Assembly: GCA_017620205.1 (NCBI GenBank) | Contig: JAFZQX010000037.1 | Span: 31,681 to 95,680, forward strand | DNA: 64,000 nt | Direction of reading: 5' to 3' | Origin: Clostridia bacterium | GTDB taxonomy: Bacteria > Bacillota > Clostridia > UMGS1883 > UMGS1540 | In this document: positions 1 to 64,000 of the stretch, in pieces | Numbering within the stretch: the stretch's first letter is position 1 | Layout of the letters: each line of letters opens with the position of its first letter | Notes under the pieces: generated by a model | Databases searched by the model: none | Told to the model about the DNA's origin: nothing | Seen by the model: the letters and a program-made list of their open reading frames with translations, nothing else | Program-made: the position numbers and the translations under genes

Positions 1-1750
1 ACGTATTACGGTGAGCCCATACTATGGCGCTGCGTTGATATTGACAAAAACGGCCCTTTAATGCTCTCCGATAAAATAATTTGCTTAAAAGCGTTTGACG
101 CTTCGGGGGACAACACAAGCGGATCTCACAGCAGAAGCTATAATGAAGGTTTTTACAGACGGGAGTATGGCTCAAACTACTGGGCAGACAGTAATATACG
201 CAGTTGGCTTAATTCAACCGATTCTGAAGGAAACGTAAACTGGGCTTGCGGCAATCCTCCGGATGACGACCATGTCTGGAAAGGATATAATGACTATGCT
301 TCCGAGGCCGGCTTTTTAACAAACTTTACAAGAGGCGAATTATATGCCATAAAGCAGGTAACTCAAAAATCTATCCTTGATGACTATGAGTATTCGGAAA
401 CTGCCAATCCTGATCATCATATATATAACAGCGATATAAACGATGTGCTTCAAAACTATGACACGGCTTTTTCCGAGAAGGTAACGGATATGATGTTCCT
501 GCCGGATGTAAAGCAGATAAACGCTGTATATAATAACAGCGAAATACTTGGAGACGGTTATTATATAGGCGAGCCAACGGCTCAATGCGTTGCCAACTCC
601 GAATATACAGATTCGAGTCTCGGAAACGGAAATAAATGGTGTTCATGGCTTCGCACCCCGGGCACGGAAGGCGCAGGGACTGCCGGCCGCTATGTGGATT
701 ATAACGGCACAGTCATAAGCCATGGTTATTACAGTACCGACTGGATCGGCTGCAACGGTATCCGTCCCGCTTTTTATTTAAACATTGAAACAGCAAGTGT
801 TATAAGCGGTTCGGGAACGGAAGACGATCCCTATGTTGTCAATGCTGTTTTTGCAAACTGGAAGCAGAGTGTGATAAACGTAGGAGAATATCTGCAAATG
901 GGCACATATTACGGCGAGCCGATACTTTGGCGCTGCGTTGATATTGACGAGAACGGACCTTTAATGCTCTCCGATAAAATAATATGCCTTAAAGTTTTTG
1001 ACGCTTCGGGTACTAACACAAGCGGCAGTCATGGGAGAGGATATTACATATATGATGTGCAAGGCTTTTTCAGGCAGAAACACGGCTCTAACTACTGGGC
1101 GGACAGCAATATGCGCTGCTGGCTGAATTCTCTGTCTTCCGCAGGAAACGTAAACTGGGCTTGCGGCAACCCGCCGGACAGAGAACATGTATCGTACAAA
1201 GCTTATGATAACGAAGCGGGCTTTCTGACAAACTTTTCAAAAGGCGAGTTAAATTCAATAAAGCAGGTAACGCAGAAATCTCTGGTTGACGGCTATGAAT
1301 ATTCGGATTCTTCAAATACAATAAATCCGGACTATTATAGATTGGAACATGAAATAGATAATGTAGTACAAAATTATGACACGGCTTTCTCGGAGCAGGT
1401 AACGGATATTATGTTTCTGCCGGATGTAAAGCAGATAAACGCTGTTTATAACAACAGAAGTGTTTTGGGAGATGATTATTACTTAGGCGAGCCAACGGCT
1501 CAGTGCGTTGCAAATTCGATATATACAAACATATCCTTTGCGGCCGGGGGAAAATGGGAAACATGGCTTCGCTCCGCTGACGCAGACTACTGTTTTAACG
1601 TCTGCTTTGTCGACTATTTCGGCTGGGTCTACAGTACCATTGCAGATGACGGAAGCAGAGGCGTCCGCCCCGCGTTTTATTTAAATCCTGAAACAGCGGT
1701 TTTCACAAACGGCGGGGGAACGGAGGAAAACCCTTACACGGTTTCTGCGG
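1..1750 (+). repeat. In-frame tandem duplication with a 903-bp period (unit A 1-903, unit B 904-~1750). It may continue upstream of the window.
   Basis: Nt 1-110 and 904-1013 are near-identical (acgtattacggtgagccc... vs acatattacggcgagccg...). The protein units align along their whole length. Confidence 0.85.
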
Positions 1751-2064
1751 AAACATCTAATTGGAACGAAGGTATTTCGGCTGAAATCAAAGAGATTCAA
1801 GAGGAAGATGAAAGCCTTATTGTAACGGCGGAAATTGAAAGCTTTTTAGAAAACGCGGAGAACGCGCTTTGCTTTTTTGCGGCGTATGACGAAAACGGAA
1901 AGCTTATCTGTGTTTACTGCAAAGATGTGCCTCTCAAAGTGTTTGGCAGGGCGGAAAGCTTAAAGCTTATCGCGCCTTTAAATACTGCTTCATATAAGCT
2001 TATGCTTTGGAACAATGACATGCAGACGTTATTACAAAAGCCGATCTCCGGCGAAATTAAATAA
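1..2064 (+). CDS. Secreted/surface repeat protein, 5'-truncated by the window edge. It has two tandem ~301-aa DUF6273-like modules plus a C-terminal tail domain.
   Basis: Frame 1 is open from base 1. TYYGEPILWRCVDIDKNGPL precedes the track ATG at 61 and recurs at nt 904. The stop is TAA at 2062-2064, followed by a hairpin terminator. Each unit ends in WLR[ST]...G[IV]RPAFYLN, which I associate from memory with DUF6273-type modules. Confidence 0.7.
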   Translation, partial: TYYGEPILWRCVDIDKNGPLMLSDKIICLKAFDASGDNTSGSHSRSYNEGFYRREYGSNYWADSNIRSWLNSTDSEGNVNWACGNPPDDDHVWKGYNDYASEAGFLTNFTRGELYAIKQVTQKSILDDYEYSETANPDHHIYNSDINDVLQNYDTAFSEKVTDMMFLPDVKQINAVYNNSEILGDGYYIGEPTAQCVANSEYTDSSLGNGNKWCSWLRTPGTEGAGTAGRYVDYNGTVISHGYYSTDWIGCNGIRPAFYLNIETASVISGSGTEDDPYVVNAVFANWKQSVINVGEYLQMGTYYGEPILWRCVDIDENGPLMLSDKIICLKVFDASGTNTSGSHGRGYYIYDVQGFFRQKHGSNYWADSNMRCWLNSLSSAGNVNWACGNPPDREHVSYKAYDNEAGFLTNFSKGELNSIKQVTQKSLVDGYEYSDSSNTINPDYYRLEHEIDNVVQNYDTAFSEQVTDIMFLPDVKQINAVYNNRSVLGDDYYLGEPTAQCVANSIYTNISFAAGGKWETWLRSADADYCFNVCFVDYFGWVYSTIADDGSRGVRPAFYLNPETAVFTNGGGTEENPYTVSAETSNWNEGISAEIKEIQEEDESLIVTAEIESFLENAENALCFFAAYDENGKLICVYCKDVPLKVFGRAESLKLIAPLNTASYKLMLWNNDMQTLLQKPISGEIK

Positions 2065-2065
2065 C

Positions 2066-2097
2066 AAAAAAATGCGGAGCTTTTGCTCCGCTTTTTC
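2066..2097. terminator. Bidirectional intrinsic terminator between convergent genes
   Basis: The hairpin gcggagc-tttt-gctccgc (2074-2091) is flanked by an A-run upstream and a T-run downstream. Confidence 0.7.
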
Positions 2098-2123
2098 ATT
2101 ATTTCTGCATTCTGCATTATAAT

Positions 2124-4724
2124 TTATCCATTAATCAAACCGTATTTAAGCTTAATTCTCTCAATCTTCTCTATCATCGGTTCCGCTATAAACCACAGGA
2201 AAAACGCAGTTGAGGCGGCGTGAATCATGTCAAACGGAAAGCCCGATATATAAGACGCCAAAATCATGTCCTTATTAGGGTTTGGCTGAAACATAATAAT
2301 TGCCGCGGGGTTCATTATGGCACCGTATATAATTGCCGCGAAAATCCCGAACAGGCAAAGCGAAAGCTTTGTTTTTTTTATTATACCCTTTTTGCAAAGC
2401 ACGCCTGAAAGAAAGCCTATAATGCCGAAAACAAACATCTGCCACGGCGTCCAGGGTCCCTGCCCGAAAACCATGTTTGAGGCAAACGCGGTTACAGCGC
2501 CTACCAAAAAACCGATTTCTGAGCCGAGGCACACGCCCGAAATTATAATAAGCGCCAAAACGGGTTTAAACTGCGGCAGCATGAAAAAAGCCGTTCTGCC
2601 CGTCGCGCCGAGGGCGCATAAAACGCTGATTAAAACTATTTCACGCGCGCCCGGATTTCTGTTTTCAAAAAACAGAGAAAATGGAATAAGTGTTTCAATT
2701 ATTATTAAAAAGCTTATAAAAAGATACTTTCTGTCGCCTAAATGATATACGCCTATATATATTGTAAAAGGCACGGCAAGCAAAAACAAAAGCGCGGCAA
2801 CTATTGTGCTTTTTTTAAGCTTCTGCGTTTTTTGAAACTGACTTTTAGAAACCTTAAATTCCTTTTTTGGAATAAAACAAATAAATGTTATGCTAAGCAG
2901 TATTGCCGCAAAAAGCTGAACTAAGTTTATGTCTATTGAAAGCATTTCTTTTGCCTGAAGTATCAGCAAAAAAACAAAAGAAAAAAAGCTTATAAGTCCA
3001 AGCGCGGTTTTTAAAGGCGCGCGTTTTTTGCGGCTTGTTATTTCCTCTTTTTCAAAAGTAATATTCTTTGAATAATCTTTTTTTTGTGTTTTATTTTCCT
3101 TTATTTCTCCGCCGAAAGCTTTTATAATATCGTCCGCCAAAAGGGCAGAGGGCAAAATGTCTCTTGCCATTCTGTTTGCCGCGGTTGTGTAAAAGCTTTT
3201 GCCCGCGAAAAACAGTTGCGGCGCGTCGGAAGACACTATCGCGCCGTCAAAAAACATGGCGCACCTGTCTGCGTATTCCGCGCAGAAATCAATATCGTGC
3301 GAAACTATAACAATTGTTTTTCCGTCACCTTTAAGCCTACAGAGAATCTCCGCGAATGTCTTTTTAAAGCTTGCGTCAAGCCCTTTTGTAGGCTCGTCTA
3401 AAAGTAATACGTCAGGCGACAATAAAAGCAGCTTCGCAAAAGCCGCCCTTTGCTGCTCGCCGCCCGACAAATCGTACGGGTGGAAGGCTAAAAGGTCTTC
3501 TATGCCGCAAAGAGCACAAACGCTTAAAACGCGCTCCTTTTTCTCTTCTTCCGTTATTTTTTCGTCGCGGAGCATATCCATAAGATCAAGATAAACAGAG
3601 GCTTTGGTAAAAAGCACCTGCGGGTCCTGCGGCAAAATATTAATCTTTAAATTGTTTTCGTTTATAACCTTTCCGCGGTACGGTTTTAAAACGCCGCCAA
3701 TCACCCCGAGCGCCGTCGTTTTACCTACGCCGTTGCCGCCGAGGAGAGCAAAAATTTCGCCTTTTTTAATTTTAGCGGAAAGACCTTTTATTATGTCTTT
3801 ACCGTTTTTTTCGTATCTGAAATGTATATCGCGAAGCTCTATCACCGTTTCGCCGGATTGTCCTTCTGTATGCACGATTTTACTTTCGTCTTTTTCATGC
3901 GTTTTTGCGTATTCGGAAAGCCATGCTTTACCGTCCCTGACAGTTATGGGGGATAATGTCTGCTTATCAAGTGATGCGTGTACTTTTATCGGCGCCGGCA
4001 GTGCCCAAAACATTTCGTGGTCAAAAAGCAGTTTGCCGATATTCTGCGGCGCAGTATCCGCCAAAACCTTACCATCATCCAAAACCCATACTCTGTCTGA
4101 AAGCGGCAGAGCTTCTTCAAGGCGGTGTTCGGATAATATAACTGTTGTGCCTATCTCTTCGTTAATTCTTTTAAGAGTTTTTAAAAACTCGGAAGCGGCT
4201 ATGGGGTCAAGCTGGGAAGTCGGCTCGTCGAGCAGTAAAACCTCAGGCTGCATAACCATAACGGACGCTAAATTAAGTATCTGTTTCTGACCGCCCGAAA
4301 GGTCTGCTGTTTTTTTGTGAAACCAATCCGATATGCCGAAAAATGAAGCCGTTTCGGAAACCCTCAGGCGTATTTCGCTTGTGGGAAAGCCGAGGCTTTC
4401 AAGACCGAAAGCCAGCTCATGCCAAACCTTGTCCGTAACTATTTGGTTTTCTGGGCTTTGCGATACAAAGCCTATTTTAGCAGCTTCATCGCGCGCTTCA
4501 AGTAAAGATATATCTTTATTTTGAAATAAAATACTGCCTTCTTTACTGCCGTGCGGAGAAATGCTCGGCTTTAATAGCCGCAAAAGCGTTGTCTTGCCGC
4601 AGCCCGATTTTCCGCACAACGCTATAAACTCACCTGCGTTTACATTTAGAGTCACAGATGAGAGCGCCGTATTGTCCCTTGCGGGGTATGTAAAGCTTAA
4701 ATCTTTTATGCTGTACGTTTCCAT
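2124..4724 (-). CDS. ECF-type ABC transporter: duplicated ATPase (EcfA-EcfA') fused to a C-terminal multi-TM, S-component-like domain
   Basis: There are two full ABC cassettes: Walker A GKSGCGKTT and GGNGVGKTT, signatures LSGGQKQ and LSGGEQQ, and Walker B LLLDEPT twice. About 300 aa of hydrophobic helices follow. The C-terminal ~170 aa resemble ECF substrate-capture proteins. The start overlaps the ecfT stop by 19 nt. Confidence 0.8.
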   Translation of the reverse strand: METYSIKDLSFTYPARDNTALSSVTLNVNAGEFIALCGKSGCGKTTLLRLLKPSISPHGSKEGSILFQNKDISLLEARDEAAKIGFVSQSPENQIVTDKVWHELAFGLESLGFPTSEIRLRVSETASFFGISDWFHKKTADLSGGQKQILNLASVMVMQPEVLLLDEPTSQLDPIAASEFLKTLKRINEEIGTTVILSEHRLEEALPLSDRVWVLDDGKVLADTAPQNIGKLLFDHEMFWALPAPIKVHASLDKQTLSPITVRDGKAWLSEYAKTHEKDESKIVHTEGQSGETVIELRDIHFRYEKNGKDIIKGLSAKIKKGEIFALLGGNGVGKTTALGVIGGVLKPYRGKVINENNLKINILPQDPQVLFTKASVYLDLMDMLRDEKITEEEKKERVLSVCALCGIEDLLAFHPYDLSGGEQQRAAFAKLLLLSPDVLLLDEPTKGLDASFKKTFAEILCRLKGDGKTIVIVSHDIDFCAEYADRCAMFFDGAIVSSDAPQLFFAGKSFYTTAANRMARDILPSALLADDIIKAFGGEIKENKTQKKDYSKNITFEKEEITSRKKRAPLKTALGLISFFSFVFLLILQAKEMLSIDINLVQLFAAILLSITFICFIPKKEFKVSKSQFQKTQKLKKSTIVAALLFLLAVPFTIYIGVYHLGDRKYLFISFLIIIETLIPFSLFFENRNPGAREIVLISVLCALGATGRTAFFMLPQFKPVLALIIISGVCLGSEIGFLVGAVTAFASNMVFGQGPWTPWQMFVFGIIGFLSGVLCKKGIIKKTKLSLCLFGIFAAIIYGAIMNPAAIIMFQPNPNKDMILASYISGFPFDMIHAASTAFFLWFIAEPMIEKIERIKLKYGLING

Positions 4725-5578
4725 CTTTGTGCCTCCAAAATCTCAACCCCGAGGGGGTATATGCAAAGCAGAAAATATGCTGCAAAAAAACTAAGATTCA
4801 AATACGAAAAGCCCGCGCCGTAAAGCGAGGGTATATATCTGAAAGACATAAAGCCCGCTATTCTGCCTGCCAGAACATACAGCCCCAAAAGCAAAATAAC
4901 AGCAAGAGCTTTTGTGTCTCTTTTGTCAAATTTATAAATGGAAAAAGCGGTTCTGCCGCGCAGTCCGTAGCCGCGGCCTTTCATGCTGTCCGCAGTTTCG
5001 ATAGAGTTTTCAAGTGCCCATGTTGTGGCGGCGGACAAAACGGAAAGACCGTTTTTGGCGCGTGCAAAAATACCGCCGTTTTTACTGCCGCGGCCTATGC
5101 CTTTTTGCGCCGCGGAAATCATGCGGATTTGAGATATAAACCTCGGCACAAATCTGAGCGTCATTGAAAGGAGGAGAGATAGGGAGGGCAGTATTCTCCC
5201 GAAAAGATAAATAAACTTATCGCTTGTCATAATCTCCGTATAGCACGAAAACCAAAGTATAACGGAAGCTATCATAATGCCCGTTGCGAGACCGTATATT
5301 ATTGATTCAAGCGTCAACGGGTTTCCACTCGGAAGATAGCCTAAAACAGTAATGCCCGCGTGGTTAAACGCGGGATTTATAAGCGCCGTTGCCAAAAAAA
5401 CGGGCAGCACAAACAAAAGCTTTTTACCGCTGCCGAGGAAGTAGGTGTAAAGCATACTTCCTATAAGCGAAAAGCCGAGGCACACGGGGTGCATAAACGT
5501 TACTGAAAAGCAAATTACAAATAAAAAATATATGAAATTAACTATAGGGTGAAATGTTTTAAACTCATTCTGTTTCAT
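4706..5578 (-). CDS. ecfT: ECF transporter transmembrane (T) component, EcfT/CbiQ family
   Basis: This polytopic membrane protein sits immediately upstream of the ECF ATPase. I chose the start MKQNEF (ATG at 5578) rather than the track ATG at 5617, and it overlaps the upstream stop by 14 nt. The family call rests on context and general similarity. Confidence 0.7.
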   Translation of the reverse strand: MKQNEFKTFHPIVNFIYFLFVICFSVTFMHPVCLGFSLIGSMLYTYFLGSGKKLLFVLPVFLATALINPAFNHAGITVLGYLPSGNPLTLESIIYGLATGIMIASVILWFSCYTEIMTSDKFIYLFGRILPSLSLLLSMTLRFVPRFISQIRMISAAQKGIGRGSKNGGIFARAKNGLSVLSAATTWALENSIETADSMKGRGYGLRGRTAFSIYKFDKRDTKALAVILLLGLYVLAGRIAGFMSFRYIPSLYGAGFSYLNLSFFAAYFLLCIYPLGVEILEAQRWKRTA

Positions 5579-6365
5579 TTTTTCTACCGTTTTTTGGCTG
5601 TTCTTCGCCGCCAACATCTTTACCTAAATCGCAGGTGTAAACCCATTCTATTTTGTCGCCGGACGATACTTTATACTGTGAGCAGCCGTAGTTTGGAAAC
5701 ACGCCGTTTACTTTATACATCCAGCCGGAAAGATCGCCGCAGTCAAATTCGTATAGGTTTCCTATACCTTCTATATATGCGCTTCCGTACATGGGAGCGT
5801 TTACAAATTCCATGTGTATTTTGTTAAGTTTCATTTCACGCTGTAAAACGTTAAAAACGCTTTCGCCCGGATTGAATTTCACACGTCGTTCCTCATAAAT
5901 TATGCCGTTTTGCGGAACTAAATCAGCTTTTCCGTCACGAAGTGAGGGCATATTGTTTAAAATAGTATCACAGCGCACCGAAAGCGTGCAGTAAGGCTCG
6001 GTTTGCGGTTCGGGCGCAGCTTCTTCGGGCGGGGCGGAAACTGCGGGCGTTTGCGGAACTTCTGCGCTTTGGAGTACGTCGGGCGCATTTTCTTCCGCTT
6101 CCGCAATTGGGTTATCTTCAGACGGAGGCTCTTGCGTTTCCTCCTGCGGTTCGGGCGAGGGGACTTCGGCGTCTTCCGCTGCCGAAGGATACTCTGCCGC
6201 AGGCTCTGAAACATCTGCTTCGCCGGTGTTTAATTCTGTTTTTGTTTCGCTGACGGTGAAATTTTCTTTATTTGCGGTCCGGGGGAGATTATACGCTGCC
6301 AAAAGCACTATAACCGCAAGTAAGGCAAAAACCGAATTGCGAATTAAAACTTTTCTGTTTTTCAT
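5565..6365 (-). CDS. Membrane-anchored DUF4430 (transcobalamin-like C-terminal domain) protein with a Pro/Glu-rich linker
   Basis: It has an N-terminal TM helix (VFALLAVIVLLAAY), a long PE-rich spacer, and a C-terminal module ...GWMYKVNGVFPNYGCSQYKVSSGDKIEWVYT typical of DUF4430. The ATGA start overlaps the upstream gene. Confidence 0.75.
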   Translation of the reverse strand: MKNRKVLIRNSVFALLAVIVLLAAYNLPRTANKENFTVSETKTELNTGEADVSEPAAEYPSAAEDAEVPSPEPQEETQEPPSEDNPIAEAEENAPDVLQSAEVPQTPAVSAPPEEAAPEPQTEPYCTLSVRCDTILNNMPSLRDGKADLVPQNGIIYEERRVKFNPGESVFNVLQREMKLNKIHMEFVNAPMYGSAYIEGIGNLYEFDCGDLSGWMYKVNGVFPNYGCSQYKVSSGDKIEWVYTCDLGKDVGGEEQPKNGRKNETE

Positions 6366-7933
6366 AAAAGATTTGCCTTTCCGAGCATTTTATAAACCAT
6401 TTCCGCGATTTCAGCCCTTGTTACGGCTTCGCGCGGGTTTATGTAAACTACGCTTGTATCAAGTATCTTTTCGCGGCAGCAAAACGCCATATCGTTTTGC
6501 GCCCAATCGGAAATATCGGTATAATCGGGAAACTCAGATAAATAATCCAAAGTGTTATACATAGACATATCGGTGTCCAGTCCGCAAAGCGCTGCGGCGC
6601 GGCAAAGCATAACCGCCGCTTCTTCGCGCGTTATGGTGCCTGAGGGGTTAAACTCCGTTTCCGACACGCCTTTTACTATTCCGTATGAATACGCCGTGCC
6701 GACATAAGGATAAAACCAGTCGGCTGTATTTACGTCCGCAAACGCGTTTGTCTGCTTTTGGGGAAGTGAAAGCGCCGAAACGGTAATTGTCGCAAACTGC
6801 GCGCGCGTCATGGTGCCGGAGGGCTCAAATGCCAAATCCGTCATGCCGTTTATTATGCCGCGCGATGCGAGCGTTTCAACTGCTGTTTGACAATCTAAGC
6901 CTTTAATATCTTCAAACGTCTTACCTTCATATTTTATCACGGAAATTGACACATCGTCAAGCTTTCCCGAAAGGCCTTCGCTTTTTTTAGGTTTGGGCGC
7001 GTCACTCATGTCGAATATCGACGGCTTGTTTTGAGAGAGCCTTTCAGCCGCCGCCAGAGAATAAAGGCACTGCTCTGTTGTCATAAGGCTTGGCGCGTCC
7101 TCGTCCGCCGTATGCGAAAAGCCGCCGTCTTTTTGGAATTTTGTGAGAAAATCGGGAATGGTGCTGCCGTTTTTTATAAAGCGGCTGTCGGTATACGGAA
7201 TGCCGAGTTGGGAGATGCATAAAAGCACCTGCGCCGCGCTCTCGGCATTTTCCGTGCCGAAGCTTTCGTATCCGCCGCTTGATGTTTGCACTGCGGAAAG
7301 GAAGGAGATGCCGCGCTGTATAGCGGAGCTTACATTTTCGTTGTTTTTATAGGGAGCAAAAGCGGTTAAAACCATGGCGGTTACATCAACATCTGGAGTA
7401 TCATTATCTTTTGTAAGCGCAAAACCGCCGTCTGGAAGTTCCAAAGAAAGAATGTAATCTACATAGGTGCTTTTTATTTGGTCGTCTCCGAAACCCGCAC
7501 ACTGCATTGCGATAAGCGCCCATACGGGGCCGTTTATGCCCTGCCATACGGTTTTGTCAAAATCGAGAAGCGGTGCGGTCAAATCGTAACCGCCTATGTT
7601 TTTGGGGTCTGCTCCGATAGATGAAAGCGCAATAACGGCGCGTGAATATTCCGTATATTTCTTGTCATGCAAAACGCCGTTTGCGTCTTTAACCGTGCCC
7701 GTCAGCCGATCTATATAGCCTTTAAAGTATTCTTCGGGCATTTCCCTTCCGCACCGTGCGAGAGAGAATATAGCCCATTCTCCGCCTACAGAGCCGAAAG
7801 AGGGAGCTTGAACATTTGACGATACATATGCTGCCGCACCGTCTGTTAAAGCGGAAATATCTGCGGCGGCTTCCGCAGAGAAGCCGCCGAGAATTATTAG
7901 TAATGAGAGAAAAAGTGATAACGCTTTTTTCAT
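6362..7933 (-). CDS. Secreted alpha/alpha-toroid (prenyltransferase/SQCY-like repeat) protein with C-terminal SLH domains
   Basis: The signal peptide is MKKALSLFLSLLIILGGFSAEAAA. Repeats LPDGGFAL, SSGGYESFG and KDGGFSH are typical of alpha6/alpha6 toroids. The C-terminal SLH repeats include ...ASRGIINGMTDLAFEPSGTMTRAQFA and ...GIVKGVSETEFNPSGTITREEAA. Confidence 0.75.
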   Translation of the reverse strand: MKKALSLFLSLLIILGGFSAEAAADISALTDGAAAYVSSNVQAPSFGSVGGEWAIFSLARCGREMPEEYFKGYIDRLTGTVKDANGVLHDKKYTEYSRAVIALSSIGADPKNIGGYDLTAPLLDFDKTVWQGINGPVWALIAMQCAGFGDDQIKSTYVDYILSLELPDGGFALTKDNDTPDVDVTAMVLTAFAPYKNNENVSSAIQRGISFLSAVQTSSGGYESFGTENAESAAQVLLCISQLGIPYTDSRFIKNGSTIPDFLTKFQKDGGFSHTADEDAPSLMTTEQCLYSLAAAERLSQNKPSIFDMSDAPKPKKSEGLSGKLDDVSISVIKYEGKTFEDIKGLDCQTAVETLASRGIINGMTDLAFEPSGTMTRAQFATITVSALSLPQKQTNAFADVNTADWFYPYVGTAYSYGIVKGVSETEFNPSGTITREEAAVMLCRAAALCGLDTDMSMYNTLDYLSEFPDYTDISDWAQNDMAFCCREKILDTSVVYINPREAVTRAEIAEMVYKMLGKANLL

Positions 7934-7942
7934 TATTTCACC

Positions 7943-10900
7943 TTATTTATTTAAAAGATTAAAGAAACGCATGAGTAGTGTTGCAGCCTGTGCGCGCGTA
8001 AGTGTTGTTTTGGGTGAGATGAGAGTATCGGTCATACCCGTAATAATGCCTTCGCCAACGGCCCATTTTATGCCGTCTTCCGCCCAGCTGCTTATGTCGT
8101 TTTTATCTTCAAAATCACTTAAATCAGCGTAGTTTTCCTCAAAGCAATCTTTGAATTTTGCATAGCGCGAAAGAATAAGTGCCGTCTGCTCGCGCGTTAC
8201 TTTTTCACCCGGTGCAAATTCCGTGTCGCTTATGCCGAGGATTATGCCGTTTGCTTCGCCCCATGCGACGGAGTCAAAATACCAATCGTCTGCGGAAACG
8301 TCGCTGAATTTGCAATCCGTTGCCTTTTCATATTTTCCGTCAAGACGGTATAAAACGGTAACGAGCATAGCGCGCGTCATTTCGGTATCGGGCTCAAAGT
8401 TGTCGCCCGTGCCTATCATAAGACCGTGCTCATAGCAGTATACTACAGCGTCATGGAACCAGTCGCCTTTTGATACGTCATCATAAATCTTATATACGGC
8501 AGCCGTAGCGTCGGGGCCTTTTTCCCACTTTGCATACAGAGTTATATTATTTACGATCGGCTCGTTTATGTCAAATTCTTTTGTAAACTCTTTGTCGGTA
8601 AACCAGCCTTCAAATGTATACCCCTTGCGTTCGGGGTCTGCAACGAAAGACATTTTGCCGCCTTTGTCAACCTCCAGAACGGGATATTTTTCGCCGCCGT
8701 TTGTTTCAAACGTTACTTTGCACGTGTTTGAAAGTGTTGTTCCGCCGGACGAAGATGACCTTTTCCAGGCTTCGGAGCCCGCCTCTTCGGAATAGTCGTC
8801 CGTATAGAACCATGTTACCGTGCAGTTTTTGGAAAGAGAAGTATCGCGGCAGCTCTTTGTACCGGCCTTGCCGTCAACCTGGAAGAGCCAGCCTGAATTC
8901 GGACCGTGATCAAATTCAGCGTCGTTGCCGATAGATGATATATATCCGTATGTTTTTTCTATATAGTCTATATTGTTTTCCGTTAAAATAAGATGAAGCG
9001 CGTCAAATACAGTCTGACCTTTGGAAAGAGTAACGGTTCCGCTTGCGAGAGAGGTATATTCGGAAGCGTTTTTCTTATATGTGTAAGCGCCTCCGCATTT
9101 GGATTTGTCATGAGTTAAAACTTTAATTTTAACGCTTATATCGCTGCTGGAATCTGATGAAGACTTGCTGCTCGGGAGCGATACGTTAACTGTTTTCGCT
9201 GTATGGTTTGTTTCTTCTTCATCTGTTACCGTAACAGTACCTTCTGCCGTTTTGTAGCCGCTTTTTTCTGCGGTGTAGTTATATGTGCCCGCGGGCAAAT
9301 CGTATTTGCCCTTTGAAACGGCTTCCTGTCCTTCAATAGTTAGTTTTGCGCTGTCAGGAATTAAATTAAATGTAACGGGACATCTCTCGGCCCATGAAGC
9401 CTGAGCCGTGTTTTTGGGGTTATCCGAAAAATCATAGATGTTTGAGCCTAAAAGCTCGTTTGCAACAAGACCGCGGAAGCCCTGCTCCGTGCCGAAGCTG
9501 TTATTAGTCGGCGTAAATCCGTCAAGCGTATCGGAAGCATAATTTACGAGACCGTCCAAAACGCTGTTGTTGTCTGTTTTAAGCTCCGCGCCGTCAATGC
9601 CGTAAGCTGCGAGAGCCGTAAGTGCAAGGCCTGTTGAGGAAGCGTTTCCGAAAGAGCCGTCCGCTGCCTGCGCGCCGCGAAGCTGTTCTATCGTTTCATC
9701 AACTGCTGCTTTTACGTCTTCGTTTTCGTTATAAAACGGTGACAGGGCGAGGAGCATAGCAGCCGCCGTATCAACGCCCCATGTGTTATCCTGCCAAGCT
9801 TTTTTTTGTTCTACGGCGGAGTTTATAAGGTAGTCCGTGCCGCTTTTATCTAAGTAATCCTCATCCTCGTTCATAGCCAAAATAACGTAGGGGAGAGTAT
9901 ATATATTTGTGACCGCGGCGTTTTCTTCGTCAATCAGAGCCTGAAGCTTTTTAACTAAGTTTACTGTGCGGAAATCAGATGTTTTTATGTTTTCGGGGTC
10001 AAAACCCAAGGCGCGGAGCGCGATTATATATTTTGCAATGTCGCCCGCTTTTGTTGCTTCGTCCGCCGCGGGTATCAGTTTATCGAGATATTCCTGTACC
10101 TGTTCATCGGACAAAACGTTTTCCGTGTCGGGGAAGGCTTTTTTGTATGCCGCCAAATCTGCCGCGAGCCAGGGCGCGTTCATATCGTCCGCTATACCGC
10201 TTTCGGCGTATTTTGCGGCAATGTTATGCATAATTTCAAGCGCTGACGGAGCTTCTGTTACGGTTACTTCACAGCTGTCCGAAAAACCGCCGTCGTTTGT
10301 TTTGGCAGTTATTGTAGCCGTGCCCGCTTTAACGCCCGTTACAACGCCGCCTGATGAAACGCTTGCCGTTTCATCGTCTGACGATTCCCATGTAACGCTC
10401 TTGTCGGCGGCGTCTGCAGGTGCTATTTCGTAGCCTATAGCTTTGCTTTCGTTTACATAAACGGATAATTCGCTGTCAAGAGTTATACCTGTAACCGCTA
10501 TGGGCGTGCCGACAGATACGGTGCACGAAGCGGGAACTATGGGAGCGTTTGCGTTTTTGGCAACAACCGTGTATGTGCCCTCTTCGGGGAAAGTAAGCGT
10601 AGCTTTGCCTTCTGCATCTGTTACGGCTTCAATACCGTCCAGTTCCAAAACACTGACTGCGGCGCCTTCGCATGGAACAAAAGCGACACCGTTATCTGAG
10701 GTCCAAATCGCTTTTGAAAGCGTAAATTCCGTCTCCGTGGCTGCAGGTGTTGAATATTCGTCATATTCAAATTTAGTATAAGTGTCAGCCCAGGAAGCGG
10801 TGTCTTTATATACAAAAGCATATATAAAGTCGCCGGCTGTCACTTTATCGGTAAGAGACCATGCTGAGGTGTGATTCTGATAATACCCGTAAGCGTAGCT

Positions 10901-11962
10901 TGTATCGCCCCAAAGCTTTGATAATGATAATCCGTAACCGTTGTCGGCCGTTTCATATCCGTGAGCGTCATCTGCGTAGGTGTCGTGCGCAGCGGAGAGC
11001 ACATCGTCTATTGTATATTCGCGCTTGCCCGATACAGTTACGGGCAGACGGTTAAAGCTTTTGCCGTCTTTTGCCGTAACAAAATCTGCGTTTTGGCTTA
11101 TTGTTACATACGCCGTCATAACGTTTCCGATATTAACCGGAGTGGGGTTCATTATGCAAACGGAAATGTAATCTTCCCCGTTTGCCATTACCGTAAGATA
11201 ATATATACCGGGCTCCATATCATCGGGTATCGGGATAGCAGCTTCTCCGTCCTCGTCCGTATAAACGTCCTCTATTTCGGTTAAACCGCCGTCCTCGCTT
11301 ACCCATGCAAATACTGCGTCTTCTATTTCTTCGCCGGATTCTTTAAATTCTTCCGGTGTTTTATACAAATAGCCGCCCATTACCATAGAGCCTGTAACGG
11401 TTACTTCCAAGTCCTCTCCGGGGAAAGCGGAAAGGTCTCCGTCTATCCATGTGTAAGTGTCGGCCCAGTATGAATCTTCATAAAAGAAGAAGTCAACCTT
11501 ATCGCCTGAAACGAGTTTATGCGTTGTATAAGTAGTGCCGTTGTAGCCGCTGCCGTAAGGGCTTGCGGTACCGTCATTGGGATAGCCTTCGTTTACAAGA
11601 AAACCGCCGTAGTAAGTGCTTGACGATATGCCGAATACTTTTGTTGCGCTGCCGTTTGAAACTTCAAGATAATCGCTTACTGTGTCTTTTGTAAAGTCAT
11701 TACCGTAAATAATCTCGTGCTCTTTTATAAGCGCGTCAAGAACGGAAACGCCGTTAACTTCGTCCGCAAAGCCGTATTTTTCGGATAAATCACTTGATAC
11801 CTCTAATGTCTGAGGAGGCGCCAGAAAGCCGCCACTGAGCTGTGCAACAGTATAAACATCTGCGGTAACGGCTTTAGCAGGTTCCGCAAAAACGTTTATA
11901 CTGCACATGCCTAACATCATAGTAAGTGCAAGTACCAGTGATAGTAGTTTCCTTGTTTTCAT
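7943..11962 (-). CDS. 1339-aa S-layer-anchored multidomain surface protein: DUF4430-like modules, Big_2, alpha/alpha toroid, PEGA-like domain, DUF4430, Flg_new repeat and SLH x3
   Basis: I set the start at MKTRKLLSLVLALTMMLGMCSINVFA (ATG 11962, RBS aaggaag). The track's 56-codon extension would overlap the riboswitch platform. Motifs: Big_2 (VTWESSDDETASVSSGGVVTGVKAGTATITA), toroid (ADGSFGNASSTGLALTALAAYG), DUF4430 (GPNSGWLFQVDGKAG...TVTWFYTDDY), Flg_new (YTFEGWFTDKEF...ITLYAKW), and three SLH repeats at the C-terminus. Confidence 0.8.
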   Translation of the reverse strand: MKTRKLLSLVLALTMMLGMCSINVFAEPAKAVTADVYTVAQLSGGFLAPPQTLEVSSDLSEKYGFADEVNGVSVLDALIKEHEIIYGNDFTKDTVSDYLEVSNGSATKVFGISSSTYYGGFLVNEGYPNDGTASPYGSGYNGTTYTTHKLVSGDKVDFFFYEDSYWADTYTWIDGDLSAFPGEDLEVTVTGSMVMGGYLYKTPEEFKESGEEIEDAVFAWVSEDGGLTEIEDVYTDEDGEAAIPIPDDMEPGIYYLTVMANGEDYISVCIMNPTPVNIGNVMTAYVTISQNADFVTAKDGKSFNRLPVTVSGKREYTIDDVLSAAHDTYADDAHGYETADNGYGLSLSKLWGDTSYAYGYYQNHTSAWSLTDKVTAGDFIYAFVYKDTASWADTYTKFEYDEYSTPAATETEFTLSKAIWTSDNGVAFVPCEGAAVSVLELDGIEAVTDAEGKATLTFPEEGTYTVVAKNANAPIVPASCTVSVGTPIAVTGITLDSELSVYVNESKAIGYEIAPADAADKSVTWESSDDETASVSSGGVVTGVKAGTATITAKTNDGGFSDSCEVTVTEAPSALEIMHNIAAKYAESGIADDMNAPWLAADLAAYKKAFPDTENVLSDEQVQEYLDKLIPAADEATKAGDIAKYIIALRALGFDPENIKTSDFRTVNLVKKLQALIDEENAAVTNIYTLPYVILAMNEDEDYLDKSGTDYLINSAVEQKKAWQDNTWGVDTAAAMLLALSPFYNENEDVKAAVDETIEQLRGAQAADGSFGNASSTGLALTALAAYGIDGAELKTDNNSVLDGLVNYASDTLDGFTPTNNSFGTEQGFRGLVANELLGSNIYDFSDNPKNTAQASWAERCPVTFNLIPDSAKLTIEGQEAVSKGKYDLPAGTYNYTAEKSGYKTAEGTVTVTDEEETNHTAKTVNVSLPSSKSSSDSSSDISVKIKVLTHDKSKCGGAYTYKKNASEYTSLASGTVTLSKGQTVFDALHLILTENNIDYIEKTYGYISSIGNDAEFDHGPNSGWLFQVDGKAGTKSCRDTSLSKNCTVTWFYTDDYSEEAGSEAWKRSSSSGGTTLSNTCKVTFETNGGEKYPVLEVDKGGKMSFVADPERKGYTFEGWFTDKEFTKEFDINEPIVNNITLYAKWEKGPDATAAVYKIYDDVSKGDWFHDAVVYCYEHGLMIGTGDNFEPDTEMTRAMLVTVLYRLDGKYEKATDCKFSDVSADDWYFDSVAWGEANGIILGISDTEFAPGEKVTREQTALILSRYAKFKDCFEENYADLSDFEDKNDISSWAEDGIKWAVGEGIITGMTDTLISPKTTLTRAQAATLLMRFFNLLNK

Positions 11963-11987
11963 TTGTATTACTTCCTTTCTTTGCGCA

Positions 11988-12018
11988 TAAAAAAATGCAC
12001 TGATTAAAATCAATGCAG
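11988..12018 (-). terminator. Intrinsic terminator in the riboswitch expression platform
   Basis: The minus strand reads ctgcattgatt-tta-atcagtgca followed by T7. It lies between the riboswitch aptamer and the RBS/ATG at 11962. Confidence 0.65.
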
Positions 12019-12127
12019 CGGAGTTTTCCTGCAAAATACGCAATTTAAATGCAACACAAATAAGCATACCCAAAAGATATACTTCCTTTAAATCTGCTAT
12101 TCCTGTGTAAAAACACGTACGGAATAA

Positions 12128-12318
12128 CATCAGAGCAGGTCTTTTGGCTCGTGCCTTTAACCGTTTTACACCATGCCTTCTCAGTTTCCCAATGACCGGC
12201 TTTCACCGACGGCGTAAAACACAGAAACACATACAGCGACCGTTATCGCAGAGGATTCGCACCTCTTTCCCTTTTCACCCCATGCGCCTGAGCCGTGCTC
12301 TTTACGGCGCATAAGACA
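12128..12318 (-). promoter_or_regulatory. Cobalamin (B12) riboswitch
   Basis: The minus strand contains GGTGAAAAGGGAAAGAGGTGCGAATCCTCTGCGATAACGG ... GTCATTGGGAA ... GAGCCAAAAGACCTGCTC. These match the conserved GGGAA / GGTGCGAATCC core and a B12-box-like element (consensus AGCCAGGAGACCTGCC). Boundaries are approximate. Confidence 0.8.
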
Positions 12319-12348
12319 CTCTGTGCGTATATTTTTATATTTAATTTA

Positions 12349-12377
12349 ATTATAACAATATTTGCTTTTTCAGTCAA
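12349..12377 (-). promoter_or_regulatory. Sigma-A-type promoter for the riboswitch operon
   Basis: The minus strand reads TTGACT, a 17-nt spacer, then TATAAT, just upstream of the riboswitch. Confidence 0.6.
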
Positions 12378-12460
12378 TAGCAAAAAGCAAACTATTGTAA
12401 AAGCTTGACAATTTAATAAAATATGATAAAATTATAAGAAAAAACTTATGGTAAGAATTT

Positions 12461-13120
12461 ATGTTTAAAGACAGTTTTTTAAATAAAACGGGGAATCATC
12501 CCGCAACGCAAAGGTTTATTACGGATATTAATTTCAGGGCGATCCTGTCTGCAATCTGGTCAACCGCCATAAATTTAGGCTTTACTGTTTATAACGGATA
12601 TCTCGGCTTTAAAAACGGTTCGGTATGGTTTATAACAATGTGTGTTTACTATGCCGCGCTGTTTATCATGCGCTGTTTTGTTGTTGTGCAAAGCAGAAGC
12701 CGCAACAGAAAAAACGATGCGGTAATAATGCGTGTTGACGGGATTTTGCTCGTCGTTTTGATGATAGCGCTGACGGGTATTATTTCGCTTTCTATAAATT
12801 TCAATATCGTAAGAACGCACGGAAAAGTCGCTATGATTGTCCTTATGATTTATACGGTTTTCAAAATAACCATAGCGCTTACAAACTTTGTAAGGATAAA
12901 ACACTTGTCATCGCCTATTATAAGAACGGTTTACAGCATCTGTTTTGCGGACGCGCTCGTGGCTCTTATATCCATGATGCTCAGTATTTTTGCGGTTTTG
13001 GGAATTCTGGAAAAGGGCCGTGCGTTTGTTGTTTTCGCGGGAGCGATTGTGTGTATGATTATAGCAATGCTCGCGGCAACTATGGTATTTCATTCAAATA
13101 AGCGCGGCGATTTGCAGTAA
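12461..13120 (+). CDS. Polytopic membrane protein, function unknown
   Basis: This 219-aa ORF has about 6 hydrophobic helices. A possible TTGACA promoter with an extended -10 lies at 12405-12432. I recognised no family. Confidence 0.6.
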   Translation: MFKDSFLNKTGNHPATQRFITDINFRAILSAIWSTAINLGFTVYNGYLGFKNGSVWFITMCVYYAALFIMRCFVVVQSRSRNRKNDAVIMRVDGILLVVLMIALTGIISLSINFNIVRTHGKVAMIVLMIYTVFKITIALTNFVRIKHLSSPIIRTVYSICFADALVALISMMLSIFAVLGILEKGRAFVVFAGAIVCMIIAMLAATMVFHSNKRGDLQ

Positions 13121-13140
13121 CATACGAAAGGAATAATAAA

Positions 13141-13869
13141 ATGAAACTGATATTTATACGTCACGGAGATCCCGATTACGTAAACGATACGATAACCGAG
13201 AGAGGAAAAATTGAGGTTGAGGCTTTGACAGAGAGGGTTTTAAAATGGGATGTAGACGAAATATTCCTGTCACCGCTGGGCCGTGCGCAGGACACCGCAA
13301 AGCCATATCTCGAAAAAAGCGGCAGACATGCCGAGACGCTTCCGTGGCTGCGTGAATTTAACGGTCACGCGATAAGACCTCATACCGGCAAACAGGCGCT
13401 CCCCTGGGACTTTATGCCGGACTTCTGGACAAACGTCCCTGAGCTGTACGATAAAGATTTTTGGTACAAAGCGCCCGTTATGCAAACGGGAGATGTTGAG
13501 GAGCAGGCTGAATGGGTTTACGAAGAGTTTGATAAGCTTTTGGCGCAGCGCGGGTATATAAGAGACGGAAGAGTATATAAAACGGAAAAGGGGAATAATA
13601 AAACCCTGGTTTTCTTCTGCCATCTCGGCGTTCAGCTTTTAATACTTTCACATCTGTTCGGAATATCGGCACCGTGCCTTTGGCAAAACTTTTTTGTAGC
13701 GCCTACGTCCGTAACAGTAGTTGAAACGCAGGAGAGGGAAGAAGGCAGAGCGTGTTTCAGATGCCAGAAGCTCGGCGATACCGCACACCTTGAAGCCGCC
13801 GGAATAAAGCCTTCAAGATCGGGCTTTTTTGAAGAGGTATACGGAGAAGAAAAATTTGATATATTTTAA
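13141..13869 (+). CDS. Histidine phosphatase family protein (phosphoglycerate-mutase-like)
   Basis: The N-terminal MKLIFIRHGD matches the RHG catalytic motif, and the ~240-aa size is typical. Confidence 0.75.
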   Translation: MKLIFIRHGDPDYVNDTITERGKIEVEALTERVLKWDVDEIFLSPLGRAQDTAKPYLEKSGRHAETLPWLREFNGHAIRPHTGKQALPWDFMPDFWTNVPELYDKDFWYKAPVMQTGDVEEQAEWVYEEFDKLLAQRGYIRDGRVYKTEKGNNKTLVFFCHLGVQLLILSHLFGISAPCLWQNFFVAPTSVTVVETQEREEGRACFRCQKLGDTAHLEAAGIKPSRSGFFEEVYGEEKFDIF

Positions 13870-13878
13870 AAATAACTG

Positions 13879-13907
13879 TTTACAAACATATAAAAAAAGA
13901 GTATAAT
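13879..13907 (+). promoter_or_regulatory. Sigma-A-type promoter for the mgtE leader
   Basis: TTTACA, a 17-nt spacer, then TATAAT (13902-13907). Confidence 0.5.
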
Positions 13908-14048
13908 ATTATTATATTTTAAAAAAGGAAGTGAATTTGCATGGACGCTCATCCCGGGCGAAGTATTAAAAAAATCAATACTATATTTGGGCGGTCATGG
14001 GAAATTTCCGTTTATACGTTTTTTGTGCGCTGATTTTTTTGCACACAG

Positions 14049-14080
14049 AGACCGCCTTTTAAGAAGGAGGTCTTTTTTTT
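14049..14080 (+). terminator. Leader attenuator/terminator that sequesters the mgtE RBS
   Basis: The stem agaccgcc / ggaggtct (one mismatch) includes the AAGGAGG RBS and is followed by T8 running into the TTG start. Upstream gggcggtc (about 13990) can pair with gaccgcc as an alternative antiterminator. Confidence 0.55.
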
Positions 14081-15413
14081 GTATGAAAAAATAAAAGAAA
14101 TGCTTGAAAACCGCAAGTTTTTAAGCATAAGACAGCAGCTTTGCGATATGAACATGGTCGACGTTGCAACGCTGCTCGAAGAATTTGACGAAGATGACGC
14201 TTTGCGCGTTTTCAGACTCCTGCCTAAAGAAGAAGCTTCGGAAGTATTCAGTTACATGCCGAAAGACAAACAGCAAAGCATTGTTGAAGCTATAACCGAC
14301 CGTGAGCTTTCAGGCATTATTGACGAGCTTTTCCTCGATGATACTGTCGACCTTATCGAAGAAATGCCCGCGAATGTCGTTAAAAGGCTTTTGAAAAACA
14401 CAAGCCAGGAAAAAAGAAAGCTTATAAACCGTTTCCTGCAGTATGAGGAAGACTCCGCGGGAAGCATTATGACAATAGAGTTTGTGGACCTAAAAAAGGA
14501 AATGACGGTTCCCGAAGCTTTCGCGCATATCAGGAAAACGGGCGTTGACAAAGAAACAATTTACACGTGTTACGCAACAGACGCGAACCGTGTGCTTGAG
14601 GGCGTTGTAACGGTTAAGGATCTGCTTTTGGCTGAGGAAGGTCAGAAAGTTGGCGATATTATGGATACAAACATAATATTTGCCTATACCGACGATGATA
14701 AAGAAGACGTTGCCAAAAAGTTTCACAGATATGACCTTATGTCGCTTCCCGTTGTTGACAAAGAACGCAGACTTGTCGGAATTATAACGTTTGACGATGC
14801 TATTGACGTTATCCAGGAAGAGAACACGGAAGACTTTGAAAAGATGGCTGCTATCACGCCGTCCGATGAGCCGTATCTTAAAACAAGGGTAATAGATCAC
14901 GCAAAGCACCGCGTGCTGTGGCTTTTATTGCTCATGGTTTCCGCAACGTTTACAGGCGCTATTATTACGGGCTTTGAGAATGCGTTTACAGTTGTGCCCG
15001 CGCTTGTTGCGTTTATTCCGATGCTAATGGACACGGGCGGCAACTGCGGCAGCCAGTCGTCAACGCTTATTATCCGTGGTATGGCTTTGGGGCAGATCAG
15101 AGGCAGAGACGTTTTTAAAGTATGGTGGCATGAAGTTTCCGTTGCCGTAATAATAGGCGCGGTGCTCGCGGCTTTTAATATCGCGAGAATATATCTGTTT
15201 AACGGTCATAATATAAAGCTTGCCTGCACCGTATCGTTCAGCCTTTACGCAACAGTAATTATCGCACAGTCGATAGGCTGTCTGCTGCCGATAGGCGCGA
15301 AAAAGCTCGGACTTGACCCGGCCGTTGCGGCGGCGCCTATAATTACTACGATAGTAGACGCTTTTGCTTTGACCGTATATTTTTCAATAGCAAAGATGGT
15401 TATAGGAATTTAA
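14079..15413 (+). CDS. mgtE: Magnesium transporter MgtE
   Basis: It has an N-terminal MgtE_N-like acidic domain, CBS-pair region and C-terminal TM domain with MDTGGNCGSQSS. The start is TTG, 9 nt after AAGGAGG. Confidence 0.9.
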   Translation: MYEKIKEMLENRKFLSIRQQLCDMNMVDVATLLEEFDEDDALRVFRLLPKEEASEVFSYMPKDKQQSIVEAITDRELSGIIDELFLDDTVDLIEEMPANVVKRLLKNTSQEKRKLINRFLQYEEDSAGSIMTIEFVDLKKEMTVPEAFAHIRKTGVDKETIYTCYATDANRVLEGVVTVKDLLLAEEGQKVGDIMDTNIIFAYTDDDKEDVAKKFHRYDLMSLPVVDKERRLVGIITFDDAIDVIQEENTEDFEKMAAITPSDEPYLKTRVIDHAKHRVLWLLLLMVSATFTGAIITGFENAFTVVPALVAFIPMLMDTGGNCGSQSSTLIIRGMALGQIRGRDVFKVWWHEVSVAVIIGAVLAAFNIARIYLFNGHNIKLACTVSFSLYATVIIAQSIGCLLPIGAKKLGLDPAVAAAPIITTIVDAFALTVYFSIAKMVIGI

Positions 15414-15419
15414 AAAAAT

Positions 15420-15443
15420 GCGGATGTGATTTTCACATCCGCG
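15420..15443. terminator. Terminator hairpin, copy 1. The T-tract is present only on the minus-strand side.
   Basis: gcggatgtga-ttt-tcacatccgc is preceded by A7 on the plus strand. It is identical to the copy at 15688-15711. Confidence 0.7.
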
Positions 15444-15687
15444 TCAGACCGCTGACAAACTCGTTCTACCGCAAGGGAACGTATTTTGTCAGTGATTAAA
15501 AAGAATATGCACAGTCTTTTTATTCTTAAAATCCAGCCCCAAGAGATTATCGAAATCCCTTGGGGCTACTTGCTTTCCGCGAATTCAAACTCTACCGTAC
15601 CCACGTACGCCGACGAATTTGAATTCGCGAAATATACCGTCGTTTCTCAGCGTCCTAACAGATTGATGACTTTGTCATCAATCTGAC
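15444..15687. mobile_element. 244-bp non-coding, palindrome-rich insertion (MITE/PATE-like), flanked by a duplicated 24-bp terminator hairpin
   Basis: The ends are imperfect inverted repeats: tcagaccgctgacaaa and tttgtcatcaatctga. The interior holds five consecutive hairpins with 7-12 bp stems and no mismatches, for example cgcgaattcaaa...tttgaattcgcg and cagattgatgac-ttt-gtcatcaatctg. There is no credible ORF. Confidence 0.5.
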
Positions 15688-15711
15688 GCGGATGTGATTT
15701 TCACATCCGCG
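15688..15711. terminator. Terminator hairpin, copy 2. The T-tract is present only on the plus-strand side.
   Basis: This is the same 24-bp sequence as 15420-15443, followed by ttttt. Confidence 0.7.
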
Positions 15712-15758
15712 TTTTTACATTAATTATTCATTTTTCAGTATTCATTATTAATTAAATC

Positions 15759-16370
15759 TCAGTTTCCGTCCGCGCCGGGCATTTGTGTAATGCTGCCCGA
15801 GCCCAGCTCTTCGGGACTGTGCGATACGCTTGCGGAGCTTTCTACCTGCTGTGATGATGAGGAGGAAGACTGCGCTGCCGACTGTGTCGTCGTTACTTCC
15901 TGCTGCGCATGCTGTGTTTGAGTTTCCTGAGTTGATGAAGGCTTGGATGTTTCCTGCGCGGGCGAGGGTGTTTTGCTCGGCTTTTCGTCGGAAGCGTCGG
16001 ATGTGTGCGAATCGCTCTGGCTTTCATAGCTTTCGTCATCGTCATCATCGTCGTCTTTGGGCTTTTTGGTTTCTGCGGGCTTCGCTTCGCTCTTGTCGCG
16101 TTTTTCAAGCACCTCTATTTTTGCTTCAAGGTCTTCTACACGTTTTTCATAATCCTTGCACTGGTCGATAAGCTCTTCGCGCGTCATGGTAGAATAGTCT
16201 TTTTCGGTATTCTGATCCTTCTTTGCACGGTCCGCAAAATGACCTGCTATTTTAAACGAAATGATAAATAATAATACAAGACCTAATATTATACCAAACT
16301 TCTTCCAAGCGTCTTTTTTCTTTTTATTTCTTCTTCTGGATGTTGATATGGTACGTCTTCTCTGTTCCAT
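15759..16370 (-). CDS. Single-pass membrane protein with a coiled-coil and an acidic/Ser-Thr-Gln-rich disordered tail, function unknown
   Basis: It has a basic N-terminus, the TM helix FGIILGLVLLFIISF, the heptad-like segment EELIDQCKDYEKRVEDLEAKIEVLEK, then a D7 run and S/T/Q-rich low complexity. Confidence 0.6.
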   Translation of the reverse strand: MEQRRRTISTSRRRNKKKKDAWKKFGIILGLVLLFIISFKIAGHFADRAKKDQNTEKDYSTMTREELIDQCKDYEKRVEDLEAKIEVLEKRDKSEAKPAETKKPKDDDDDDDESYESQSDSHTSDASDEKPSKTPSPAQETSKPSSTQETQTQHAQQEVTTTQSAAQSSSSSSQQVESSASVSHSPEELGSGSITQMPGADGN

Positions 16371-16400
16371 AGTATCTCTGTCCTTTCCTAAACAATTTCA

Positions 16401-19400
16401 CTAATTATATACTATTATATCACCAATGTCAAATAAGTAAATGAATTTTTCGGAAATTTTTGAAAAATACTTCTTGTGAAGAACGTCTGCATATGCGTCA
16501 ATCTGCGTTTTGTAGCGGTTTTTAATTTCTTCTTTGTCGCGCACTTTATCCGTTTTAAAATCGATAAGAACAATGTTGTCTCCTTCGAAGAAGTAGCAGT
16601 CAATAATGCCTTGAAGCAATATGCTCTCGCCGGCGTCATCGGGATTTTTAGTGAGAACAGACGCGCTGCAAAGTGATGTGAAAGCTTCTTCTCTGTAAAC
16701 TTTATCGGCGTTTTTAAGCCTTTGTCCCAAAGGGGACTCAAAAAACGCAAGTATTTTTTGGGCGGGTATATATTTTGCGGCTTCCTCCGTTATTATACCG
16801 TCCGCTTTAAGGCCTTCAATATGGTTTTTTACATCGTCTTCGGAATTTACGTTTAAAGGTATGGTCTGCATAACAAAGTGAATAAGCGTTCCGATTTCCG
16901 CCGCCGACATTTTGCCTTCTTTTTGCAGAAATACGGGCGTTTTAGGCTCGGGTGAACGGAACAGTTCAAGCGAGTCATCCTCTGCGATATTTGAAATGCG
17001 CTTAAGCTCTGTAACCGTAACTTTTGAAGGCAGGGTAAGGAGCCTTTCATATCCGTACTTGAATTCTGCGGGTTCAACTGTCAGGCCTTTGTTTCCCGGC
17101 CCATCTTCCGCTTTGCAAAGCTCGGGAAGAGTTGAAATATTATATGTTTTTATTACTGCCTTTGAAGAGAGTCCGCTTTCGTCGAGAGGATTAAGGCAGG
17201 AGAGTATGCACTGCAAATATGTTACCGGCTCAAACTCGTTTATTGAGATAAGCGCCGCGCCTTCTTTTGCGGCGTTGAGCGTCGCTCCCAGACTTGAGAC
17301 CGCGCCTGTTATGATAAGCCGTTCTTTTGCGCGCGTTAATGCAACATATAAAACTCGTATCTCTTCCGACGCCTCGTCTTCTCTGCACATGATTTTAACG
17401 GCGCGCCGTATGGGTGTTTCGTATTTTGTTCTAAACTTTAAATCGGTTGCATAAAGCCCCAAACCGAGTTTTTTATGAAGCGGCAGGCCTTTGGAATTAA
17501 CAGAAAGCCTATGTCCCGCGCCCGCCAGAAATACAATGGGAAACTCAAGACCTTTGCTTTTGTGTATCGTCATAATGCGGACAATACTGTTTGAAGATGT
17601 TATCGCGTGAGCTTCACCGCTGTCACTGCCGCGGCTTTTGAGGTTGCGCATATAGTTTAAAAAGCTGTACAAACCCTTAAACGACGACTTTTCATACATT
17701 CTCGCCTTTTCTACCATAAGGCGCAGGTTGGCCGTCTTTTCGTCGGCGTTTATGCCGCCTGATACAATATCAATATAACCGCTGTCGGTTAAGAGAAAAT
17801 CTATAAGTTCGCTGCACGCGAAACGTGAAACGGCTTCGCGCCATGTCTGAAGCTTTTTCAAAAAGCTTTTGCATTTAAGGCTTAAATCGCCTTCGCCTTC
17901 CGCGCACTTGCATACGGCAAAAAAGTATTCGCTGTATCTGTCATACGTACGTATTTCGGCGAGTTCGTTTTCAAAAAAAGAGAACATGGGCGAGCGCATA
18001 ACTGCAATAAGCGGAATGTCATTTATTGGGTTATCAACTATTTCCAAAAGCGACATTAAAAGCTTTATCTCAACCGTTTCAAAATAGCTTTCCCCGGCTT
18101 CGCTGTAAGCCGGAATACCTGCGTCAAGCAGAGCACGCAGCATGGTCGGCTGACCGTTATTACTGCGCAGGAGAATAGCAATATCGGAATAGTTTATTTT
18201 TCTGAATTCTCCTATGGAATTATCGAAAATCTGCTCGTTTTCTATAAGCTCTTTTATTCTTGACGCGATAACACGCGCTTCGGCTTCGATATCCGAGGGA
18301 TCTTCCTCGCCGGTGTCCTGATTTTCCTCGGTTTTTGTTGTTTCAATTATGTGTAATTCCGCTTCGGGCGTGAGATCTTTGGGGTATGAGGCCGCAAAAC
18401 ACAGCGCTTCACTTTCGTCATATTCCGTGCCGCCCGTTTTCTTGGTCATTATATTCTCAAAAATAAAGTTTACAAAATCTATAACGCCTTTGCAGCTTCT
18501 GAAATTTTTGGAAAGAATTATTTTTCTTTGCTTTTCCGATTCTCCCTCACGGAAAAGCTCTTTTTTTGAGGCAATCAAAGCGGGATTTGCCTGACGGAAC
18601 CCGTAAATACCCTGTTTCATGTCGCCTACCGTAAAAGTATTCGGCCTTCCGCTTCTGGCTCCGCCTATAAGACTGAAAATATACTCCTGGGTTTCATTGC
18701 TGTCCTGGTATTCGTCAACATAAATCTCGTCAAACATACCTTGCTGAATATCCGCAATCTCGGAAGGGTTTCCGTTTTCGTCTTCGAGGAGCGAAATGCA
18801 GATATGCTCCATATCTCCGAAATCTATAACGCCGCGTTCACGCTTTAAAGCTGTGTATTCTTCGGTAAAGCACCGTACTGCATACGCAAGACCTTTTGCC
18901 GTTTTATATGCGGTTTTAATATCCTCCGTGCATTCTTCACTTGCTTTTTCAAACGCTGAGAGAACGGCGTTGACCGAATCTTTCACGGATTTTCTAACTT
19001 TGCTTATATAGTCTTTTGCACTTCCGGAGTATTCGGAAAAAGAGAACCTGCTTACAAATATCTGTTCCGAAAGGGCGGCGCGGAGAGTATCCCTGCCTGC
19101 GTTATCGGCCGTTAAAGCGAGAATATTATTTATTTCGGTTCTTAGATTTTGCGCTTCAGCGTCGGTTTCGTTCATGTTGAAAATGGAGATAACCGAGGCA
19201 AGTTTTTGGGCGTCGCGCTTTAAGCGGCGGTGCGCATTCTCAAGAAGAATTCTTTCGCATTCGGAATTATCATATTCCTCCGCAGTATTTATATCGTATT
19301 TCAAAACGGATTCGTCAAGCCATTTTTCGGGGTGCGGCATACTTTGCGCATATTTATATACCTGCAGCATCGCGTCAAGCGCAGCCTTGTCGCTTCGCGG

Positions 19401-19898
19401 AGTTGACAGGCTGTCCGCAAAATAAAGAAAATCTTCATTACCTTCGTCATAAAGCTTTTCAAATACGGAGTCTGCCGCTTCAAGCTGCATAAGCTCCGCT
19501 TCGCTTTTGTCCGCAACGCGGAAAGAGGGCGGAAGCTCCGCTTCAAAAAAGTTTTCGCGGATAACGCCCATACAGTAAGAATGTATGGTAGATATTTTCG
19601 CGCAGGGCAAAAGGGCGAGCTGGCGGCGCAGATGCGCGCTGTTTGTTCCTTTCGGGTTTTTCTGAAGCTCGTCAGTTATAACTTTTGCTATTCTGCCTCG
19701 TATCTCTGCTGCCGCGGCTTCGGTAAAAGTTACTATAAGAAGGCGTGTTATATCCTGCCTGTCAAGTATGCGCCGGAGGATTCTTCCCGTTAAAACCTGC
19801 GTTTTGCCTGAGCCTGCGGCGGCTGTTATCAAAATATCGGCAACGGGCGCTTCAACTGCAGCTTTTTGCTGCTCGGTCCATTTAATTGCCATTTTCAC
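16401..19898 (-). CDS. addA: ATP-dependent helicase/nuclease AddA
   Basis: It has the UvrD-like Walker A AAAGSGKTQVL, helicase motifs, and the C-terminal RecB-type nuclease motif GIIDCYF...LIDFKTD. It lies immediately downstream of addB with overlap. Confidence 0.9.
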   Translation of the reverse strand: MKMAIKWTEQQKAAVEAPVADILITAAAGSGKTQVLTGRILRRILDRQDITRLLIVTFTEAAAAEIRGRIAKVITDELQKNPKGTNSAHLRRQLALLPCAKISTIHSYCMGVIRENFFEAELPPSFRVADKSEAELMQLEAADSVFEKLYDEGNEDFLYFADSLSTPRSDKAALDAMLQVYKYAQSMPHPEKWLDESVLKYDINTAEEYDNSECERILLENAHRRLKRDAQKLASVISIFNMNETDAEAQNLRTEINNILALTADNAGRDTLRAALSEQIFVSRFSFSEYSGSAKDYISKVRKSVKDSVNAVLSAFEKASEECTEDIKTAYKTAKGLAYAVRCFTEEYTALKRERGVIDFGDMEHICISLLEDENGNPSEIADIQQGMFDEIYVDEYQDSNETQEYIFSLIGGARSGRPNTFTVGDMKQGIYGFRQANPALIASKKELFREGESEKQRKIILSKNFRSCKGVIDFVNFIFENIMTKKTGGTEYDESEALCFAASYPKDLTPEAELHIIETTKTEENQDTGEEDPSDIEAEARVIASRIKELIENEQIFDNSIGEFRKINYSDIAILLRSNNGQPTMLRALLDAGIPAYSEAGESYFETVEIKLLMSLLEIVDNPINDIPLIAVMRSPMFSFFENELAEIRTYDRYSEYFFAVCKCAEGEGDLSLKCKSFLKKLQTWREAVSRFACSELIDFLLTDSGYIDIVSGGINADEKTANLRLMVEKARMYEKSSFKGLYSFLNYMRNLKSRGSDSGEAHAITSSNSIVRIMTIHKSKGLEFPIVFLAGAGHRLSVNSKGLPLHKKLGLGLYATDLKFRTKYETPIRRAVKIMCREDEASEEIRVLYVALTRAKERLIITGAVSSLGATLNAAKEGAALISINEFEPVTYLQCILSCLNPLDESGLSSKAVIKTYNISTLPELCKAEDGPGNKGLTVEPAEFKYGYERLLTLPSKVTVTELKRISNIAEDDSLELFRSPEPKTPVFLQKEGKMSAAEIGTLIHFVMQTIPLNVNSEDDVKNHIEGLKADGIITEEAAKYIPAQKILAFFESPLGQRLKNADKVYREEAFTSLCSASVLTKNPDDAGESILLQGIIDCYFFEGDNIVLIDFKTDKVRDKEEIKNRYKTQIDAYADVLHKKYFSKISEKFIYLFDIGDIIVYN

Positions 19899-22800
19899 GC
19901 GCCATCTCCTTCCATATTTCTTCTTTTTCGAGTTTTTCCATTACTCTGCAGCCGTTTTTGTCAAAACGGCAGACGGTCGTGTACGCGCAGTAGTCGCACT
20001 TGCCTTTGTAAGGCATTATGTCCGTTTTGCCGGAGTATATCTCTTCTGTCAAAGAAGCTACGGTTTTTTTGATGTGCTCAAACAGATTTTTGAAATTCTT
20101 GGCGCTCGCAACCTTTGAATAAGCATCAAAGTTTCCGTCTTTTTTGATTTTTACGGGCAGATATTCAAATTTCCCCGAAAGGTCCATGTTTGAAACAACA
20201 TCTAAATCATCCACAAGCAGACCGGAAATGCTGAGGTTTTTAATCTTCTGCTTATTTATTGCATCTTCATCAAGTTTATTTCCCTCAACGGGAGAGTCGT
20301 CAAGTTTAAAATACAGCATTCCTGCGGGTTTGGCATTTTCGTCGTTTTCGCAGTAGGCCTGGAGATACACGCCGAGCTGAAGAGATATGCCGTAAAAAAC
20401 TTCAAGAAGGTTAAACGATTTGTTTCCCGATTTGTAATCGGTAATTCTTACAAACTTGTCTTTTCCATCAGAATACGTATCAACTCTGTCTATTTTACCC
20501 GTGAGCGACACCGTTTTCCCGTCCGAAAGCGGTATTTTAAGAGGCTTTATTTTCCCGTTTGCGCCAAAGGTTACTTCATATTCCGAAGGAATGAAGAGTC
20601 CGCACTTGATCTGGTTCGAAATAAAGCGGACAGACGATTTAAGACAGTTTTTAAGCCGCACAAAAAGGTGTGCTGTGCGCGATGACGCGCCCAAAATATA
20701 TTTGTTGAGTCTGGGGTTTATTATATCCATAATTATATCGGCTTCCGAGTCTATATAATTATCCTCTATATTTTTCCAACTCATTCCGTTTTCGGAGAGA
20801 CGGCGCGAGAAAATTTCAAGAAAACTGTGCATAAAGCTGCCTGCGTCCATAGGTGAAAGCTCCGCGATTCTCCTTTCTTTTGCACCGAGCGTGTACTGCA
20901 TAAAATAAGAGAAGGGACAGGCGGCGTATCTTTCAAGACGCGATACGCTTGTTATGAGATTTTCGCCTAAAATTGTCTGCATTATGCCGCTGTCTATTTC
21001 AGCAGTTACGTTTTCCGTAAGCGACTGCCGCGGCGCGGACATGGCGCGAAGCCTTAGTACATCGTAGGGGAGAATACCCGTGTTTTTATCCCTGTCGAGT
21101 ATTTCGTCCTCGTGCAAAATTTTTGGAAAAAGCTCTTTTACTCTGTTTATGAATATAGAGGGGCGCTTTGCGCGACCTTCAAAATCGCTGCCCGAAAAGC
21201 TTAAAAAGAGCCGCTTTGCGGGAGATGCCAGCGCTTCGGAGAGGAGGTTGTCGCCTTCAAGGCTTTGCGTTATTGCATCGGGCGCTAAAGTAAGACCGCC
21301 TTCCGCCAGTATAGTTCTGTCACCGTCCGTTAAAAAGCCGCCGCTTACCGGCGCTATGGGGAAGGATCCGTCATTCGCGCCTAAAATAAAGAGAACCTTT
21401 GTGTCGCGTCCGGGAAGTCTTGCAATATTCCCGAAGCGCACTCCGTCAGCCAGAACGGGAATAAGGCCAATTTCAAATTCCTCAAATCCCACGGAGAGTA
21501 TTTCGTAAAAATGTTTTGCGCTGAGAACGCTTTCACCGAGCGCGCCGCACGCTTCATCGAGCGCTTCCGTATATTTATTGTAAACAGCGCGGTACTCTGC
21601 GGCGGCATATTTGTCACCCGCTTTGTCTAAACGTTCAGCGGCGTCGAAAGCTTTTTGGCACAAACCGTTTTTTTCGGTAAACGCGAACAGCGCTTTGCAT
21701 TTTTCCTCAACCGTTTTGCCCGCTTTGAGGTTTTTGTCAAGCTCCAACAAAGGCTTTGTAAGTTCAAAACGTATTTCGTTTATTTGTTGCAGCTCCTGCT
21801 TTTCTCTTTCGGAAAGCCCGTCACTGTCGGAATAAAAGTCGCATCGTATTTCCCAAGGCGCGTCGCTTTTTAATGCGTCCGGGCGTATTCCTGCGGCTAA
21901 AATATAGTTTTCGAGAATATCTGTTTTCTCAAAGGACACCCCTGAAAATTCGGATTTTGCGTATCTTAAAAAAGCGTCTTTGGAGAAATCTTTAGCGACT
22001 GTTTCAAGCGCCGAAAGCACAAATGCGATAACGGGGTGTGATAATACTTTAACCTTGCTGTCAGGGAAAAACGGTATTCCGTATTTCGGAAAAACTATTT
22101 TGGCGTAACTTAAATATGTGTCCGTGTCACCGCACAGAAGGGCTATATCACGGAACTTGTATTTTTTTTCACAGCAAAGTCTGCGTATTTCCGCTGCCGC
22201 GCGCATAACTTCCGTGCGCGGGTTCTGCGCTTCGAATATCGATATATCCTGAGGCGCTTTCTCATAGGGTTTGCTGTCATATTTAAAATAATTGTCGCAC
22301 AAAAAAGAAAGTTCACCGCTTTTTTCGCGTTCATAAGAAGCCGTAACCGGCGGTTCAACCGCAACGGCAAGCTCTTTTGCCATATTAAGAAGCGTTTGCC
22401 GCGTTTTAACAAGCGGCATATACTGCGTCTCATCCGAGGCGTTTTCAGGCATTGAAAGCGCAACGCTGACCCTGTCCGCATGCTGTAAGAAAAGTTTGAT
22501 GCACATAAGCTCGGAAGGGGTGAATCTTGAAAAATCAGTAATGTATATTTCGGAGTCTTTGAGAAATTCTCCGTTTTGAAGCTCCGCCGCCGCGCGTGAG
22601 AGATTGTCGTCACCGTCAATAAACTTGCCGGAAAGGTGTTCTTCATATTTTTTATATACAAGCGCAAGGTCGGAAAGCTTAGCACTTATGCGTGGGCTTA
22701 CGGCTTTATCTGCCGTTTCTTTTAAAAACTCCCAAGACACGCCGTATCTTTTAAACTCGGCTAAAAGTCTTTGGATTTCCGAAGCTTTATTAATCTCTTT

Positions 22801-23118
22801 ACCGCTTAAAAGCTTTAAATCCTTTTGATTTGAATAAAGAATTTTATAAACAAGCATCGTTTTGCCGCCCTTGTCTATATGACGCAGGGAGATGCCGGTT
22901 TTTGTTTTTAAAAGCTCGCGCGAGAGCTGACCGAAGCTTTTCACATCTGCGCCGTCAGCGCCGAAAACGCCGATAATTCCCGCAAGACGTCTCTCTGCGG
23001 TATGAGAATACTGTTCCGGCACCAAAATACGCGCTCTTTTGCCGCTTTTTGCGGCGTCTCTCATGCAGTATTCGGTTTTGCCGCTGCCCGGCTTGCCGTA
23101 AATAAAACGCAGGGACAT
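19882..23118 (-). CDS. addB: ATP-dependent helicase/deoxyribonuclease AddB
   Basis: I chose the start MSLRFIYGKPGSGKT (ATG 23118, RBS aggggg). The C-terminal Fe-S cysteines are CPFSYF ... CDYCAYTTVC. It pairs with addA. Confidence 0.88.
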   Translation of the reverse strand: MSLRFIYGKPGSGKTEYCMRDAAKSGKRARILVPEQYSHTAERRLAGIIGVFGADGADVKSFGQLSRELLKTKTGISLRHIDKGGKTMLVYKILYSNQKDLKLLSGKEINKASEIQRLLAEFKRYGVSWEFLKETADKAVSPRISAKLSDLALVYKKYEEHLSGKFIDGDDNLSRAAAELQNGEFLKDSEIYITDFSRFTPSELMCIKLFLQHADRVSVALSMPENASDETQYMPLVKTRQTLLNMAKELAVAVEPPVTASYEREKSGELSFLCDNYFKYDSKPYEKAPQDISIFEAQNPRTEVMRAAAEIRRLCCEKKYKFRDIALLCGDTDTYLSYAKIVFPKYGIPFFPDSKVKVLSHPVIAFVLSALETVAKDFSKDAFLRYAKSEFSGVSFEKTDILENYILAAGIRPDALKSDAPWEIRCDFYSDSDGLSEREKQELQQINEIRFELTKPLLELDKNLKAGKTVEEKCKALFAFTEKNGLCQKAFDAAERLDKAGDKYAAAEYRAVYNKYTEALDEACGALGESVLSAKHFYEILSVGFEEFEIGLIPVLADGVRFGNIARLPGRDTKVLFILGANDGSFPIAPVSGGFLTDGDRTILAEGGLTLAPDAITQSLEGDNLLSEALASPAKRLFLSFSGSDFEGRAKRPSIFINRVKELFPKILHEDEILDRDKNTGILPYDVLRLRAMSAPRQSLTENVTAEIDSGIMQTILGENLITSVSRLERYAACPFSYFMQYTLGAKERRIAELSPMDAGSFMHSFLEIFSRRLSENGMSWKNIEDNYIDSEADIIMDIINPRLNKYILGASSRTAHLFVRLKNCLKSSVRFISNQIKCGLFIPSEYEVTFGANGKIKPLKIPLSDGKTVSLTGKIDRVDTYSDGKDKFVRITDYKSGNKSFNLLEVFYGISLQLGVYLQAYCENDENAKPAGMLYFKLDDSPVEGNKLDEDAINKQKIKNLSISGLLVDDLDVVSNMDLSGKFEYLPVKIKKDGNFDAYSKVASAKNFKNLFEHIKKTVASLTEEIYSGKTDIMPYKGKCDYCAYTTVCRFDKNGCRVMEKLEKEEIWKEMARENGN

Positions 23119-23279
23119 AAAAAAACCCCCTAAAAATGTATATATATAAAGTATAGCATGAATATTAAAAGCCGTCAACAATCACTGCAGACACCAAAGT
23201 AATATAAAATAAAGAAAAAACCTTGACTTTTTCGCGAAAAAAATGTATATTATATAGGAGACAAAAATAGGAGGTCCGG

Positions 23280-23789
23280 ATGATGAAGAAAAAGAATAAG
23301 ATGAACAGTGAAAAAGCGTACAAAAAGGCACAGGAGAAAAGCGAAAAGGCAAAGATAGCAAAAGAAGTTAAAACAGAGAAAGAACATATCGATAATATGG
23401 TGGTTCTTACTTTTGCGGTTGCGCTGGTTGGTGCTTTTGCTCTCATGTATTTGAAAACATTCCATGTAAATTTCCCGGTTAAAACCATTAAGTTCCTTGA
23501 TGTTTTTTCGGTGATTTTCAGCATTGGCATAGTAGCATGTGTGGTTTTGTATTTTGTTGGCAAAAAGAATAAAAACTTCTTGCTGGCAATTCCTTATTTA
23601 GCTGTAACGGCGCTTGTAATGACGTTTATTGGGCACTACAGTGTGGTTTTACAGAAGCTTCATTTGGAAAGATTCAACAACACTAACGCGGCTTATATTA
23701 TAGTTTATATCGGTCTTGCGGTATATCTTGTTGCAAGCCTTATCTATTTCGGAATCAAGTCCCACAAGCTTAACAAAATGCTTAAATAA
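23280..23789 (+). CDS. Membrane protein with a Lys-rich N-terminus, function unknown
   Basis: The RBS aggagg sits 6 nt upstream of the ATG, and there are four predicted TM helices. I recognised no family. Confidence 0.55.
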   Translation: MMKKKNKMNSEKAYKKAQEKSEKAKIAKEVKTEKEHIDNMVVLTFAVALVGAFALMYLKTFHVNFPVKTIKFLDVFSVIFSIGIVACVVLYFVGKKNKNFLLAIPYLAVTALVMTFIGHYSVVLQKLHLERFNNTNAAYIIVYIGLAVYLVASLIYFGIKSHKLNKMLK

Positions 23790-23900
23790 TTATCTAAAAG
23801 AAGACATAGACTGTGGCGGAGCTGTCACGGTCTTTTTTCTTTTCTGTATATATTTTATCACAACAGGTGTACAGAAAAACGGACACCTTAACAAAACAGA

Positions 23901-23945
23901 AAAGGGCTGCGGCAAAATGGAATCATTTTGCCGCAGCCCTTTTTC
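23901..23945. terminator. Bidirectional intrinsic terminator
   Basis: A 19-bp perfect stem, aaagggctgcggcaaaatg-gaat-cattttgccgcagcccttt, has T/A runs on both sides. Confidence 0.8.
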
Positions 23946-25422
23946 AAAGGATTATACAAATAAGTCCGCCGCTGCCTTCGTTTATTATCTTTTCCAGTGT
24001 GTCGCGCAGCTTGTTCTGCGCGTCTTTCGGCATAAGCGAGAGCTTGTTGTGAAGCCCTTCGTTTACAAGTTCGTGGAGCGATTTTCCGAAAAGATTTGAC
24101 TCCCATATTTTTTTCGGATCAACTTCAAATTCGGAGAGCAGATAATGTATAAGCTCCTCAGACTGCTTTTCCGTGCCGACTATGGGGCTTACCTCGGTTT
24201 CTATATCTGCGCGTATCATATGTATTGACGGTGCGGAAGCGCGCAGCCTTACGCCGTATTTTCCGCCCTGCTTAACTATTTCCGGCTCTTCAAGGCGCAG
24301 TTCGTCTATAGAAGGCGAAACGATACCGTATCCCGTTTCCGTTACCTCGTGCAAAGCGTATTCGAGTTTGTCATAGTTTTTCTTTGCTGTGGAAAGCTCT
24401 TTCATAAGGCTCATTAGGTTTCCTTCGTCCGAAATGTCAAACCCGGTTTCATCGCTTAAAACCTTGTAGAAAAGACCGGCGGGCGCGGTGATGCTCATTT
24501 TTACCGTGCCGTTTCCGAGATTTATAGAGTCTGTTGCGGCGCGCTGTGCATACTCAAATCCGCCGATGGAGCCTGCAAAATCCGAAATGTCTTTTATTTT
24601 ATTTACGCTGCCGAGACTGTCGCGGATTTTCTCATAAAGACCTTTTTTGATACAGTTTTCATCGTCAAGCGCGGTAACCCATTTGGGAATATCAATTGAT
24701 ATTTCCGAAACGGGAAATTCAAACAAAACGCTTTCAATTATTGCGTTTATGTCATTGGCGCCGAGATTTGCGCAGTCTACGCTCATAACGCTCACGCCGT
24801 ATTTAGCCTGAAGCTCTTCTTTAAGCGCCGAACACTTTTCACCGTAAGGATTTGTGCTGTTTAATAAAACTATAAACGGCTTGTTTATCTCGCGGAGCTC
24901 TCGTATAACGCGCTCTTCCGCTTCGATATATCCTTCTCTTTCTATGTCGGTAACGGTGCCGTCGGTAGTTATTACAAGACCTATTGTTGAGTGCTCGCGT
25001 ATTACTTTTTGCGTGCCTATCTCCGCAGCTTTCGGGAAAGGCATTTCCGCTACAGACCAAGGGGTTTGAACCATTCTTACCTGACCGTCTTCCGTGTCGC
25101 CCATAGCGCCGTCAACTATGTAGCCGACGCAGTCTATCATGCGAACGTTCATTTTCGCGTTGTCCGCAAGGCTTATTTCAACAGCTTCGTTTGGGATAAA
25201 CTTGGGCTCCGTTGTCATAATCGTTCTTCCCGCCGCACTTTGCGGCAGCTCATCCTGCGCGCGAAGGCGCGAGTGTTCCTGTGTGATGTTGGGCAGAACA
25301 AGGAGCTCCATGAATTTTTTGATAAACGTTGATTTCCCTGTTCTGACCGGCCCTACAACGCCTATATAAATATCCCCGCCGCACCTTTCACCGATATCGT
25401 TGTATATGTTATACTCTTCCAA
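23944..25422 (-). CDS. spoIVA: Stage IV sporulation protein A (spore coat morphogenetic ATPase)
   Basis: It contains GVVGPVRTGKSTFIKKFME (Walker A). The TTG start at 25422 lies 6 nt after AGGAGG and gives 492 aa starting MEEYNIYNDIGERCGGDIY, the same length I recall for B. subtilis SpoIVA. I rejected the track's upstream ATG extension. Confidence 0.9.
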   Translation of the reverse strand: MEEYNIYNDIGERCGGDIYIGVVGPVRTGKSTFIKKFMELLVLPNITQEHSRLRAQDELPQSAAGRTIMTTEPKFIPNEAVEISLADNAKMNVRMIDCVGYIVDGAMGDTEDGQVRMVQTPWSVAEMPFPKAAEIGTQKVIREHSTIGLVITTDGTVTDIEREGYIEAEERVIRELREINKPFIVLLNSTNPYGEKCSALKEELQAKYGVSVMSVDCANLGANDINAIIESVLFEFPVSEISIDIPKWVTALDDENCIKKGLYEKIRDSLGSVNKIKDISDFAGSIGGFEYAQRAATDSINLGNGTVKMSITAPAGLFYKVLSDETGFDISDEGNLMSLMKELSTAKKNYDKLEYALHEVTETGYGIVSPSIDELRLEEPEIVKQGGKYGVRLRASAPSIHMIRADIETEVSPIVGTEKQSEELIHYLLSEFEVDPKKIWESNLFGKSLHELVNEGLHNKLSLMPKDAQNKLRDTLEKIINEGSGGLICIIL

Positions 25423-25464
25423 AATAACTCCTCCTAATAAAAATTGTACAAGTGTTATCATTAC

Positions 25465-25493
25465 ATTTATATGAGGATTATGAAACAATATGC
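25465..25493 (-). promoter_or_regulatory. Candidate sigma-E-type promoter for spoIVA
   Basis: The minus strand reads GCATATT, a 13-nt spacer, then CATATAAAT. This resembles the sigma-E consensus (kmATATT ... CATAcAnT) as I recall it. Confidence 0.35.
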
Positions 25494-25651
25494 AAAGAAT
25501 TGCCCTTGTAATGAAATTTTAATATTTTTTTTCACAAACCCCCTTACATTTATGCAGGTTATGGTGTATAATTAAAATAGTATATCTATATACTTGTGTT
25601 TTGCCTTCCCGCAGGCAAAATGCAAACGTTTATTCTGCGGGAAGAAAGGTT

Positions 25652-26506
25652 ATGGAGCTTGTGGGTTTTTGGAACGGTATAGTGGATACGGTAAGCAGCT
25701 TTTTGAGGATAGTTCGCCCTGCCGATATTATAGACATTCTCATAGTTGCATATCTTCTTTACAAAGCAGCCGGAATAGTCCGCGAAACGCGCGCACAGCA
25801 GCTCGTAAAAGGTCTTTTTATCCTCGTTGTTGTGATGCAGCTGAGCCACTGGCTGAATTTAAATACCATAAGCTATATCCTGCGCAACACCATGCAGGTT
25901 GGCGTAGTTGCGCTATTGGTTGTGTTCCAGCCTGAGCTTCGCCGCGCCCTTGAAAAGGTGGGCAGAAGAAGTAATATTTCAAATTTCTTCGTGTCTTCTC
26001 AAGACGATGTTATAAATCTTACAAACGAAATAGCCGAAGCTGCGGACTTTATGTCAAAAGAGAAAATAGGCGCGCTGATAGTTTTGGAGCGTGAAACAAG
26101 GCTCGGCGATGTGATAAATTCAGGAACAACTTTAAACGCCGCTTGCTCAGCTCCGCTGCTTATCAATATTTTTATACCGAATACGCCGCTTCATGACGGC
26201 GCCGTAATAGTCAGGGGTACAACGATTGCCGCTGCGGCATGCATATTGCCTCTGACGCATAACGACAGCTTAAGCCGCGAACTCGGAACGCGCCACAGAG
26301 CAGCGCTCGGCGTTACGGAAAACTCTGACTGCGTTGTTGTTGTCGTTAGTGAGGAAACGGGTAAGATTTCCGTGGCAGTTGACGGGAATATGACGAGAAA
26401 TTTAAGCAAAGATAATCTTAAAGATCTTCTCCGCAAACTATTGCTTCATGAATCGGACAAAGACTTAAACGACTGGAGGGATAAGCTTAAATGGATAAAA
26501 AAATAA
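25652..26506 (+). CDS. cdaA: Diadenylate cyclase CdaA
   Basis: It has N-terminal TM helices and a DAC domain with the motifs HDGAVIV and GTRHRAALG. I chose the start MELVGFW (25652). Confidence 0.88.
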   Translation: MELVGFWNGIVDTVSSFLRIVRPADIIDILIVAYLLYKAAGIVRETRAQQLVKGLFILVVVMQLSHWLNLNTISYILRNTMQVGVVALLVVFQPELRRALEKVGRRSNISNFFVSSQDDVINLTNEIAEAADFMSKEKIGALIVLERETRLGDVINSGTTLNAACSAPLLINIFIPNTPLHDGAVIVRGTTIAAAACILPLTHNDSLSRELGTRHRAALGVTENSDCVVVVVSEETGKISVAVDGNMTRNLSKDNLKDLLRKLLLHESDKDLNDWRDKLKWIKK

Positions 26507-27453
26507 GAAAACGCGACATCCTTTTAAAAGCTTTGGCGCTCCTTGTATCTATCGGTCTTTGGGTTTATGTTTCGTATGTTGAAATTCCCGAAATAGAAGT
26601 TAAGTATTATAATATACCTATTACATACGTAAACGAGGATTCTCTTGAGGCGGCGCAGCTTATACGCGATACCGACGGTGAAGTACAAAACGTTACGGTA
26701 AAGGTCAGGGGAAAAAGAAGTAAAATATTCTCTCTGTCAAATCATGACATAACGGCAAAGGTTGACCTGTCAGGCATAAGCTATGCCTCAACATATACCC
26801 TGCCGATCACGGTCACTTTCCTTGCGGACGGATTTACGGCGGTTGATAAAAAGCCGTATACGGTACCGGTAAAAACAGAAAGAGCCATAGTAAAAGAATT
26901 GCCGGTTTCATTGGAGGTTTCGGGAGAGGCTGATTCTTCCTGCAAGATAACTAAAAAGACGCTGTCTGCGGAAACGGTTAAAGTACGCGGACCCGAATCA
27001 ATTATTGAAAACGCAAAAAGCTGTATGGCTTCCGTAAATATAGACGGTCTTTCGGAAGAGAAGAAATTAGGCGCGGAGCTTTCGCTGAAGCTTGATGACG
27101 GCACCGTAATTAAAGATAATCCGAAGGTAACCTTCCCGGGCGAAGCGGTAACAGTATTTATCGAGATGGATAAAACCGTAAAAATCACGGTACAGCCAAC
27201 GATAGAAAACCCTGATGCGCTTACGGTCGGTGATGTGAAAGTTAATCCGGGCGAAATAGAAATTAAAGGCAGTTATAAGGATATATCAAAACTCGGCGGC
27301 AGTATCGGCACGGAAAAAATATACATCGAAGGTTTAGCGGGAAAAAGAGAGTTTAACGTATCTTTGAATATTCCGGAGGGGATAAAGGTTCTCGGAGATA
27401 ATACAAAAGTAACTGTTGAACTGGAAATTAAAGAAGATGAAACAAATGAATAA
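26491..27453 (+). CDS. cdaR: CdaA regulatory protein CdaR (YbbR-domain protein)
   Basis: It overlaps the cdaA stop, and has an N-terminal TM helix followed by repeated beta-rich YbbR-like modules. The cdaA-cdaR synteny is conserved. Confidence 0.75.
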   Translation: MDKKIRKRDILLKALALLVSIGLWVYVSYVEIPEIEVKYYNIPITYVNEDSLEAAQLIRDTDGEVQNVTVKVRGKRSKIFSLSNHDITAKVDLSGISYASTYTLPITVTFLADGFTAVDKKPYTVPVKTERAIVKELPVSLEVSGEADSSCKITKKTLSAETVKVRGPESIIENAKSCMASVNIDGLSEEKKLGAELSLKLDDGTVIKDNPKVTFPGEAVTVFIEMDKTVKITVQPTIENPDALTVGDVKVNPGEIEIKGSYKDISKLGGSIGTEKIYIEGLAGKREFNVSLNIPEGIKVLGDNTKVTVELEIKEDETNE

Positions 27454-28318
27454 ATCATTTAGCTTTGAAGCTGAAAGTTTTGACCCTGCGGCAATATTCA
27501 CATGCGGTCAGTGCTTCAGATGGAGAGAGCAGCCGGACGGCAGCTTTACGGGCGTCGCGCTGGGAAGAGTTTTAAACGTTTCCAAAAAGGGCAACGAGGT
27601 ATTGCTTTCCGGCTGTACAAAAGATGAGTTTGATTCTCTCTGGCACAGATATTTTGACCTTGACAGAGACTACAAAACAATAAAACGCACTCTTTCCAAA
27701 AATCCAAAGCTTAAGTCTGCAGTAAAATACGGCGGCGGTATAAGGATACTTCGACAGGAGTTTTTTGAAACGCTCCTGTCGTTTATAATCTCGGCCAATA
27801 ACAATATTCCGCGTATTCAGGGGATAATTGAAAATATGTCCCGCCTTTGGGGCGAGAAAACAGTTTTTGAAAATAAAGAGTATTATGCTTTTCCTGAGCC
27901 CTCGGCGCTTTCGGGAATTACTGCGGGCGATCTGGCACCGCTTCGCGCAGGCTACAGGGCGGCATATCTTGAAAAAACAGTTAAAAGCTATCTTCGCGGC
28001 GATATAGTTTATGAAGAGCTTTGCGAAATGCCGACAGATAAGGCAAGACGCGCACTTATGAGCCTTTGCGGCGTAGGGCCGAAGGTTGCGGACTGCATAC
28101 TTTTGTTTTCGCTCGGCAGGTTTGACGTTTTCCCGACGGACGTTTGGGTAAAGCGCGTTATGGCGGAGCTTTTCTCATGCGCCGAAAAGGACGCATGCAA
28201 AAAAGGCTGCGAAATGTTCGGCGAATACGCCGGCATTGCACAGCAATATTTATTTTATGAAAGAAGAGAACAATCGCGTGAGAATGAGAAAAAAGAAAAA
28301 TCTCCTGCCGCGTCTTGA
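27437..28318 (+). CDS. ogg: 8-oxoguanine DNA glycosylase / DNA lyase (HhH-GPD family)
   Basis: It has the HhH-GPD motif LCGVGPKVADCILLFSLGRFDVFPTDVW. The start is ambiguous among 27416, 27437 and 27446. Confidence 0.75.
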   Translation: MKQMNKSFSFEAESFDPAAIFTCGQCFRWREQPDGSFTGVALGRVLNVSKKGNEVLLSGCTKDEFDSLWHRYFDLDRDYKTIKRTLSKNPKLKSAVKYGGGIRILRQEFFETLLSFIISANNNIPRIQGIIENMSRLWGEKTVFENKEYYAFPEPSALSGITAGDLAPLRAGYRAAYLEKTVKSYLRGDIVYEELCEMPTDKARRALMSLCGVGPKVADCILLFSLGRFDVFPTDVWVKRVMAELFSCAEKDACKKGCEMFGEYAGIAQQYLFYERREQSRENEKKEKSPAAS

Positions 28319-28892
28319 GGCGGTAAGTGATTTTTTTATTAAAGATATATCTGAATTTGAGGATTTTTCAAATATCTATCTTGAGATAGGGTGCGGCAAA
28401 GGCACTTTTATAACGGAGAGCGCAAAAAGAAATCCAAAAAGGCAGTATGTTGCTATTGAAAAGGTCAGCAGCGTTATACTTCTTGCGGCGGAGAAAGCTG
28501 CAAGGGAAAACCTTAAAAACGTGCGCTTTTATTTGGGAGACGCGGAAAATCTCCGAGACCTTAAAAATTCAAACTTTTGCGACAAAATATTTTTAAACTT
28601 CAGCGACCCCTGGCCGCGCACGCGCCACGCGAAAAGACGGCTCACGGCGGACGGGTTTTTAGAGCTTTATAAAAAGCTGTTGTCAAGTGACGGCGAAATT
28701 CAAATGAAAACGGACAACACGGAGCTTTTTGATTTTTCGCTTGAAACATTTCCCGCAAACGGCTTTGAATTATCGGAAGTTACGCGCGATCTTCACGCGG
28801 AGGTGGCGCCGTGGAATATAGTTACGGAGTATGAACAGAATTTTGTGTCTCAAGGAGTGCCTATTAAAAGGTTGGTTGCAAAACTGCAGTAG
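28284..28892 (+). CDS. trmB: tRNA (guanine-N7)-methyltransferase TrmB
   Basis: The N-terminus MRKKKNL is typical, the SAM motif LEIGCGKGTF is present, and FSDPWP is found in ...LNFSDPWPRTRH. A GTG at 28278 is an alternative start. Confidence 0.85.
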   Translation: MRKKKNLLPRLEAVSDFFIKDISEFEDFSNIYLEIGCGKGTFITESAKRNPKRQYVAIEKVSSVILLAAEKAARENLKNVRFYLGDAENLRDLKNSNFCDKIFLNFSDPWPRTRHAKRRLTADGFLELYKKLLSSDGEIQMKTDNTELFDFSLETFPANGFELSEVTRDLHAEVAPWNIVTEYEQNFVSQGVPIKRLVAKLQ

Positions 28893-28915
28893 AAAGACAC
28901 ACACCGGAGGTTTAA

Positions 28916-29773
28916 ATGTATTCTCTGACAGACAGAAAGACAATTGAATACCTTTGCAAAAAATATGATTTTAAGTTTAAAAAAGGTCTCGGTCAAAACT
29001 TTTTAACGGATGAGAGCGTACTTGTAAACGTAGCGGAAGCGGCGGATACAGAAAACGGCGGCGTTCTTGAGATAGGCCCCGGCTTCGGCGTTTTAACGGC
29101 AGTGCTTGCGCAGAGGGCAAAAAAAGTTTTGGCGGTTGAAATAGACGAAAAGGTAATGCCCGTTTTATCGGAAACCCTGGCGGGCTTTGATAATATAGAA
29201 ATAGTTAATAAAGACATTTTAAAGTGCGATGTAAAAGAGCTTATAGAGGAGCATTTCGGCGATGAGAAAATAAGCGTTGCGGCAAATTTGCCGTACTATA
29301 TAACAACGCCTATTATAATGAAACTTTTAGAGGATCAGCTGCCGCTTAAAAACATAGTCGTAATGGTTCAAAAGGAAGTGGCGGAGCGCATGTGCGCGGC
29401 CCCGGGCGGTAAGGACTACGGCGCCGTGACGGTAGCCGTAAACTATTACTGCGAGCCGTCGCTTATATGCAATGTCGGAAGGCACCTGTTTGTGCCCGCG
29501 CCAAACGTTGATTCCGCTGTGTTAAAGCTCAAATTAAGAGAAAAACCGCCTGTGGAGGTTATATCCGAGAAAACGTTTTTCTCGGTTGTAAAAGCTTCGT
29601 TTTCACAGAGACGTAAAACGCTTTTTAATGCACTTAAAAATTCGGGCAACTTCGGCACGGCCCAAAACATTGAAAACGTTTTGGCGGCGGCGGGTATAGA
29701 TAAAATGATTCGCGGCGAGCGCCTTTCTATAGAAGAATTTGCGAAAATCGCAAACGGGTTTTGCAGGGAATAA
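28916..29773 (+). CDS. rsmA: 16S rRNA (adenine1518/1519-N6)-dimethyltransferase RsmA/KsgA
   Basis: It contains LGQNFL, VLEIGPGFGVLT and NLPYYITTPI. Confidence 0.9.
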   Translation: MYSLTDRKTIEYLCKKYDFKFKKGLGQNFLTDESVLVNVAEAADTENGGVLEIGPGFGVLTAVLAQRAKKVLAVEIDEKVMPVLSETLAGFDNIEIVNKDILKCDVKELIEEHFGDEKISVAANLPYYITTPIIMKLLEDQLPLKNIVVMVQKEVAERMCAAPGGKDYGAVTVAVNYYCEPSLICNVGRHLFVPAPNVDSAVLKLKLREKPPVEVISEKTFFSVVKASFSQRRKTLFNALKNSGNFGTAQNIENVLAAAGIDKMIRGERLSIEEFAKIANGFCRE

Positions 29774-29907
29774 ACAAAAAGCGGGCTGTAAAAGCAGTCT
29801 GCTTTTTGTATTTTTGACAAAAAGCATTGAAAAGTATCTTTGAAAGTGATATAATTACAATGAAAAAAGTTTTATAATTGTTGAATAAAAAACGGAGGGA
29901 TGTAATT

Positions 29908-32900
29908 ATGAAAAAAGCAGCTGCCTTGTTTTTGACCTTTTGCCTTATTGCAATGTGCTTTGCAGCTGTTCCCGTGTCGGCGGGAAGCGCCGGGGGAGGC
30001 GGAGGAGGAGGCATTATTGTGCCGCCGCCGCAAAGAACGTTTACCGTCCCCGTAGAAAACGCCGAGCCCGGAGCGAAAATTATTCTGGCTCTCTATAATG
30101 GAAACGCGCTTGCCGACATCATAATTAAAAAGTATGATGGCAACGCGGTTTCGTTTAGAAGTTATGAGGCGTACGACCAAATAAAGGCTTTTGTTTGGTC
30201 TGAAAACGGAATGGAACCGTTTTCGGAAGAACTTGACTATTCGCAGATAGTTTACGGCGATGATGACTCTATTGTAATAGACATTGCTTCTTTGAGCAGA
30301 ATTATTACTGAAAACGGAAAGATATATGGAATTCTATATTTTGCAGATCCCGACGACTATACGGCGAACAAACTAAGGATTGACAGCGATGCAGTATACT
30401 ATTATAACGGCAAAAGAATAAGCCCGGATGACGCGATAAGCTGTTTAAGAGATGTGTATGAAGGCGGCGAAACGCCATATGGTAAGCTCCAATTGGTCAG
30501 AGTCGGTTATGAAGATGATTTCAGTATTGTATATATAACGGAGTATAACTACAACGAGATAGTTTCTGAAGTTGATAAAGAAAATAAAAAAGTGACAACA
30601 ATATATGGCGGGAATATCAGCTTCATTTCGAGCGAAACAGAGTATGTTTTCTATAAAGAAGATGGCTCTATGGGCTCGTTTGACGATATAGAAAAAAATT
30701 CCGTTTTAACTTTTGCAGAAAGTAAAGACGGTAAGCTGTGCGCCGTTTATATCAGCAACAAAAAAGTAACGGGAATTGTTACTGAGAAAGGATATATAGA
30801 CTTCGGTTATGGTTGCCGTATAGGAGATGACACATATAAGATTAATGAAGAATACGAATCCGTTGAGCCGGGAGATAAGGGAACGTTTTATATAAACTTT
30901 GATAATACAGTCGTATATGCAGAACGCGAAACTAACGAAAAGTATGCTTATCTTTTCAAAGCGGGAACGGCAAGCAGCGCGTTTTCCGACGGTACGGTTC
31001 AAATAAAGTATCTTAAAACTGACGGAACGTGGGAAGTTAAAGATTTGGCAAGCAGCATTACTATATGTAAGGGATATGAAACCGTGTCAGGCATCAAGCC
31101 GGGAAGTTATCAAAATGACTATCAGAAGCTAGAAGCTCTCAGCGAGCTGTTTGAAATGGATGGTAGCGGTGAAATTTGCGGCGCCAAACCTCAGCTCATT
31201 ACGTTTAAAACAAATGCCGGCGGCGAGATAAATAAACTCTATGTTGCGTCGGATAGTGCCGACCGTAATTGTTTTTCAATGGATTATTCGGGCTCCGGTA
31301 TGGTTTACAGCAAAAAAGACAATAAGCTCGGCGATATTCCGCTAAAGAAAAATACAAAGGTATTATGTATAAATACCGCGCATGACTATGATGAAGACGG
31401 ATTTTTTGTATCAACATCGGATATGGTATTCAGGGATAACCAAGAATACATGGTAGATGTTTATGATATGAATACGTTCGGTTACCCTGCAATTATCGTT
31501 GCGTATGACGCGGCAGCCGCTATTTCCGAAGCTGACCCCATATTTGTTGTTGATAGGGTAGCGTATGCAACAAGCGCGGAAGGATTTGATGTATATAAGT
31601 TTTACGGTTTCCAAAACGGAGAGCGTGTATCGCTTGAAAGCTCTGCGGATTTTTATATGGATTATGACCTTGAAGCGGGCGACGTTATATTATATTCCCC
31701 TGACTTCTTTGGTAAAGTAAATGACATAGAAGTGCTGTTTACCAAATATATGGCATCGGATTATATATATGAAGGTACCGTGCCCGAAATCTCTTTGGGC
31801 GAAGCGGAGGAGGTATTCGGAAAGGTTACGGCTAAGAAGCCGGGTAATACCGTGACGCTTGATTCGGGAGAGGATTATGCCTTAACCGGCGATAAGCTTA
31901 AGATTTACAAGGTAAACCTTATCAGCAAAAGCGCAACTGTTTCAGTGGCTTCTTATGACGATATAACAGCGGTTTCAAGCGACAGCGGATACGGCAGCTG
32001 GGCATATCTGCGCTTCTGTGACGGTGAGGCTATAGGCGCGGTTATATATCAGAAGAGCGTTAAAGCGGCAGAAGATGATATTATTGAAATAAGCGCTTCG
32101 CAGCTTAATGATGTTTCCGAACAGGACGGAGAAATTACCGGCATTTCATATTTAGACGCTACCGGCAATGCTGCCGTAGAGCTTTTGTTTGCACCCGGCG
32201 CGAAGTATTATTATAACGGCGTTGAAGCGGACGCAGAAGCTGCGGCGGAGTTTATTTGGGCTATACTGGACGGCGAGTATAACTATAACGGCTTGGGCGG
32301 TCTAAGAAGCGGTAAAATCAAATTTGTCCGCGACGGCGGAGATAACGCATTCAGCAACGTATATATTACTGAATACAATTATAGTTGTGTAGTCGATAAA
32401 ATAGACGAAAACGGCAGAGTAATTGACACATACGGTAATTTAATTGAATTTGATTATTATGATACGATAGCGTTTTATAAAGAAGACGGCTCCATAGGTT
32501 CGTTTGACGATATAGAAAAGGGCTCTGTTGTCTCTTTTGCCGAAAGTGAAGACTGGACATGTTGCTGCTCCGTATATATCAGCAACAAAAAAGTTACGGG
32601 AACCGTTACGGAGAAGGGATATGAAGGCAACGTCACTTTTTGTTATATAGACGGCAACTATTATAAGTGCAATGATAATGATACAGTAAGTGTTGGCGAT
32701 AAAGGAACTTTTTATATAAACATTGATAACGCAGTCGTATATGCAAAGCTTGAAACAAATGTGAATTATGTATATCTTTTTAAAGCGGGAATAAAAAGCG
32801 GCACGGTCACAGGAGATAAAGTTCAGATAAAATATCTTAAAGATGACGGCACATGGGAAATAAAGGATTTGGCAGACCGCATTACCGTATATAAGGGAAA

Positions 32901-33930
32901 CGAGGCGGTATCCGGCATCAGACCGCAGGAATATATAGACGACGGCTATCAGATTGAAGCGCTCGGTTGGCTGTTTGACATACGCTACAATGAGATTCGC
33001 GATGCCAAACCGCAGCTAATTACGTTTAAAACAAACAGCAGCGGCGAGATAAACAAGCTTTATGCTGCAAAAGATATGCAAGACAAGCTGTGTTTTTCAA
33101 AGGATTATTCATCATCCGGTGTAACTTACAGCCAAAAATATAATAAACTCGGCAGGGTTTATCTTAAAAACAATACAAAGGTATTTTGTGTTGATACCTC
33201 AGAAGCGGATGAAGAAGACGGATACTGCGTAACAACATCCGACAGATTATTTAAAGACGGTTTAAATTACAGTATAGACGCCTATGATTACGATGATGAC
33301 GGTTATCCTTCCGTTTTGGTTGCATATGATGCGGCACCGGACTTTTTCATAGATGACCCTGTATTTGTAATAGACAGAGTTGTGCCATATGAAAACGATG
33401 ACGGAAATGATGTATATTTGCTTTACGGTTACCGTGACGGCGAAGAGTTTTCGGCGGAAACCGCTGCAGGATGTAATTTTAACTGCGGTGAGCTTGGAGC
33501 CGGCGACGTTATCATATACAAGCTTGATCTTATGGACAAAATAGATGATATCAAGGTTCTTTTCTATGCAGACGATGCTGTCAATTACATATTTGATTGC
33601 GGAGATGCCCCGGCGCTTTCACGTGATGATTGTGTAGAGGAAGACTTTGGTATGGTTACAAAAAAGAATACGGGAAACCGTTTGATGCTTGAATATGATG
33701 ATGAGAGGCAGTATTCCCTGACCGGAGATAAGCTTAAGATTTACACGGTAAATGTAAACAGATTGAGACCTGTCATTTCGGTTGCTTCTTACGGAGATAT
33801 CACAGCTTATACAAATGAAGGCAGGCTTGGCAGCTGGGCGTATGTAAGATATTATGATGATGAGCCAATATGCGCGGTTGTATATCAGGCAGATATACCG
33901 TACCGGGTAGAATATGATTATGATTATTAA
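29908..33930 (+). CDS. 1340-aa secreted protein of unknown function with an internal ~604-aa tandem duplication
   Basis: The ATG at 29908 lies 8 nt after GGAGGG. The signal peptide is MKKAAALFLTFCLIAMCFAAVPVSA, followed by a G7/P3 linker. Two long homologous halves follow. I recognised no known domain. Confidence 0.75.
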   Translation: MKKAAALFLTFCLIAMCFAAVPVSAGSAGGGGGGGIIVPPPQRTFTVPVENAEPGAKIILALYNGNALADIIIKKYDGNAVSFRSYEAYDQIKAFVWSENGMEPFSEELDYSQIVYGDDDSIVIDIASLSRIITENGKIYGILYFADPDDYTANKLRIDSDAVYYYNGKRISPDDAISCLRDVYEGGETPYGKLQLVRVGYEDDFSIVYITEYNYNEIVSEVDKENKKVTTIYGGNISFISSETEYVFYKEDGSMGSFDDIEKNSVLTFAESKDGKLCAVYISNKKVTGIVTEKGYIDFGYGCRIGDDTYKINEEYESVEPGDKGTFYINFDNTVVYAERETNEKYAYLFKAGTASSAFSDGTVQIKYLKTDGTWEVKDLASSITICKGYETVSGIKPGSYQNDYQKLEALSELFEMDGSGEICGAKPQLITFKTNAGGEINKLYVASDSADRNCFSMDYSGSGMVYSKKDNKLGDIPLKKNTKVLCINTAHDYDEDGFFVSTSDMVFRDNQEYMVDVYDMNTFGYPAIIVAYDAAAAISEADPIFVVDRVAYATSAEGFDVYKFYGFQNGERVSLESSADFYMDYDLEAGDVILYSPDFFGKVNDIEVLFTKYMASDYIYEGTVPEISLGEAEEVFGKVTAKKPGNTVTLDSGEDYALTGDKLKIYKVNLISKSATVSVASYDDITAVSSDSGYGSWAYLRFCDGEAIGAVIYQKSVKAAEDDIIEISASQLNDVSEQDGEITGISYLDATGNAAVELLFAPGAKYYYNGVEADAEAAAEFIWAILDGEYNYNGLGGLRSGKIKFVRDGGDNAFSNVYITEYNYSCVVDKIDENGRVIDTYGNLIEFDYYDTIAFYKEDGSIGSFDDIEKGSVVSFAESEDWTCCCSVYISNKKVTGTVTEKGYEGNVTFCYIDGNYYKCNDNDTVSVGDKGTFYINIDNAVVYAKLETNVNYVYLFKAGIKSGTVTGDKVQIKYLKDDGTWEIKDLADRITVYKGNEAVSGIRPQEYIDDGYQIEALGWLFDIRYNEIRDAKPQLITFKTNSSGEINKLYAAKDMQDKLCFSKDYSSSGVTYSQKYNKLGRVYLKNNTKVFCVDTSEADEEDGYCVTTSDRLFKDGLNYSIDAYDYDDDGYPSVLVAYDAAPDFFIDDPVFVIDRVVPYENDDGNDVYLLYGYRDGEEFSAETAAGCNFNCGELGAGDVIIYKLDLMDKIDDIKVLFYADDAVNYIFDCGDAPALSRDDCVEEDFGMVTKKNTGNRLMLEYDDERQYSLTGDKLKIYTVNVNRLRPVISVASYGDITAYTNEGRLGSWAYVRYYDDEPICAVVYQADIPYRVEYDYDY
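30259..33885 (+). repeat. In-frame tandem duplication inside the 1340-aa protein (R1 30259-32070, R2 32071-~33885)
   Basis: Blocks shared between the halves include YITEYNY, FYKEDGS[MI]GSFDDIEK, VYISNKKVTG.VTEKGY, GDKGTFYIN, VQIKYLK.DGTWE.KDLA, AKPQLITFKTN..GEINKLY, LTGDKLKIY.VN and GSWAY.R. Confidence 0.85.
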
Positions 33931-33941
33931 GGAGAAAAAGC

Positions 33942-35405
33942 ATGAGAAGAATACTCGCGGTTTCGATAGCGTTATTATTGATTACAACATTTTCTGTGGG
34001 AGTCACAGCTTTCGCGGCAGGCGGCGACGCCGAAATCCAGTTTTGTGTAGGTGACAGCGTTTTAACTATAAACGGTACGCCCGTTATGGTTGAAACGCCG
34101 TATGTAGTAGGCGCGGGCGTAACGCTCGTTCCCGTCCGTGTTATTACGGAAGCTTTTGGAGCTGAGGTGGGCTGGGAAGGTGAAACAAAAACGATCACAA
34201 TAGATTATCCCGGCTCAAACATAGTATTGCAGATAGGAAACATAAACGTCAGCGTAAACGGAGTGTCAAGCGAGCTGCTTGCCGCGCCCGAGCTCTCCGC
34301 AGGCGGATATACTATGGTTCCGCTTCGCTTTATTTCAGAAACCTTCGGCGCGTCTGTTTCGTATGACGACGCGACAAGAAAGATAACTATAATAAAAGGC
34401 ACACCGTATGCAGACTACGGCGCGGATTACTATGTCGGTGAGCCCGCGGAAGGCTTCAAACGCTTTACCTCCAAAAAACTCGGTATCTCGTTTTTGATTC
34501 CCGATAATATGGATGTTGATACAGAAGAAATAACACAAAACTCATACAGCTTTTCCAAAACATTATCGGATGACAGCATCTCCGCAATCAGTCTGGTTGT
34601 ATATACCAAAAGCGGTGACAACGGCGCTTATGCTGTTGCAAACGAAGATTTTGCCGCGAACAAACAGGAGTTAAACGAAAGTATAACGCAGTTTGACGGC
34701 GAACTGAAAAGAAGAATATACGGCACGCTTGTTACGTATAAGTATAATTATATAATAAACTGCACATATCACAGCGAAATAAATACAGATGTTTTCTTTG
34801 AAAACGGCAACTATCTCTATAATATAACATTCTGCTTTAAGCTTCCGGATGATAATGTCGCAAACATTATAGATACCATACTCGGCTCTGTATCTTTAGG
34901 CGAAATAAATCCCGCAGTGTTCGGTACAATATACAGACCGGGCAGAAGCGCTTACTCGAGATCTGCTTCAGAAACTTTAAGGCATTGTTCGCTCATTTTC
35001 CCGAGCTATTATATAGAAAGAGCAAATAAGGGTGTTGTGCAGTATACAAATACGTTAAACGGTGTTGTAATAACTGCTTGGTACGAAAAGCAAGAAGACG
35101 GGTATTCTGCAGATGACATCAAAACGCTTGCGTCAACCGTTGAGGCAAGACAAACTGCAAACGAAGGTATGATTCCGGTTTACGGGCTGACAGAGGACAG
35201 AATTAACGGCAATTATGCATATGAGTATGCTGTGCGTTCCAATCAGCCGGATAAAGGATACAGCGAGTATATCGAAAACTATTTTATTTTGCTGGACGCA
35301 AACAAACGCGCTTATGTTTTCAGCATCCAGTACCCCGAATATGTTTTCTCAGAAAAAGCACGTAAAGACGTAAGAGATATACTTGAAACGATTGCTTATA
35401 AATAA
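33942..35405 (+). CDS. Secreted protein with an N-terminal copper-amine-oxidase-N-terminal-like (stalk) domain and an unknown C-terminal region
   Basis: It has a signal peptide. LTINGTPVMVETPYVVGAGVTLVPVRVITEAFGAEVGWEG and a second repeat, GGYTMVPLRFISETFGASVSYD, match the Cu_amine_oxidN1-type fold common in clostridial surface proteins. Confidence 0.7.
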   Translation: MRRILAVSIALLLITTFSVGVTAFAAGGDAEIQFCVGDSVLTINGTPVMVETPYVVGAGVTLVPVRVITEAFGAEVGWEGETKTITIDYPGSNIVLQIGNINVSVNGVSSELLAAPELSAGGYTMVPLRFISETFGASVSYDDATRKITIIKGTPYADYGADYYVGEPAEGFKRFTSKKLGISFLIPDNMDVDTEEITQNSYSFSKTLSDDSISAISLVVYTKSGDNGAYAVANEDFAANKQELNESITQFDGELKRRIYGTLVTYKYNYIINCTYHSEINTDVFFENGNYLYNITFCFKLPDDNVANIIDTILGSVSLGEINPAVFGTIYRPGRSAYSRSASETLRHCSLIFPSYYIERANKGVVQYTNTLNGVVITAWYEKQEDGYSADDIKTLASTVEARQTANEGMIPVYGLTEDRINGNYAYEYAVRSNQPDKGYSEYIENYFILLDANKRAYVFSIQYPEYVFSEKARKDVRDILETIAYK

Positions 35406-35422
35406 CGGAAACTAAAAGTGTT

Positions 35423-35464
35423 AAAAAAAACGGCTGCGGCAATAAAATTGCCGCAGCCGTTTTA
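35423..35464. terminator. Bidirectional intrinsic terminator
   Basis: A8 is followed by the 14-bp stem acggctgcggcaat-aaa-attgccgcagccgt, then T4. Confidence 0.8.
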
Positions 35465-35489
35465 TATTTCTGTATTTTTATATTCTGAA

Positions 35490-36242
35490 TTATTTAAGAG
35501 TATCGTTCATGTTATACATGCCGGCGGGTTTGCCCTTCATAAACTTCGCCGCGCGAAGTGCGCCTGCTGCGAAGATCTCGCGGCTTAAAGCCTCATGCTT
35601 GATTTCGATAATCTCGTCATGACCCGCGAAAATAACGTCGTGCTCGCCTACTATCGTGCCGCCGCGAACAGCCTGAATACCCACTTCGTTTTCGCCTCTT
35701 TTGCGGCGAACGCTGTGTCTGTCAAACATATATTCCGTTTCGTTTTCGCGTGTTTCGGCTATTGCGTCTGCGATTGCCAGAGCTGTGCCGCTTGGCGCGT
35801 CAAGCTTGCGGTTGTGGTGTTTTTCAACTATCTCAATATCATAGTTATACTGAAGCACTTCCGTAGCTCTTTTAACAAGGTCTATTAAAAGATTTACGCC
35901 TACGGACATGTTGGCGGAATAGAATATTGGTGATACCTTTGAAGCTTCGAACATCGCCTTTTTCTGTTCTTCCGAAAGACCCGTAGTTGCGAAAATCACG
36001 GGGATTTTGTTTTTAACCGCGTAATTTAAAATTCCGTCGAAAGCGGAAACGTGCGAAAAGTCAATAATCGCGTCGCATGTACCGCCGAATTCTTCCGGGG
36101 TTTTGTATATCGGAAAATCGTCATATTCTACTGTGTTTATATCAATACCCGCGCAAATTTTAATATCGGGATCGCTTTTGGCAAGAGACGCTATGGCGCG
36201 CCCCATAAACCCGTTTGCGCCGCTGAGTAATACGTTTGTCAT
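35490..36242 (-). CDS. dapB: 4-hydroxy-tetrahydrodipicolinate reductase
   Basis: It has GANGFMGR (NAD binding) and EKHHNRKLDAPSGTAL. I chose the start MTNVLLSG (36242). Confidence 0.9.
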   Translation of the reverse strand: MTNVLLSGANGFMGRAIASLAKSDPDIKICAGIDINTVEYDDFPIYKTPEEFGGTCDAIIDFSHVSAFDGILNYAVKNKIPVIFATTGLSEEQKKAMFEASKVSPIFYSANMSVGVNLLIDLVKRATEVLQYNYDIEIVEKHHNRKLDAPSGTALAIADAIAETRENETEYMFDRHSVRRKRGENEVGIQAVRGGTIVGEHDVIFAGHDEIIEIKHEALSREIFAAGALRAAKFMKGKPAGMYNMNDTLK

Positions 36243-36265
36243 TTGCATGCACAACCTTTCCAAAA

Positions 36266-37153
36266 TTAAAACTTAAGTCCGTAGTCTTTCATTACTTTTT
36301 TAAGTTTTTCAAGGTTACTCTCTTCCATTTCGCACATGGGCAAACGGAGATCACCGAGTTCATAACCCAAAAGGTTCATGGCTGTTTTAACAGGAATCGG
36401 GTTAACTTCAATAAACATGGCGTTTATAAGGTCAAGCATACGAAGCTGAAGCTCTCTTGAGCCTTCTATGTCGCCGTCGAAGAATTTTTGTGTAAGATCG
36501 TGTGTTTCTTTCGGCAAAATGTTGGCAATAACTGAGATAACGCCGACGCCGCCGAGTGACATAATCGGGAGAGTCATGTTATCGTCACCGGAATAGATAG
36601 CTATCTTGTCACCGCAGAGAGCTGCGATTTTTGCTACCTGACCTATATTGCCGCTTGCTTCCTTAACGCCTACTATATTCGGAACTTCCGAAAGCTTTAA
36701 GAGCGTTTCCGGAAGAATGTTAACGCCCGTTCTGGACGGAACGTTATAAAGGATAACAGGTATCTTTACTGCTTCTGCCATAAGCGTATAATGCTTAATA
36801 AGACCTTTCTGGGTCGCCTTGTTGTAGTAAGGCGTAACGAGTAAGAGTGCGTCTGCGCCTACGGCTTCTGCACGCTTGCAAAGGTTTACACCGTGCACCG
36901 TATCGTTTGAGCCTGCGCCCGCTATAATCGGAACTCTGCCGTTTGATTTTTTAACGGCATATTCGACAACGCTTAAATGCTCTTCATCCGGCATTGTTGC
37001 GGCTTCACCTGTGGTACCGCAGATAATAAGCGCGTCGGTTGAGTTTTCTATGTGAAATTCAATAAGCTCACCGAGCTTGTCAAAATTTACTTTGCCGTCC
37101 TTAAAAGGTGTTACAAGAGCAACGCCCGAACCGGTAAAAGGTAAATTTGTCAT
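36266..37153 (-). CDS. dapA: 4-hydroxy-tetrahydrodipicolinate synthase
   Basis: It has CGTTGEAATM, the YNVPSRTG motif, and the active-site Lys context GVKEASG. Confidence 0.9.
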   Translation of the reverse strand: MTNLPFTGSGVALVTPFKDGKVNFDKLGELIEFHIENSTDALIICGTTGEAATMPDEEHLSVVEYAVKKSNGRVPIIAGAGSNDTVHGVNLCKRAEAVGADALLLVTPYYNKATQKGLIKHYTLMAEAVKIPVILYNVPSRTGVNILPETLLKLSEVPNIVGVKEASGNIGQVAKIAALCGDKIAIYSGDDNMTLPIMSLGGVGVISVIANILPKETHDLTQKFFDGDIEGSRELQLRMLDLINAMFIEVNPIPVKTAMNLLGYELGDLRLPMCEMEESNLEKLKKVMKDYGLKF

Positions 37154-37173
37154 TTTTTAACCCTCTTTCTAAA

Positions 37174-38172
37174 TTATATATCGTATTCGATAAATTTCTG
37201 AGCGATCTGAACTGCGTTTGAAGCGGCGCCTTTTCTGATGTTGTCTGCAACAACCCAAATGTTTACGCCCGATTCAACGCTTTCGTCGCGACGGATTCTG
37301 CCGACAAACGTTTCGTCATGACCCGTAGCTTCCGTAGCTATGGGATAAACGTCGTGTTCTGTGTCGTCCTGAACGATAACGCCGGGAGCGTTTCTTAAAA
37401 CGTCTTTAAGCTCTTCAAGATCGAACTGTTTTTCAAATTCAATATTTATCGATTCGCTGTGGCTGTTAAACACAGGTACACGAACTGTAGTTGCGGTAAC
37501 GCGAATGGAATCGTCACCTAAAATTTTATGAGTTTCGTTTATCATCTTCATTTCTTCCTTTGTGTAACCGTTGGGAAGGAAAACGTCGATATGGGGGAGG
37601 CAGTTGCCTGCTATCTGGTGCGGGAATTTCTTCGGGGCTTCGCCTTTGAGTCCGTTTTCAAGGTCTTCCCAGCCGGCACGGCCTGCGCCCGATACTGCCT
37701 GATATGTAGAATAAACTATTCTCTTTATTTTGTATTTATCGTGAAGAGGTTTTATCGCAACCATAGCCTGAATTGTTGAGCAGTTCGGGTTTGCGATAAT
37801 ACCCTTGTTTTTCTTTATGTCTTCGGGGTTAACTTCGGGAACTACGAGAGGAACTTCTTTGTTCATTCTCCATGTGCTTGAATTGTCTATAACGAGACAT
37901 CCGTGCTCAGCCGCGATGGGTGCAAACTTTTCGCTTGTTGCACCGCCTGCGGAGAAGAGAGCGATATCGAAGCCTTCGTCAAAGGAATGCTCAGTGAGTT
38001 CCTGAACCGTGTATTCTTCACCCATAAAGTTTATTTTGCTGCCCGCGGATTTTGCTGAAGCGAAAAGCGTGTAGCTTTCAGCGGGAAGCTTATATTCTTC
38101 GAGAACCTTAAGAAAAGTTCTGCCAACCATGCCGGTAGCACCGACAACTGCTATTTTGTATTTTTTAGACAT
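37174..38172 (-). CDS. asd: Aspartate-semialdehyde dehydrogenase
   Basis: It has VGATGMVG, the active-site motif NPNCSTI and YQAVSGAG. Confidence 0.9.
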   Translation of the reverse strand: MSKKYKIAVVGATGMVGRTFLKVLEEYKLPAESYTLFASAKSAGSKINFMGEEYTVQELTEHSFDEGFDIALFSAGGATSEKFAPIAAEHGCLVIDNSSTWRMNKEVPLVVPEVNPEDIKKNKGIIANPNCSTIQAMVAIKPLHDKYKIKRIVYSTYQAVSGAGRAGWEDLENGLKGEAPKKFPHQIAGNCLPHIDVFLPNGYTKEEMKMINETHKILGDDSIRVTATTVRVPVFNSHSESINIEFEKQFDLEELKDVLRNAPGVIVQDDTEHDVYPIATEATGHDETFVGRIRRDESVESGVNIWVVADNIRKGAASNAVQIAQKFIEYDI

Positions 38173-38244
38173 GTTAAAAACTCCAATCTCTTATTAGATA
38201 TATTACTAAACAATTATTTTATCATTAATCACGCTGATTGTCAA

Positions 38245-39666
38245 CTAATTTAAAGGTGTTTTTTCAAGAGTTTTCGGATTGAATTTAAATATTTTGCCGT
38301 TTAAATCTTTCATATAAACAGTGTCTTTATATGAATTAAATGATTCACCCTGATATTCGCCGAGCTTTATATTGAATCTCTTGTTTAAATCACGTTTGTA
38401 AATACTGCCGCCCGATACATATATAACGGCGTTTTCGTAGACGCAGTATTTTTCAACGGAGCCGGAAACAAGAACCTTCGGGCTGTTGCCCTGTGTGTTA
38501 GTGAGCGTATAAAGCACACCGTTTCCGTCTGTAAAGAAGAAAGTTGAGTTTTCGTAAACCAGATCGTTTACCGTGCCTTCGTATACGTAAGTCGTATCAC
38601 CCGTTTTATTATCTTTTGAAACGATACCGCTTTTGTCGGAGTAATAAAGCGTGCTGCCGGAGGGAATAGGCATGCTGCAGGGGCCTTCTGCCGTTTTTTC
38701 AGACTGACCGCCGTCGGTGCTTACGCAATACAGTGCTTTGTCATCCGTGCCGCGGAAGTAAAGCTTGTTTCCGGAAATAAGGAATTTGTCTGCCTTTTCG
38801 TTTGTTATCGCTTTTTCGGTTCCGTTTTCGGAAACGTATATTTTGCCGTCATCTGCGCTTATATAGAAAACTTTGTTGTTCGTATCGGGATAGATGGCGA
38901 GCGCACGGCTGCTTGTCACAAGCTTCGATTCACCGCTTTCGGAAACAACGGTGATGCCGTTTGCGTCCGATATATAAAGAGCGTTGTCAAGTGCAACCAC
39001 AGCAAAGCTTCCGCCGAGCATGTTTGAGGATGTGTTGCCGGATGTCACAAATCCATAATATGCGCTTATCCAGTCAAATGTTTCAGTAAAATCATTATAA
39101 AGTCTGTATATAAGCAAAATTGCCTGTTCGCGCGTTGTGTTCTGCAGGGGGTTTATTCTCGCCGCGTCATCGCCGAGCATAACCTCGAGCATATTTATAT
39201 ATTTAACTCCGTCTATAGCCCAATCTGCTATATCTGCTTCGTCAGGGAAAGAGTTCGGAAAACTGTCCGCAATAAAGGTTTCAGGCTTTGCGGATACAAC
39301 GCATCTTTTAAGCATTGTGCATATTTCCTGTCTTGTGATATTGTTTTCGGGAGCAAAAAGACCTTCGCCCATACCCTCAACGATTTTAGCGCCGTATGCA
39401 GCTGCAACCTTGGGGTTTTGAGTGTCGGCAAAAGGATTTTCCGTTACCGAAACTTTGCCGCCGAAGCTTTCGTAAAGAAGCATAACTGCTTCACAAAATT
39501 CTTCTCTTGTAATAGCCTGCTGATAATTGTCCTGAATGCGTTCGGGTACAAGTCCGGCCTTAATAGCATTTGCAACTTCAACCTCTGCCCATGGGCTCGG
39601 TGCGGCAAGTGCCGGAACAGCCAAAAGCAGAAGCGCAAAAACGAGGGATAATACTCTTTTTATCAT
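38245..39666 (-). CDS. Secreted protein with N-terminal SLH-like repeats and a C-terminal beta-propeller-like (DUF5050-type) region
   Basis: It has a signal peptide and SLH-like segments (AGLVPERIQDNYQQAITREEFCE, EGMGEGLFAPENNITRQEICT). A repetitive section follows with LYISD, FYISADDGKIYVS, LYFRG, LYYSD and IYVSGGSIYK blades. Confidence 0.6.
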   Translation of the reverse strand: MIKRVLSLVFALLLLAVPALAAPSPWAEVEVANAIKAGLVPERIQDNYQQAITREEFCEAVMLLYESFGGKVSVTENPFADTQNPKVAAAYGAKIVEGMGEGLFAPENNITRQEICTMLKRCVVSAKPETFIADSFPNSFPDEADIADWAIDGVKYINMLEVMLGDDAARINPLQNTTREQAILLIYRLYNDFTETFDWISAYYGFVTSGNTSSNMLGGSFAVVALDNALYISDANGITVVSESGESKLVTSSRALAIYPDTNNKVFYISADDGKIYVSENGTEKAITNEKADKFLISGNKLYFRGTDDKALYCVSTDGGQSEKTAEGPCSMPIPSGSTLYYSDKSGIVSKDNKTGDTTYVYEGTVNDLVYENSTFFFTDGNGVLYTLTNTQGNSPKVLVSGSVEKYCVYENAVIYVSGGSIYKRDLNKRFNIKLGEYQGESFNSYKDTVYMKDLNGKIFKFNPKTLEKTPLN

Positions 39667-39818
39667 GATGATTTTCCACCTTTTTTTTATTTTTCTAATA
39701 GTATATCACAAAGTGGTGTCTAAGTGCAACAGAAACTGCGTAATTTCTACACTTTATATGACATTTTTTTTTTAAGATAAAAACTTTTTCGATATATCGC
39801 ACAAACGTCCCCTTTTCC

Positions 39819-39847
39819 TTGACATTAAACGCCCGTTATGGTATATT
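39819..39847 (+). promoter_or_regulatory. Sigma-A promoter for the cimA-leuCDB operon
   Basis: TTGACA (39819-39824), a 17-nt spacer, then TGgTATATT (extended -10, 39839-39847). The ATG lies about 38 nt downstream. Confidence 0.6.
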
Positions 39848-39884
39848 GATAATATGCAAAATAATACAGATTGGAAAGCGGAAA

Positions 39885-41444
39885 ATGGCAGTAAAATTGG
39901 AGACTTTGGACACAACATTGCGTGACGGTGCGCAATCCGCAAGGATATCGTTTTCATGTGCGGATAAGATAAGAATAATAGGTCTTTTGGATGAGCTTGG
40001 AATAGACTTTGTTGAGATAGGCGCGTCGGATACGGCCGATGTGGATTTTTTTGCCCAGGCAAAAGGATTAAAGCTTTGTCATGCAAAGCTCACTGCGTTC
40101 GGAAGCACATGCCGCGCTGAGGAAAAAGCAGAGGAAAGCACAGGCCTTCAAAACCTTTTAGACTGTAATACGGAGTGGTGTACCGTATTCGGAAAAGCAT
40201 GGGATTTGCATGTAACAGATGTGCTCCGTACAACTTTTGAAGAGAATCTCCGTATGATTTCCGAAAGCATACGGTTTTTGGTTCAAAACGGTAAAAAGGT
40301 TATTTTTGACGCCGAGCATTTTTATGACGGTTATAAAAGCAATCCCTCATATGCCGTTGAGGTTATACAAACGGCGGAGCGCGCAGGCGCGTCCGTATGC
40401 GTTTTGTGCGATACAAACGGCGGCTGCTTTCCCGATGAGGTTTTTGATATAACAAAAGAGGCAACGGAAAACGTCGGGATAAAAGTTGGCATACATGCGC
40501 ACAATGACGGCGGTATGGCGGTGTCAAATTCTGTTTTTGCCGTAAGCGGCGGTGCCCGTCATGTTCAGGGAACCTTAAACGGAATAGGAGAGAGGTGCGG
40601 CAACGCAAACCTTGCGACCGTAATGGCTAATCTGCAGCTTAAACGCGGGTTTGAAATAATACCCGCAGACAAAATGAAAAACTTAACGCATACCGCGCGT
40701 GCCGTTGCGGAAACCGCGAATATAACAACGAGAAATCTGCCTTATATAAGCCGTCAGGCGTTTTTGCATAAGGCAGGCACGCATATTGACGGCGTTTTGA
40801 AAAACCACGAAAGTTTTGAACACATTTCCCCCGGCGCTGTCGGCAACGAGAGAAACTTTCTTGTATCCGGCATGGCGGGCAGGAGTGCGCTTGTTGAAAA
40901 AATAAATCAGTTTAAGCCGAGCCTTGACAAGGACTCGCCCGAAATTCAGGGTATACTTGAAGAGGTTAAAGAACTTGAATCGCAGGGGTTTCAGTATGAT
41001 GCGGCGGACGCGTCGCTCGAACTCGTTATTAAAAAGGCGCTCGGTATATTTAAAAAGCATTTTGACATCAACTTATGCAGACTTATAGACGAGCATGACA
41101 GCGAAAAAAACCAGGCATATTCATCGGTTCTTTTTAAAGTTTTGGTAAAGGGCAGAGAAGAGACGACCGCTGCGGATTCGGACGGCCCGGTGCACGCTAT
41201 GGATATAGCACTCCGAAGCGCGCTCCACAAGTTTTATCCTTCACTCCGAAGTATGCGCCTTTCGGACTATAAAGTGCGCGTTTTAAATAATGAACAGGCG
41301 ACGGGTTCGAAAATAAGAGTTTTGATAGAAACAACCGACGGCGGACAGACATGGACAACCATAGGCGTTTCTGTAAACATTATTGAAGCGTCACTTGCGG
41401 CGCTTGTCGATTCAATAGAATATAAACTTAATAAGGGGGAGTAA
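39885..41444 (+). CDS. cimA: (R)-citramalate synthase (LeuA/CimA family, TIGR00977-like)
   Basis: It has LDTTLRDGAQS (Ala rather than the LeuA-type Glu), HAHNDGGMA, and a C-terminal LeuA-dimer-like regulatory domain. It is followed by leuCDB. The CimA vs LeuA call is inference. Confidence 0.7.
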   Translation: MAVKLETLDTTLRDGAQSARISFSCADKIRIIGLLDELGIDFVEIGASDTADVDFFAQAKGLKLCHAKLTAFGSTCRAEEKAEESTGLQNLLDCNTEWCTVFGKAWDLHVTDVLRTTFEENLRMISESIRFLVQNGKKVIFDAEHFYDGYKSNPSYAVEVIQTAERAGASVCVLCDTNGGCFPDEVFDITKEATENVGIKVGIHAHNDGGMAVSNSVFAVSGGARHVQGTLNGIGERCGNANLATVMANLQLKRGFEIIPADKMKNLTHTARAVAETANITTRNLPYISRQAFLHKAGTHIDGVLKNHESFEHISPGAVGNERNFLVSGMAGRSALVEKINQFKPSLDKDSPEIQGILEEVKELESQGFQYDAADASLELVIKKALGIFKKHFDINLCRLIDEHDSEKNQAYSSVLFKVLVKGREETTAADSDGPVHAMDIALRSALHKFYPSLRSMRLSDYKVRVLNNEQATGSKIRVLIETTDGGQTWTTIGVSVNIIEASLAALVDSIEYKLNKGE

Positions 41445-41447
41445 GCT

Positions 41448-42695
41448 TTGACACTTACGCAGCAGATTCTGGCAAAAAAAGCCGGAAAAGATAAGGTCTC
41501 GGGAGGCGAGCTTGTAACGGTTCCCGTTGATATATGCCTTGCCAATGACATAACGGCACCCGTGTCGATAAACGTTTTTGAAAAAGCGGGATTTGATGAA
41601 GTATACGATAAAGAGAAAATTGTTTTTGTTTTAGACCATTTTACTCCGAACAAAGATATAAAAAGCGCCGAACAGTGCAGAAGAGTGCGTGAGTTTTCAA
41701 AAAAGCACGGAATAGTGAATTTATTTGAGGGCGGAAAAGCAGGGATTGAGCATGCGCTTTTGCCGGAAATCGGTCTTGTCGGTGCCGGAGATATCGTGAT
41801 AGGTGCGGACTCTCATACGTGTACATACGGAGCAGTTTCGTCGTTTTCAACCGGCATGGGTTCAACCGATTTGGCTGCCGCAATGAAGCAGGGCGAAACG
41901 TGGCTGAGGGTGCCGGACGCCATAAAGGTTGAAATTACGGGCGAAATGCGCGAAAGTGTTTCGGGCAAGGATGTAATACTTTACCTGCTCGGAATGATTG
42001 GCGTTGACGGCGCAAGATATATGTCGCTTGAATTTTGCGGCGAAGGAATAAAGTCGCTTTCAATGGACGACAGATTCACAATCGCCAATATGGCGGTTGA
42101 AGCAGGTGCCAAGAACGGAATATTCATTTTTGATGAATTGACCGAAGAATACTTAAAAGAAAGCGGAAACTCACACAGATTTGAGTTCGCTGAGCCTGAC
42201 GATGCGGATTATAAAAGCGTTGTAAAAATAGATTTGGCGGAAGTTAAAGAACAGATAGCCTTTCCGAATTTGCCGTCAAACGTATTTACGGCGGAAGAGG
42301 CGGCCGAAAAAGAAATAAAAATAGACCAGGTTGTAATAGGCTCCTGTACAAACGGCAGAATTTCAGACCTGCGTATTGCGGCTTCGGTTATGAAAGGCAA
42401 AACAGTTAAAGACGGTGTGCGCTGTATAATAATTCCCGCGACGCCGAAGGTTTATTCGCAGTGTATTGAGGAAGGTCTTTTAAAAATTTTTACGGACGCG
42501 GGAGCTCTTGTTTCTCCGCCCACGTGCGGACCTTGTCTCGGCGGTCACATGGGCGTTTTGGCAAAAGGCGAGAGGGCTGTTGCGACAACAAACAGAAACT
42601 TTGTAGGCAGAATGGGCGATACGGGAAGTGAGGTATATCTTGCGTCACCGTACACGGCGGCAAAAGCTGCAATTTCTGGTATAGTGGGGGTATAA
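41448..42695 (+). CDS. leuC: 3-isopropylmalate/citraconate dehydratase large subunit
   Basis: It has GADSHT, GSCTNGR and CGPCLGGH Fe-S ligand motifs. The start is TTG. Confidence 0.88.
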
Positions 42696-42697
42696 AT

Positions 42698-43180
42698 ATG
42701 GTTTTCGGAAATGTTCATAAATACGGAGATAACGTTGATACGGACGTTATTATTCCGGCAAGATATCTGAATGTATCGGATAAAAAAGAACTCTCTAAGC
42801 ACTGCATGGAGGATATAGATTCCGCTTTTATCAAAAGAGTAAAAGAGGGAGATATAATAGTTGCGGGAAAAAACTTTGGCTGCGGTTCATCGCGCGAGCA
42901 TGCCCCTATCGCAATCTCCGGTACGGGTATAGCGCTTGTAATTGCGGAAAGCTTCGCGCGTATCTTTTACAGAAACGCAATTAACACAGGGCTTGCGATT
43001 ATGGAATGCCCTGAGGCGGCGGAGAAAGTACAGGACGGTGATATGCTTATAGTAGACACCGAAAGCGGCATTATAGAAAACACCGTCAGCGGCGAAACTT
43101 ACAGAGCCAATCCGTTCCCCGATTTCATTACAGAAATAATAAACAGCGGCGGTTTAATCAATTACATCAAAAACAAATAA
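42698..43180 (+). CDS. leuD: 3-isopropylmalate dehydratase small subunit
   Basis: It has [13 protein letters not shown] and is 160 aa long. Confidence 0.88.
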
Positions 43181-43197
43181 TCATGGCGGTGATTTAA

Positions 43198-44247
43198 GTG
43201 AAATATAATATTTCCGTTATATGCGGTGACGGGATAGGTCCCGAATGTATGGCGTCCGCTGTAAGAATATTAGAGAAAACAGGCGAAAGGTTTTCCCACA
43301 GTTTTGATTTTGAATATCTTGACGCGGGCGGAATTGCAATAGATAAATACGGCAAACCGCTGCCGGAGGAAACGCTCCGGAAAGCGAAATGTGCAGACAG
43401 CGTATTGCTCGGAGCCGTCGGCGGACCGAAGTGGGAAGGCATACCCGGCATAAGACCGGAGCAGGCGCTTTTGGGACTTCGCAAAGGCTTAAATCTGTAT
43501 GCGAATCTGCGCCCCGCGTTTTTGTTTGAATCTTTAAAGGACGCGTCGCCTTTAAAACCCGAAAAGCTTCCGAACGGCTTGGATATTATGATAGTAAGAG
43601 AGCTTTGCGGCGGCATTTATTTCGGTGAAAGCGGTACGGGCGAGGACTTTGCCTATGACACGGAAAAATACTCCGTTTTTGAAATCGAGCGCATTTTAAA
43701 AACCGGCGAAAAGATAGCAAAAAGCCGCGGCGCAAAGAAATTAACAGTGGTTGATAAGGCAAACGTTTTGGAAAGCTCCCGCCTTTGGCGTAAAGTAGCA
43801 AAAGAAACGGTTAAAGATCCGGAGCTTGAATTTCTCTATGTTGATAACGCCGCCATGCAGCTTATAATGAATCCGACATCGTTTAATACTATTGTCACCT
43901 CAAATATGTTTGGCGATATTTTAAGCGACGAGGCGTCACAGCTTACGGGTTCTATAGGTATGCTGCCGTCGGCGTCGCTCGGAGACGGCAATTTCGGAAT
44001 GTATGAGCCCGTGCACGGCTCCGCGCCGGATATAGCGGGTATGAATAAGGCAAACCCTATAGCGTCCATTCTTTCAGCCGCTATGATGCTTCAGTATTCA
44101 TTTGAGCTTTTCGAGGAAAGCCGAAGCATTTTCGACGCTGTAGAAAAAACGCTTGAAGACGGCTTTGCCACGGCGGATATTATGACGGAGGGCAAAACTC
44201 TTTGCACAACGGACGAAATGACGGAAAAAATAAGGGAGTATATTTAA
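43198..44247 (+). CDS. leuB: 3-isopropylmalate dehydrogenase
   Basis: It has GDGIGPE, GAVGGPKW and NMFGDILSDEAS. The start is GTG. Confidence 0.9.
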   Translation: MKYNISVICGDGIGPECMASAVRILEKTGERFSHSFDFEYLDAGGIAIDKYGKPLPEETLRKAKCADSVLLGAVGGPKWEGIPGIRPEQALLGLRKGLNLYANLRPAFLFESLKDASPLKPEKLPNGLDIMIVRELCGGIYFGESGTGEDFAYDTEKYSVFEIERILKTGEKIAKSRGAKKLTVVDKANVLESSRLWRKVAKETVKDPELEFLYVDNAAMQLIMNPTSFNTIVTSNMFGDILSDEASQLTGSIGMLPSASLGDGNFGMYEPVHGSAPDIAGMNKANPIASILSAAMMLQYSFELFEESRSIFDAVEKTLEDGFATADIMTEGKTLCTTDEMTEKIREYI

Positions 44248-44250
44248 TAA

Positions 44251-44736
44251 ATGAAACATGTTGAAATATATACCGACGGAGCGTGCAGCGGCAACCCCGG
44301 AAAGGGCGGATACGGCGCGGTTTTAAAATACGGAGAGTTTAGAAAAGAGCTGTCTGAAGGCTTTTTGCTTACTACAAATAACAGAATGGAGCTTTTAGGA
44401 GCTATAACCGCGCTCAAAGCTTTAAAAGAGCCCTGTCACGTGACGCTTTACAGCGACTCAAAATATGTAATTGACGCGCTTTCTCTCGGCTGGGCAAAAA
44501 GCTGGAGGGAAAAAGGGTGGAGGAAGAGCAATAAAGAAAAAGCTTTAAACCCGGATTTGTGGGAGATTCTCTTAAACGAAACAGATAAACACGAGATGGA
44601 ATACGTATGGGTCAAAGGCCATGCGGGCAACCCCGAAAACGAGAGGTGCGACGAGCTTGCGGTCTCGGCTTCGGGCGGTGAAAACCTTAAAGAGGATTTG
44701 GGATATATAGGCGCAGAACAACAAACTTTTGAGTAA
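44251..44736 (+). CDS. rnhA: Ribonuclease HI
   Basis: It has [16 protein letters not shown], the TNNRMEL motif and [18 protein letters not shown]. Confidence 0.88.
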
Positions 44737-44797
44737 AAACAAAATGCCCTGCATTTTGCACCGCAATTATTCATTACTCAGTATTAATTGTTAATTT

Positions 44798-44830
44798 AAA
44801 TCCCGGACGGCATGCCGTTCGGGATTTTTA
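44798..44830 (+). terminator. Intrinsic terminator after rnhA
   Basis: aaatcccggacggc-at-gccgttcgggattt is followed by tttta. Confidence 0.7.
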
Positions 44831-44966
44831 TATGTCATTTATGTTACAAATGCGGTTTTTTAGGTTTTTTTTAACAATTATTTAATATTCACATTTTATA
44901 ATATAAGTAAAATAAGGATATTGTAGGGTTTTACTGAAAGATAAATGTTTGGAGGAGATGAAATTT

Positions 44967-46340
44967 ATGCCCGCCTATCATGAACTGACACCTGCGCAAA
45001 AAGCCAGAAGAAGACGGAAAAAACGCAAAGAAACTTTAAAGGTTTTGGGCGCGCTCGCGCTTGCGCTTCTTATCGTTATATTGGGTATTGTTTTTGCCAT
45101 AAGGGGCATAATACATCTTTTTACACGTGACAGGCATAAGGCGCAGCAAACCACATCCGCCGAAGTTGTGACTATTGACGATGTAATTGCTGAAGCGGAC
45201 AGACTTGCGGAAGGCTATGACTGCGACGCAGCTATCGAAAAAATAAAATCATATTCGGAAAACTATCAGTATAACAACAAGTTAAACGATGCGGTAGAGA
45301 GATACGAAGCAAAAAAGGAAACGCTTGTGCCTTTTACCGATATTGACAGTATAACGCATATTTTCTTCCATACGCTTATAGTTGACTGCTCGCTTGCGTT
45401 TAACGTTGAAGACAAAAATCAAGCGGCTGGCTACAATCAGTACATGACAACCGTCAGCGAATTTAAGAAAATGATGGAGCAGATGTATGAAAGAGGTTAC
45501 GTCCTTGTTGATCTTCATCAGATTGCTTCAATACAGACGGACGAAAACGGCAATGAAAAAATGGTGCCGACGCCTATCATGCTTCCCGAGGGCAAAAAAC
45601 CGTTTGTTATGAGTCAGGACGACGTTTGCTATTACTACTATATGGACGGCGCGGGATTTGCAACGAAAATTGTTATAGGCGAGGACGGCATGCCCACATG
45701 TGAATACAAAAACCCCGATGGCACGGTTGTAACAGGTGATTACGATCTTGTTCCGATTCTGGAGCATTTTATAGACGAGCATCCCGATTTTTCATACCGA
45801 GGCGCAAGGGCGGCTCTTGCTTTTACAGGCTATGACGGAGTTTTGGGTTACAGAACAAGTCCCTCTTCCGATTCCTGCACAAACGATTACAGCGAAGAAG
45901 AAGTAGAAAAGGCAAAAGCAGTTGCAGAAAGACTGAAAGAGTGCGGCTGGACGCTTGCAAGCCACAGCTGGGGACATCAGAGATACGGCGCGATAGAATA
46001 TGAAAAAATGGTTGAGGACGCCGATAAATGGGAAAAAGAAGTTGAACCTATTATAGGCGAGTGCGATACGATTATTTACGCAAACGGCAACGATATAGCG
46101 GGCGTTGAAGATTATGACGGAAATCCGAAATATGAGTATTTGAAGGGCCTCGGGTTCCGCTATTTCTGCAACGTTGACTCAAGCAGATATTGGGTTCAGC
46201 TCGGCGGCGACTATCTCAGACAGGGAAGAAGAAACTTTGACGGATACAGAATGTATTATAATCCCGAAATGCTTGAGGATTGTATAGACGTATCCGAGGT
46301 ATGGGACAAGGAGAGACCCGCAGAAGTTCCGCCCATTTAA
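44967..46340 (+). CDS. Membrane-anchored polysaccharide deacetylase family protein
   Basis: It has a basic N-terminus, the TM helix LGALALALLIVILGIVFAI, and an extracellular domain with His motifs (FFHTL, SHSWGH). The ATG at 44967 lies 9 nt after GGAGGAG, and alternative starts exist at 44949 and 44958. Confidence 0.65.
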   Translation: MPAYHELTPAQKARRRRKKRKETLKVLGALALALLIVILGIVFAIRGIIHLFTRDRHKAQQTTSAEVVTIDDVIAEADRLAEGYDCDAAIEKIKSYSENYQYNNKLNDAVERYEAKKETLVPFTDIDSITHIFFHTLIVDCSLAFNVEDKNQAAGYNQYMTTVSEFKKMMEQMYERGYVLVDLHQIASIQTDENGNEKMVPTPIMLPEGKKPFVMSQDDVCYYYYMDGAGFATKIVIGEDGMPTCEYKNPDGTVVTGDYDLVPILEHFIDEHPDFSYRGARAALAFTGYDGVLGYRTSPSSDSCTNDYSEEEVEKAKAVAERLKECGWTLASHSWGHQRYGAIEYEKMVEDADKWEKEVEPIIGECDTIIYANGNDIAGVEDYDGNPKYEYLKGLGFRYFCNVDSSRYWVQLGGDYLRQGRRNFDGYRMYYNPEMLEDCIDVSEVWDKERPAEVPPI

Positions 46341-46367
46341 TGGAGATGTAAAAATAGCGCAGACCGC
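46340..46367 (+). repeat. 28-bp repeat, copy 1 (atggagatgtaaaaatagcgcagaccgc). It overlaps the deacetylase stop codon.
   Basis: It is identical to copy 3 at 46593-46620. Confidence 0.9.
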
Positions 46368-46432
46368 AAAAGGCAAAGAAGAAATATAATATAAAGTTTA
46401 GCGGGTGCGCTCGCTTATTAAAAGACTTAATG

Positions 46433-46460
46433 AAAGCCTGCATTTGCAGGCTTTTATTTT
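46433..46460 (+). terminator. Intrinsic terminator for the deacetylase gene
   Basis: aaagcctgc-attt-gcaggcttt is followed by tatttt. Confidence 0.7.
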
Positions 46461-46554
46461 ATGCCTTTTGCTTTGAACAAACGTCACCTCTCGACGTACT
46501 TTAGTACGCCTTTGGGTTCCGTTTGTCCAATCTGCATCAATTTTTCCTATCTCC

Positions 46555-46580
46555 ATGGAGATGTAAAAATAGCGCAGGCC
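46555..46580 (+). repeat. Repeat copy 2 (atggagatgtaaaaatagcgcaggcc)
   Basis: It matches copies 1 and 3 at 24/26 positions and is preceded by ctcc, forming the palindrome ctccatggag. Confidence 0.9.
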
Positions 46581-46592
46581 CACTTTCCCTCC

Positions 46593-46620
46593 ATGGAGAT
46601 GTAAAAATAGCGCAGACCGC
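46593..46620 (+). repeat. Repeat copy 3, identical to copy 1
   Basis: It starts 38 bp after copy 2 starts and is also preceded by ctcc. Confidence 0.9.
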
Positions 46621-46635
46621 GCGGAAAACAATATG

Positions 46636-46665
46636 AAAAAAGCCTGCTCCCGGAGCAGGCTTTTT
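46636..46665. terminator. Bidirectional intrinsic terminator downstream of ftsY
   Basis: aaaaaagcctgctcc-c-ggagcaggcttttt. Confidence 0.8.
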
Positions 46666-46675
46666 GAATTTCGGT

Positions 46676-47617
46676 TTATTCTTCTTCGTTATCGAAAAGC
46701 GCTTTTGCGAATTCTTCGGGGTTAAATTCGCGGAGGTCTTCTTTTTCTTCGCCGATGCCGAGGAATTTAACGGGAATATCAAGGCTTTCGGAAATGGATA
46801 TTACTATTCCGCCTTTCGCCGTTCCGTCAATTTTTGTTAGAACGATACCGGTTATATCCGCCGTCTGAGAGAACATCTCCGCCTGAATCTGTGCGTTTTG
46901 TCCCGTTGACGCGTCAAGTACAAGAAGCGTTTCGCGTGAGCTTTCGGGGAGCTCGCGGCTTATTATTCTGTTCATCTTTGAAAGCTCGTCCATAAGGTTC
47001 TTTTTGTTGTGAAGTCTGCCTGCCGTGTCGCATATAAGCACGTCAACGCCGCGGTTTTTAGCCGCCGTGCATGCATCAAAGATAACGGAAGACGGATCGG
47101 AGCCTTCGGCGGCTTTTATAATATCAACGCCGCTGCGCTCAGCCCATAAAACGAGCTGGTTTACGGCTGCCGCGCGGAAAGTGTCCGCTGCGGCTAAAAG
47201 TACGGTTTTGCCCTGCGCCTTAAGGTTTGCGGCAAGCTTTCCTATGGTTGTTGTCTTTCCAACGCCGTTTACGCCTATAACCATTATAACGGCAGGTTTG
47301 CCGCTTAAATCAAGCGATGTATCGTGCGTTGAAAGCTTTTCCGTTATTATTTCTCTGAGCAGCCTTTTAACTTCATTTCCGTCCGTTACGCGTTCTGATT
47401 TTACTCTGTCGCGCAACTCGTCTGTTATGTTCATGGCGGTAGACGCGCCTATATCAGCCATTATAAGTGCTTCTGTGAGATCGTCAAAGAGGTCTTCGTC
47501 TATTCTTACAAATGCTTTAAGCACGCTTTCGATGCCGTCTGAAAATACTGTTCTTGTTTTTGAAAGGCCGCTTTTTAGTTTTCTGAAAATACCTTTTCTT
47601 TCTTCTTTTTCGCCCAT
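46676..47617 (-). CDS. ftsY: Signal recognition particle receptor FtsY
   Basis: It has [20 protein letters not shown] and [10 protein letters not shown] (SRP GTPase G1-G4 motifs). Confidence 0.92.
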
Positions 47618-47627
47618 TTTATTCTCC

Positions 47628-50600
47628 TTAATTAAATTTTACTTCGTCAAGCTTCATGGTAAGAAGCTTTGAAATTCCCTTTTCCTGCATTGTAACGCCG
47701 TACAGAATATCAGCAGCTTCCATTGTGCCGCGCCTGTGCGTTATTACGATAAACTGCGTTGTTTTTGAAAAGCTCTTTATATATTCGCAAAATCTCGCGA
47801 TATTGTTGTCATCAAGCGCCGCTTCAATTTCGTCCAAAATGCAAAACGGAGTAGGGTGCACTTTTAGTATCGCGAAGAGCAATGCGATGGCTGTAAACGC
47901 CATTTCGCCGCCCGATAAAAGTGAAAGCCTTTGAAGCTTTTTGCCGGGCGGGCGGACGTCAATATCAATGCCGCTTTCGAGTATATCCGTCGGGTCAGAA
48001 AGCGAAAGCGCCGCGCTTCCGCCGCCGAAAAGCTCTTTGAAAACTTCGGAGAAGTTTTTGGATATAATATCAAACTGCTCCGAGAACTGTTCTTTCATAG
48101 CCGCCGTAACTTCGTCGATAAGAGCTGTCAGCTCCGATTTCGCTTTTTTGAGGTCTGATATTTGTTTTGACAGGAATTCATAGCGCTGTGAAACTTCCTT
48201 GTATTCCTCAATCGCGTCAATGTTGATGTGACCGAGACGCTTCATCTGTCCTTTCAGCTCCGCCGCGCGTTTTTTAGCTTCGGCTATGTCGCCTATATCC
48301 GAACGGAGAGATGCGGCGTCCGAGAAAGAAAGCTCATATTCATTCCACAGCATTTCAACGGTAGAGTCAAATTTTTCTGTAAATTTCTCCATTTTGCTTT
48401 CAAGCCTTAAAAGCTCCATTTTAAGAGCGTTTACCGTATCGTTTTGCTTTATTGTAAGCGCCTTGAGTTCTGTGATTCCCTTGTCCGCGTCGCCGCGGTT
48501 TTCGGCTTTCTTAACAATTTCATCGGACAAAGACGCAATTTTGCTTTCTGTCTCTTCTGTATCTGCCTGCTTGTTTTTTATCTGAAGCTTTGCGCTCTCG
48601 CGCTTTTCGGAAAGCGACAAAACCTTATTGTCAAGTTCTTTTATGCGGTTTCGCTTTGCTTCCGCTTCGGATAATATGGTATTTATTTGCATACGGCAAA
48701 GTTCAGCGGAGCTGCCGAGCGATGAAAGATGCATACGCTTTTCGGTGATTTCGGCAAAAAGCGCGCTGCGGCTCTCTTTTGTAAGACGTATTTCTTCCTG
48801 AAGGAGGCGTATTTTTTCACGTACCGCCGCCTCCTCCGAAAGAGCCTTTTCTGCGCTTGCGGAAAGCAGTTTTTTCTCCTTTTCGGAGTTTTTGCCCGCG
48901 TCAAGAATAAGCTGAAGCTCGCCCGAGAGACGCTCTGCCTCTTCCGTTTCGCGCTCTGCGATGCGTTTTTGAAGTTCTGTTTCGCCGGAAAGTTTTAAAA
49001 TATCGGCATCTATGGTATTTATGCTTCCTTTAAGCTCTTCAATATGTGAAAGCATTTGTTTTAAATCTTCGCCTTTATCGTGTATCGCGTCTTCCGTTTT
49101 ATCCATATCGCGTTCAAGTAATGAGCACTCCGAGGAGAGCTTTTTGATTTCGGCTTCACGTCCCAAAAGACGCGCGTTTCTTGAAACGCTGCCGCCCGTA
49201 ATAGAGCCGCCGGGGAAGAAAATCTCGCCCTGCAGGGTAACAATTTTAAATTTATACTTGTATTTTATTGCCGCGGCAGACGCGTTGTCAATGTTATCAA
49301 AAAGAGCGATCTGCCCCAAAAGGTTTTCGGCTATCTCTCTGTATTTTGCGTCGCACTGTACCTTATCCGAAAGTATTCCGAGATAACCGCGCTCGCTTTT
49401 TATTTCATCCTCGAATTTTCCGCGTCTTCCCGTAACAGAAGATATGGGAAGGAAGGTTACTCTGCCGAGACGGTTTTCTTTAAGATACCGTATGGCGCGT
49501 TTCGCGTCCTCTTCCGTTTCAACAACTACGTTTTGGATTGCCGCCGCAAGACCTATCTCAACGGCGGTGGTATATTTTTCGTCTGTAGAGAGCAGCTTTG
49601 AAATAAGACCGTGATATTTAATGCTTTTAATAACGTCCGATGACAGCAGTGCTTTTACGCCGTGTCCGTATCCCTCCATGTTTTTTTCCATGTCGGACAA
49701 TACGTCAAGACGCGTGCGGCATTTTCCGTATGTATCGCTTTTTTCGTTATATGCCGCCTTGAGAGATGCGATTTCCGCTTTTAGATTATCGGCTTTTTCG
49801 GAGGCGCTTTCGATTTCATTTGCGGCTTTTTGGCGCTCCGACTCTTTTTCCTTTATGTCGCTTGCGCACTGTTTTAAAGTTCTTTCCGCGTTTTCCACTC
49901 TCTTTTGCGCCTCATCTATGGAAGCGTTTACAGATTCGATGCGTCTGTCATAATTTGCATCAATAGCGTCAAGCGTTTCTATTTTGCTCTTGAAAGAATC
50001 CGCCTCTCTTGCGTGTGTTAAAGCTTCCGAGGAAAGTGCGGAGAGAGTTTCGTTTTTAGAGTCTGTCTCGCCGGAAAGGTTTAAAACACGTGCGTTTAAG
50101 TCTTCAATTTCCTTTTTTGTTTTTTCTTCTTCCTCATGAAGCTTTGCAATTTCGTCTTCTTTCGCCACCTTATCGGCGGCGGAGAACGAAATTTCTTCGC
50201 TTAAACGCGCCGACTCTTCTTTTGCTTTTTCCTCTTCCTCGTCGCAAAGCTTTATAGTGTTTTGAAGCAGGAGAATTTCGCCGTTTATCTTTTCTTTAAT
50301 AAGCTCGGCTTCGTGAAGAATCTCTTTTGCCTTTGAAATCTCATCTTCCGCTTCTCTGACTTTCTGATAAGCCGCCTCTTCGTTTTTGCGGTATTCTTCG
50401 AGAAGCTTTTCTTCGCTTTCCGCTTGCTCCGAAGTGTTTTTATATATTTCTTCAATACGCTTTTTCTCGTCTTTTGTTTCGTCAATTGTGATAAGGGCAA
50501 GGTTTATATCCAAAACACGCAGCTCATCGCGCAGCGTAAGATACTTTTGTGCCTTTTCGCTCTGACGGCGCAGTGGTTCTATTCTTCCCTCGATTTCCGA

Positions 50601-51185
50601 CGCTATATCGCTTACGCGCGCAAGGTTGTCCATAGCCGCCGCGAGCTTTCGCTCCGCGTCCGCTTTTTTGTATTTGTATTTTGAAATCCCCGCCGCTTCT
50701 TCGAAAATCTGGCGTCTGTCCTCGGGCTTGCCGGAGAGCACCTCGTCTATTTTGCCCTGCCCGATAATGGAATATCCGTCACGGCCGAGACCGGTATCCA
50801 TAAAAAGCTCGTGAACGTCGCGCAGGCGGCATGATGCCTTGTTTATAAAGTATTCGCTTTCGCCGCTTCTGTAAACGCGGCGCGTAACTTCGATATCCTC
50901 GTATTCTATGGGGAACACTTTTGAACTGTTATCAAGGTGCAGCGAAACTTCCGCAAACCCTGTGGGCTTGCGTTTGTCAGTTCCGGAAAAGATTACATCC
51001 TCCATCTTACTGCCGCGCAGCGATTTTGCGCTCATCTCGCCCATAACCCAGCGTATAGCGTCCGAAATATTGCTTTTACCGCTTCCGTTAGGGCCGACAA
51101 TAGCCGTGATGCCTTCGCCGAAATTCAGTGATATTCTATCCACAAAGGATTTAAAGCCTTGCATTTCAAGCTTTTTTAAATACAC
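47628..51185 (-). CDS. smc: Chromosome segregation protein SMC
   Basis: It has the N-terminal motif GPNGSGKSN, long coiled coils with a central hinge, and the C-terminal motifs [16 protein letters not shown] and [10 protein letters not shown]. Confidence 0.92.
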
Positions 51186-51358
51186 TAAACCTTCACCTCA
51201 ACCATACTTAGTTGTGTCCGTTAAAAACTATACCATATATTGTATCATAAAAATATGGTTTTGGCAATAAAAAATGCTTAAAAAGCATAGGTTCTTATAA
51301 GTTTTTTCGGCATTTTCGGCACAAAAATCATTAAAAAAGAAAAAATAATAAAAAAGTG

Positions 51359-51387
51359 TTGCATTATTTATACCTCTGAGCTATAAT
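51359..51387 (+). promoter_or_regulatory. Sigma-A-type promoter upstream of plsX
   Basis: TTGCAT, a 17-nt spacer, then TATAAT (51382-51387). Confidence 0.55.
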
Positions 51388-51414
51388 ATATTATCGAGAT
51401 TGGAGTTGATGCTG

Positions 51415-52428
51415 ATGAATATTGCCTTAGATGCTATGGGCGGCGATAACGCCCCTGAGGAAATAGTTCGCGGTGCAGCTTTGGCGTCAAAACAAATAGA
51501 TGGAAAAATCTTTGTTGTCGGTGACAGCGGAGAAATAAACAGAATTCTCAAAGACTGCGATTATAAAGCGGAAAACATAGAGGTTGTACATACGACAGAG
51601 GTTATAGAAAATACAGACAAACCTACTAAGGCAATCCGTCAAAAGAAAGATTCTTCTTTGGTAAAATGTTTCGCTCTCGTTTGCGAGGGCAAAGCGGACG
51701 CGATGGTTTCAGCCGGCAGTACGGGCGCGCTTCTGGCGGGTTCGATACATTTTCTCAAAAGACTGCCCGGAGTTTTAAGACCGGCGTTGGCTCCATTTTT
51801 ACCGAGCGATAAAAACGGGTTTTTAATAGTTGACGGCGGCGCAAACACAAACAGCCGCCCCGATCACCTTTTGCAGTTTGCGATTATGGGAAGCATTTAT
51901 GCCGAAAAGGTTATGGGAATTGAAAACCCGAGAGTAGGTCTTTTAAATATCGGCGCGGAGGACGAAAAGGGAAATGAGCTTACGAAAGCAGCATTTGAAA
52001 TTTTGTCTCAAAGCGATTTAAACTTCATAGGAAACATTGAAGGACGCGATCCCATAATGGGAACCGTTGATATAGTAGTATGCGACGGCTTTGCGGGAAA
52101 CGTTTTACTTAAAGCAACGGAAGGCGCGGGGCTTGTCCTTTTCAAGAGTTTAAAAGAGGTTATGCTCGGCAGCATGAAAAACAAAATTGCCGCGCTTATG
52201 ATGAAAAACGGTTTAAAAGAATTAAAGAAAAAGTATGATTACAAAGAATACGGCGGCGCGCCTTTTCTAGGCGTTTCAAGCTGTGTTATAAAAGCTCACG
52301 GAACGAGCGACGCGCTCTCCGTGGCAAGCGCCGTAAAGCAGGCAAACGATTTCGCCGCAAGCGGTGCGCTCAAACTTATGGAAGTGCAGATAAACTGCAA
52401 TAATGGAGGTAACGAAGATGATATTTGA
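51415..52428 (+). CDS. plsX: Phosphate acyltransferase PlsX
   Basis: [14 protein letters not shown] is the typical N-terminus. The ATG at 51415 lies 9 nt after GGAG, and the track start at 51400 is an upstream TTG. Confidence 0.9.
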
Positions 52429-52651
52429 AAAAGTATGTGAGATTATTTCAGAGCAGCTTGGCGTTGACGCAAAGGACATTACAATGGAATCGGGTTTTAT
52501 CGATAAGCTCGGCGCGGATTCTCTTGATATAGTTGAACTTATCATGGCTTTTGAAGAAGAATTCAACTGTGAAATTCCTGATGACGACGCTGAAAAAATC
52601 GTAACCGTAGGAGACGCTGTAAACTATATTACGGCACATGTTGAGGGCTGA
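52418..52651 (+). CDS. acpP: Acyl carrier protein
   Basis: It contains [13 protein letters not shown] (the phosphopantetheine Ser in the DSL motif). The ATG at 52418 follows GGAGG, giving 77 aa. Confidence 0.9.
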
Positions 52652-52698
52652 TTGTTTTTGGACGGAAAAGACCGCTTCGAAAAAGCCAAATAGATAAT

Positions 52699-52724
52699 AA
52701 GTGCGATGTTTAGGCATCGCACTT
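52699..52724 (+). promoter_or_regulatory. 10-bp perfect hairpin in the acpP-rnc spacer: a weak terminator or an rnc leader structure
   Basis: aagtgcgatg-tttagg-catcgcactt is followed by tgttta. It ends 7 nt before the rnc RBS AAGGAGG. Confidence 0.4.
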
Positions 52725-52745
52725 TGTTTATAAGGAGGTGAAAAG

Positions 52746-53438
52746 ATGAATTACGTAAAACATATTTCCAAAATAACGGGGCATGAATTTAAAAACAAAA
52801 GCATTCTCCGCGCAGCGCTGACTCATTCGTCATACGCAAACGAAAAAGACAGGAACTGTACCTATAACGAGAGACTTGAGTTTTTGGGAGACTCCGTTTT
52901 AAGCCTTGTTGTAAGCGAGTTTTTGTATACTCAAAAAAGACTTGCGGAAGGCGAAATGTCAAAAACAAGAGCAAATCTTGTGTGTGAGAAATCGCTTGCC
53001 GAGTGCGCGAAAAAAATGAATTTGGGCGATATACTGTTTCTGGGAAAGGGCGAGGAAAGAACGGGAGGCAGAGAACGAGCTTCGGTTTTGGCCGATGCGA
53101 CGGAGGCTTTGATTGCCGCTCTTTATCTTGACGGAGGCTTTGAAGTTGCAAAGGAATTTGTTTTGTCGATGCTCGGCGATACGATGGAAAAAGTGCTTGA
53201 TAAAAAATATATCTCGGATTATAAAACCGCTTTGCAGGAGATTATTCAGGCAAACGCAAACGAAAAGATAGAATACAGGCTCATAAGCGAGAGTGGGCCC
53301 GACCATAACAAGGAATTTGAGATGGCTGTATTTTTAGACAATGAATGTTTCGAAAGCGGAACGGGCAAAACAAAAAAAGACGCCGAACAGGCGGCGGCAA
53401 GACTGGCTCTTATAAAAATGGGGAAAATAGATGAGTAA
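52746..53438 (+). CDS. rnc: Ribonuclease III
   Basis: It has the signature ERLEFLGDSVL and a C-terminal dsRBD (GKTKKDAEQAAARLAL). Confidence 0.92.
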   Translation: MNYVKHISKITGHEFKNKSILRAALTHSSYANEKDRNCTYNERLEFLGDSVLSLVVSEFLYTQKRLAEGEMSKTRANLVCEKSLAECAKKMNLGDILFLGKGEERTGGRERASVLADATEALIAALYLDGGFEVAKEFVLSMLGDTMEKVLDKKYISDYKTALQEIIQANANEKIEYRLISESGPDHNKEFEMAVFLDNECFESGTGKTKKDAEQAAARLALIKMGKIDE

Positions 53439-54393
53439 AGTTTCAAATATTCCTATCTTCATACCGCATCTCGGATGCAAAAACGCCTGCGTTTTCTGTA
53501 ACCAGCGTGAGATTACGGGCAATTTAAAAGAGCCTGAGGCGGATGAAGTGCGCGCAATTATTGAAGAATACCTTACGTTTCTTAAAGACAGAGAGGCGCA
53601 GATCGCCTTTTTCGGCGGCAGCTTTACGGGGCTTCATCTTGAAAAACAAACCGAATACCTCAAGGTCGCGTATGAGTTTGTGAAAAACGGCAAGGTAAGC
53701 GGCATCAGACTTTCAACGCGTCCCGATTATATAAGCGAAGAGATACTCGAAAATCTCAAAAAATACGGCGTAAAGACAATAGAGCTAGGCGCGCAGTCTA
53801 TGTGCGACGAGGTTCTCTTAGCTTCTGAAAGGGGTCATACGGCGGACGACACGCGCCGCGCGAGCGAAATGATAAAGAATGCGGGCTTTGAGCTTGGACT
53901 TCAGATGATGATAGGTCTGCCCGGCGATACGCGCGAAAGATCTGTGTATACTGCGCAGGAAATAGTAAAACTCGGCGCCGCGTGCGCGAGGATATATCCA
54001 ACGTGCGTTTTGACGGATACAAAGCTTTACGATATGTATAAAAGCGGAGAGTATAAGCCACTCGGCCTTTCCGAGGCGGTTGAAACGGCAAAGGAAGTAA
54101 CGCTTATACTGAGAAGCGGCGGCGTGGATGTTATAAGAACGGGTCTGCAGGAAACGGATTCACTCTGCGGAAGTATAGCCGCGGGGCCTTATCATCCCGC
54201 GTTCGGCGAAATGGTACAGTCGCGCATAATCCGCGATGAGCTTGAGGAGAAAGTAATATCAATGCTTCCCACGAAAGAGATGACGCTGCCGTGCAAAAAA
54301 AACATGGTTTCAAAAACGGTGGGGCAGAAGCGGTGCAATATCGCATACCTCGAAGAAAAATACGGCGTCAAAATAAATATCACCGTTATATAA
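53431..54393 (+). CDS. Radical SAM protein (ELP3/MiaB-like superfamily, unknown substrate)
   Basis: It has the CKNACVFCNQ CxxxCxxC cluster near the N-terminus and overlaps the rnc stop by 8 nt. Confidence 0.75.
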   Translation: MSKVSNIPIFIPHLGCKNACVFCNQREITGNLKEPEADEVRAIIEEYLTFLKDREAQIAFFGGSFTGLHLEKQTEYLKVAYEFVKNGKVSGIRLSTRPDYISEEILENLKKYGVKTIELGAQSMCDEVLLASERGHTADDTRRASEMIKNAGFELGLQMMIGLPGDTRERSVYTAQEIVKLGAACARIYPTCVLTDTKLYDMYKSGEYKPLGLSEAVETAKEVTLILRSGGVDVIRTGLQETDSLCGSIAAGPYHPAFGEMVQSRIIRDELEEKVISMLPTKEMTLPCKKNMVSKTVGQKRCNIAYLEEKYGVKINITVI

Positions 54394-54658
54394 AAAGCTT
54401 TATAAGCACAAGCAGTAAAACGCCCGGCACACCGAGCACGCCGCAAACGGCGGCGGTTACGGGATTTATTCCGACGTAGAGCGAGGTCTGCGGCGAGAAT
54501 GTGTTTATTATAACAATAAGCATAAGTCCCAGAGCTGAGTTTGCAATAAGTTTAAAAATTATTTTTAAGGGTTTTTTAAAAAAACGTGCAAAAACTATTA
54601 AAAGAACAAGCGCCGCTATATAAACGGCAATATTTATACTGTCTGACAATTGCAGCAT
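54386..54658 (-). CDS. bofA: Pro-sigma-K processing inhibitor BofA
   Basis: This 90-aa two-TM protein has the C-terminus GINPVTAAVCGVLGVPGVLLLVLIKLFI, which closely parallels the B. subtilis BofA C-terminus as I recall it. Confidence 0.75.
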   Translation of the reverse strand: MLQLSDSINIAVYIAALVLLIVFARFFKKPLKIIFKLIANSALGLMLIVIINTFSPQTSLYVGINPVTAAVCGVLGVPGVLLLVLIKLFI

Positions 54659-54668
54659 CTCCTTTGGT

Positions 54669-55391
54669 TTAAAGTAATTTTGATACTTCCTTGCGGAGTT
54701 TTCCTATGATTCTCTTTTCAAGCCTTGATATATATGACTGGCTTATTCCGAGAATATCCGCAACTTCCTTTTGTGTTTTTTCTTTATTACCGAAAAGACC
54801 GAATCTCATATTCATGATATTTTGCTCCCTTGCGTTTAGTTTTTTCATGGCGCAAAGGAGCATTTCTTTTTCTGTTCTGTCTTCAAGACGGCGGTGCACA
54901 ATGTCATCGTCCGTGCCTATGATATCGGACAGCAGAAGCTCGTTGCCGTCCCAATCGATGTTTAGCGGCTCGTCTATTGATATTTCCGTTTTTAAAGAGA
55001 GATTCTTCCTTAAAAACATGAGAATTTCGTTTTCTATACAGCGCGAAGCGTATGTTGCGAGCTTTATGTTTTTTTCGGGATTAAACGTATTTATGGCTTT
55101 AATAAGCCCTATTGTTCCGATTGATATGAGATCCTCTATGCAAACGCCGGTGTTGTCAAATTTCTTCGCAATATATACCACAAGACGCAGGTTGTGCTCT
55201 ATAAGCGTTTGCCTTACGCTTTTGTCCTTTAAAGGCAGCTGCGCAATAAGGCTCTCTTCCTCTTCGGGAGACAGCGGCGGAGGCAGCGTTTCGCTGCCGG
55301 ATATGTAATGAATTTGTTTTCCGAAGTATTTCTTTCCGACAAAGAAAAAGAGTATTTTAAATTTGATTGTTTTGAAGTTTATATGTGTCAT
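54669..55391 (-). CDS. sigE: Sporulation sigma factor SigE (pro-sigma-E)
   Basis: It has [18 protein letters not shown] after an N-terminal pro-sequence, plus sigma-70 regions 2 and 4. It lies directly downstream of spoIIGA. Confidence 0.88.
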
Positions 55392-55404
55392 TTCGTTTTC
55401 CTTC

Positions 55405-56298
55405 CTAAGATATTATTTCAGGATGTATCAAAGCGCTGAAGCTGTTGTCGGAGGAAAGCCGCCCTCCGAAAAGACCTATAATCACATCGCCCAGCGCTAT
55501 TGTGTTTTCGTTTAAAATAACTTCCGTTTTGTCGGGTTTAAACCCCAAAAGCATTCCGCGTTCACAGCCCAGGCTTTTAAACGGTATAAGACGTATACGG
55601 CATTTTAAATCCGACGCGGCTTTTTCTATTTCGGCAAGATTATTCTCAAATCCGTTTTCAAAGATGCGTAAAAGCTCGTCGGGCAAAATGCTTTTTAAAG
55701 CCGAGTATTCCGCAACTATAACGGGCGCGCGGCTTAAAGGATCGCAAAGTGAGTTTCCCGTGTCCGGAAGCGCTTTAATATGGGCGCTGCGCCCCGAATG
55801 CGACACGTTTATATCCAAAAGGCACGCGCTCTTGCCCCAAACGGCGCTTTTAATACGGCTTATTATAAAATATAGGATGAAAGCGGAAATAAGGAGAATC
55901 TGCCAGGGCAAATTCATATATAAAATTCCGTTTTTTATAAACATTCCGCTTTTGGCGCCGAGATTTGTAAAACACATCACGGCGAAAATACCGCCGCCGA
56001 AAATGACGGTTACGAGTAAAAGTGTAAAAAGTGCTTTTATGTAAAGACGCGCGCCTTTTATGTTAAATGCCGTCGCCGTTATGGCGAGGGACGACAGTAT
56101 TTTCGCGGCGGAGGTATATAAAACGCCCAGGCGCGGATAGAAGATTAAAACCGCGTAAAGCGCCCCGAGCATAGCCGCAAAAGAGAGCCTCAAAGGGTGC
56201 GTCTTTAATTTCAGTATTTTTGACGTTGTACACAAAAGTATAAAGTTAATAAAAAAATTAACAAAAAAAAGCACATCGATATATACTACGGGTTTCAA
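55405..56298 (-). CDS. spoIIGA: Sigma-E processing peptidase SpoIIGA
   Basis: It has five N-terminal TM helices and the aspartic-protease motif [13 protein letters not shown] chose the TTG at 56298 (8 nt after [16 protein letters not shown]...). The track ATG at 56349 is an alternative. Confidence 0.8.
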
Positions 56299-56364
56299 TT
56301 CAATCACTCCGAAATAAGTATATCGCATGTGCTTTAAAAAATATGTCACAATAAAGGTCTTTGT

Positions 56365-58392
56365 TCAATTTTTTTTGTTTGCAAACATAAGCGCAATTCT
56401 GCGGCGGAGATCTGCGTGTTCCGGAAGCTTTAGATCTCTGTCCTTTTTAAGCACTTCCGACGCGGCACATCCCGCTTCTTTTAAAAGCGCGCCGTCCGTG
56501 AATATGTTTGCAATTTTAAGCTCCGGTAAGCCGTGCTGTCTAGTGCCGAAAAAGTCACCCGGTCCGCGAAGCTTTAAATCTTCTTCCGATATTTTAAATC
56601 CGTCGTTTGTCTCCGTCATGATTTTAAGACGCTTTTTCGTTATATCGGAATCGTTGTCGGAAATCATAATACAGTATGATTTTTCCGCGCCGCGCCCGAC
56701 TCTGCCGCGAAGCTGATGAAGCTGTGAAAGGCCGAAACGTTCCGCGTTTTCTATTATCATAATGTTAGCCTCGGGCACGTTTACGCCTACTTCGATAACC
56801 GTAGTCGCAACAAGCACCTGTATTTCGCCGCTGTAGAAGCCTTCCATAATCTTGTCTTTTTCCGAAGATTTCATTTTACCGTGAACGCAGGCCACATTAT
56901 AGTCTTTAAAATATTCCGTTTTTATTTTTTCCGTGTATTCCGTAACGTTTTGTAAGCCCGCAAGCTCACCTTCCTCAACGAGAGGGCAGACGATATACGC
57001 GCGGTTTCCTTTTTCAAGTTCTTTTTTTACAAAATTTAATGCCCTGCCGCGTTTGCCGCTGTCAATAAAATAGGTGTCAACCTTCTGTCTGCCGGGCGGC
57101 AGTTCGTCTATAATACTTACGTCAAGATCGCCGTACAAAACCTGCGACAGCGTGCGGGGAATGGGCGTTGCGCTCATAACTAAAGTGTGCGGCGTTTTGC
57201 CTTTTTCAGAGAGCGCGCTGCGCTGTTTAACGCCGAAGCGGTGCTGCTCGTCCGTTATTACAAGAGCGAGATTTTTAAATACGGTAGTGTCTTCAAAAAG
57301 CGCGTGCGTACCTATCGCGATCTGCGCCGTGCCGTCCGCGATTTGCGCTTTTACGGCTTTTTTCTGCGCGGCGGTGAGTGAACCCGAGAGCAAAACAATG
57401 TTTATACCGGGAAACATCTTTTGAAGCGACTCATAGTGCTGTGCGGCAAGTATTTCCGTAGGCGCCATAAACGCGCCCTGAAATCCGCTTTTTGCGGCGG
57501 CGTAAAGCGCGGCGCACGCCACAACCGTTTTGCCGCAGCCTACGTCGCCCTGAACGAGTCTGTTCATGGGCGTTGTTTTATTAATATCCGAGAATATCTC
57601 TTCCATAGCCTTTTGCTGTGCGTTTGTAGGTTTAAACGGAAGAAGCTTTAGAAAGTCCGCAAGCGGAGTGGTGAGTATCTGCGCAGTGCCGCTTTTCTTT
57701 CTGCTCCTTCGCGCGAGCGCAAGCCCCGTGCGAAGCTCAAAGAATTCTTCAAAAACAAAGCGTCTGCGCGATAGGGCAAAGCTTTCGTTATCCTTCGGAA
57801 AATGAATGTTCTGCATTGAAAAATCAATTGCGGCGAGGTTATATTTTTTTCTTATATAAGGCGGTATTGTTTCGGGAACACATCCCTTTGACGCAACTAT
57901 GCATTTTTCCATAGTCTGCATAAAAACGTTTTGCGTAAGCCCCGCCGTAAGATTATATATAGGAATAATTCTGCCGGTTTGTCTTGCCGATTCAGAGTTT
58001 TCAAATATCGGCGCAGTAACTTCTTTTTTTCTGTATTTCGCCGAGATTTTGCCGTAAAAATTATAGCGTACGCCTTTTTTGAAAGCGTTTTTGACATAGG
58101 GGTTATTAAACCAAACGGCGTCAATTGTGCCCGTTTCATCCGTAAATGTCTGTCTGTATACCGTCATGCCTTTGCGCACATAGTTTACGCTCATTTCGCC
58201 ATACGGTACTGCGGAGAATGCGGCGGTTTCGCCGTCAATCAGTTCAAATACGGTTTTCATTTCCGAACGGTCTTCAAAACGGCGCGGGAAATGATAAAGC
58301 ATATCGGAAACCGTGAAAATATTAAGTTTTTCGAACGCTTTGGCGCGCGCTGCGCCTACGCCTTTTATCTCCGTAATACTTTCAAAAAACAT
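56365..58392 (-). CDS. recG: ATP-dependent DNA helicase RecG
   Basis: It has a wedge domain, Walker A GDVGCGKT, the motif DEQHRFG and QLRGRVGRG. Confidence 0.92.
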   Translation of the reverse strand: MFFESITEIKGVGAARAKAFEKLNIFTVSDMLYHFPRRFEDRSEMKTVFELIDGETAAFSAVPYGEMSVNYVRKGMTVYRQTFTDETGTIDAVWFNNPYVKNAFKKGVRYNFYGKISAKYRKKEVTAPIFENSESARQTGRIIPIYNLTAGLTQNVFMQTMEKCIVASKGCVPETIPPYIRKKYNLAAIDFSMQNIHFPKDNESFALSRRRFVFEEFFELRTGLALARRSRKKSGTAQILTTPLADFLKLLPFKPTNAQQKAMEEIFSDINKTTPMNRLVQGDVGCGKTVVACAALYAAAKSGFQGAFMAPTEILAAQHYESLQKMFPGINIVLLSGSLTAAQKKAVKAQIADGTAQIAIGTHALFEDTTVFKNLALVITDEQHRFGVKQRSALSEKGKTPHTLVMSATPIPRTLSQVLYGDLDVSIIDELPPGRQKVDTYFIDSGKRGRALNFVKKELEKGNRAYIVCPLVEEGELAGLQNVTEYTEKIKTEYFKDYNVACVHGKMKSSEKDKIMEGFYSGEIQVLVATTVIEVGVNVPEANIMIIENAERFGLSQLHQLRGRVGRGAEKSYCIMISDNDSDITKKRLKIMTETNDGFKISEEDLKLRGPGDFFGTRQHGLPELKIANIFTDGALLKEAGCAASEVLKKDRDLKLPEHADLRRRIALMFANKKN

Positions 58393-58513
58393 ATAGACTG
58401 TCCTTTTTTTGAATTTTAATATATTTTATCATGATTTTTTTTGCCCGTCAAGCGGCGAATAATATAGGAAAAAACGGTTAAAATATACAGAAAAAACATA
58501 AGGAGGCATGAAA

Positions 58514-61500
58514 ATGCCGAAAAACAGCTTTAAGATTATTTCTGCAAAATATACGGAGCTCTGCAAAAACTCAAACCGCGCCGCGGCGTTTTCTGAAGCG
58601 GAAAACTGGCTTTTGGATAATTTTTATATTATAGAAAGAAGCGCTAAAGAGACAAGAAAAACTTTTTCTGATATAAAGAGGGGAACGGTGCGCAAAAACT
58701 TGCTTATGTCTTTTGCCGATGAATATTTAAACGCATCGGGCGACTCCGTAAATGAAAGCGGCGTTTGCGCGTACCTTAAAGAAGTTCAGAAAGAAACGCC
58801 GCTTTGCCTTGACGAGCTTTGTCTGTTTCCGGCGTTTTTAAAATCTGCCGTAATACAAAGGATTGCAAAGCTTTGCAAAGGTGAAATGAGCGAAAAAGGT
58901 AAAATGGGAAAACTCATAAAATCTCTTACGGCGTCAAATGAAATTGATCTTACGGAAAAGTTTGAAGAGCTTTGCGCCGCAGATAATGTGTTTGCGAAAA
59001 AAACGGATGACTATATAAGTCTTTGCAACGATACGAAAGAGCTGATGAGAAAAGCCGTTGCGGAAATTTCCCGTAAAAGCGGAAAAAGCGAAACGGAGAT
59101 TGCGGTAACTGCCGTAAATCTTGCTTCAAAAGGGGAAAACGACAGGGAAAAACACGTTGGGTATTATCTTCTCGGCGGCGGCAGAGAAGTGCTTCAATCG
59201 ACGGCAGGACTTAGGGCAAAACGTAATTTGGCTCCCGTGTTATACCCTTCGTGTATAACGGCGGTAACCCTGATTATTACTATGTTTATTCTTGCCGCAA
59301 CAAAATCCGCGGCTGCTGCTCTTATGTCTGTGCTGCCCGCAATCGAAATCGCAAACGAGCTGTCAAACTTTGTGTTTTCAAGGATTATAAAGCCCAAACG
59401 TCTGCCGCGTTTAAAATTTGAAAATATCATTCCCGAAGAGGGAAAAACAATGATAGTTTATCCCGTTTTGCTGTCATCTGCGGAGTCTGTCCGTGATGTT
59501 TGCGATAAGCTTGAGGTCTGCCGCAACGCAAACAGAGAAAAAAACATTTATTTTGCGCTTTTGGGTGATTTAAAAGACACGGATGCGGAATTTCATAAAG
59601 ACGATGAAAAAATAATAGGTGAAGCGCGCGAAAGGATACAGCGATTAAACGAAAAATACGGAGATGTATTTTATCTTTTTATTCGCGGCAGAGAGTACTG
59701 TAAAGCGCAGGGAATGTGGATGGGAAAAGAGAGAAAACGCGGCGCGCTGACGGATCTCTGCTGCTTTTTAAGAGATAAAAAAGACGGCTTTCCGGTGCTT
59801 TTGGGAGACACTGAAAAGCTATGCGGCATGAAATACATTTTAACGCTTGACAGCGATACCGTTTTACCGATAGGCGGTGCGGAAAAGCTTATCGGCGCCG
59901 CAATGCATCCGTTAAACCGTCCCGTTTTGGATGAAAAGAAAAACATTGTAACCGAAGGCTACGGAATAATAAAGCCTAAAATAAGCATCGATATAGAAAG
60001 CGCAACAAAAACTGTGTTTTCTAAAATTTATGCAGGTGCGGGCGGTGTTGATTCATACAGCTCGGCGCAATCCGATATATATATGGATGTATTCGGTGAG
60101 GCTATTTTTACCGGCAAAGGCATTTTTGATATAGACGCGTTTTTAATGTGCACAAAAAAAGCCATTCCCGACAATACCGTTTTAAGTCACGATCTGCTGG
60201 AAGGCTCGTATCTTCGCTGTGCGTTTTGCTTTGACGCGGAAGTATATGACAGCTTCCCGTCTGCTTTCCAAAGCTTTGCCAAAAGGCAGCACAGGTGGCT
60301 CAGGGGCGACTGGCAGCTTTTGCCCTGGCTTTCGAAAAATGTTTATTTATCAAACGGCACTGAAATTAAAAACCCTTTGTCAAAGCTTTCAAGATGGAAA
60401 ATCTTTGATAATTTAAGGCGCAGTATTATGCCGGCAGTGCTTTTTATTCTGCTTGCGTTTCCGTATTTGTTTGGGAAAGATAATATACAGGCAGTATCGT
60501 TTGCCGCCGCTGCCGCGCTTGTGTTTCCGCTTTTTCTTTACTGTGTTTCAAGCCTTTTTTCGGGCGGATTCAAATTCACGGGAGAAAAAAGATACGCCGA
60601 TATTTTCACGGGCCTTCGCGCCGTTTTTTACCAAACCGTTTTAAACGTTTCTTTTCTGGCATATAACGCTTATCTTTCGGCGGATGCCGTAATACGAACG
60701 CTCGCGAGAATACTCTTTACTAAGAAGAATACGCTTCAGTGGATAACGGCGGCAGATGCCGAAAGAGGTAAAGCAAAAACGGCATTTGATTATTATATAT
60801 TTATGATGCCGGGCGTATTACTCGGTGCGGCGGCGTTTTTAAGCTCGCTTTTTATTCAGACGGAATATTTGGGTCCTGCGCTGATTTTGTGTATTTTGTG
60901 GGCGGCATCACCCATGGCGGCATGCTTTATAAGCGCGGAAGACAATAAAGAAAGCACGGTCATGTCTCAAAGAAGCCGTAAATTTCTTATGGAAACAGCG
61001 GAGAAAACATGGAACTTTTTTAAAGATTACGTATCGGAACAGGAAAACTTTTTGCCGCCCGATAATCTGCAGCTGCGCCCCTTTAAAGGAGCCGCGCACA
61101 GAACGAGTCCTACAAATATAGGTCTTTATATGCTTTCCGTTTTGGGAGCGTGCGATCTGGGATTTATCGATACGGACGAAATGGAGAAAAGACTGTCCGA
61201 GACAATAGAAACTATAGAAAAACTCGAAAAATGGCGCGGGCACCTTCTTAATTGGTACGATACAAGGTCGCTTTCGCCGCTTTATCCGCGTTATGTTTCA
61301 ACCGTTGACAGCGGTAATTTCGTATGCTGTCTTATGGCGGTATGTGCGGGCGTCTCCGAATACGGCGGTGCGCGAAGCGAAAGCATTACCATACGCTTGA
61401 AAAAAATAATAAATGAAGCCACATTTACTCCTCTTTTTGATAAAAACAAAAAGCTTTTTTATATAGGCTATAACATAGAAGAAGGCGGCTTTTCGCCATC

Positions 61501-64000
61501 TTATTACGATATGCTTGAAAGCGAAGCGCGTCAAACGGTTTTTTTAAGCGTCGCGAGGGGAGAGGTGAAGCCTTCCGCCTGGTTCAGACTCGGAAGAACG
61601 CTGAGCACTTCGGACGGATATAAAGGTCTTGTGTCGTGGACGGGTACTATGTTTGAATATTTCATGCCTACGCTGCTTATAAGGACATATAAAAACACTC
61701 TGCTTGACGAGAGCTTAAAATTTGCGCTCCGCTGTCAGAAAAAGTACGGAAAAAAACGCCGTATCCCATGGGGCGTTTCGGAGTCGGGCTTTTTCTCGTT
61801 TGACTCTTCAATGAACTATCAATATAAAGCGTTCGGCGTTCCAAAACTCGGACTAAAACGGGGTCTTGCGGAAGACAGTGTTATAGCGCCATACGCTTCG
61901 CTCCTTGCGTTGAGACATGACACACGCGCGGCTCTTTTTAATCTTTGGAGAATAAAGCGCATGGGAGCGTACGGCGAATACGGATTTTTTGAGGCGGCTG
62001 ATTTTACGCCGGGCAGAGTGCCGAAGGGCGAAAAATACGCTGTTGTCAGAAGCTATATGGCGCATCATCAGGGAATGGCTATGGCGTCGCTTGTAAACAC
62101 GCTTTGCGGAGACATTATGCAAAAGAGGTTTGAAAAGTGGCCCGAGGTGCGTGCCGCACTGCCTCTTTTGCAGGAAAAAGTTCCGGTCGGCGTATCGGTT
62201 AAAAACAAACAGCATGAAAAAATATATCATGTAAAAGCTCAAAAATATGAAGCGGAGAGATGTGTCAGAGAATTTGAGGGAGAATACTGTCTGCCGCCCA
62301 TGCACGCGCTTTCAAACGGTGTATACTCCGTGCTTATAGACAACAGAGGCTGCGGCGTAAGCTCATACGGAAATGTTAATTTGGGCAGAAAAAGACCGTC
62401 CCCCGATGAAAACGGAAGGGGTATAATGATTCTCGTTAAAACGGAGGACGGAAACGTTATAAGCGCATATGGCGGCAAATGCGTTTTTTCGCCGCATAAG
62501 GCGGAATTTCATACGGATTCGGAGGGTTTAAAGAGCAACCTCTCAATCTGCGTGCTGCCTGAAGAGAGCGCGGAAGAGCGCAGGATAACGCTTGTTAATA
62601 AAAGCGGAAAAAAACAAAAAGCAGATCTGCTTGTTTTTACGGATATTTCGCTTACTACGCACGAGGCGGAAATATCTCACAGCGCTTTTGCGGGAATGTT
62701 TGTAGAAACGTTTTTTGATAACGGATGCCTTTTTGCCAAAAGACGTCCGCAAAACGGAAAAGACCTGTCTTTTACAGGGTTTATGGCAGCCTCGGCTGAT
62801 GGTGACGGCTTTGGCGGGATTCAATATGAAACGGACAGAGCCGCGCTTTTAAAGCACGGAGACGTTTTAAAGTCGCTTAAAGAAAACTTTCCCTCCGTAC
62901 TGCAGGGGACTTTGGGAAATGTTTTGGATCCTTGCTTTGCCATGAAGATGCACTTTGAAATTGAAAACGGTGAGTGTGCGTCTGCAGATTTTCTGATAGG
63001 TCTTTCGGAGAATATGACGGCCGCGAAAAAAGCGGCGCGTAAATTTAAAGAAAACAAAGGTACGTATTTTGAGGAAGCTTATAAGAGCGAAGAAATGCGC
63101 CCCATAAAGCTTCTGCCGGGTGAAGAGCGCGTCTGTCTTGACGCGCTGCCGTATCTTTACTATAAAGGAGAGGCGCTTTTGGAAAAACAAAAGTGCATGA
63201 GAGAAAATATTCTGCCGTTAAGAGAGGTTTGGAAATACGGCATATCCGGAAATAATCCCATTGTAACCGTCGAACTTTTTGAAGAGTGTGACTTAAAGCT
63301 TTTGGAGCAGGTATTAAGGGCGCATGAGTTTTGGCGATACAAAGGAATAAAAACAGACGTAGTAGTGCTAAACAGCGAAATGACAGATTATAATTCTCCC
63401 GTGGCGGATAAGGCGCGTGAGCTCATAAGCGGCAGAGAGGGTATATATTTACTGGCGGGCGGTGAAACGGACGAAAACGACAGAAATCTGATTATAGCCG
63501 TTTCATCACTTTATTTCAGCGGCAAAACCGCTTTTGAAAAATCCTTGCCTGTATTAAAAAAGAAAAATGCGGAAGAAATAAAACCGTCCGCGAGGAAAGA
63601 CACAGAACATGAAAGCAGGCTGTGTTTTAAAAACTCATACGGCGGATTTTCAGAGGACGGCGCCGAGTATATAATAAACCAAAGGAAAAACGGTGATACA
63701 CCCGCGCCGTGGTGCAACGTCATAGCAAACGGAAATTTCGGTACGCTTTTGTCGGAGTGCGGCGGCGGTTTTACGTGGTATAAAAACAGCCGCGAAATGC
63801 GCCTTACCGATTGGCAAAACGATGCCGCAACAGATATTTTGCAGGAAAAGCTGATTGTTGAAGACGAAAGCGGCGAGTGGTCGCCCGCGGCGGGCGCGGC
63901 GGGCGGTGACGGCGGGTTTATTACCGTGCACGGAATTGGGAATACGGAGTATAAACGTTTCGGCGACACCGATTGCGAAATGAAGGTTTTTGTGCCGCCC
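58514..64000 (+). CDS. Cyclic beta-1,2-glucan synthase-like protein (membrane GT domain + GH94 phosphorylase-like domain), 3'-truncated by the window edge
   Basis: My manual translation found 1829 uninterrupted codons from ATG 58514 (7 nt after AAGGAGG) to base 64000. The ORF is not in the supplied track because it has no stop in the window. Motifs: AENWLLDNFYII, TM helices, GT motifs LDSDT and QHRWLRGDWQ, and the GH94-like PWCNVIANGNFGTLLSECGGGFTWYKNSRE.RLTDW. Confidence 0.85.
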   Translation, partial: MPKNSFKIISAKYTELCKNSNRAAAFSEAENWLLDNFYIIERSAKETRKTFSDIKRGTVRKNLLMSFADEYLNASGDSVNESGVCAYLKEVQKETPLCLDELCLFPAFLKSAVIQRIAKLCKGEMSEKGKMGKLIKSLTASNEIDLTEKFEELCAADNVFAKKTDDYISLCNDTKELMRKAVAEISRKSGKSETEIAVTAVNLASKGENDREKHVGYYLLGGGREVLQSTAGLRAKRNLAPVLYPSCITAVTLIITMFILAATKSAAAALMSVLPAIEIANELSNFVFSRIIKPKRLPRLKFENIIPEEGKTMIVYPVLLSSAESVRDVCDKLEVCRNANREKNIYFALLGDLKDTDAEFHKDDEKIIGEARERIQRLNEKYGDVFYLFIRGREYCKAQGMWMGKERKRGALTDLCCFLRDKKDGFPVLLGDTEKLCGMKYILTLDSDTVLPIGGAEKLIGAAMHPLNRPVLDEKKNIVTEGYGIIKPKISIDIESATKTVFSKIYAGAGGVDSYSSAQSDIYMDVFGEAIFTGKGIFDIDAFLMCTKKAIPDNTVLSHDLLEGSYLRCAFCFDAEVYDSFPSAFQSFAKRQHRWLRGDWQLLPWLSKNVYLSNGTEIKNPLSKLSRWKIFDNLRRSIMPAVLFILLAFPYLFGKDNIQAVSFAAAAALVFPLFLYCVSSLFSGGFKFTGEKRYADIFTGLRAVFYQTVLNVSFLAYNAYLSADAVIRTLARILFTKKNTLQWITAADAERGKAKTAFDYYIFMMPGVLLGAAAFLSSLFIQTEYLGPALILCILWAASPMAACFISAEDNKESTVMSQRSRKFLMETAEKTWNFFKDYVSEQENFLPPDNLQLRPFKGAAHRTSPTNIGLYMLSVLGACDLGFIDTDEMEKRLSETIETIEKLEKWRGHLLNWYDTRSLSPLYPRYVSTVDSGNFVCCLMAVCAGVSEYGGARSESITIRLKKIINEATFTPLFDKNKKLFYIGYNIEEGGFSPSYYDMLESEARQTVFLSVARGEVKPSAWFRLGRTLSTSDGYKGLVSWTGTMFEYFMPTLLIRTYKNTLLDESLKFALRCQKKYGKKRRIPWGVSESGFFSFDSSMNYQYKAFGVPKLGLKRGLAEDSVIAPYASLLALRHDTRAALFNLWRIKRMGAYGEYGFFEAADFTPGRVPKGEKYAVVRSYMAHHQGMAMASLVNTLCGDIMQKRFEKWPEVRAALPLLQEKVPVGVSVKNKQHEKIYHVKAQKYEAERCVREFEGEYCLPPMHALSNGVYSVLIDNRGCGVSSYGNVNLGRKRPSPDENGRGIMILVKTEDGNVISAYGGKCVFSPHKAEFHTDSEGLKSNLSICVLPEESAEERRITLVNKSGKKQKADLLVFTDISLTTHEAEISHSAFAGMFVETFFDNGCLFAKRRPQNGKDLSFTGFMAASADGDGFGGIQYETDRAALLKHGDVLKSLKENFPSVLQGTLGNVLDPCFAMKMHFEIENGECASADFLIGLSENMTAAKKAARKFKENKGTYFEEAYKSEEMRPIKLLPGEERVCLDALPYLYYKGEALLEKQKCMRENILPLREVWKYGISGNNPIVTVELFEECDLKLLEQVLRAHEFWRYKGIKTDVVVLNSEMTDYNSPVADKARELISGREGIYLLAGGETDENDRNLIIAVSSLYFSGKTAFEKSLPVLKKKNAEEIKPSARKDTEHESRLCFKNSYGGFSEDGAEYIINQRKNGDTPAPWCNVIANGNFGTLLSECGGGFTWYKNSREMRLTDWQNDAATDILQEKLIVEDESGEWSPAAGAAGGDGGFITVHGIGNTEYKRFGDTDCEMKVFVPP

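Follow-up and report, generated by a model that had tools for sequence, protein, structure and literature searches.

A cobalamin-riboswitch operon in a Clostridia bacterium as a probable expanded, wall-anchored form of the CbrS/CbrT corrinoid uptake system

In Lactobacillus delbrueckii, the characterised transporter for vitamin B12 is ECF-CbrT (Santos et al. 2018, PMC5997447; PDB 6FNP). In E. coli it carries both B12 and cobinamide although neither CbrS nor a toroid protein is present (PMC5997447). The L. delbrueckii gene adjoining cbrT, named cbrS, encodes a DUF4430 protein, and the pair is located between nrdJ and pduO. In Gram-positive bacteria, surface transcobalamin-like proteins together with CbiO/CbiQ transporters were predicted to scavenge B12 by Burroughs, Balaji, Iyer and Aravind in 2007, a prediction for which no experiments were reported (PMC1796856). 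The ECF-like operon lsa1836-1840 of L. sakei (Latilactobacillus) was deleted, complemented and tied to haem uptake (bioRxiv 10.1101/864751). Among operons built from the five kinds of part seen in the locus described here, it alone has been studied genetically, and the result was haem, not B12. Given these three precedents, the claim of the preliminary description that no experimentally characterised equivalent is known in Firmicutes was overstated. Here, an operon within a window of 64 kb, the whole stretch of DNA that was analysed, was compared with these systems. We consider it likely that the operon serves corrinoid acquisition under repression by B12, and that in it the CbrS/CbrT (ECF-CbrT) uptake system of Firmicutes has been expanded and anchored to the wall. 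The elements of the operon are as follows.

12349..12377, minus strand: sigma-70-type promoter, TTGACT (12377-12372), 17-nt spacer, TATAAT (12354-12349)
12117..12338, minus strand: cobalamin riboswitch aptamer RF00174 (covariance model, 59.5 bits)
11989..12017, minus strand: expression platform, an intrinsic terminator with a 9-bp hairpin (12017-11996) and T7
7943..11962, minus strand: g1, 1339 aa, secreted, SLH-anchored, multidomain, ATG start behind AAAGGAAG
6362..7933, minus strand: g2, 523 aa, secreted, SLH-anchored, alpha domain only (Pfam, PDB sequence search)
5565..6365, minus strand: g3, 266 aa, membrane-anchored, beta domain only (Pfam DUF4430)
4706..5578, minus strand: g4, EcfT (T component), 290 aa (Pfam CbiQ, 25.6 bits)
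2124..4724, minus strand: g5, 866-aa EcfA-EcfA'-S fusion (Pfam, NCBIfam)
2074..2091, minus strand: operon-end terminator, 7-bp GC-rich hairpin and T-run

The promoter has 11 of 12 consensus matches and a TG extension before the -10 hexamer, and is the top-scoring site in 1900-12600. The aptamer is the sole Rfam match within the window, exceeding the gathering score of 31.5 (E 3.2e-12) and covering the full model, positions 1-189. The intrinsic terminator is placed approximately 100 nt past the aptamer, 27 nt ahead of the g1 start codon. The five genes are tightly packed, with a gap of 9 nt followed by overlaps of 4, 14 and 19 nt, the 14-nt figure presuming the second ATG of g4 as start (an alternative start at 5617 gives 303 aa). 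The operon-end terminator is bidirectional and also serves a convergent DUF6273 gene. Promoter, riboswitch, hairpin with T7 and the spacing of the five same-strand genes had all been proposed beforehand and were all borne out, the riboswitch by the covariance model. At high cellular adenosylcobalamin the leader aptamer would bind its ligand and the hairpin-T7 terminator would halt transcription; during B12 scarcity the five genes would be transcribed as a single unit. The regulatory elements are seen in the sequence, and the B12 response is expected from established riboswitch behaviour.

The importer is encoded by the last two genes, with the following parts in g5.

g5 residues ~1-260: EcfA
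g5 residues ~290-545: EcfA'
g5 residues 571-686: four additional TM helices (TM scan)
g5 residues ~694-866: CbrT-family S component

The earlier assignment of an EcfT and a fused EcfA-EcfA'-S protein was confirmed by the CbiQ match of g4 and by two ABC_tran domains and one ECF_trnsprt domain in g5 (Pfam). Moreover, g4 matches solved EcfT chains, among them that in 6FNP (E 1.1e-9). Against the PDB, the S domain of g5 found 6FNP_A (CbrT) at E 8e-6 as a single sequence and, as a profile, over the full length at E 1.5e-14, the next S component being at 0.006, and CbrT is the only solved relative with a significant match. Membership of the transporter family is established by these results, while the substrate and its hand-off are predicted. 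Uptake of the ligand would fall to an ECF transporter of the dedicated (group I) type, composed of EcfT (g4) and the fused EcfA-EcfA'-CbrT-like S protein (g5).

The largest product, g1, comprises a transcobalamin-like module and a series of accessory domains.

g1 N-terminus: signal peptide (hydrophobic N-terminal stretch)
g1 residues 25-290 and 291-480: N-terminal repeats N1 and N2, each a beta-grasp-like unit and an Ig-like unit
g1 residues 489-566: Big_2 (Pfam)
8768..10240, minus strand: transcobalamin-like module of alpha domain, Ig-like insert and beta domain (residues 575-1065)
g1 residues ~575-860: transcobalamin-like alpha6/alpha6 toroid (PF01122)
g1 residues ~860-960: PEGA/CarboxypepD_reg Ig-like insert (Pfam)
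g1 residues 982-1054: DUF4430 beta domain (Pfam)
g1 residues 1082-1145: Flg_new (Pfam)
g1 residues ~1150-1339: three SLH repeats (Pfam)

The toroid scores 51.5 bits with PF01122 Cobalamin_bind against a cut-off of 25, DUF4430 scores 50 bits, and the SLH region matches Sap. Several DUF4430 modules had been ascribed to g1; a single module stands by Pfam, and N1 and N2, which are paralogous to one another (hhalign 99%), are weakly DUF4430-like (53-55% probability). The suggested modelling of toroid and DUF4430 together was carried out, and residues 575-1065 adopt a transcobalamin fold in an AlphaFold (AF2) model with a pLDDT of 92.9, the pTM of 0.69 leaving the inter-domain geometry uncertain. 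The best 15 PDB matches of this model in Foldseek, at E 3e-12 to 1.5e-8, all belong to transcobalamin, haptocorrin or intrinsic factor, and the alignments span both the alpha and beta domains. Furthermore, the beta domain on its own matches the transcobalamin beta domain 5NP4.

The next two genes each carry one half of such a module.

g2 residues ~25-330: alpha/alpha-toroid (alpha) domain (Pfam SQHop_cyclase_C/Prenyltrans)
g2 residues ~335-523: SLH repeats (Pfam)
g3 residues 6-24: N-terminal hydrophobic anchor
g3 residues 167-244: DUF4430 beta domain

A Glu/Pro/Ala-rich linker of approximately 95 residues lies between the anchor and the beta domain of g3. Two SLH-anchored toroid proteins and a membrane-anchored DUF4430 protein had been described, and Pfam agrees on the domains of all three. 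It is conceivable that the toroids are wall enzymes or glycan binders of terpenoid-cyclase/prenyltransferase-like or complement-TED-like fold with no role in B12, the riboswitch serving mainly the transporter and the upstream genes being passengers. Pfam indeed places the g2 toroid in SQHop_cyclase_C/Prenyltrans rather than PF01122, and Foldseek also finds complement TED domains and drimenyl diphosphate synthases for the g1 model at E ~1e-3. However, the transcobalamin-family matches are better by 8-9 orders of magnitude, the toroids of g1 and g2 are clear homologues (hhalign 100%, E 1.6e-64) with g1 above the PF01122 threshold, and in many genomes the riboswitch stands over toroid-SLH and TM-beta genes alone, with no transporter attached. 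This explanation is regarded as extremely improbable.

Under the corrinoid acquisition reading, g1 and g2 would be exported and kept on the cell wall by their SLH repeats. Here, g1 would provide a full transcobalamin-like binder, in which an alpha6/alpha6 toroid is combined with a DUF4430 beta-grasp domain and an Ig-like insert lies in the linker, and the g3 beta domain would be held from the membrane by its long, flexible Glu/Pro-rich tether. The toroid and beta domains may clamp corrinoids as transcobalamin and intrinsic factor do, g2 and g3 forming a split alpha/beta pair that would close around the ligand close to the membrane.

The suggested survey of gene order was carried out on 71 related loci, seeded by the alpha domain, and the arrangement was found to recur behind B12 riboswitches. 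Of the 71, 65 have a cobalamin riboswitch upstream on the same strand, and in the other 6 none was detected; in several S-seeded loci no riboswitch was seen within the region retrieved. In 64/65 riboswitch-bearing loci the aptamer is followed within ~260 nt by a hairpin with a T-run, and the examples displayed share the leader motif CAGGAAAACTCnGCTGTGG. Many Clostridia families share the order alpha-SLH, (alpha-SLH), TM-beta, EcfT, EcfAA'-S, the cassette from alpha-SLH to EcfAA'-S being fixed in order with overlapping genes; in Paenibacillus silvestris it is located behind a 113.9-bit riboswitch. The surface-capture operon design is common among uncultured gut Clostridia.

These results also bear on whether the cargo might be haem, the proposal made for L. 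sakei, or a different non-corrinoid tetrapyrrole. Deletion of that operon cut intracellular haem and 57Fe-haemin and over-expression increased it, and the alpha/alpha-toroid and beta-grasp pocket is large and could take other macrocycles. The L. sakei authors nevertheless leave the specificity for haem or cobalamin open (bioRxiv 10.1101/864751). Against haem in the present case are the cobalamin riboswitch over the operon and its relatives, the closeness of the g5 S domain to B12-transporting CbrT, and the position of the L. delbrueckii DUF4430-CbrT pair between a B12-dependent reductase (nrdJ) and an adenosyltransferase (pduO). No haem-responsive element or haem-utilisation gene was seen near the operon. 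Haem is therefore judged a very unlikely cargo. The corrinoid-capture reading proposed earlier is favoured by the riboswitch, the transcobalamin fold, the CbrT-family S domain and the recurrence; corrinoid binding, like the wall-to-membrane relay, is something that we infer.

The directional relay is not supported as it was written in the preliminary description. The surface proteins may be accessory, because B12 import by ECF-CbrT in E. coli takes place with no DUF4430 or toroid partner. The importer could accordingly be a B12 transporter of ECF-CbrT type that works independently, the surface proteins serving instead for corrinoid hoarding or sequestration at the wall (competition, storage), selection among corrinoid variants or ligand protection. 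Among 51 loci for which 5 kb or more of downstream sequence was available, 29 have riboswitch-controlled binder genes but no ECF genes within ~9 kb. One MAG divides the binder pair and ECF genes between two operons, each under a riboswitch of its own (L075, L148), an arrangement that also speaks for the corrinoid function of both sets. In addition, the complete alpha+beta binder of g1 is located well away from the membrane, behind three SLH repeats. On the other hand, a TM-beta gene follows alpha-only SLH genes in 43/43 loci, compared with 15/26 after alpha+beta fusions (Fisher p 4e-6). This co-encoding and the fixed order of the overlapping cassette in many families argue for physical cooperation beside the transporter, and the long flexible tether of g3 fits shuttling between wall and membrane. 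Independent uptake with no relay is consequently considered unlikely. In the preferred corrinoid acquisition system, the most likely role of the surface proteins is to make capture more efficient when external corrinoid concentrations are low, and transport can probably proceed without them.

Among known systems, the cbrS-cbrT pair of L. delbrueckii represents the same system in its minimal form. CbrS shares the layout of g3, with an N-terminal anchor, a low-complexity linker and a DUF4430 domain; CbrT aligns over its full length with the g5 S domain; and the EcfT chain of the 6FNP complex is matched by g4. In L. delbrueckii, a free-standing 186-aa CbrT works with a shared group II ECF module, whereas the operon in the window has a dedicated module in which A, A' and S are fused via the four extra TM helices. 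The L. delbrueckii cluster has no toroid or SLH proteins, and the present operon adds two wall-anchored alpha-domain proteins. The whole unit is riboswitch-controlled here, while no riboswitch was seen in the 10.5 kb retrieved around nrdJ-cbrS-cbrT-pduO. The systems of Burroughs et al. resemble the operon in that their SLBB (DUF4430) domains are secreted or displayed at the surface and are in many cases joined to toroid and Ig-like domains. Frequently another, paralogous SLBB protein is encoded as well, and genes for a CbiO-like ATPase and a CbiQ-like membrane protein adjoin; this independent prediction counts in favour of corrinoid capture. The 2007 text has no hits for riboswitches or for S-layer/SLH anchoring, and describes neither an obligate pairing of alpha-only wall and membrane-tethered beta proteins nor a CbrT-family S component or A-A'-S fusion (PMC1796856). 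The L. sakei operon is alike in its kinds of part (S, fused EcfAA', EcfT, a secreted beta-domain protein and an alpha-domain protein), and its authors also model an alpha/beta heterodimer feeding an ECF transporter. It differs in that no B12 riboswitch is reported, S is unfused to the ATPases, and the binders are described with export signals alone, with no wall-anchoring domain reported (bioRxiv 10.1101/864751). Animal transcobalamin, intrinsic factor and haptocorrin have the same fold and order, an alpha6/alpha6 barrel and then a beta-grasp domain. At 13-16% identity, the g1 module differs by the Ig-like PEGA domain in its inter-domain linker and by its location inside a 1339-aa wall-anchored protein, and g2 and g3 split the two domains onto separate polypeptides. 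BtuG and BtuH of Bacteroides (PMC8941943 for BtuH) are functional analogues for high-affinity cell-surface corrinoid capture in gut-bacterial B12 uptake loci. They are outer-membrane lipoproteins feeding TonB-dependent BtuB, in contrast to SLH-anchored toroid and beta-grasp proteins with an ECF transporter, and with unrelated folds and envelope the analogy is without homology. Within the predicted kind of system, the SLH anchoring, the obligate split alpha/beta pair and the A-A'-S fusion are new here.

The preliminary description had placed a promoter, a cobalamin riboswitch, a terminator and five genes (g1 to g5) on the minus strand, and all of them were recovered where it put them by sequence scans and by Rfam, as follows.

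Features of the operon, in window positions and in order of transcription
12377-12372 and 12354-12349, minus strand: promoter, TTGACT, 17-nt spacer and TATAAT, 11/12 consensus with a TG extension
12338-12117, minus strand: cobalamin riboswitch RF00174, 59.5 bits against a gathering score of 31.5, E = 3.2e-12, model positions 1-189
12017-11989, minus strand: intrinsic terminator, 9-bp hairpin (12017-11996) and T7, about 100 nt downstream of the aptamer
7943-11962, minus strand: g1, 1339 aa, wall protein with SLH domains
6362-7933, minus strand: g2, wall protein with SLH domains
5565-6365, minus strand: g3, membrane-anchored DUF4430 protein
4706-5578 (or 4706-5617), minus strand: g4, EcfT
2124-4724, minus strand: g5, EcfA-EcfA'-S fusion
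2091-2074, minus strand: GC-rich terminator ending the operon

The promoter is the top consensus match of the region, and RF00174 is the sole Rfam family found across the 64-kb window. The terminator following the aptamer is a candidate expression platform, which would couple ligand binding to gene expression. The g1 start codon (11962) lies downstream of it and is preceded by AAAGGAAG. The 1339-aa reading of g1 is considered right because the ORF from 12130 crosses the aptamer end and the terminator, and the 1339-aa form starts with a typical signal peptide. Junctions between the genes consist of one 9-nt gap and overlaps of 4, 14 and 19 nt. Divergent from the riboswitch promoter, two genes are located at 12405-13869 (+), encoding a 219-aa protein without family followed by a His_Phos_1 phosphatase, with a strong promoter-like site at 12405-12432 (+). 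Assignment of the phosphatase gene (13141-13869) as CobC, the alpha-ribazole phosphatase, was rejected at 30 bits against a cut-off of 163, and family and profile searches gave no sign that this gene pair belongs to the B12 system. Elsewhere in the window, a large uncharacterised protein of 1350 aa (29878-33930, +) has zero Pfam or NCBIfam matches and is followed by a 487-aa protein (33942-35405, +) with a copper amine oxidase N-terminal-like domain. The region 16401-25488 (-) contains AddA/AddB-type helicase-nuclease genes and SpoIVA, which place the organism among the endospore-forming Firmicutes, consistent with its relatives among Clostridia metagenome-assembled genomes (MAGs).

The first binder, g1, resembles animal transcobalamin in both of its domains, the alpha6/alpha6 toroid (alpha) and the DUF4430/SLBB beta-grasp domain (beta). 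Pfam detects three SLH domains (103 bits), Flg_new, Big_2, CarboxypepD_reg/PEGA and DUF4430 (PF14478, 50 bits), together with PF01122, the “eukaryotic cobalamin-binding protein” family, at residues 625-807 with 51.5 bits against a cut-off of 25. The domain content proposed earlier for the five proteins agrees with Pfam, apart from the plural “DUF4430 modules” of g1: one is significant, at residues 982-1054, and the N-terminal repeats N1 and N2 are weakly DUF4430-like, not significant. N1 and N2 are paralogues of each other (hhalign, 99%); compared with DUF4430, they gave no Pfam match even at E = 10 and an hhalign probability of 53-55%. N2 has its strands and helices in the order seen in the beta domain, and the Foldseek matches of both repeats are Ig-like multidomain proteins only. 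An AlphaFold2 model of residues 575-1065, built from an alignment of 60 homologues, reached a mean pLDDT of 92.9. All of the best 15 PDB matches of this model in Foldseek (E = 3e-12 to 1.5e-8) come from rat, human and bovine transcobalamin, haptocorrin and intrinsic factor, with alignments covering both domains, while terpene cyclases and complement TED domains rank at E of about 1e-3 only. The beta domain of the model has target-normalised TM-scores of 0.72-0.73 with 5NP4 and 5NO0; taken by itself, this C-terminal domain is matched by 5NP4, the transcobalamin beta domain in isolation, and by 3U7Z, a DUF4430 structure. Because the fold matches span both domains and the beta domain matches these two structures, g1 carries a complete module of alpha6/alpha6 barrel and beta-grasp domain, arranged as in the animal proteins and joined by a linker that contains an inserted Ig-like domain.

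In g2 and g3, the alpha and beta domains are found on separate polypeptides. Pfam describes g2 as a toroid of the squalene-cyclase/prenyltransferase type with SLH domains, the latter as two stretches (95 bits), and a region of 180 residues aligns to the Sap SLH trimer. Tethering to wall polymer is established for the SLH domain family. The g2 toroid on its own lies below the PF01122 threshold in Pfam, and its homology to the toroid of g1 is clear (hhalign, E = 1.6e-64). The g3 protein is a DUF4430 protein (Pfam, E = 5e-20) and is clearly homologous to the g1 beta domain (hhalign, E = 3e-57); searched by sequence against the PDB, it matched nothing. It is composed of a single N-terminal hydrophobic helix, a Glu/Pro/Ala-rich linker of about 95 residues and the beta domain. 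Fragments of intrinsic factor are known to form heterodimers in a ligand-dependent manner. Among homologous loci, a membrane-anchored beta gene comes next after alpha-only wall proteins in 43/43 cases, compared with 15/26 after wall proteins that carry both domains (Fisher p = 4e-6). Such complementarity is the pattern to be expected if alpha and beta must act together, and it marks g2 and g3 of the window as a putative split pair beside the complete binder g1.

The remaining genes encode the transporter. For g4, the CbiQ match in Pfam is borderline, at 25.6 bits against a cut-off of 25, and comparison with solved EcfT chains gives E values of 1.1e-9 to 2.6e-6. Two ABC_tran stretches and an ECF S component are found by Pfam in g5, the S component as PF12822 (ECF_trnsprt) at residues 694-840 with 34.7-37.5 bits, over a cut-off of 30.7. 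The NCBIfam models ECF_ATPase_1 (313 bits, cut-off 315) and ECF_ATPase_2 (302 bits, cut-off 330) fall just under their equivalog cut-offs because g5 is a fusion, and TIGR01166 (cbiO) is over its cut-off. With a T component, two EcfA/EcfA' ATPases and a membrane S component, g4 and g5 are predicted to form a group I (dedicated) ECF transporter. The ATPase pair and the S domain are separated by four additional hydrophobic helices (g5 residues 571-686, window 2985-3332), an even number that agrees with a cytoplasmic ATPase and an S component of the usual topology. Fusion is not a universal feature, as AA' and S are encoded separately in two related loci, L009 and L113. The S domain has one significant solved relative as a single sequence, 6FNP chain A (E = 8.4e-6), which was checked to be ECF-CbrT, the vitamin B12 transporter from Lactobacillus delbrueckii. 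A profile built from 26 S domains matched 6FNP_A at E = 1.5e-14 and 57 bits over residues 6-178 of 182, the second-ranked S component in the same search, 4HZU_S, standing at 0.0064. The g5 S domain is thereby assigned by sequence to the CbrT family, appearing closer to CbrT than to any other solved S component; among the NCBIfam models, none is specific to the S domain, to g3 or to g4.

In L. delbrueckii, cbrT is located in an nrdJ-cbrS-cbrT-pduO cluster (PMC5997447). At this locus, the 159-aa gene directly upstream of cbrT was found to encode a DUF4430 protein (E = 7.5e-20), and cbrS-cbrT is flanked by genes for a B12-dependent ribonucleotide reductase and a cobalamin adenosyltransferase. CbrS shares the layout of g3, with a hydrophobic segment at the N-terminus and a linker of low complexity. 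Because the gene beside cbrT is a DUF4430 gene with the g3 layout, the window operon is best described as a putative enlarged CbrS/CbrT system. Haem has to be weighed here as a different cargo, since the lsa1836-1840 operon of L. sakei, studied genetically, has the same five kinds of parts, and its deletion lowered the content of haem and 57Fe-haemin (bioRxiv 10.1101/864751). However, the riboswitch, the relationship to CbrT and the nrdJ/pduO context in L. delbrueckii speak strongly for corrinoids.

The distribution of the system was surveyed in a collection holding one genome per species. Seeding with the alignment of the g1 alpha domain gave 294 confirmed matches, and 80 loci were fetched, almost all from uncultured gut, rumen and faecal Clostridia (Oscillospiraceae, Ructibacterium, Aphodoplasma and Congzhengia, with one Lawsonibacter isolate). 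The conserved order is a large toroid-SLH protein, an optional g2-like toroid-SLH protein, a g3-like anchored DUF4430 protein, EcfT and the EcfAA'-S fusion. Riboswitches were sought with an nhmmer profile from 11 Rfam-verified aptamers and by direct Rfam scans. A cobalamin riboswitch on the same strand was present in 65/71 loci having at least 350 nt of upstream sequence, at a median distance of 108 nt upstream of the first ORF; these counts are lower bounds, as the profile, drawn from closely related loci, failed to pick up divergent aptamers detected by Rfam (L027, L038, L040 and L137). The homologous operons are thus tied to B12 rather than to another regulon, a point on which the preliminary description had staked its reading. 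A hairpin and T-run follow the aptamer in 64/65 loci, and the motif CAGGAAAACTCnGCTGTGG is common to the printed example leaders. No cobalamin riboswitch was detected at six loci with enough upstream sequence (L017, L018, L019, L029, L030 and L065), five of them scanned by Rfam at the gathering score and L030 by the nhmmer profile only. Among these six is the Lawsonibacter sp., the sole isolate of the alpha-seeded set, which has a tRNA gene in the position just upstream. In many genomes the riboswitch governs two binder genes only, as in L055, in which aconitase is next. Such riboswitch-controlled operons with binders only, together with the fold ranking of g1, disfavour the reading of the toroids as enzymes or glycan binders.

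Seeding with the S domain gave at least 575 matches; many of these loci are cut off upstream, and riboswitches there are given as examples rather than as a rigorous count. The cassette of toroid-SLH, transmembrane DUF4430, EcfT and EcfAA'-S was observed in Peptococcaceae, Pelotomaculum, Filifactoraceae, Peptostreptococcaceae, Anaerovoracaceae and Defluviitaleaceae. Cultured carriers in this survey are Paenibacillus silvestris 5J-6, in which a 113.9-bit cobalamin riboswitch lies directly upstream of the cassette, Fusibacter paucivorans DSM 12116 and Oscillospiraceae LBM23126. Some MAGs have the riboswitch with EcfT and EcfAA'S alone at the S-domain site. In MAG JAZQAN01, such an operon (L148) is found on one contig and riboswitch-alpha-SLH-TM-beta (L075) on a different one, implying two operons in one regulon. 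Several variants were also encountered. In L139, an extra secreted protein of 356 aa (2755-3825) lies between the riboswitch and the toroid-SLH gene, with the same spacing in L120 and L090; it has a DUF4430-like GW.Y..N...GD.I.W motif and may be a further beta-type binder. In MAGs of Filifactoraceae and Peptostreptococcaceae, the gene after the ECF cassette encodes a giant SLH protein, over 2800 aa long and with two copies each of the toroid and the beta domain (L123, 10431-18917; L153, 10424-18916; L117), and L117 has two tandem cassettes with one riboswitch each. A ZMP/ZTP riboswitch directly after the ECF operon (L028, 10061-10143) and a molybdenum-cofactor riboswitch near the cassette (L151, 14971-15121) are probably unrelated neighbours. 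Among contigs with a clostridial cassette, L124 is recorded as Nitrososphaerota archaeon and L162 as Paludibacteraceae, and a “Faecalicatena absiana” contig (L169) has 98% identity to L. delbrueckii CbrT; these labels are most likely binning or contamination errors in public records.

Sequence, fold and comparative evidence demonstrate that two exported SLH proteins and one membrane-tethered protein carry the transcobalamin alpha and beta domains, and that riboswitch, binder and ECF parts are co-regulated and co-inherited. At the level of sequence, a predicted B12 riboswitch with a terminator platform and a predicted dedicated ECF module with a CbrT-family S domain are well established. The toroid/beta modules would bind corrinoids in the manner of transcobalamin, g2 and g3 would close on the ligand as a split clamp, and the ligand would then be handed to the S domain; abundant AdoCbl would lower expression of the operon. 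ECF transporters are a class defined by the absence of an extracytoplasmic binding protein. It is conceivable, if on balance somewhat unlikely, that the transporter here works with two tiers of high-affinity binders, in which g1 would be a complete clamp in the outer wall, and g2 (wall alpha) and g3 (membrane beta) a split clamp that closes on the corrinoid and delivers it to the CbrT-like S domain. The surface proteins may instead be accessory, hoarding or selecting corrinoids rather than feeding the transporter, in line with the finding that ECF-CbrT needs no partner in E. coli (PMC5997447) and with the many genomes that encode the binders apart from the transporter. If two-tier delivery is true, the operon would be a Gram-positive counterpart of Bacteroides BtuG/BtuB capture and an extant model of the bacterial proteins ancestral to animal transcobalamin and intrinsic factor.

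Corrinoid competition shapes gut communities. To our knowledge, surface corrinoid capture is characterised only in Bacteroidetes (BtuG, BtuH), and ECF-CbrT, the only characterised ECF-type corrinoid route of Gram-positive bacteria, has been studied without a surface binder. The S-domain family (at least 575 sites) and the wall-anchored alpha domain (294 sites) occur mostly in uncultured gut and rumen Clostridia, with B12 riboswitches very common. If the proteins bind corrinoids, this would explain how these organisms scavenge B12 across a thick wall, would show that ECF transporters are able to use external binding proteins, and would supply structural and evolutionary studies with bacterial versions of transcobalamin whose alpha and beta parts may be separable. 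The cultured carriers, namely the Paenibacillus, Fusibacter, Lawsonibacter and Oscillospiraceae strains, make the question testable.

Concerning earlier work, CbrT was originally predicted by Rodionov et al. 2009, as cited through PMC5997447, and ECF-CbrT was characterised in 2018 (PMC5997447). Burroughs et al. 2007 (PMC1796856) reported transcobalamin-like SLBB domains of bacteria in fusion with alpha/alpha toroids and Ig-like domains, and proposed cell-surface scavenging of B12 and a bacterial origin of the animal proteins. The novelty claimed in the preliminary description is thereby reduced, the idea of surface capture having been published in 2007 and the L. sakei operon studied genetically. 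No biochemical work on a transcobalamin-like binder from bacteria turned up in the literature search, and a review of C. difficile riboswitches lists no comparable operon. What is new here is the predicted SLH anchoring of the binders, the strict pairing of alpha-only with beta-only proteins, the EcfA-A'-S fusion, the presence at nearly all loci of a B12 riboswitch with a conserved attenuator, and the wide spread of the family among uncultured gut Clostridia. The likeness of the window binders to Bacteroides BtuG is one of function only: the modelled parts of g1 match toroid, beta-grasp and Ig-like folds, with no BtuG entry among the Pfam matches or the listed Foldseek matches. Compared with these known systems, the operon is a well-supported, testable and largely predicted kind of system rather than a surprise.

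Follow-up and report, generated by a model that had tools for sequence, protein, structure and literature searches.

Predicted wall-anchored toroid and membrane-tethered transcobalamin-beta-like protein encoded with an ECF transporter in a probable corrinoid uptake operon of a Clostridia bacterium

The window, i.e. the whole 64,000-nucleotide stretch of Clostridia bacterium DNA that was analysed, carries a probable corrinoid (vitamin B12) uptake operon of about 10 kb and five genes, the second and third of which encode an alpha/alpha toroid bearing S-layer homology (SLH) repeats and a DUF4430 protein predicted to resemble the beta half of transcobalamin. Our preferred reading, to which we give a probability of roughly 0.55, is that these are B12-uptake accessory proteins for the ECF importer encoded beside them, with the toroid and the beta domain acting jointly. 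Its parts differ in strength: that the system is a B12-uptake accessory to an ECF importer is highly probable, and that the toroid and beta chains close on one ligand is a near-even proposition, with the odds slightly against it. Four genes, for toroid, beta domain, T component and A-A'/S fusion, form a conserved cassette whose reading frames overlap, found here in a spore-forming, gut-type Bacillota species with SLH-anchored wall proteins.

All features of the operon lie on the reverse strand, and its reading order is giant SLH protein, SLH toroid, DUF4430 protein, EcfT and EcfA-A'-S fusion. A promoter-like site at 12349..12377 (TTGACT, a 17-nt spacer and TATAAT with a TG extension; 11/12 matches), recognised by consensus match alone, lies directly upstream of a cobalamin riboswitch aptamer at 12117..12338, where the operon leader matches RF00174 over the full model (1-189) with 59.5 bits (gathering score 31.5; E 3.2e-12). 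A terminator-like hairpin (11996..12017; 9-bp stem, then TTTTTTT), which is probably the expression platform, follows the aptamer and precedes the first start codon, and 33 nt past the stop codon of the last gene there is a closing hairpin (2074..2091; 7-bp stem, 6 of its pairs being G-C, and a T-run) that is terminator-like when read on both strands. Because they are bounded by the riboswitch, the promoter-like site and these hairpins, the five genes are taken as one transcription unit, which B12 would be predicted to shut off via the riboswitch; B12 control, a feature of ECF-CbrT-type importers, is thus predicted here from the RF00174 match in the leader.

Downstream of the pair, the operon encodes an EcfT component, a pair of ABC ATPase domains and, as S-component, a CbrT homologue. 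The EcfT (CbiQ-family) transmembrane component (4706..5617) is matched by PF02361 (E 1.1e-5; 25.6 bits vs a cut-off of 25), and its open reading frame, which starts at M1 or M14, overlaps the end of the DUF4430 gene. The 866-aa EcfA-EcfA'-S fusion (2124..4724) matches ABC_tran twice, the ECF_ATPase models and ECF_trnsprt (E 2.3e-8), with its two ATPases at residues ~1-530, four extra hydrophobic segments at residues 571-686, and a CbrT-like S-component at residues 694-840 (nt 2645-2205). The sole significant PDB match of the S domain, a weak similarity, is 6FNP_A (ECF-CbrT; E 3.6e-5).

The gene for the 266-aa DUF4430 protein (5565..6365) begins with an ATG that overlaps the stop codon of the toroid gene as ATGA. 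The protein has an N-terminal membrane helix (residues 4-26, nt 6356-6288; helix at 4-25 in the AF2 model), an acidic Pro/Glu linker (residues 28-124, ~nt 6284-5994; low-confidence AF2 coil at 26-120) of 97 aa with 39% Pro+Glu and a net charge of -22, and a transcobalamin-beta-like DUF4430/SLBB domain (residues 125-255, nt 5993-5601; AF2 fold at 121-255). The N-terminal segment has only 15-17 uncharged residues, the family median being 19, which leaves a small chance that it is a cleaved signal instead of a membrane helix; among 120 relatives the membrane tether is kept by two means, either an uncharged segment (median 19) or, in 14/120, a lipobox. Pfam places the protein in DUF4430 (PF14478; E 5e-20), and the best 19 Foldseek matches of the beta domain in PDB are transcobalamin, haptocorrin, intrinsic factor or the bacterial DUF4430 protein 3u7z, with a TM-score of 0.58 over the isolated transcobalamin beta domain (5no0/5np4). 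Judged by sequence and model, this half is specifically transcobalamin-beta-like, i.e. a C-terminal beta-grasp (DUF4430/SLBB) of the transcobalamin type. It needed Pfam and fold comparison to bring out the relation, because PDB sequence searches with the 266-aa protein and its family profile returned linker and membrane-helix noise only, and no transcobalamin.

The 523-aa protein is encoded by an open reading frame at exactly 6362..7933. A Sec signal peptide with an AXA site (residues 1-24, nt 7933-7862; MKKALSLFLSLLIILGGFSAEA before AAD), read from the sequence, precedes an alpha/alpha toroid (residues ~25-305, nt 7861-7019; AF2 mean pLDDT 92.6) and three SLH repeats (residues ~335-523, nt 6931-6365; SLH E 2.4e-27), and residues 335-513 align with B. 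anthracis Sap across its domain of three SLH repeats (3pyw/6bt4; E 1e-12 to 1e-13). With three tandem SLH repeats after a Sec signal, the protein has the make-up of an SLH-anchored wall protein and would bind the wall. Its toroid is not recognisable as an N-terminal alpha6/alpha6 toroid of the Cobalamin_bind family (PF01122): Pfam found SQHop_cyclase_C and Prenyltrans only, PF01122 was touched by 1/48 toroid relatives in Pfam (E 0.011), and the toroid family profile, run against PDB, matched SLH proteins and terpene cyclases and no transcobalamin. Foldseek returned transcobalamin structures among the top matches of the toroid model (TMq 0.54-0.59), level with drimenyl-diphosphate synthase, squalene-hopene cyclase and farnesyltransferase beta. 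On the model, then, the toroid is not specifically transcobalamin-like, transcobalamin being one of several equally good structural matches; what ties it to transcobalamin is its paralogy (26% identity, E 2e-13) to the Cobalamin_bind toroid (E 1e-13) of the neighboring giant protein, together with its context.

The sequence-only reading had described the toroid gene as encoding a signal peptide, an alpha/alpha toroid and SLH domains, and on this the sequence, AF2, Pfam and the Sap alignment agree. Its account of the partner gene was right about helix, linker and DUF4430 domain, gave the linker ~110 aa rather than 97, and took as a membrane anchor a segment that has a small chance of being a cleaved signal. 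It had further named the two proteins as the halves of transcobalamin, which the 19 best Foldseek matches bear out for the beta half and which sequence does not support for the alpha half, where SQHop_cyclase_C/Prenyltrans and not PF01122 is matched.

The split pair is one of two transcobalamin-like units in the operon, not the sole one, because the first gene carries both domains on one chain. This gene (7943..11962) encodes a giant SLH-anchored surface protein of ~1339 aa from ATG 11962; the open reading frame reaches 12130 and the public gene call is 1374 aa, and we reset the start because a ribosome-binding site (GGAAG) and this ATG come after the terminator hairpin. Its domains are Big_2, a Cobalamin_bind-type toroid (PF01122; E 1e-13, residues 681-863), CarboxypepD_reg, DUF4430 (PF14478; E 4.5e-13, residues 1038-1110), Flg_new and three SLH repeats (E 8.9e-30), and by these matches it is a predicted one-chain alpha+beta paralogue, i.e. 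a complete transcobalamin-like unit. The two domains share one polypeptide only in this 1339-aa neighbor, and are divided between two overlapping genes in the split pair. Since the same operon encodes a complete alpha+beta chain, the stand-alone toroid may serve another step. Two N-terminal regions of the giant protein without assignment, for which Pfam gave weak SpaA and CarboxypepD_reg hints only, were also considered as further divergent beta-grasp domains, an idea unsupported by hhalign of the beta-domain profile against them (E 0.017 over 27 columns; E 0.074 over 7 columns).

Among species-level loci anchored on the DUF4430 gene, the toroid gene lies immediately upstream in 72/80, at a median gap of 10.5 nt and with the ATGA overlap in 17, and an EcfT homologue lies downstream in 77/80; all 6/6 toroid-anchored look-ups have DUF4430, CbiQ and ABC/S downstream. 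Rfam detected a cobalamin riboswitch at 6/7 related loci tested, and a riboswitch profile (nhmmer, seeded from Rfam-verified hits, with negatives rechecked with Rfam) matched 52/80 loci. Counting against the reading, 16 related loci (including L075) were Rfam-negative for the riboswitch, ~13 of them with adequate upstream sequence. The co-occurrence of the gene pair, which the sequence-only reading had named as a check, thus holds from either end and next to the ECF transporter, and the B12-regulated context that it had required of the pair is found here and at roughly three in four of the related loci that could be assessed. Its claim that the halves are tethered to different layers stands as the majority pattern, in which alpha is anchored to the wall and beta tethered to the membrane; such two-layer anchoring is not obligatory, because SLH repeats are missing from 6/72 neighboring toroid genes and ~12/120 database relatives. 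Linkers of just 12-32 residues accompany some SLH-anchored toroids, which counts against our preferred reading. A correlation between linker length and SLH anchoring appeared as a hint only, the SLH-less cases being five and non-independent. At three loci (L010, L064, L072) a beta-propeller protein takes the toroid's place and the tethered beta domain and ECF genes are kept, so the beta domain can work without a toroid of the 523-aa type. Relatives of the beta-domain protein number >7,000 at 90% clustering (1,491 clusters at 50% identity with E <= 1e-30), with a match in at least 588 species-level genomes; the cassette is very common in Clostridia, and public annotation calls its proteins just 'DUF4430' or 'S-layer homology domain-containing protein'.

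In the mechanism that we propose, the extracytoplasmic proteins would capture scarce corrinoids outside the membrane and hand them to the S-component, and would thus give an ECF transporter a capture front end. The toroid and beta domain would form a two-chain transcobalamin that closes solely when ligand is present, a behavior reportedly seen by Fedosov et al. in 2004-2005 with proteolytic fragments of intrinsic factor. The membrane tether would keep the beta domain, loaded or empty, near the transporter, and a lone beta domain, separated from the toroid, would grip the ligand less, favoring release to CbrT. A broader version, which we consider improbable, is that many Gram-positive ECF B12 importers depend on two-chain, two-layer capture, in which a wall toroid and a beta domain tethered on an acidic 'fishing line' would close on a corrinoid only in its presence, the tether would return the loaded beta domain to the S-component, and loss of the toroid would lower affinity and free the ligand.

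The strongest rival, a serious one that we nevertheless hold to be somewhat unlikely, is that the two proteins are independent binders in a relay, with no closure of alpha on beta: the tethered beta domain alone would serve the ECF transporter, and the SLH toroid would separately store or sieve corrinoids in the wall layer, or would partner the giant protein. Such a relay is in keeping with the isolated human transcobalamin beta domain having crystallised with cyanocobalamin bound (PDB 5np4), with the three loci where a beta-propeller protein replaces the toroid, with the operon's own one-chain alpha+beta protein, and with the stand-alone SLBB proteins, and paralogous SLBB proteins in one operon, described by Burroughs et al. 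(PMC1796856). The adjacency of toroid and DUF4430 genes (72/80; reverse 6/6), often overlapping, is however tighter than a loose relay needs; it persists where the giant protein is absent, and SLH-less toroids are still paired with a DUF4430 gene. Joint action of toroid and beta domain remains our preferred reading.

That the ligand is heme or another tetrapyrrole, not a corrinoid, is very unlikely. The idea draws on the homologous-looking L. sakei Lsa1836-1840 operon, with its reported heme-uptake phenotypes and with heme docked between modelled alpha/beta proteins (bioRxiv 10.1101/864751); against it, a cobalamin riboswitch occupies the leader here (59.5 bits) and at most related loci, the S domain has a B12 S-component (CbrT) as its one significant match in PDB, and all structural matches of the beta domain are corrinoid binders. 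Least probable of all is that the 523-aa toroid is an envelope enzyme (terpene-cyclase-, prenyltransferase- or glycoside-hydrolase-like) merely co-regulated with B12 genes, for although its Pfam/PDB sequence matches include squalene-hopene and drimenyl-diphosphate cyclases and a conserved motif, D-x-D-[IV]-T-[AG]-M, aligns with the cyclase DxDDTA, 48/48 relatives have Ile, Val, Thr or Met where DxDD has its third Asp, a single ~280-residue toroid stands against the two-domain cyclase architecture, Sec export and the SLH anchor would keep it apart from isoprenoid diphosphate substrates, and it is clearly paralogous to a Cobalamin_bind-matching toroid. Class II terpene cyclase/prenyltransferase identity was rejected, as the protein has neither an intact DxDD(TA) nor a two-toroid (beta-gamma) architecture.

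Gut and sediment communities compete for B12, a nutrient that is limiting there, and to our knowledge its extracytoplasmic capture in Gram-positives is essentially uncharacterised, unlike that by BtuG/BtuH in Bacteroides; in the textbook view, as far as we know it, ECF transporters are a class normally without a soluble binding protein. If shown biochemically, the proposal would give thousands of genes a function, make it certain that binding proteins outside the cytoplasm can be dedicated to an ECF transporter, and test the proposal that animals got transcobalamin from such bacteria. Two-layer capture, if true, would overturn the textbook view of ECF transporters and reveal what the ancestor of animal transcobalamin was like before its halves were fused. 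The surprise is limited, because the conceptual step has been published: a split alpha/beta pair feeding an ECF transporter has already been proposed, and two-layer anchoring is the new detail. A search for literature linking cobalamin ECF uptake with SLH anchoring found nothing. The sequence-only reading had regarded the mechanism as not known, and in this it was mistaken, being preceded by the heterodimer proposed for L. sakei (bioRxiv 10.1101/864751) and by the 2007 B12-scavenging proposal (PMC1796856).

Verplaetse et al. (2019; bioRxiv 10.1101/864751) proposed for L. sakei a split alpha/beta heterodimer (Lsa1840/Lsa1839) from which an ECF S-component would receive the ligand. Compared by description, Lsa1836-1840 and the operon here share separate exported alpha-like and beta-like proteins beside EcfT, a fused EcfA-A' and an S-component. 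The L. sakei cassette differs in that heme is argued as the ligand and no riboswitch is described, its alpha/beta proteins have export signals only, with no SLH anchor or long linker mentioned, its S-component is a separate protein rather than fused, and no giant alpha+beta chain is described there. Burroughs, Balaji, Iyer and Aravind (2007; PMC1796856) placed beta-grasp domains, stand-alone or toroid-fused, on cell-surface proteins of low-GC Gram-positives, described operons with paralogous SLBB proteins and CbiO/CbiQ genes, and predicted B12 scavenging for them; the sections drawn on here describe, for the transcobalamin-like SLBB clade, no pairing of a separate toroid gene with a separate SLBB gene, nor SLH-versus-membrane tethering, a riboswitch or a CbrT-type S-component, all present here. 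ECF-CbrT of L. delbrueckii (Santos et al. 2018, PMC5997447; PDB 6FNP) is the same type of ECF importer with a CbrT-type cobalamin S-component, characterised without an extracytoplasmic accessory protein, whereas three surface proteins occur here; it has a shared ECF module and a separate S-component, and here S is fused to A-A' via four extra hydrophobic segments.

Animal transcobalamin, intrinsic factor and haptocorrin have the alpha/alpha toroid and beta-grasp in common with the pair here, which differs in being two chains with different anchors rather than one soluble chain, and in a 523-aa toroid whose sequence falls outside PF01122. In Bacteroides, BtuG and BtuH are surface lipoproteins that bind corrinoids with high affinity, are encoded in riboswitch-controlled loci and feed a membrane transporter. 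The capture logic is the same as that proposed here, with unrelated folds, a Gram-negative outer membrane and a TonB-dependent transporter; BtuG is a beta-propeller, as is the protein that L010, L064 and L072 use for the toroid.

The window contains a B12-regulated operon in which exported transcobalamin-type folds are encoded together with a CbrT-like ECF importer. Its five consecutive ORFs lie on the minus strand and read, from their signals, as a single B12-controlled transcription unit of ~10.3 kb. A near-consensus promoter-like site (TTGACT-17-TATAAT, 12377..12349) precedes a cobalamin riboswitch (12338..12117), which is all that Rfam matched in the 64 kb and scores 59.5 bits (gathering score 31.5). 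A 9-bp hairpin with a T-run (12017..11996) separates the aptamer from the coding region, and beyond the last gene lies a second, strong hairpin, also with a T-run (2091..2074). The first ORF is drawn as 12130..7943, but reading the leader by eye places GGAAG and then an ATG at 11962 directly past the first hairpin, so the longer ORF is an over-extension across the riboswitch, running 168 nt too far upstream through the expression platform. The first protein most likely begins with MKTRKLLSL, a start that gives it the signal peptide MKTRKLLSLVLALTMMLGMCSINVFA, and the public call for this gene (1374 aa) likewise begins too early. The reading frames of the last four genes overlap in succession: the toroid-SLH gene (523 aa, 7933..6362) and the DUF4430 gene (266 aa, 6365..5565) share ATGA, and the junctions to the EcfT gene (303 aa, 5617..4706) and on to the A-A'-S fusion gene (866 aa, 4724..2124) overlap by 53 and 19 nt in the ORFs as drawn.

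Two plus-strand genes converge on the operon (window 1-2064 and beyond), one for a 1018-aa DUF6273 protein, with its 3' part (~2 kb) inside the window, and the other for a 690-aa Cu_amine_oxidN1-domain protein just past the window end; the same neighbors occur on four independent metagenome contigs with an identical 266-aa protein. Window 16401-58392 is unremarkable chromosomal DNA of an endospore former of the Bacillota (e.g. AddA/AddB, SpoIVA, SMC, RecG, and a 2-isopropylmalate-synthase-like gene), with a further SLH protein, carrying DUF5050, at 38245-39666; Pfam matched nothing in the large ORFs 29878-33930 and 44949-46340.

The 523-aa protein opens with a classical Sec signal (MKKALSLFLSLLIILGGFSAEA, then AAD) and carries three SLH repeats at its C-terminus (Pfam E 2.4e-27), residues 335-513 aligning with the SLH domain of Sap. 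AlphaFold2, run on an alignment of 48 relatives, modeled residues 1-330 as an all-helical toroid (mean pLDDT 92.6). A Foldseek search against the PDB returned 26 matches at E <= 1e-3, made up of drimenyl-diphosphate synthases, squalene-hopene cyclases, farnesyltransferase beta, unsaturated glucuronyl hydrolase and transcobalamin (2bb6, 8ixt, 2v3n, 4zrp, 7qbe; TMq 0.53-0.59), so the class of fold is certain, without transcobalamin standing out among the matches. At the sequence level, Pfam matched SQHop_cyclase_C in 48/48 relatives, as well as Prenyltrans, and Cobalamin_bind touched only one of the 48 (E 0.011).

In the 266-aa protein, AlphaFold2 placed a helix at residues 4-25 and a folded domain at 121-255, joined by a coil of low confidence (26-120); the linker (residues 28-124) contains 21 Glu, 17 Pro and 15 Ala, with a net charge of -22. 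The best 19 Foldseek matches of the beta domain in the PDB were all transcobalamin, haptocorrin, intrinsic factor or 3u7z, an R. gnavus DUF4430 protein, and its TM-score to the isolated human transcobalamin beta domain was 0.58. Pfam identified it as DUF4430 (E 5e-20), a model that also takes in the C-terminal domain of cobalamin binders from vertebrates (PMC4350170). Domain matches and models thus bear out the pair as the sequence-only reading had described it, i.e. a toroid-SLH protein and a tethered DUF4430 protein. Five cysteines (C126, C132, C209, C228, C245; nt 5601-5993 on the minus strand) are invariant or nearly so in the beta-domain family, and could form disulfides or supply a thiol ligand to cobalt, as a thiol does in BtuM.

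The product of the first gene is a ~1339-aa surface protein with Big_2, a Cobalamin_bind toroid (E 1e-13), CarboxypepD_reg, DUF4430 (E 4.5e-13), Flg_new and three SLH domains (Pfam), so that a complete alpha and beta unit on a single chain (residues ~625-1125) is encoded next to the split pair. The stand-alone toroid shares 26% identity with the toroid of this giant protein over 324 residues (E 2e-13), and the stand-alone DUF4430 domain 33% with its counterpart (E 1e-11). Residues 88-545 of the giant protein (window 10496-11869, minus strand) hold two ~200-aa regions without a confident family that look beta-grasp/DUF4430-like by eye, e.g. KLVSGDKVDFFFY, and that reached only E 0.017 and E 0.074 against the beta-domain profile (hhalign); comparable N-terminal regions are present in the giant proteins of at least 13 related loci.

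Domain searches identified the fourth gene as EcfT (CbiQ) and the fifth as two ECF ATPase domains fused to an S-component, whose sole significant PDB sequence match was 6FNP chain A, the ECF-CbrT B12 transporter (E 3.6e-5), for which an E. coli complementation assay of B12 uptake has been used (PMC5997447). Four further hydrophobic segments (residues 571-686 of the fusion protein) come after the second ATPase and before the CbrT-like S domain. Exchange and expulsion of S-components have been proposed for shared ECF modules, and covalent attachment of the S-component does not fit easily with that model; in several related loci, A-A' and S are encoded by separate genes.

Clustering at 90% leaves more than 7,289 relatives of the 266-aa protein, and clustering at 50% gives 7,105 clusters at E <= 1e-3 and 1,491 at E <= 1e-30; most are proteins of 200-370 aa that carry the domain C-terminally. 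Scanning one genome per species, relatives were found in at least 588 genomes, from which the best 80 loci were taken and their ORFs scored with domain queries from the window (sources: Clostridia MAGs, Oscillospiraceae, Paenibacillus, Pelotomaculum, Sedimentibacter, Papillibacter, Formimonas and C. thermobutyricum). The toroid/beta gene pair is tightly conserved. A toroid was encoded directly 5' of the DUF4430 gene in 72/80 loci (66 with SLH), at a median gap of 10.5 nt and with the ATGA overlap of the window in 17, and EcfT lay downstream in 77/80, mostly with an A-A'-S fusion. Starting from the toroid instead, six relatives picked regardless of context, among them one in the complete genome of Aminipila butyrica and two SLH-less toroids, all had DUF4430, CbiQ and ABC-ABC/S genes directly 3'. 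Co-occurrence of the pair across genomes, which had been put forward as a check, therefore holds from both sides. The giant protein is optional among related loci, and divergently placed in Paenibacillus. The cassette also occurs in organisms that can be cultured, such as Aminipila butyrica (L085), Papillibacter cinnamivorans DSM 12816 (L075) and Paenibacillus species (L019, L037, L079).

Five of the eight loci without an upstream toroid are truncated or frameshifted. In the other three, behind a cobalamin riboswitch, a PQQ_2-type beta-propeller surface protein of ~920 aa replaces the toroid (L010, 6910-10702; L072, 6892-10456; L064, 2-1124), and the DUF4430 partner is a lipoprotein with the lipobox FSGC. 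The propeller protein is reminiscent of BtuG of Bacteroides, a beta-propeller B12 binder; the giant proteins of loci L056 and L066 contain segments that resemble this propeller protein too.

B12 control extends beyond the window. Rfam placed a cobalamin riboswitch 5' of the cassette in 6/7 loci tested, and an nhmmer profile seeded with those hits found one in 52/80; sixteen nhmmer-negative loci had none by Rfam either, and locus L075 was Rfam-negative too. With ~14 of the 80 left out of the tally for upstream sequence that was too short, roughly three quarters of assessable loci carry the riboswitch, which upholds the B12 context claimed for the pair. Three Paenibacillus loci have two each (L019, at 8024-8220 and 18059-18257; L037; L079), one directly 5' of the toroid gene and the other 5' of the divergent giant DUF4430-SLH gene, so that the four-gene core has B12 regulation of its own. 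In locus L073, a c-di-GMP-I riboswitch (14031-14116) and a pemK RNA motif (14684-14764) lie just 3' of the cassette and probably have no relation to it.

The two halves had also been assigned to different envelope layers, beta to the membrane and alpha to the wall. The membrane tether on beta is conserved; the wall anchor on alpha is usual, with SLH on 66/72 toroids and absent from the rest. Relatives of the 266-aa protein have an N-terminal uncharged stretch (median 19 residues, interquartile range 19-20), after which comes a conserved GG and no AXA site, or, in 14/120, a lipobox in its place, a pattern by which membrane retention looks like the selected feature. In the window protein the stretch is just 15-17 residues, and its N-terminal segment may therefore be cleaved. 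The linkers are low-complexity in all relatives and span 12 to 198 residues (median 114), with a median of 125 beside SLH-bearing toroids (n=62) and 47-111 beside those without SLH (n=5; Mann-Whitney p 0.016, the five cases being few and related); six SLH-bearing toroids are paired with linkers of 12-32 residues. This pattern agrees weakly with the idea that the linker lets the beta domain reach the wall layer.

A split transcobalamin feeding an ECF transporter is a reasonable but unproven reading, in which the surface proteins would bind corrinoids and feed the S-component, and the toroid and beta domain would shut around one ligand. Such two-chain assembly is plausible, since an isolated transcobalamin beta domain was crystallized with cyanocobalamin (5np4, in the Foldseek match list) and proteolytic fragments of intrinsic factor come together again around cobalamin. 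The leading alternative, a relay whose binders act independently in place of alpha/beta closure, is favored by the beta-propeller that replaces the toroid in some loci and by the presence, in this operon, of a one-chain paralogue. An enzymatic toroid is unlikely: the family keeps D-x-D-[IV]-T-[AG]-M in a segment that presumably aligns with the region of squalene-hopene cyclase where DxDDTA is found, but the third Asp is absent from 48/48 relatives and there is only one, exported, toroid domain.

In outline, the idea of a split transcobalamin feeding an ECF transporter is already published. The treatment by Burroughs et al. 2007 (PMC1796856) includes a bacterial transcobalamin-like SLBB clade with toroid fusions, surface anchoring, paralogous SLBB proteins per operon and CbiO/CbiQ linkage, a prediction of B12 scavenging, and the proposal that animal transcobalamin came from low-GC Gram-positives. 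Our literature search found no paper tying together cobalamin, ECF and SLH, and the public names are 'DUF4430 domain-containing' and 'S-layer homology domain-containing'. The new elements are anchoring in two envelope layers that recurs consistently (alpha by SLH, beta by a membrane helix or a lipid together with an acidic linker), a one-chain paralogue residing in the same operon, a family of this size, and riboswitch evidence that pins down the class of ligand. Among the closest known systems is that of L. sakei, where, as here, separate exported beta-like and alpha-like proteins are encoded beside T, A-A' and S; Verplaetse et al. (bioRxiv 10.1101/864751) built a heterodimer model of that pair and suggested that it passes its ligand to the S-component, but argued for heme, which is unlikely as the ligand of the present cassette.
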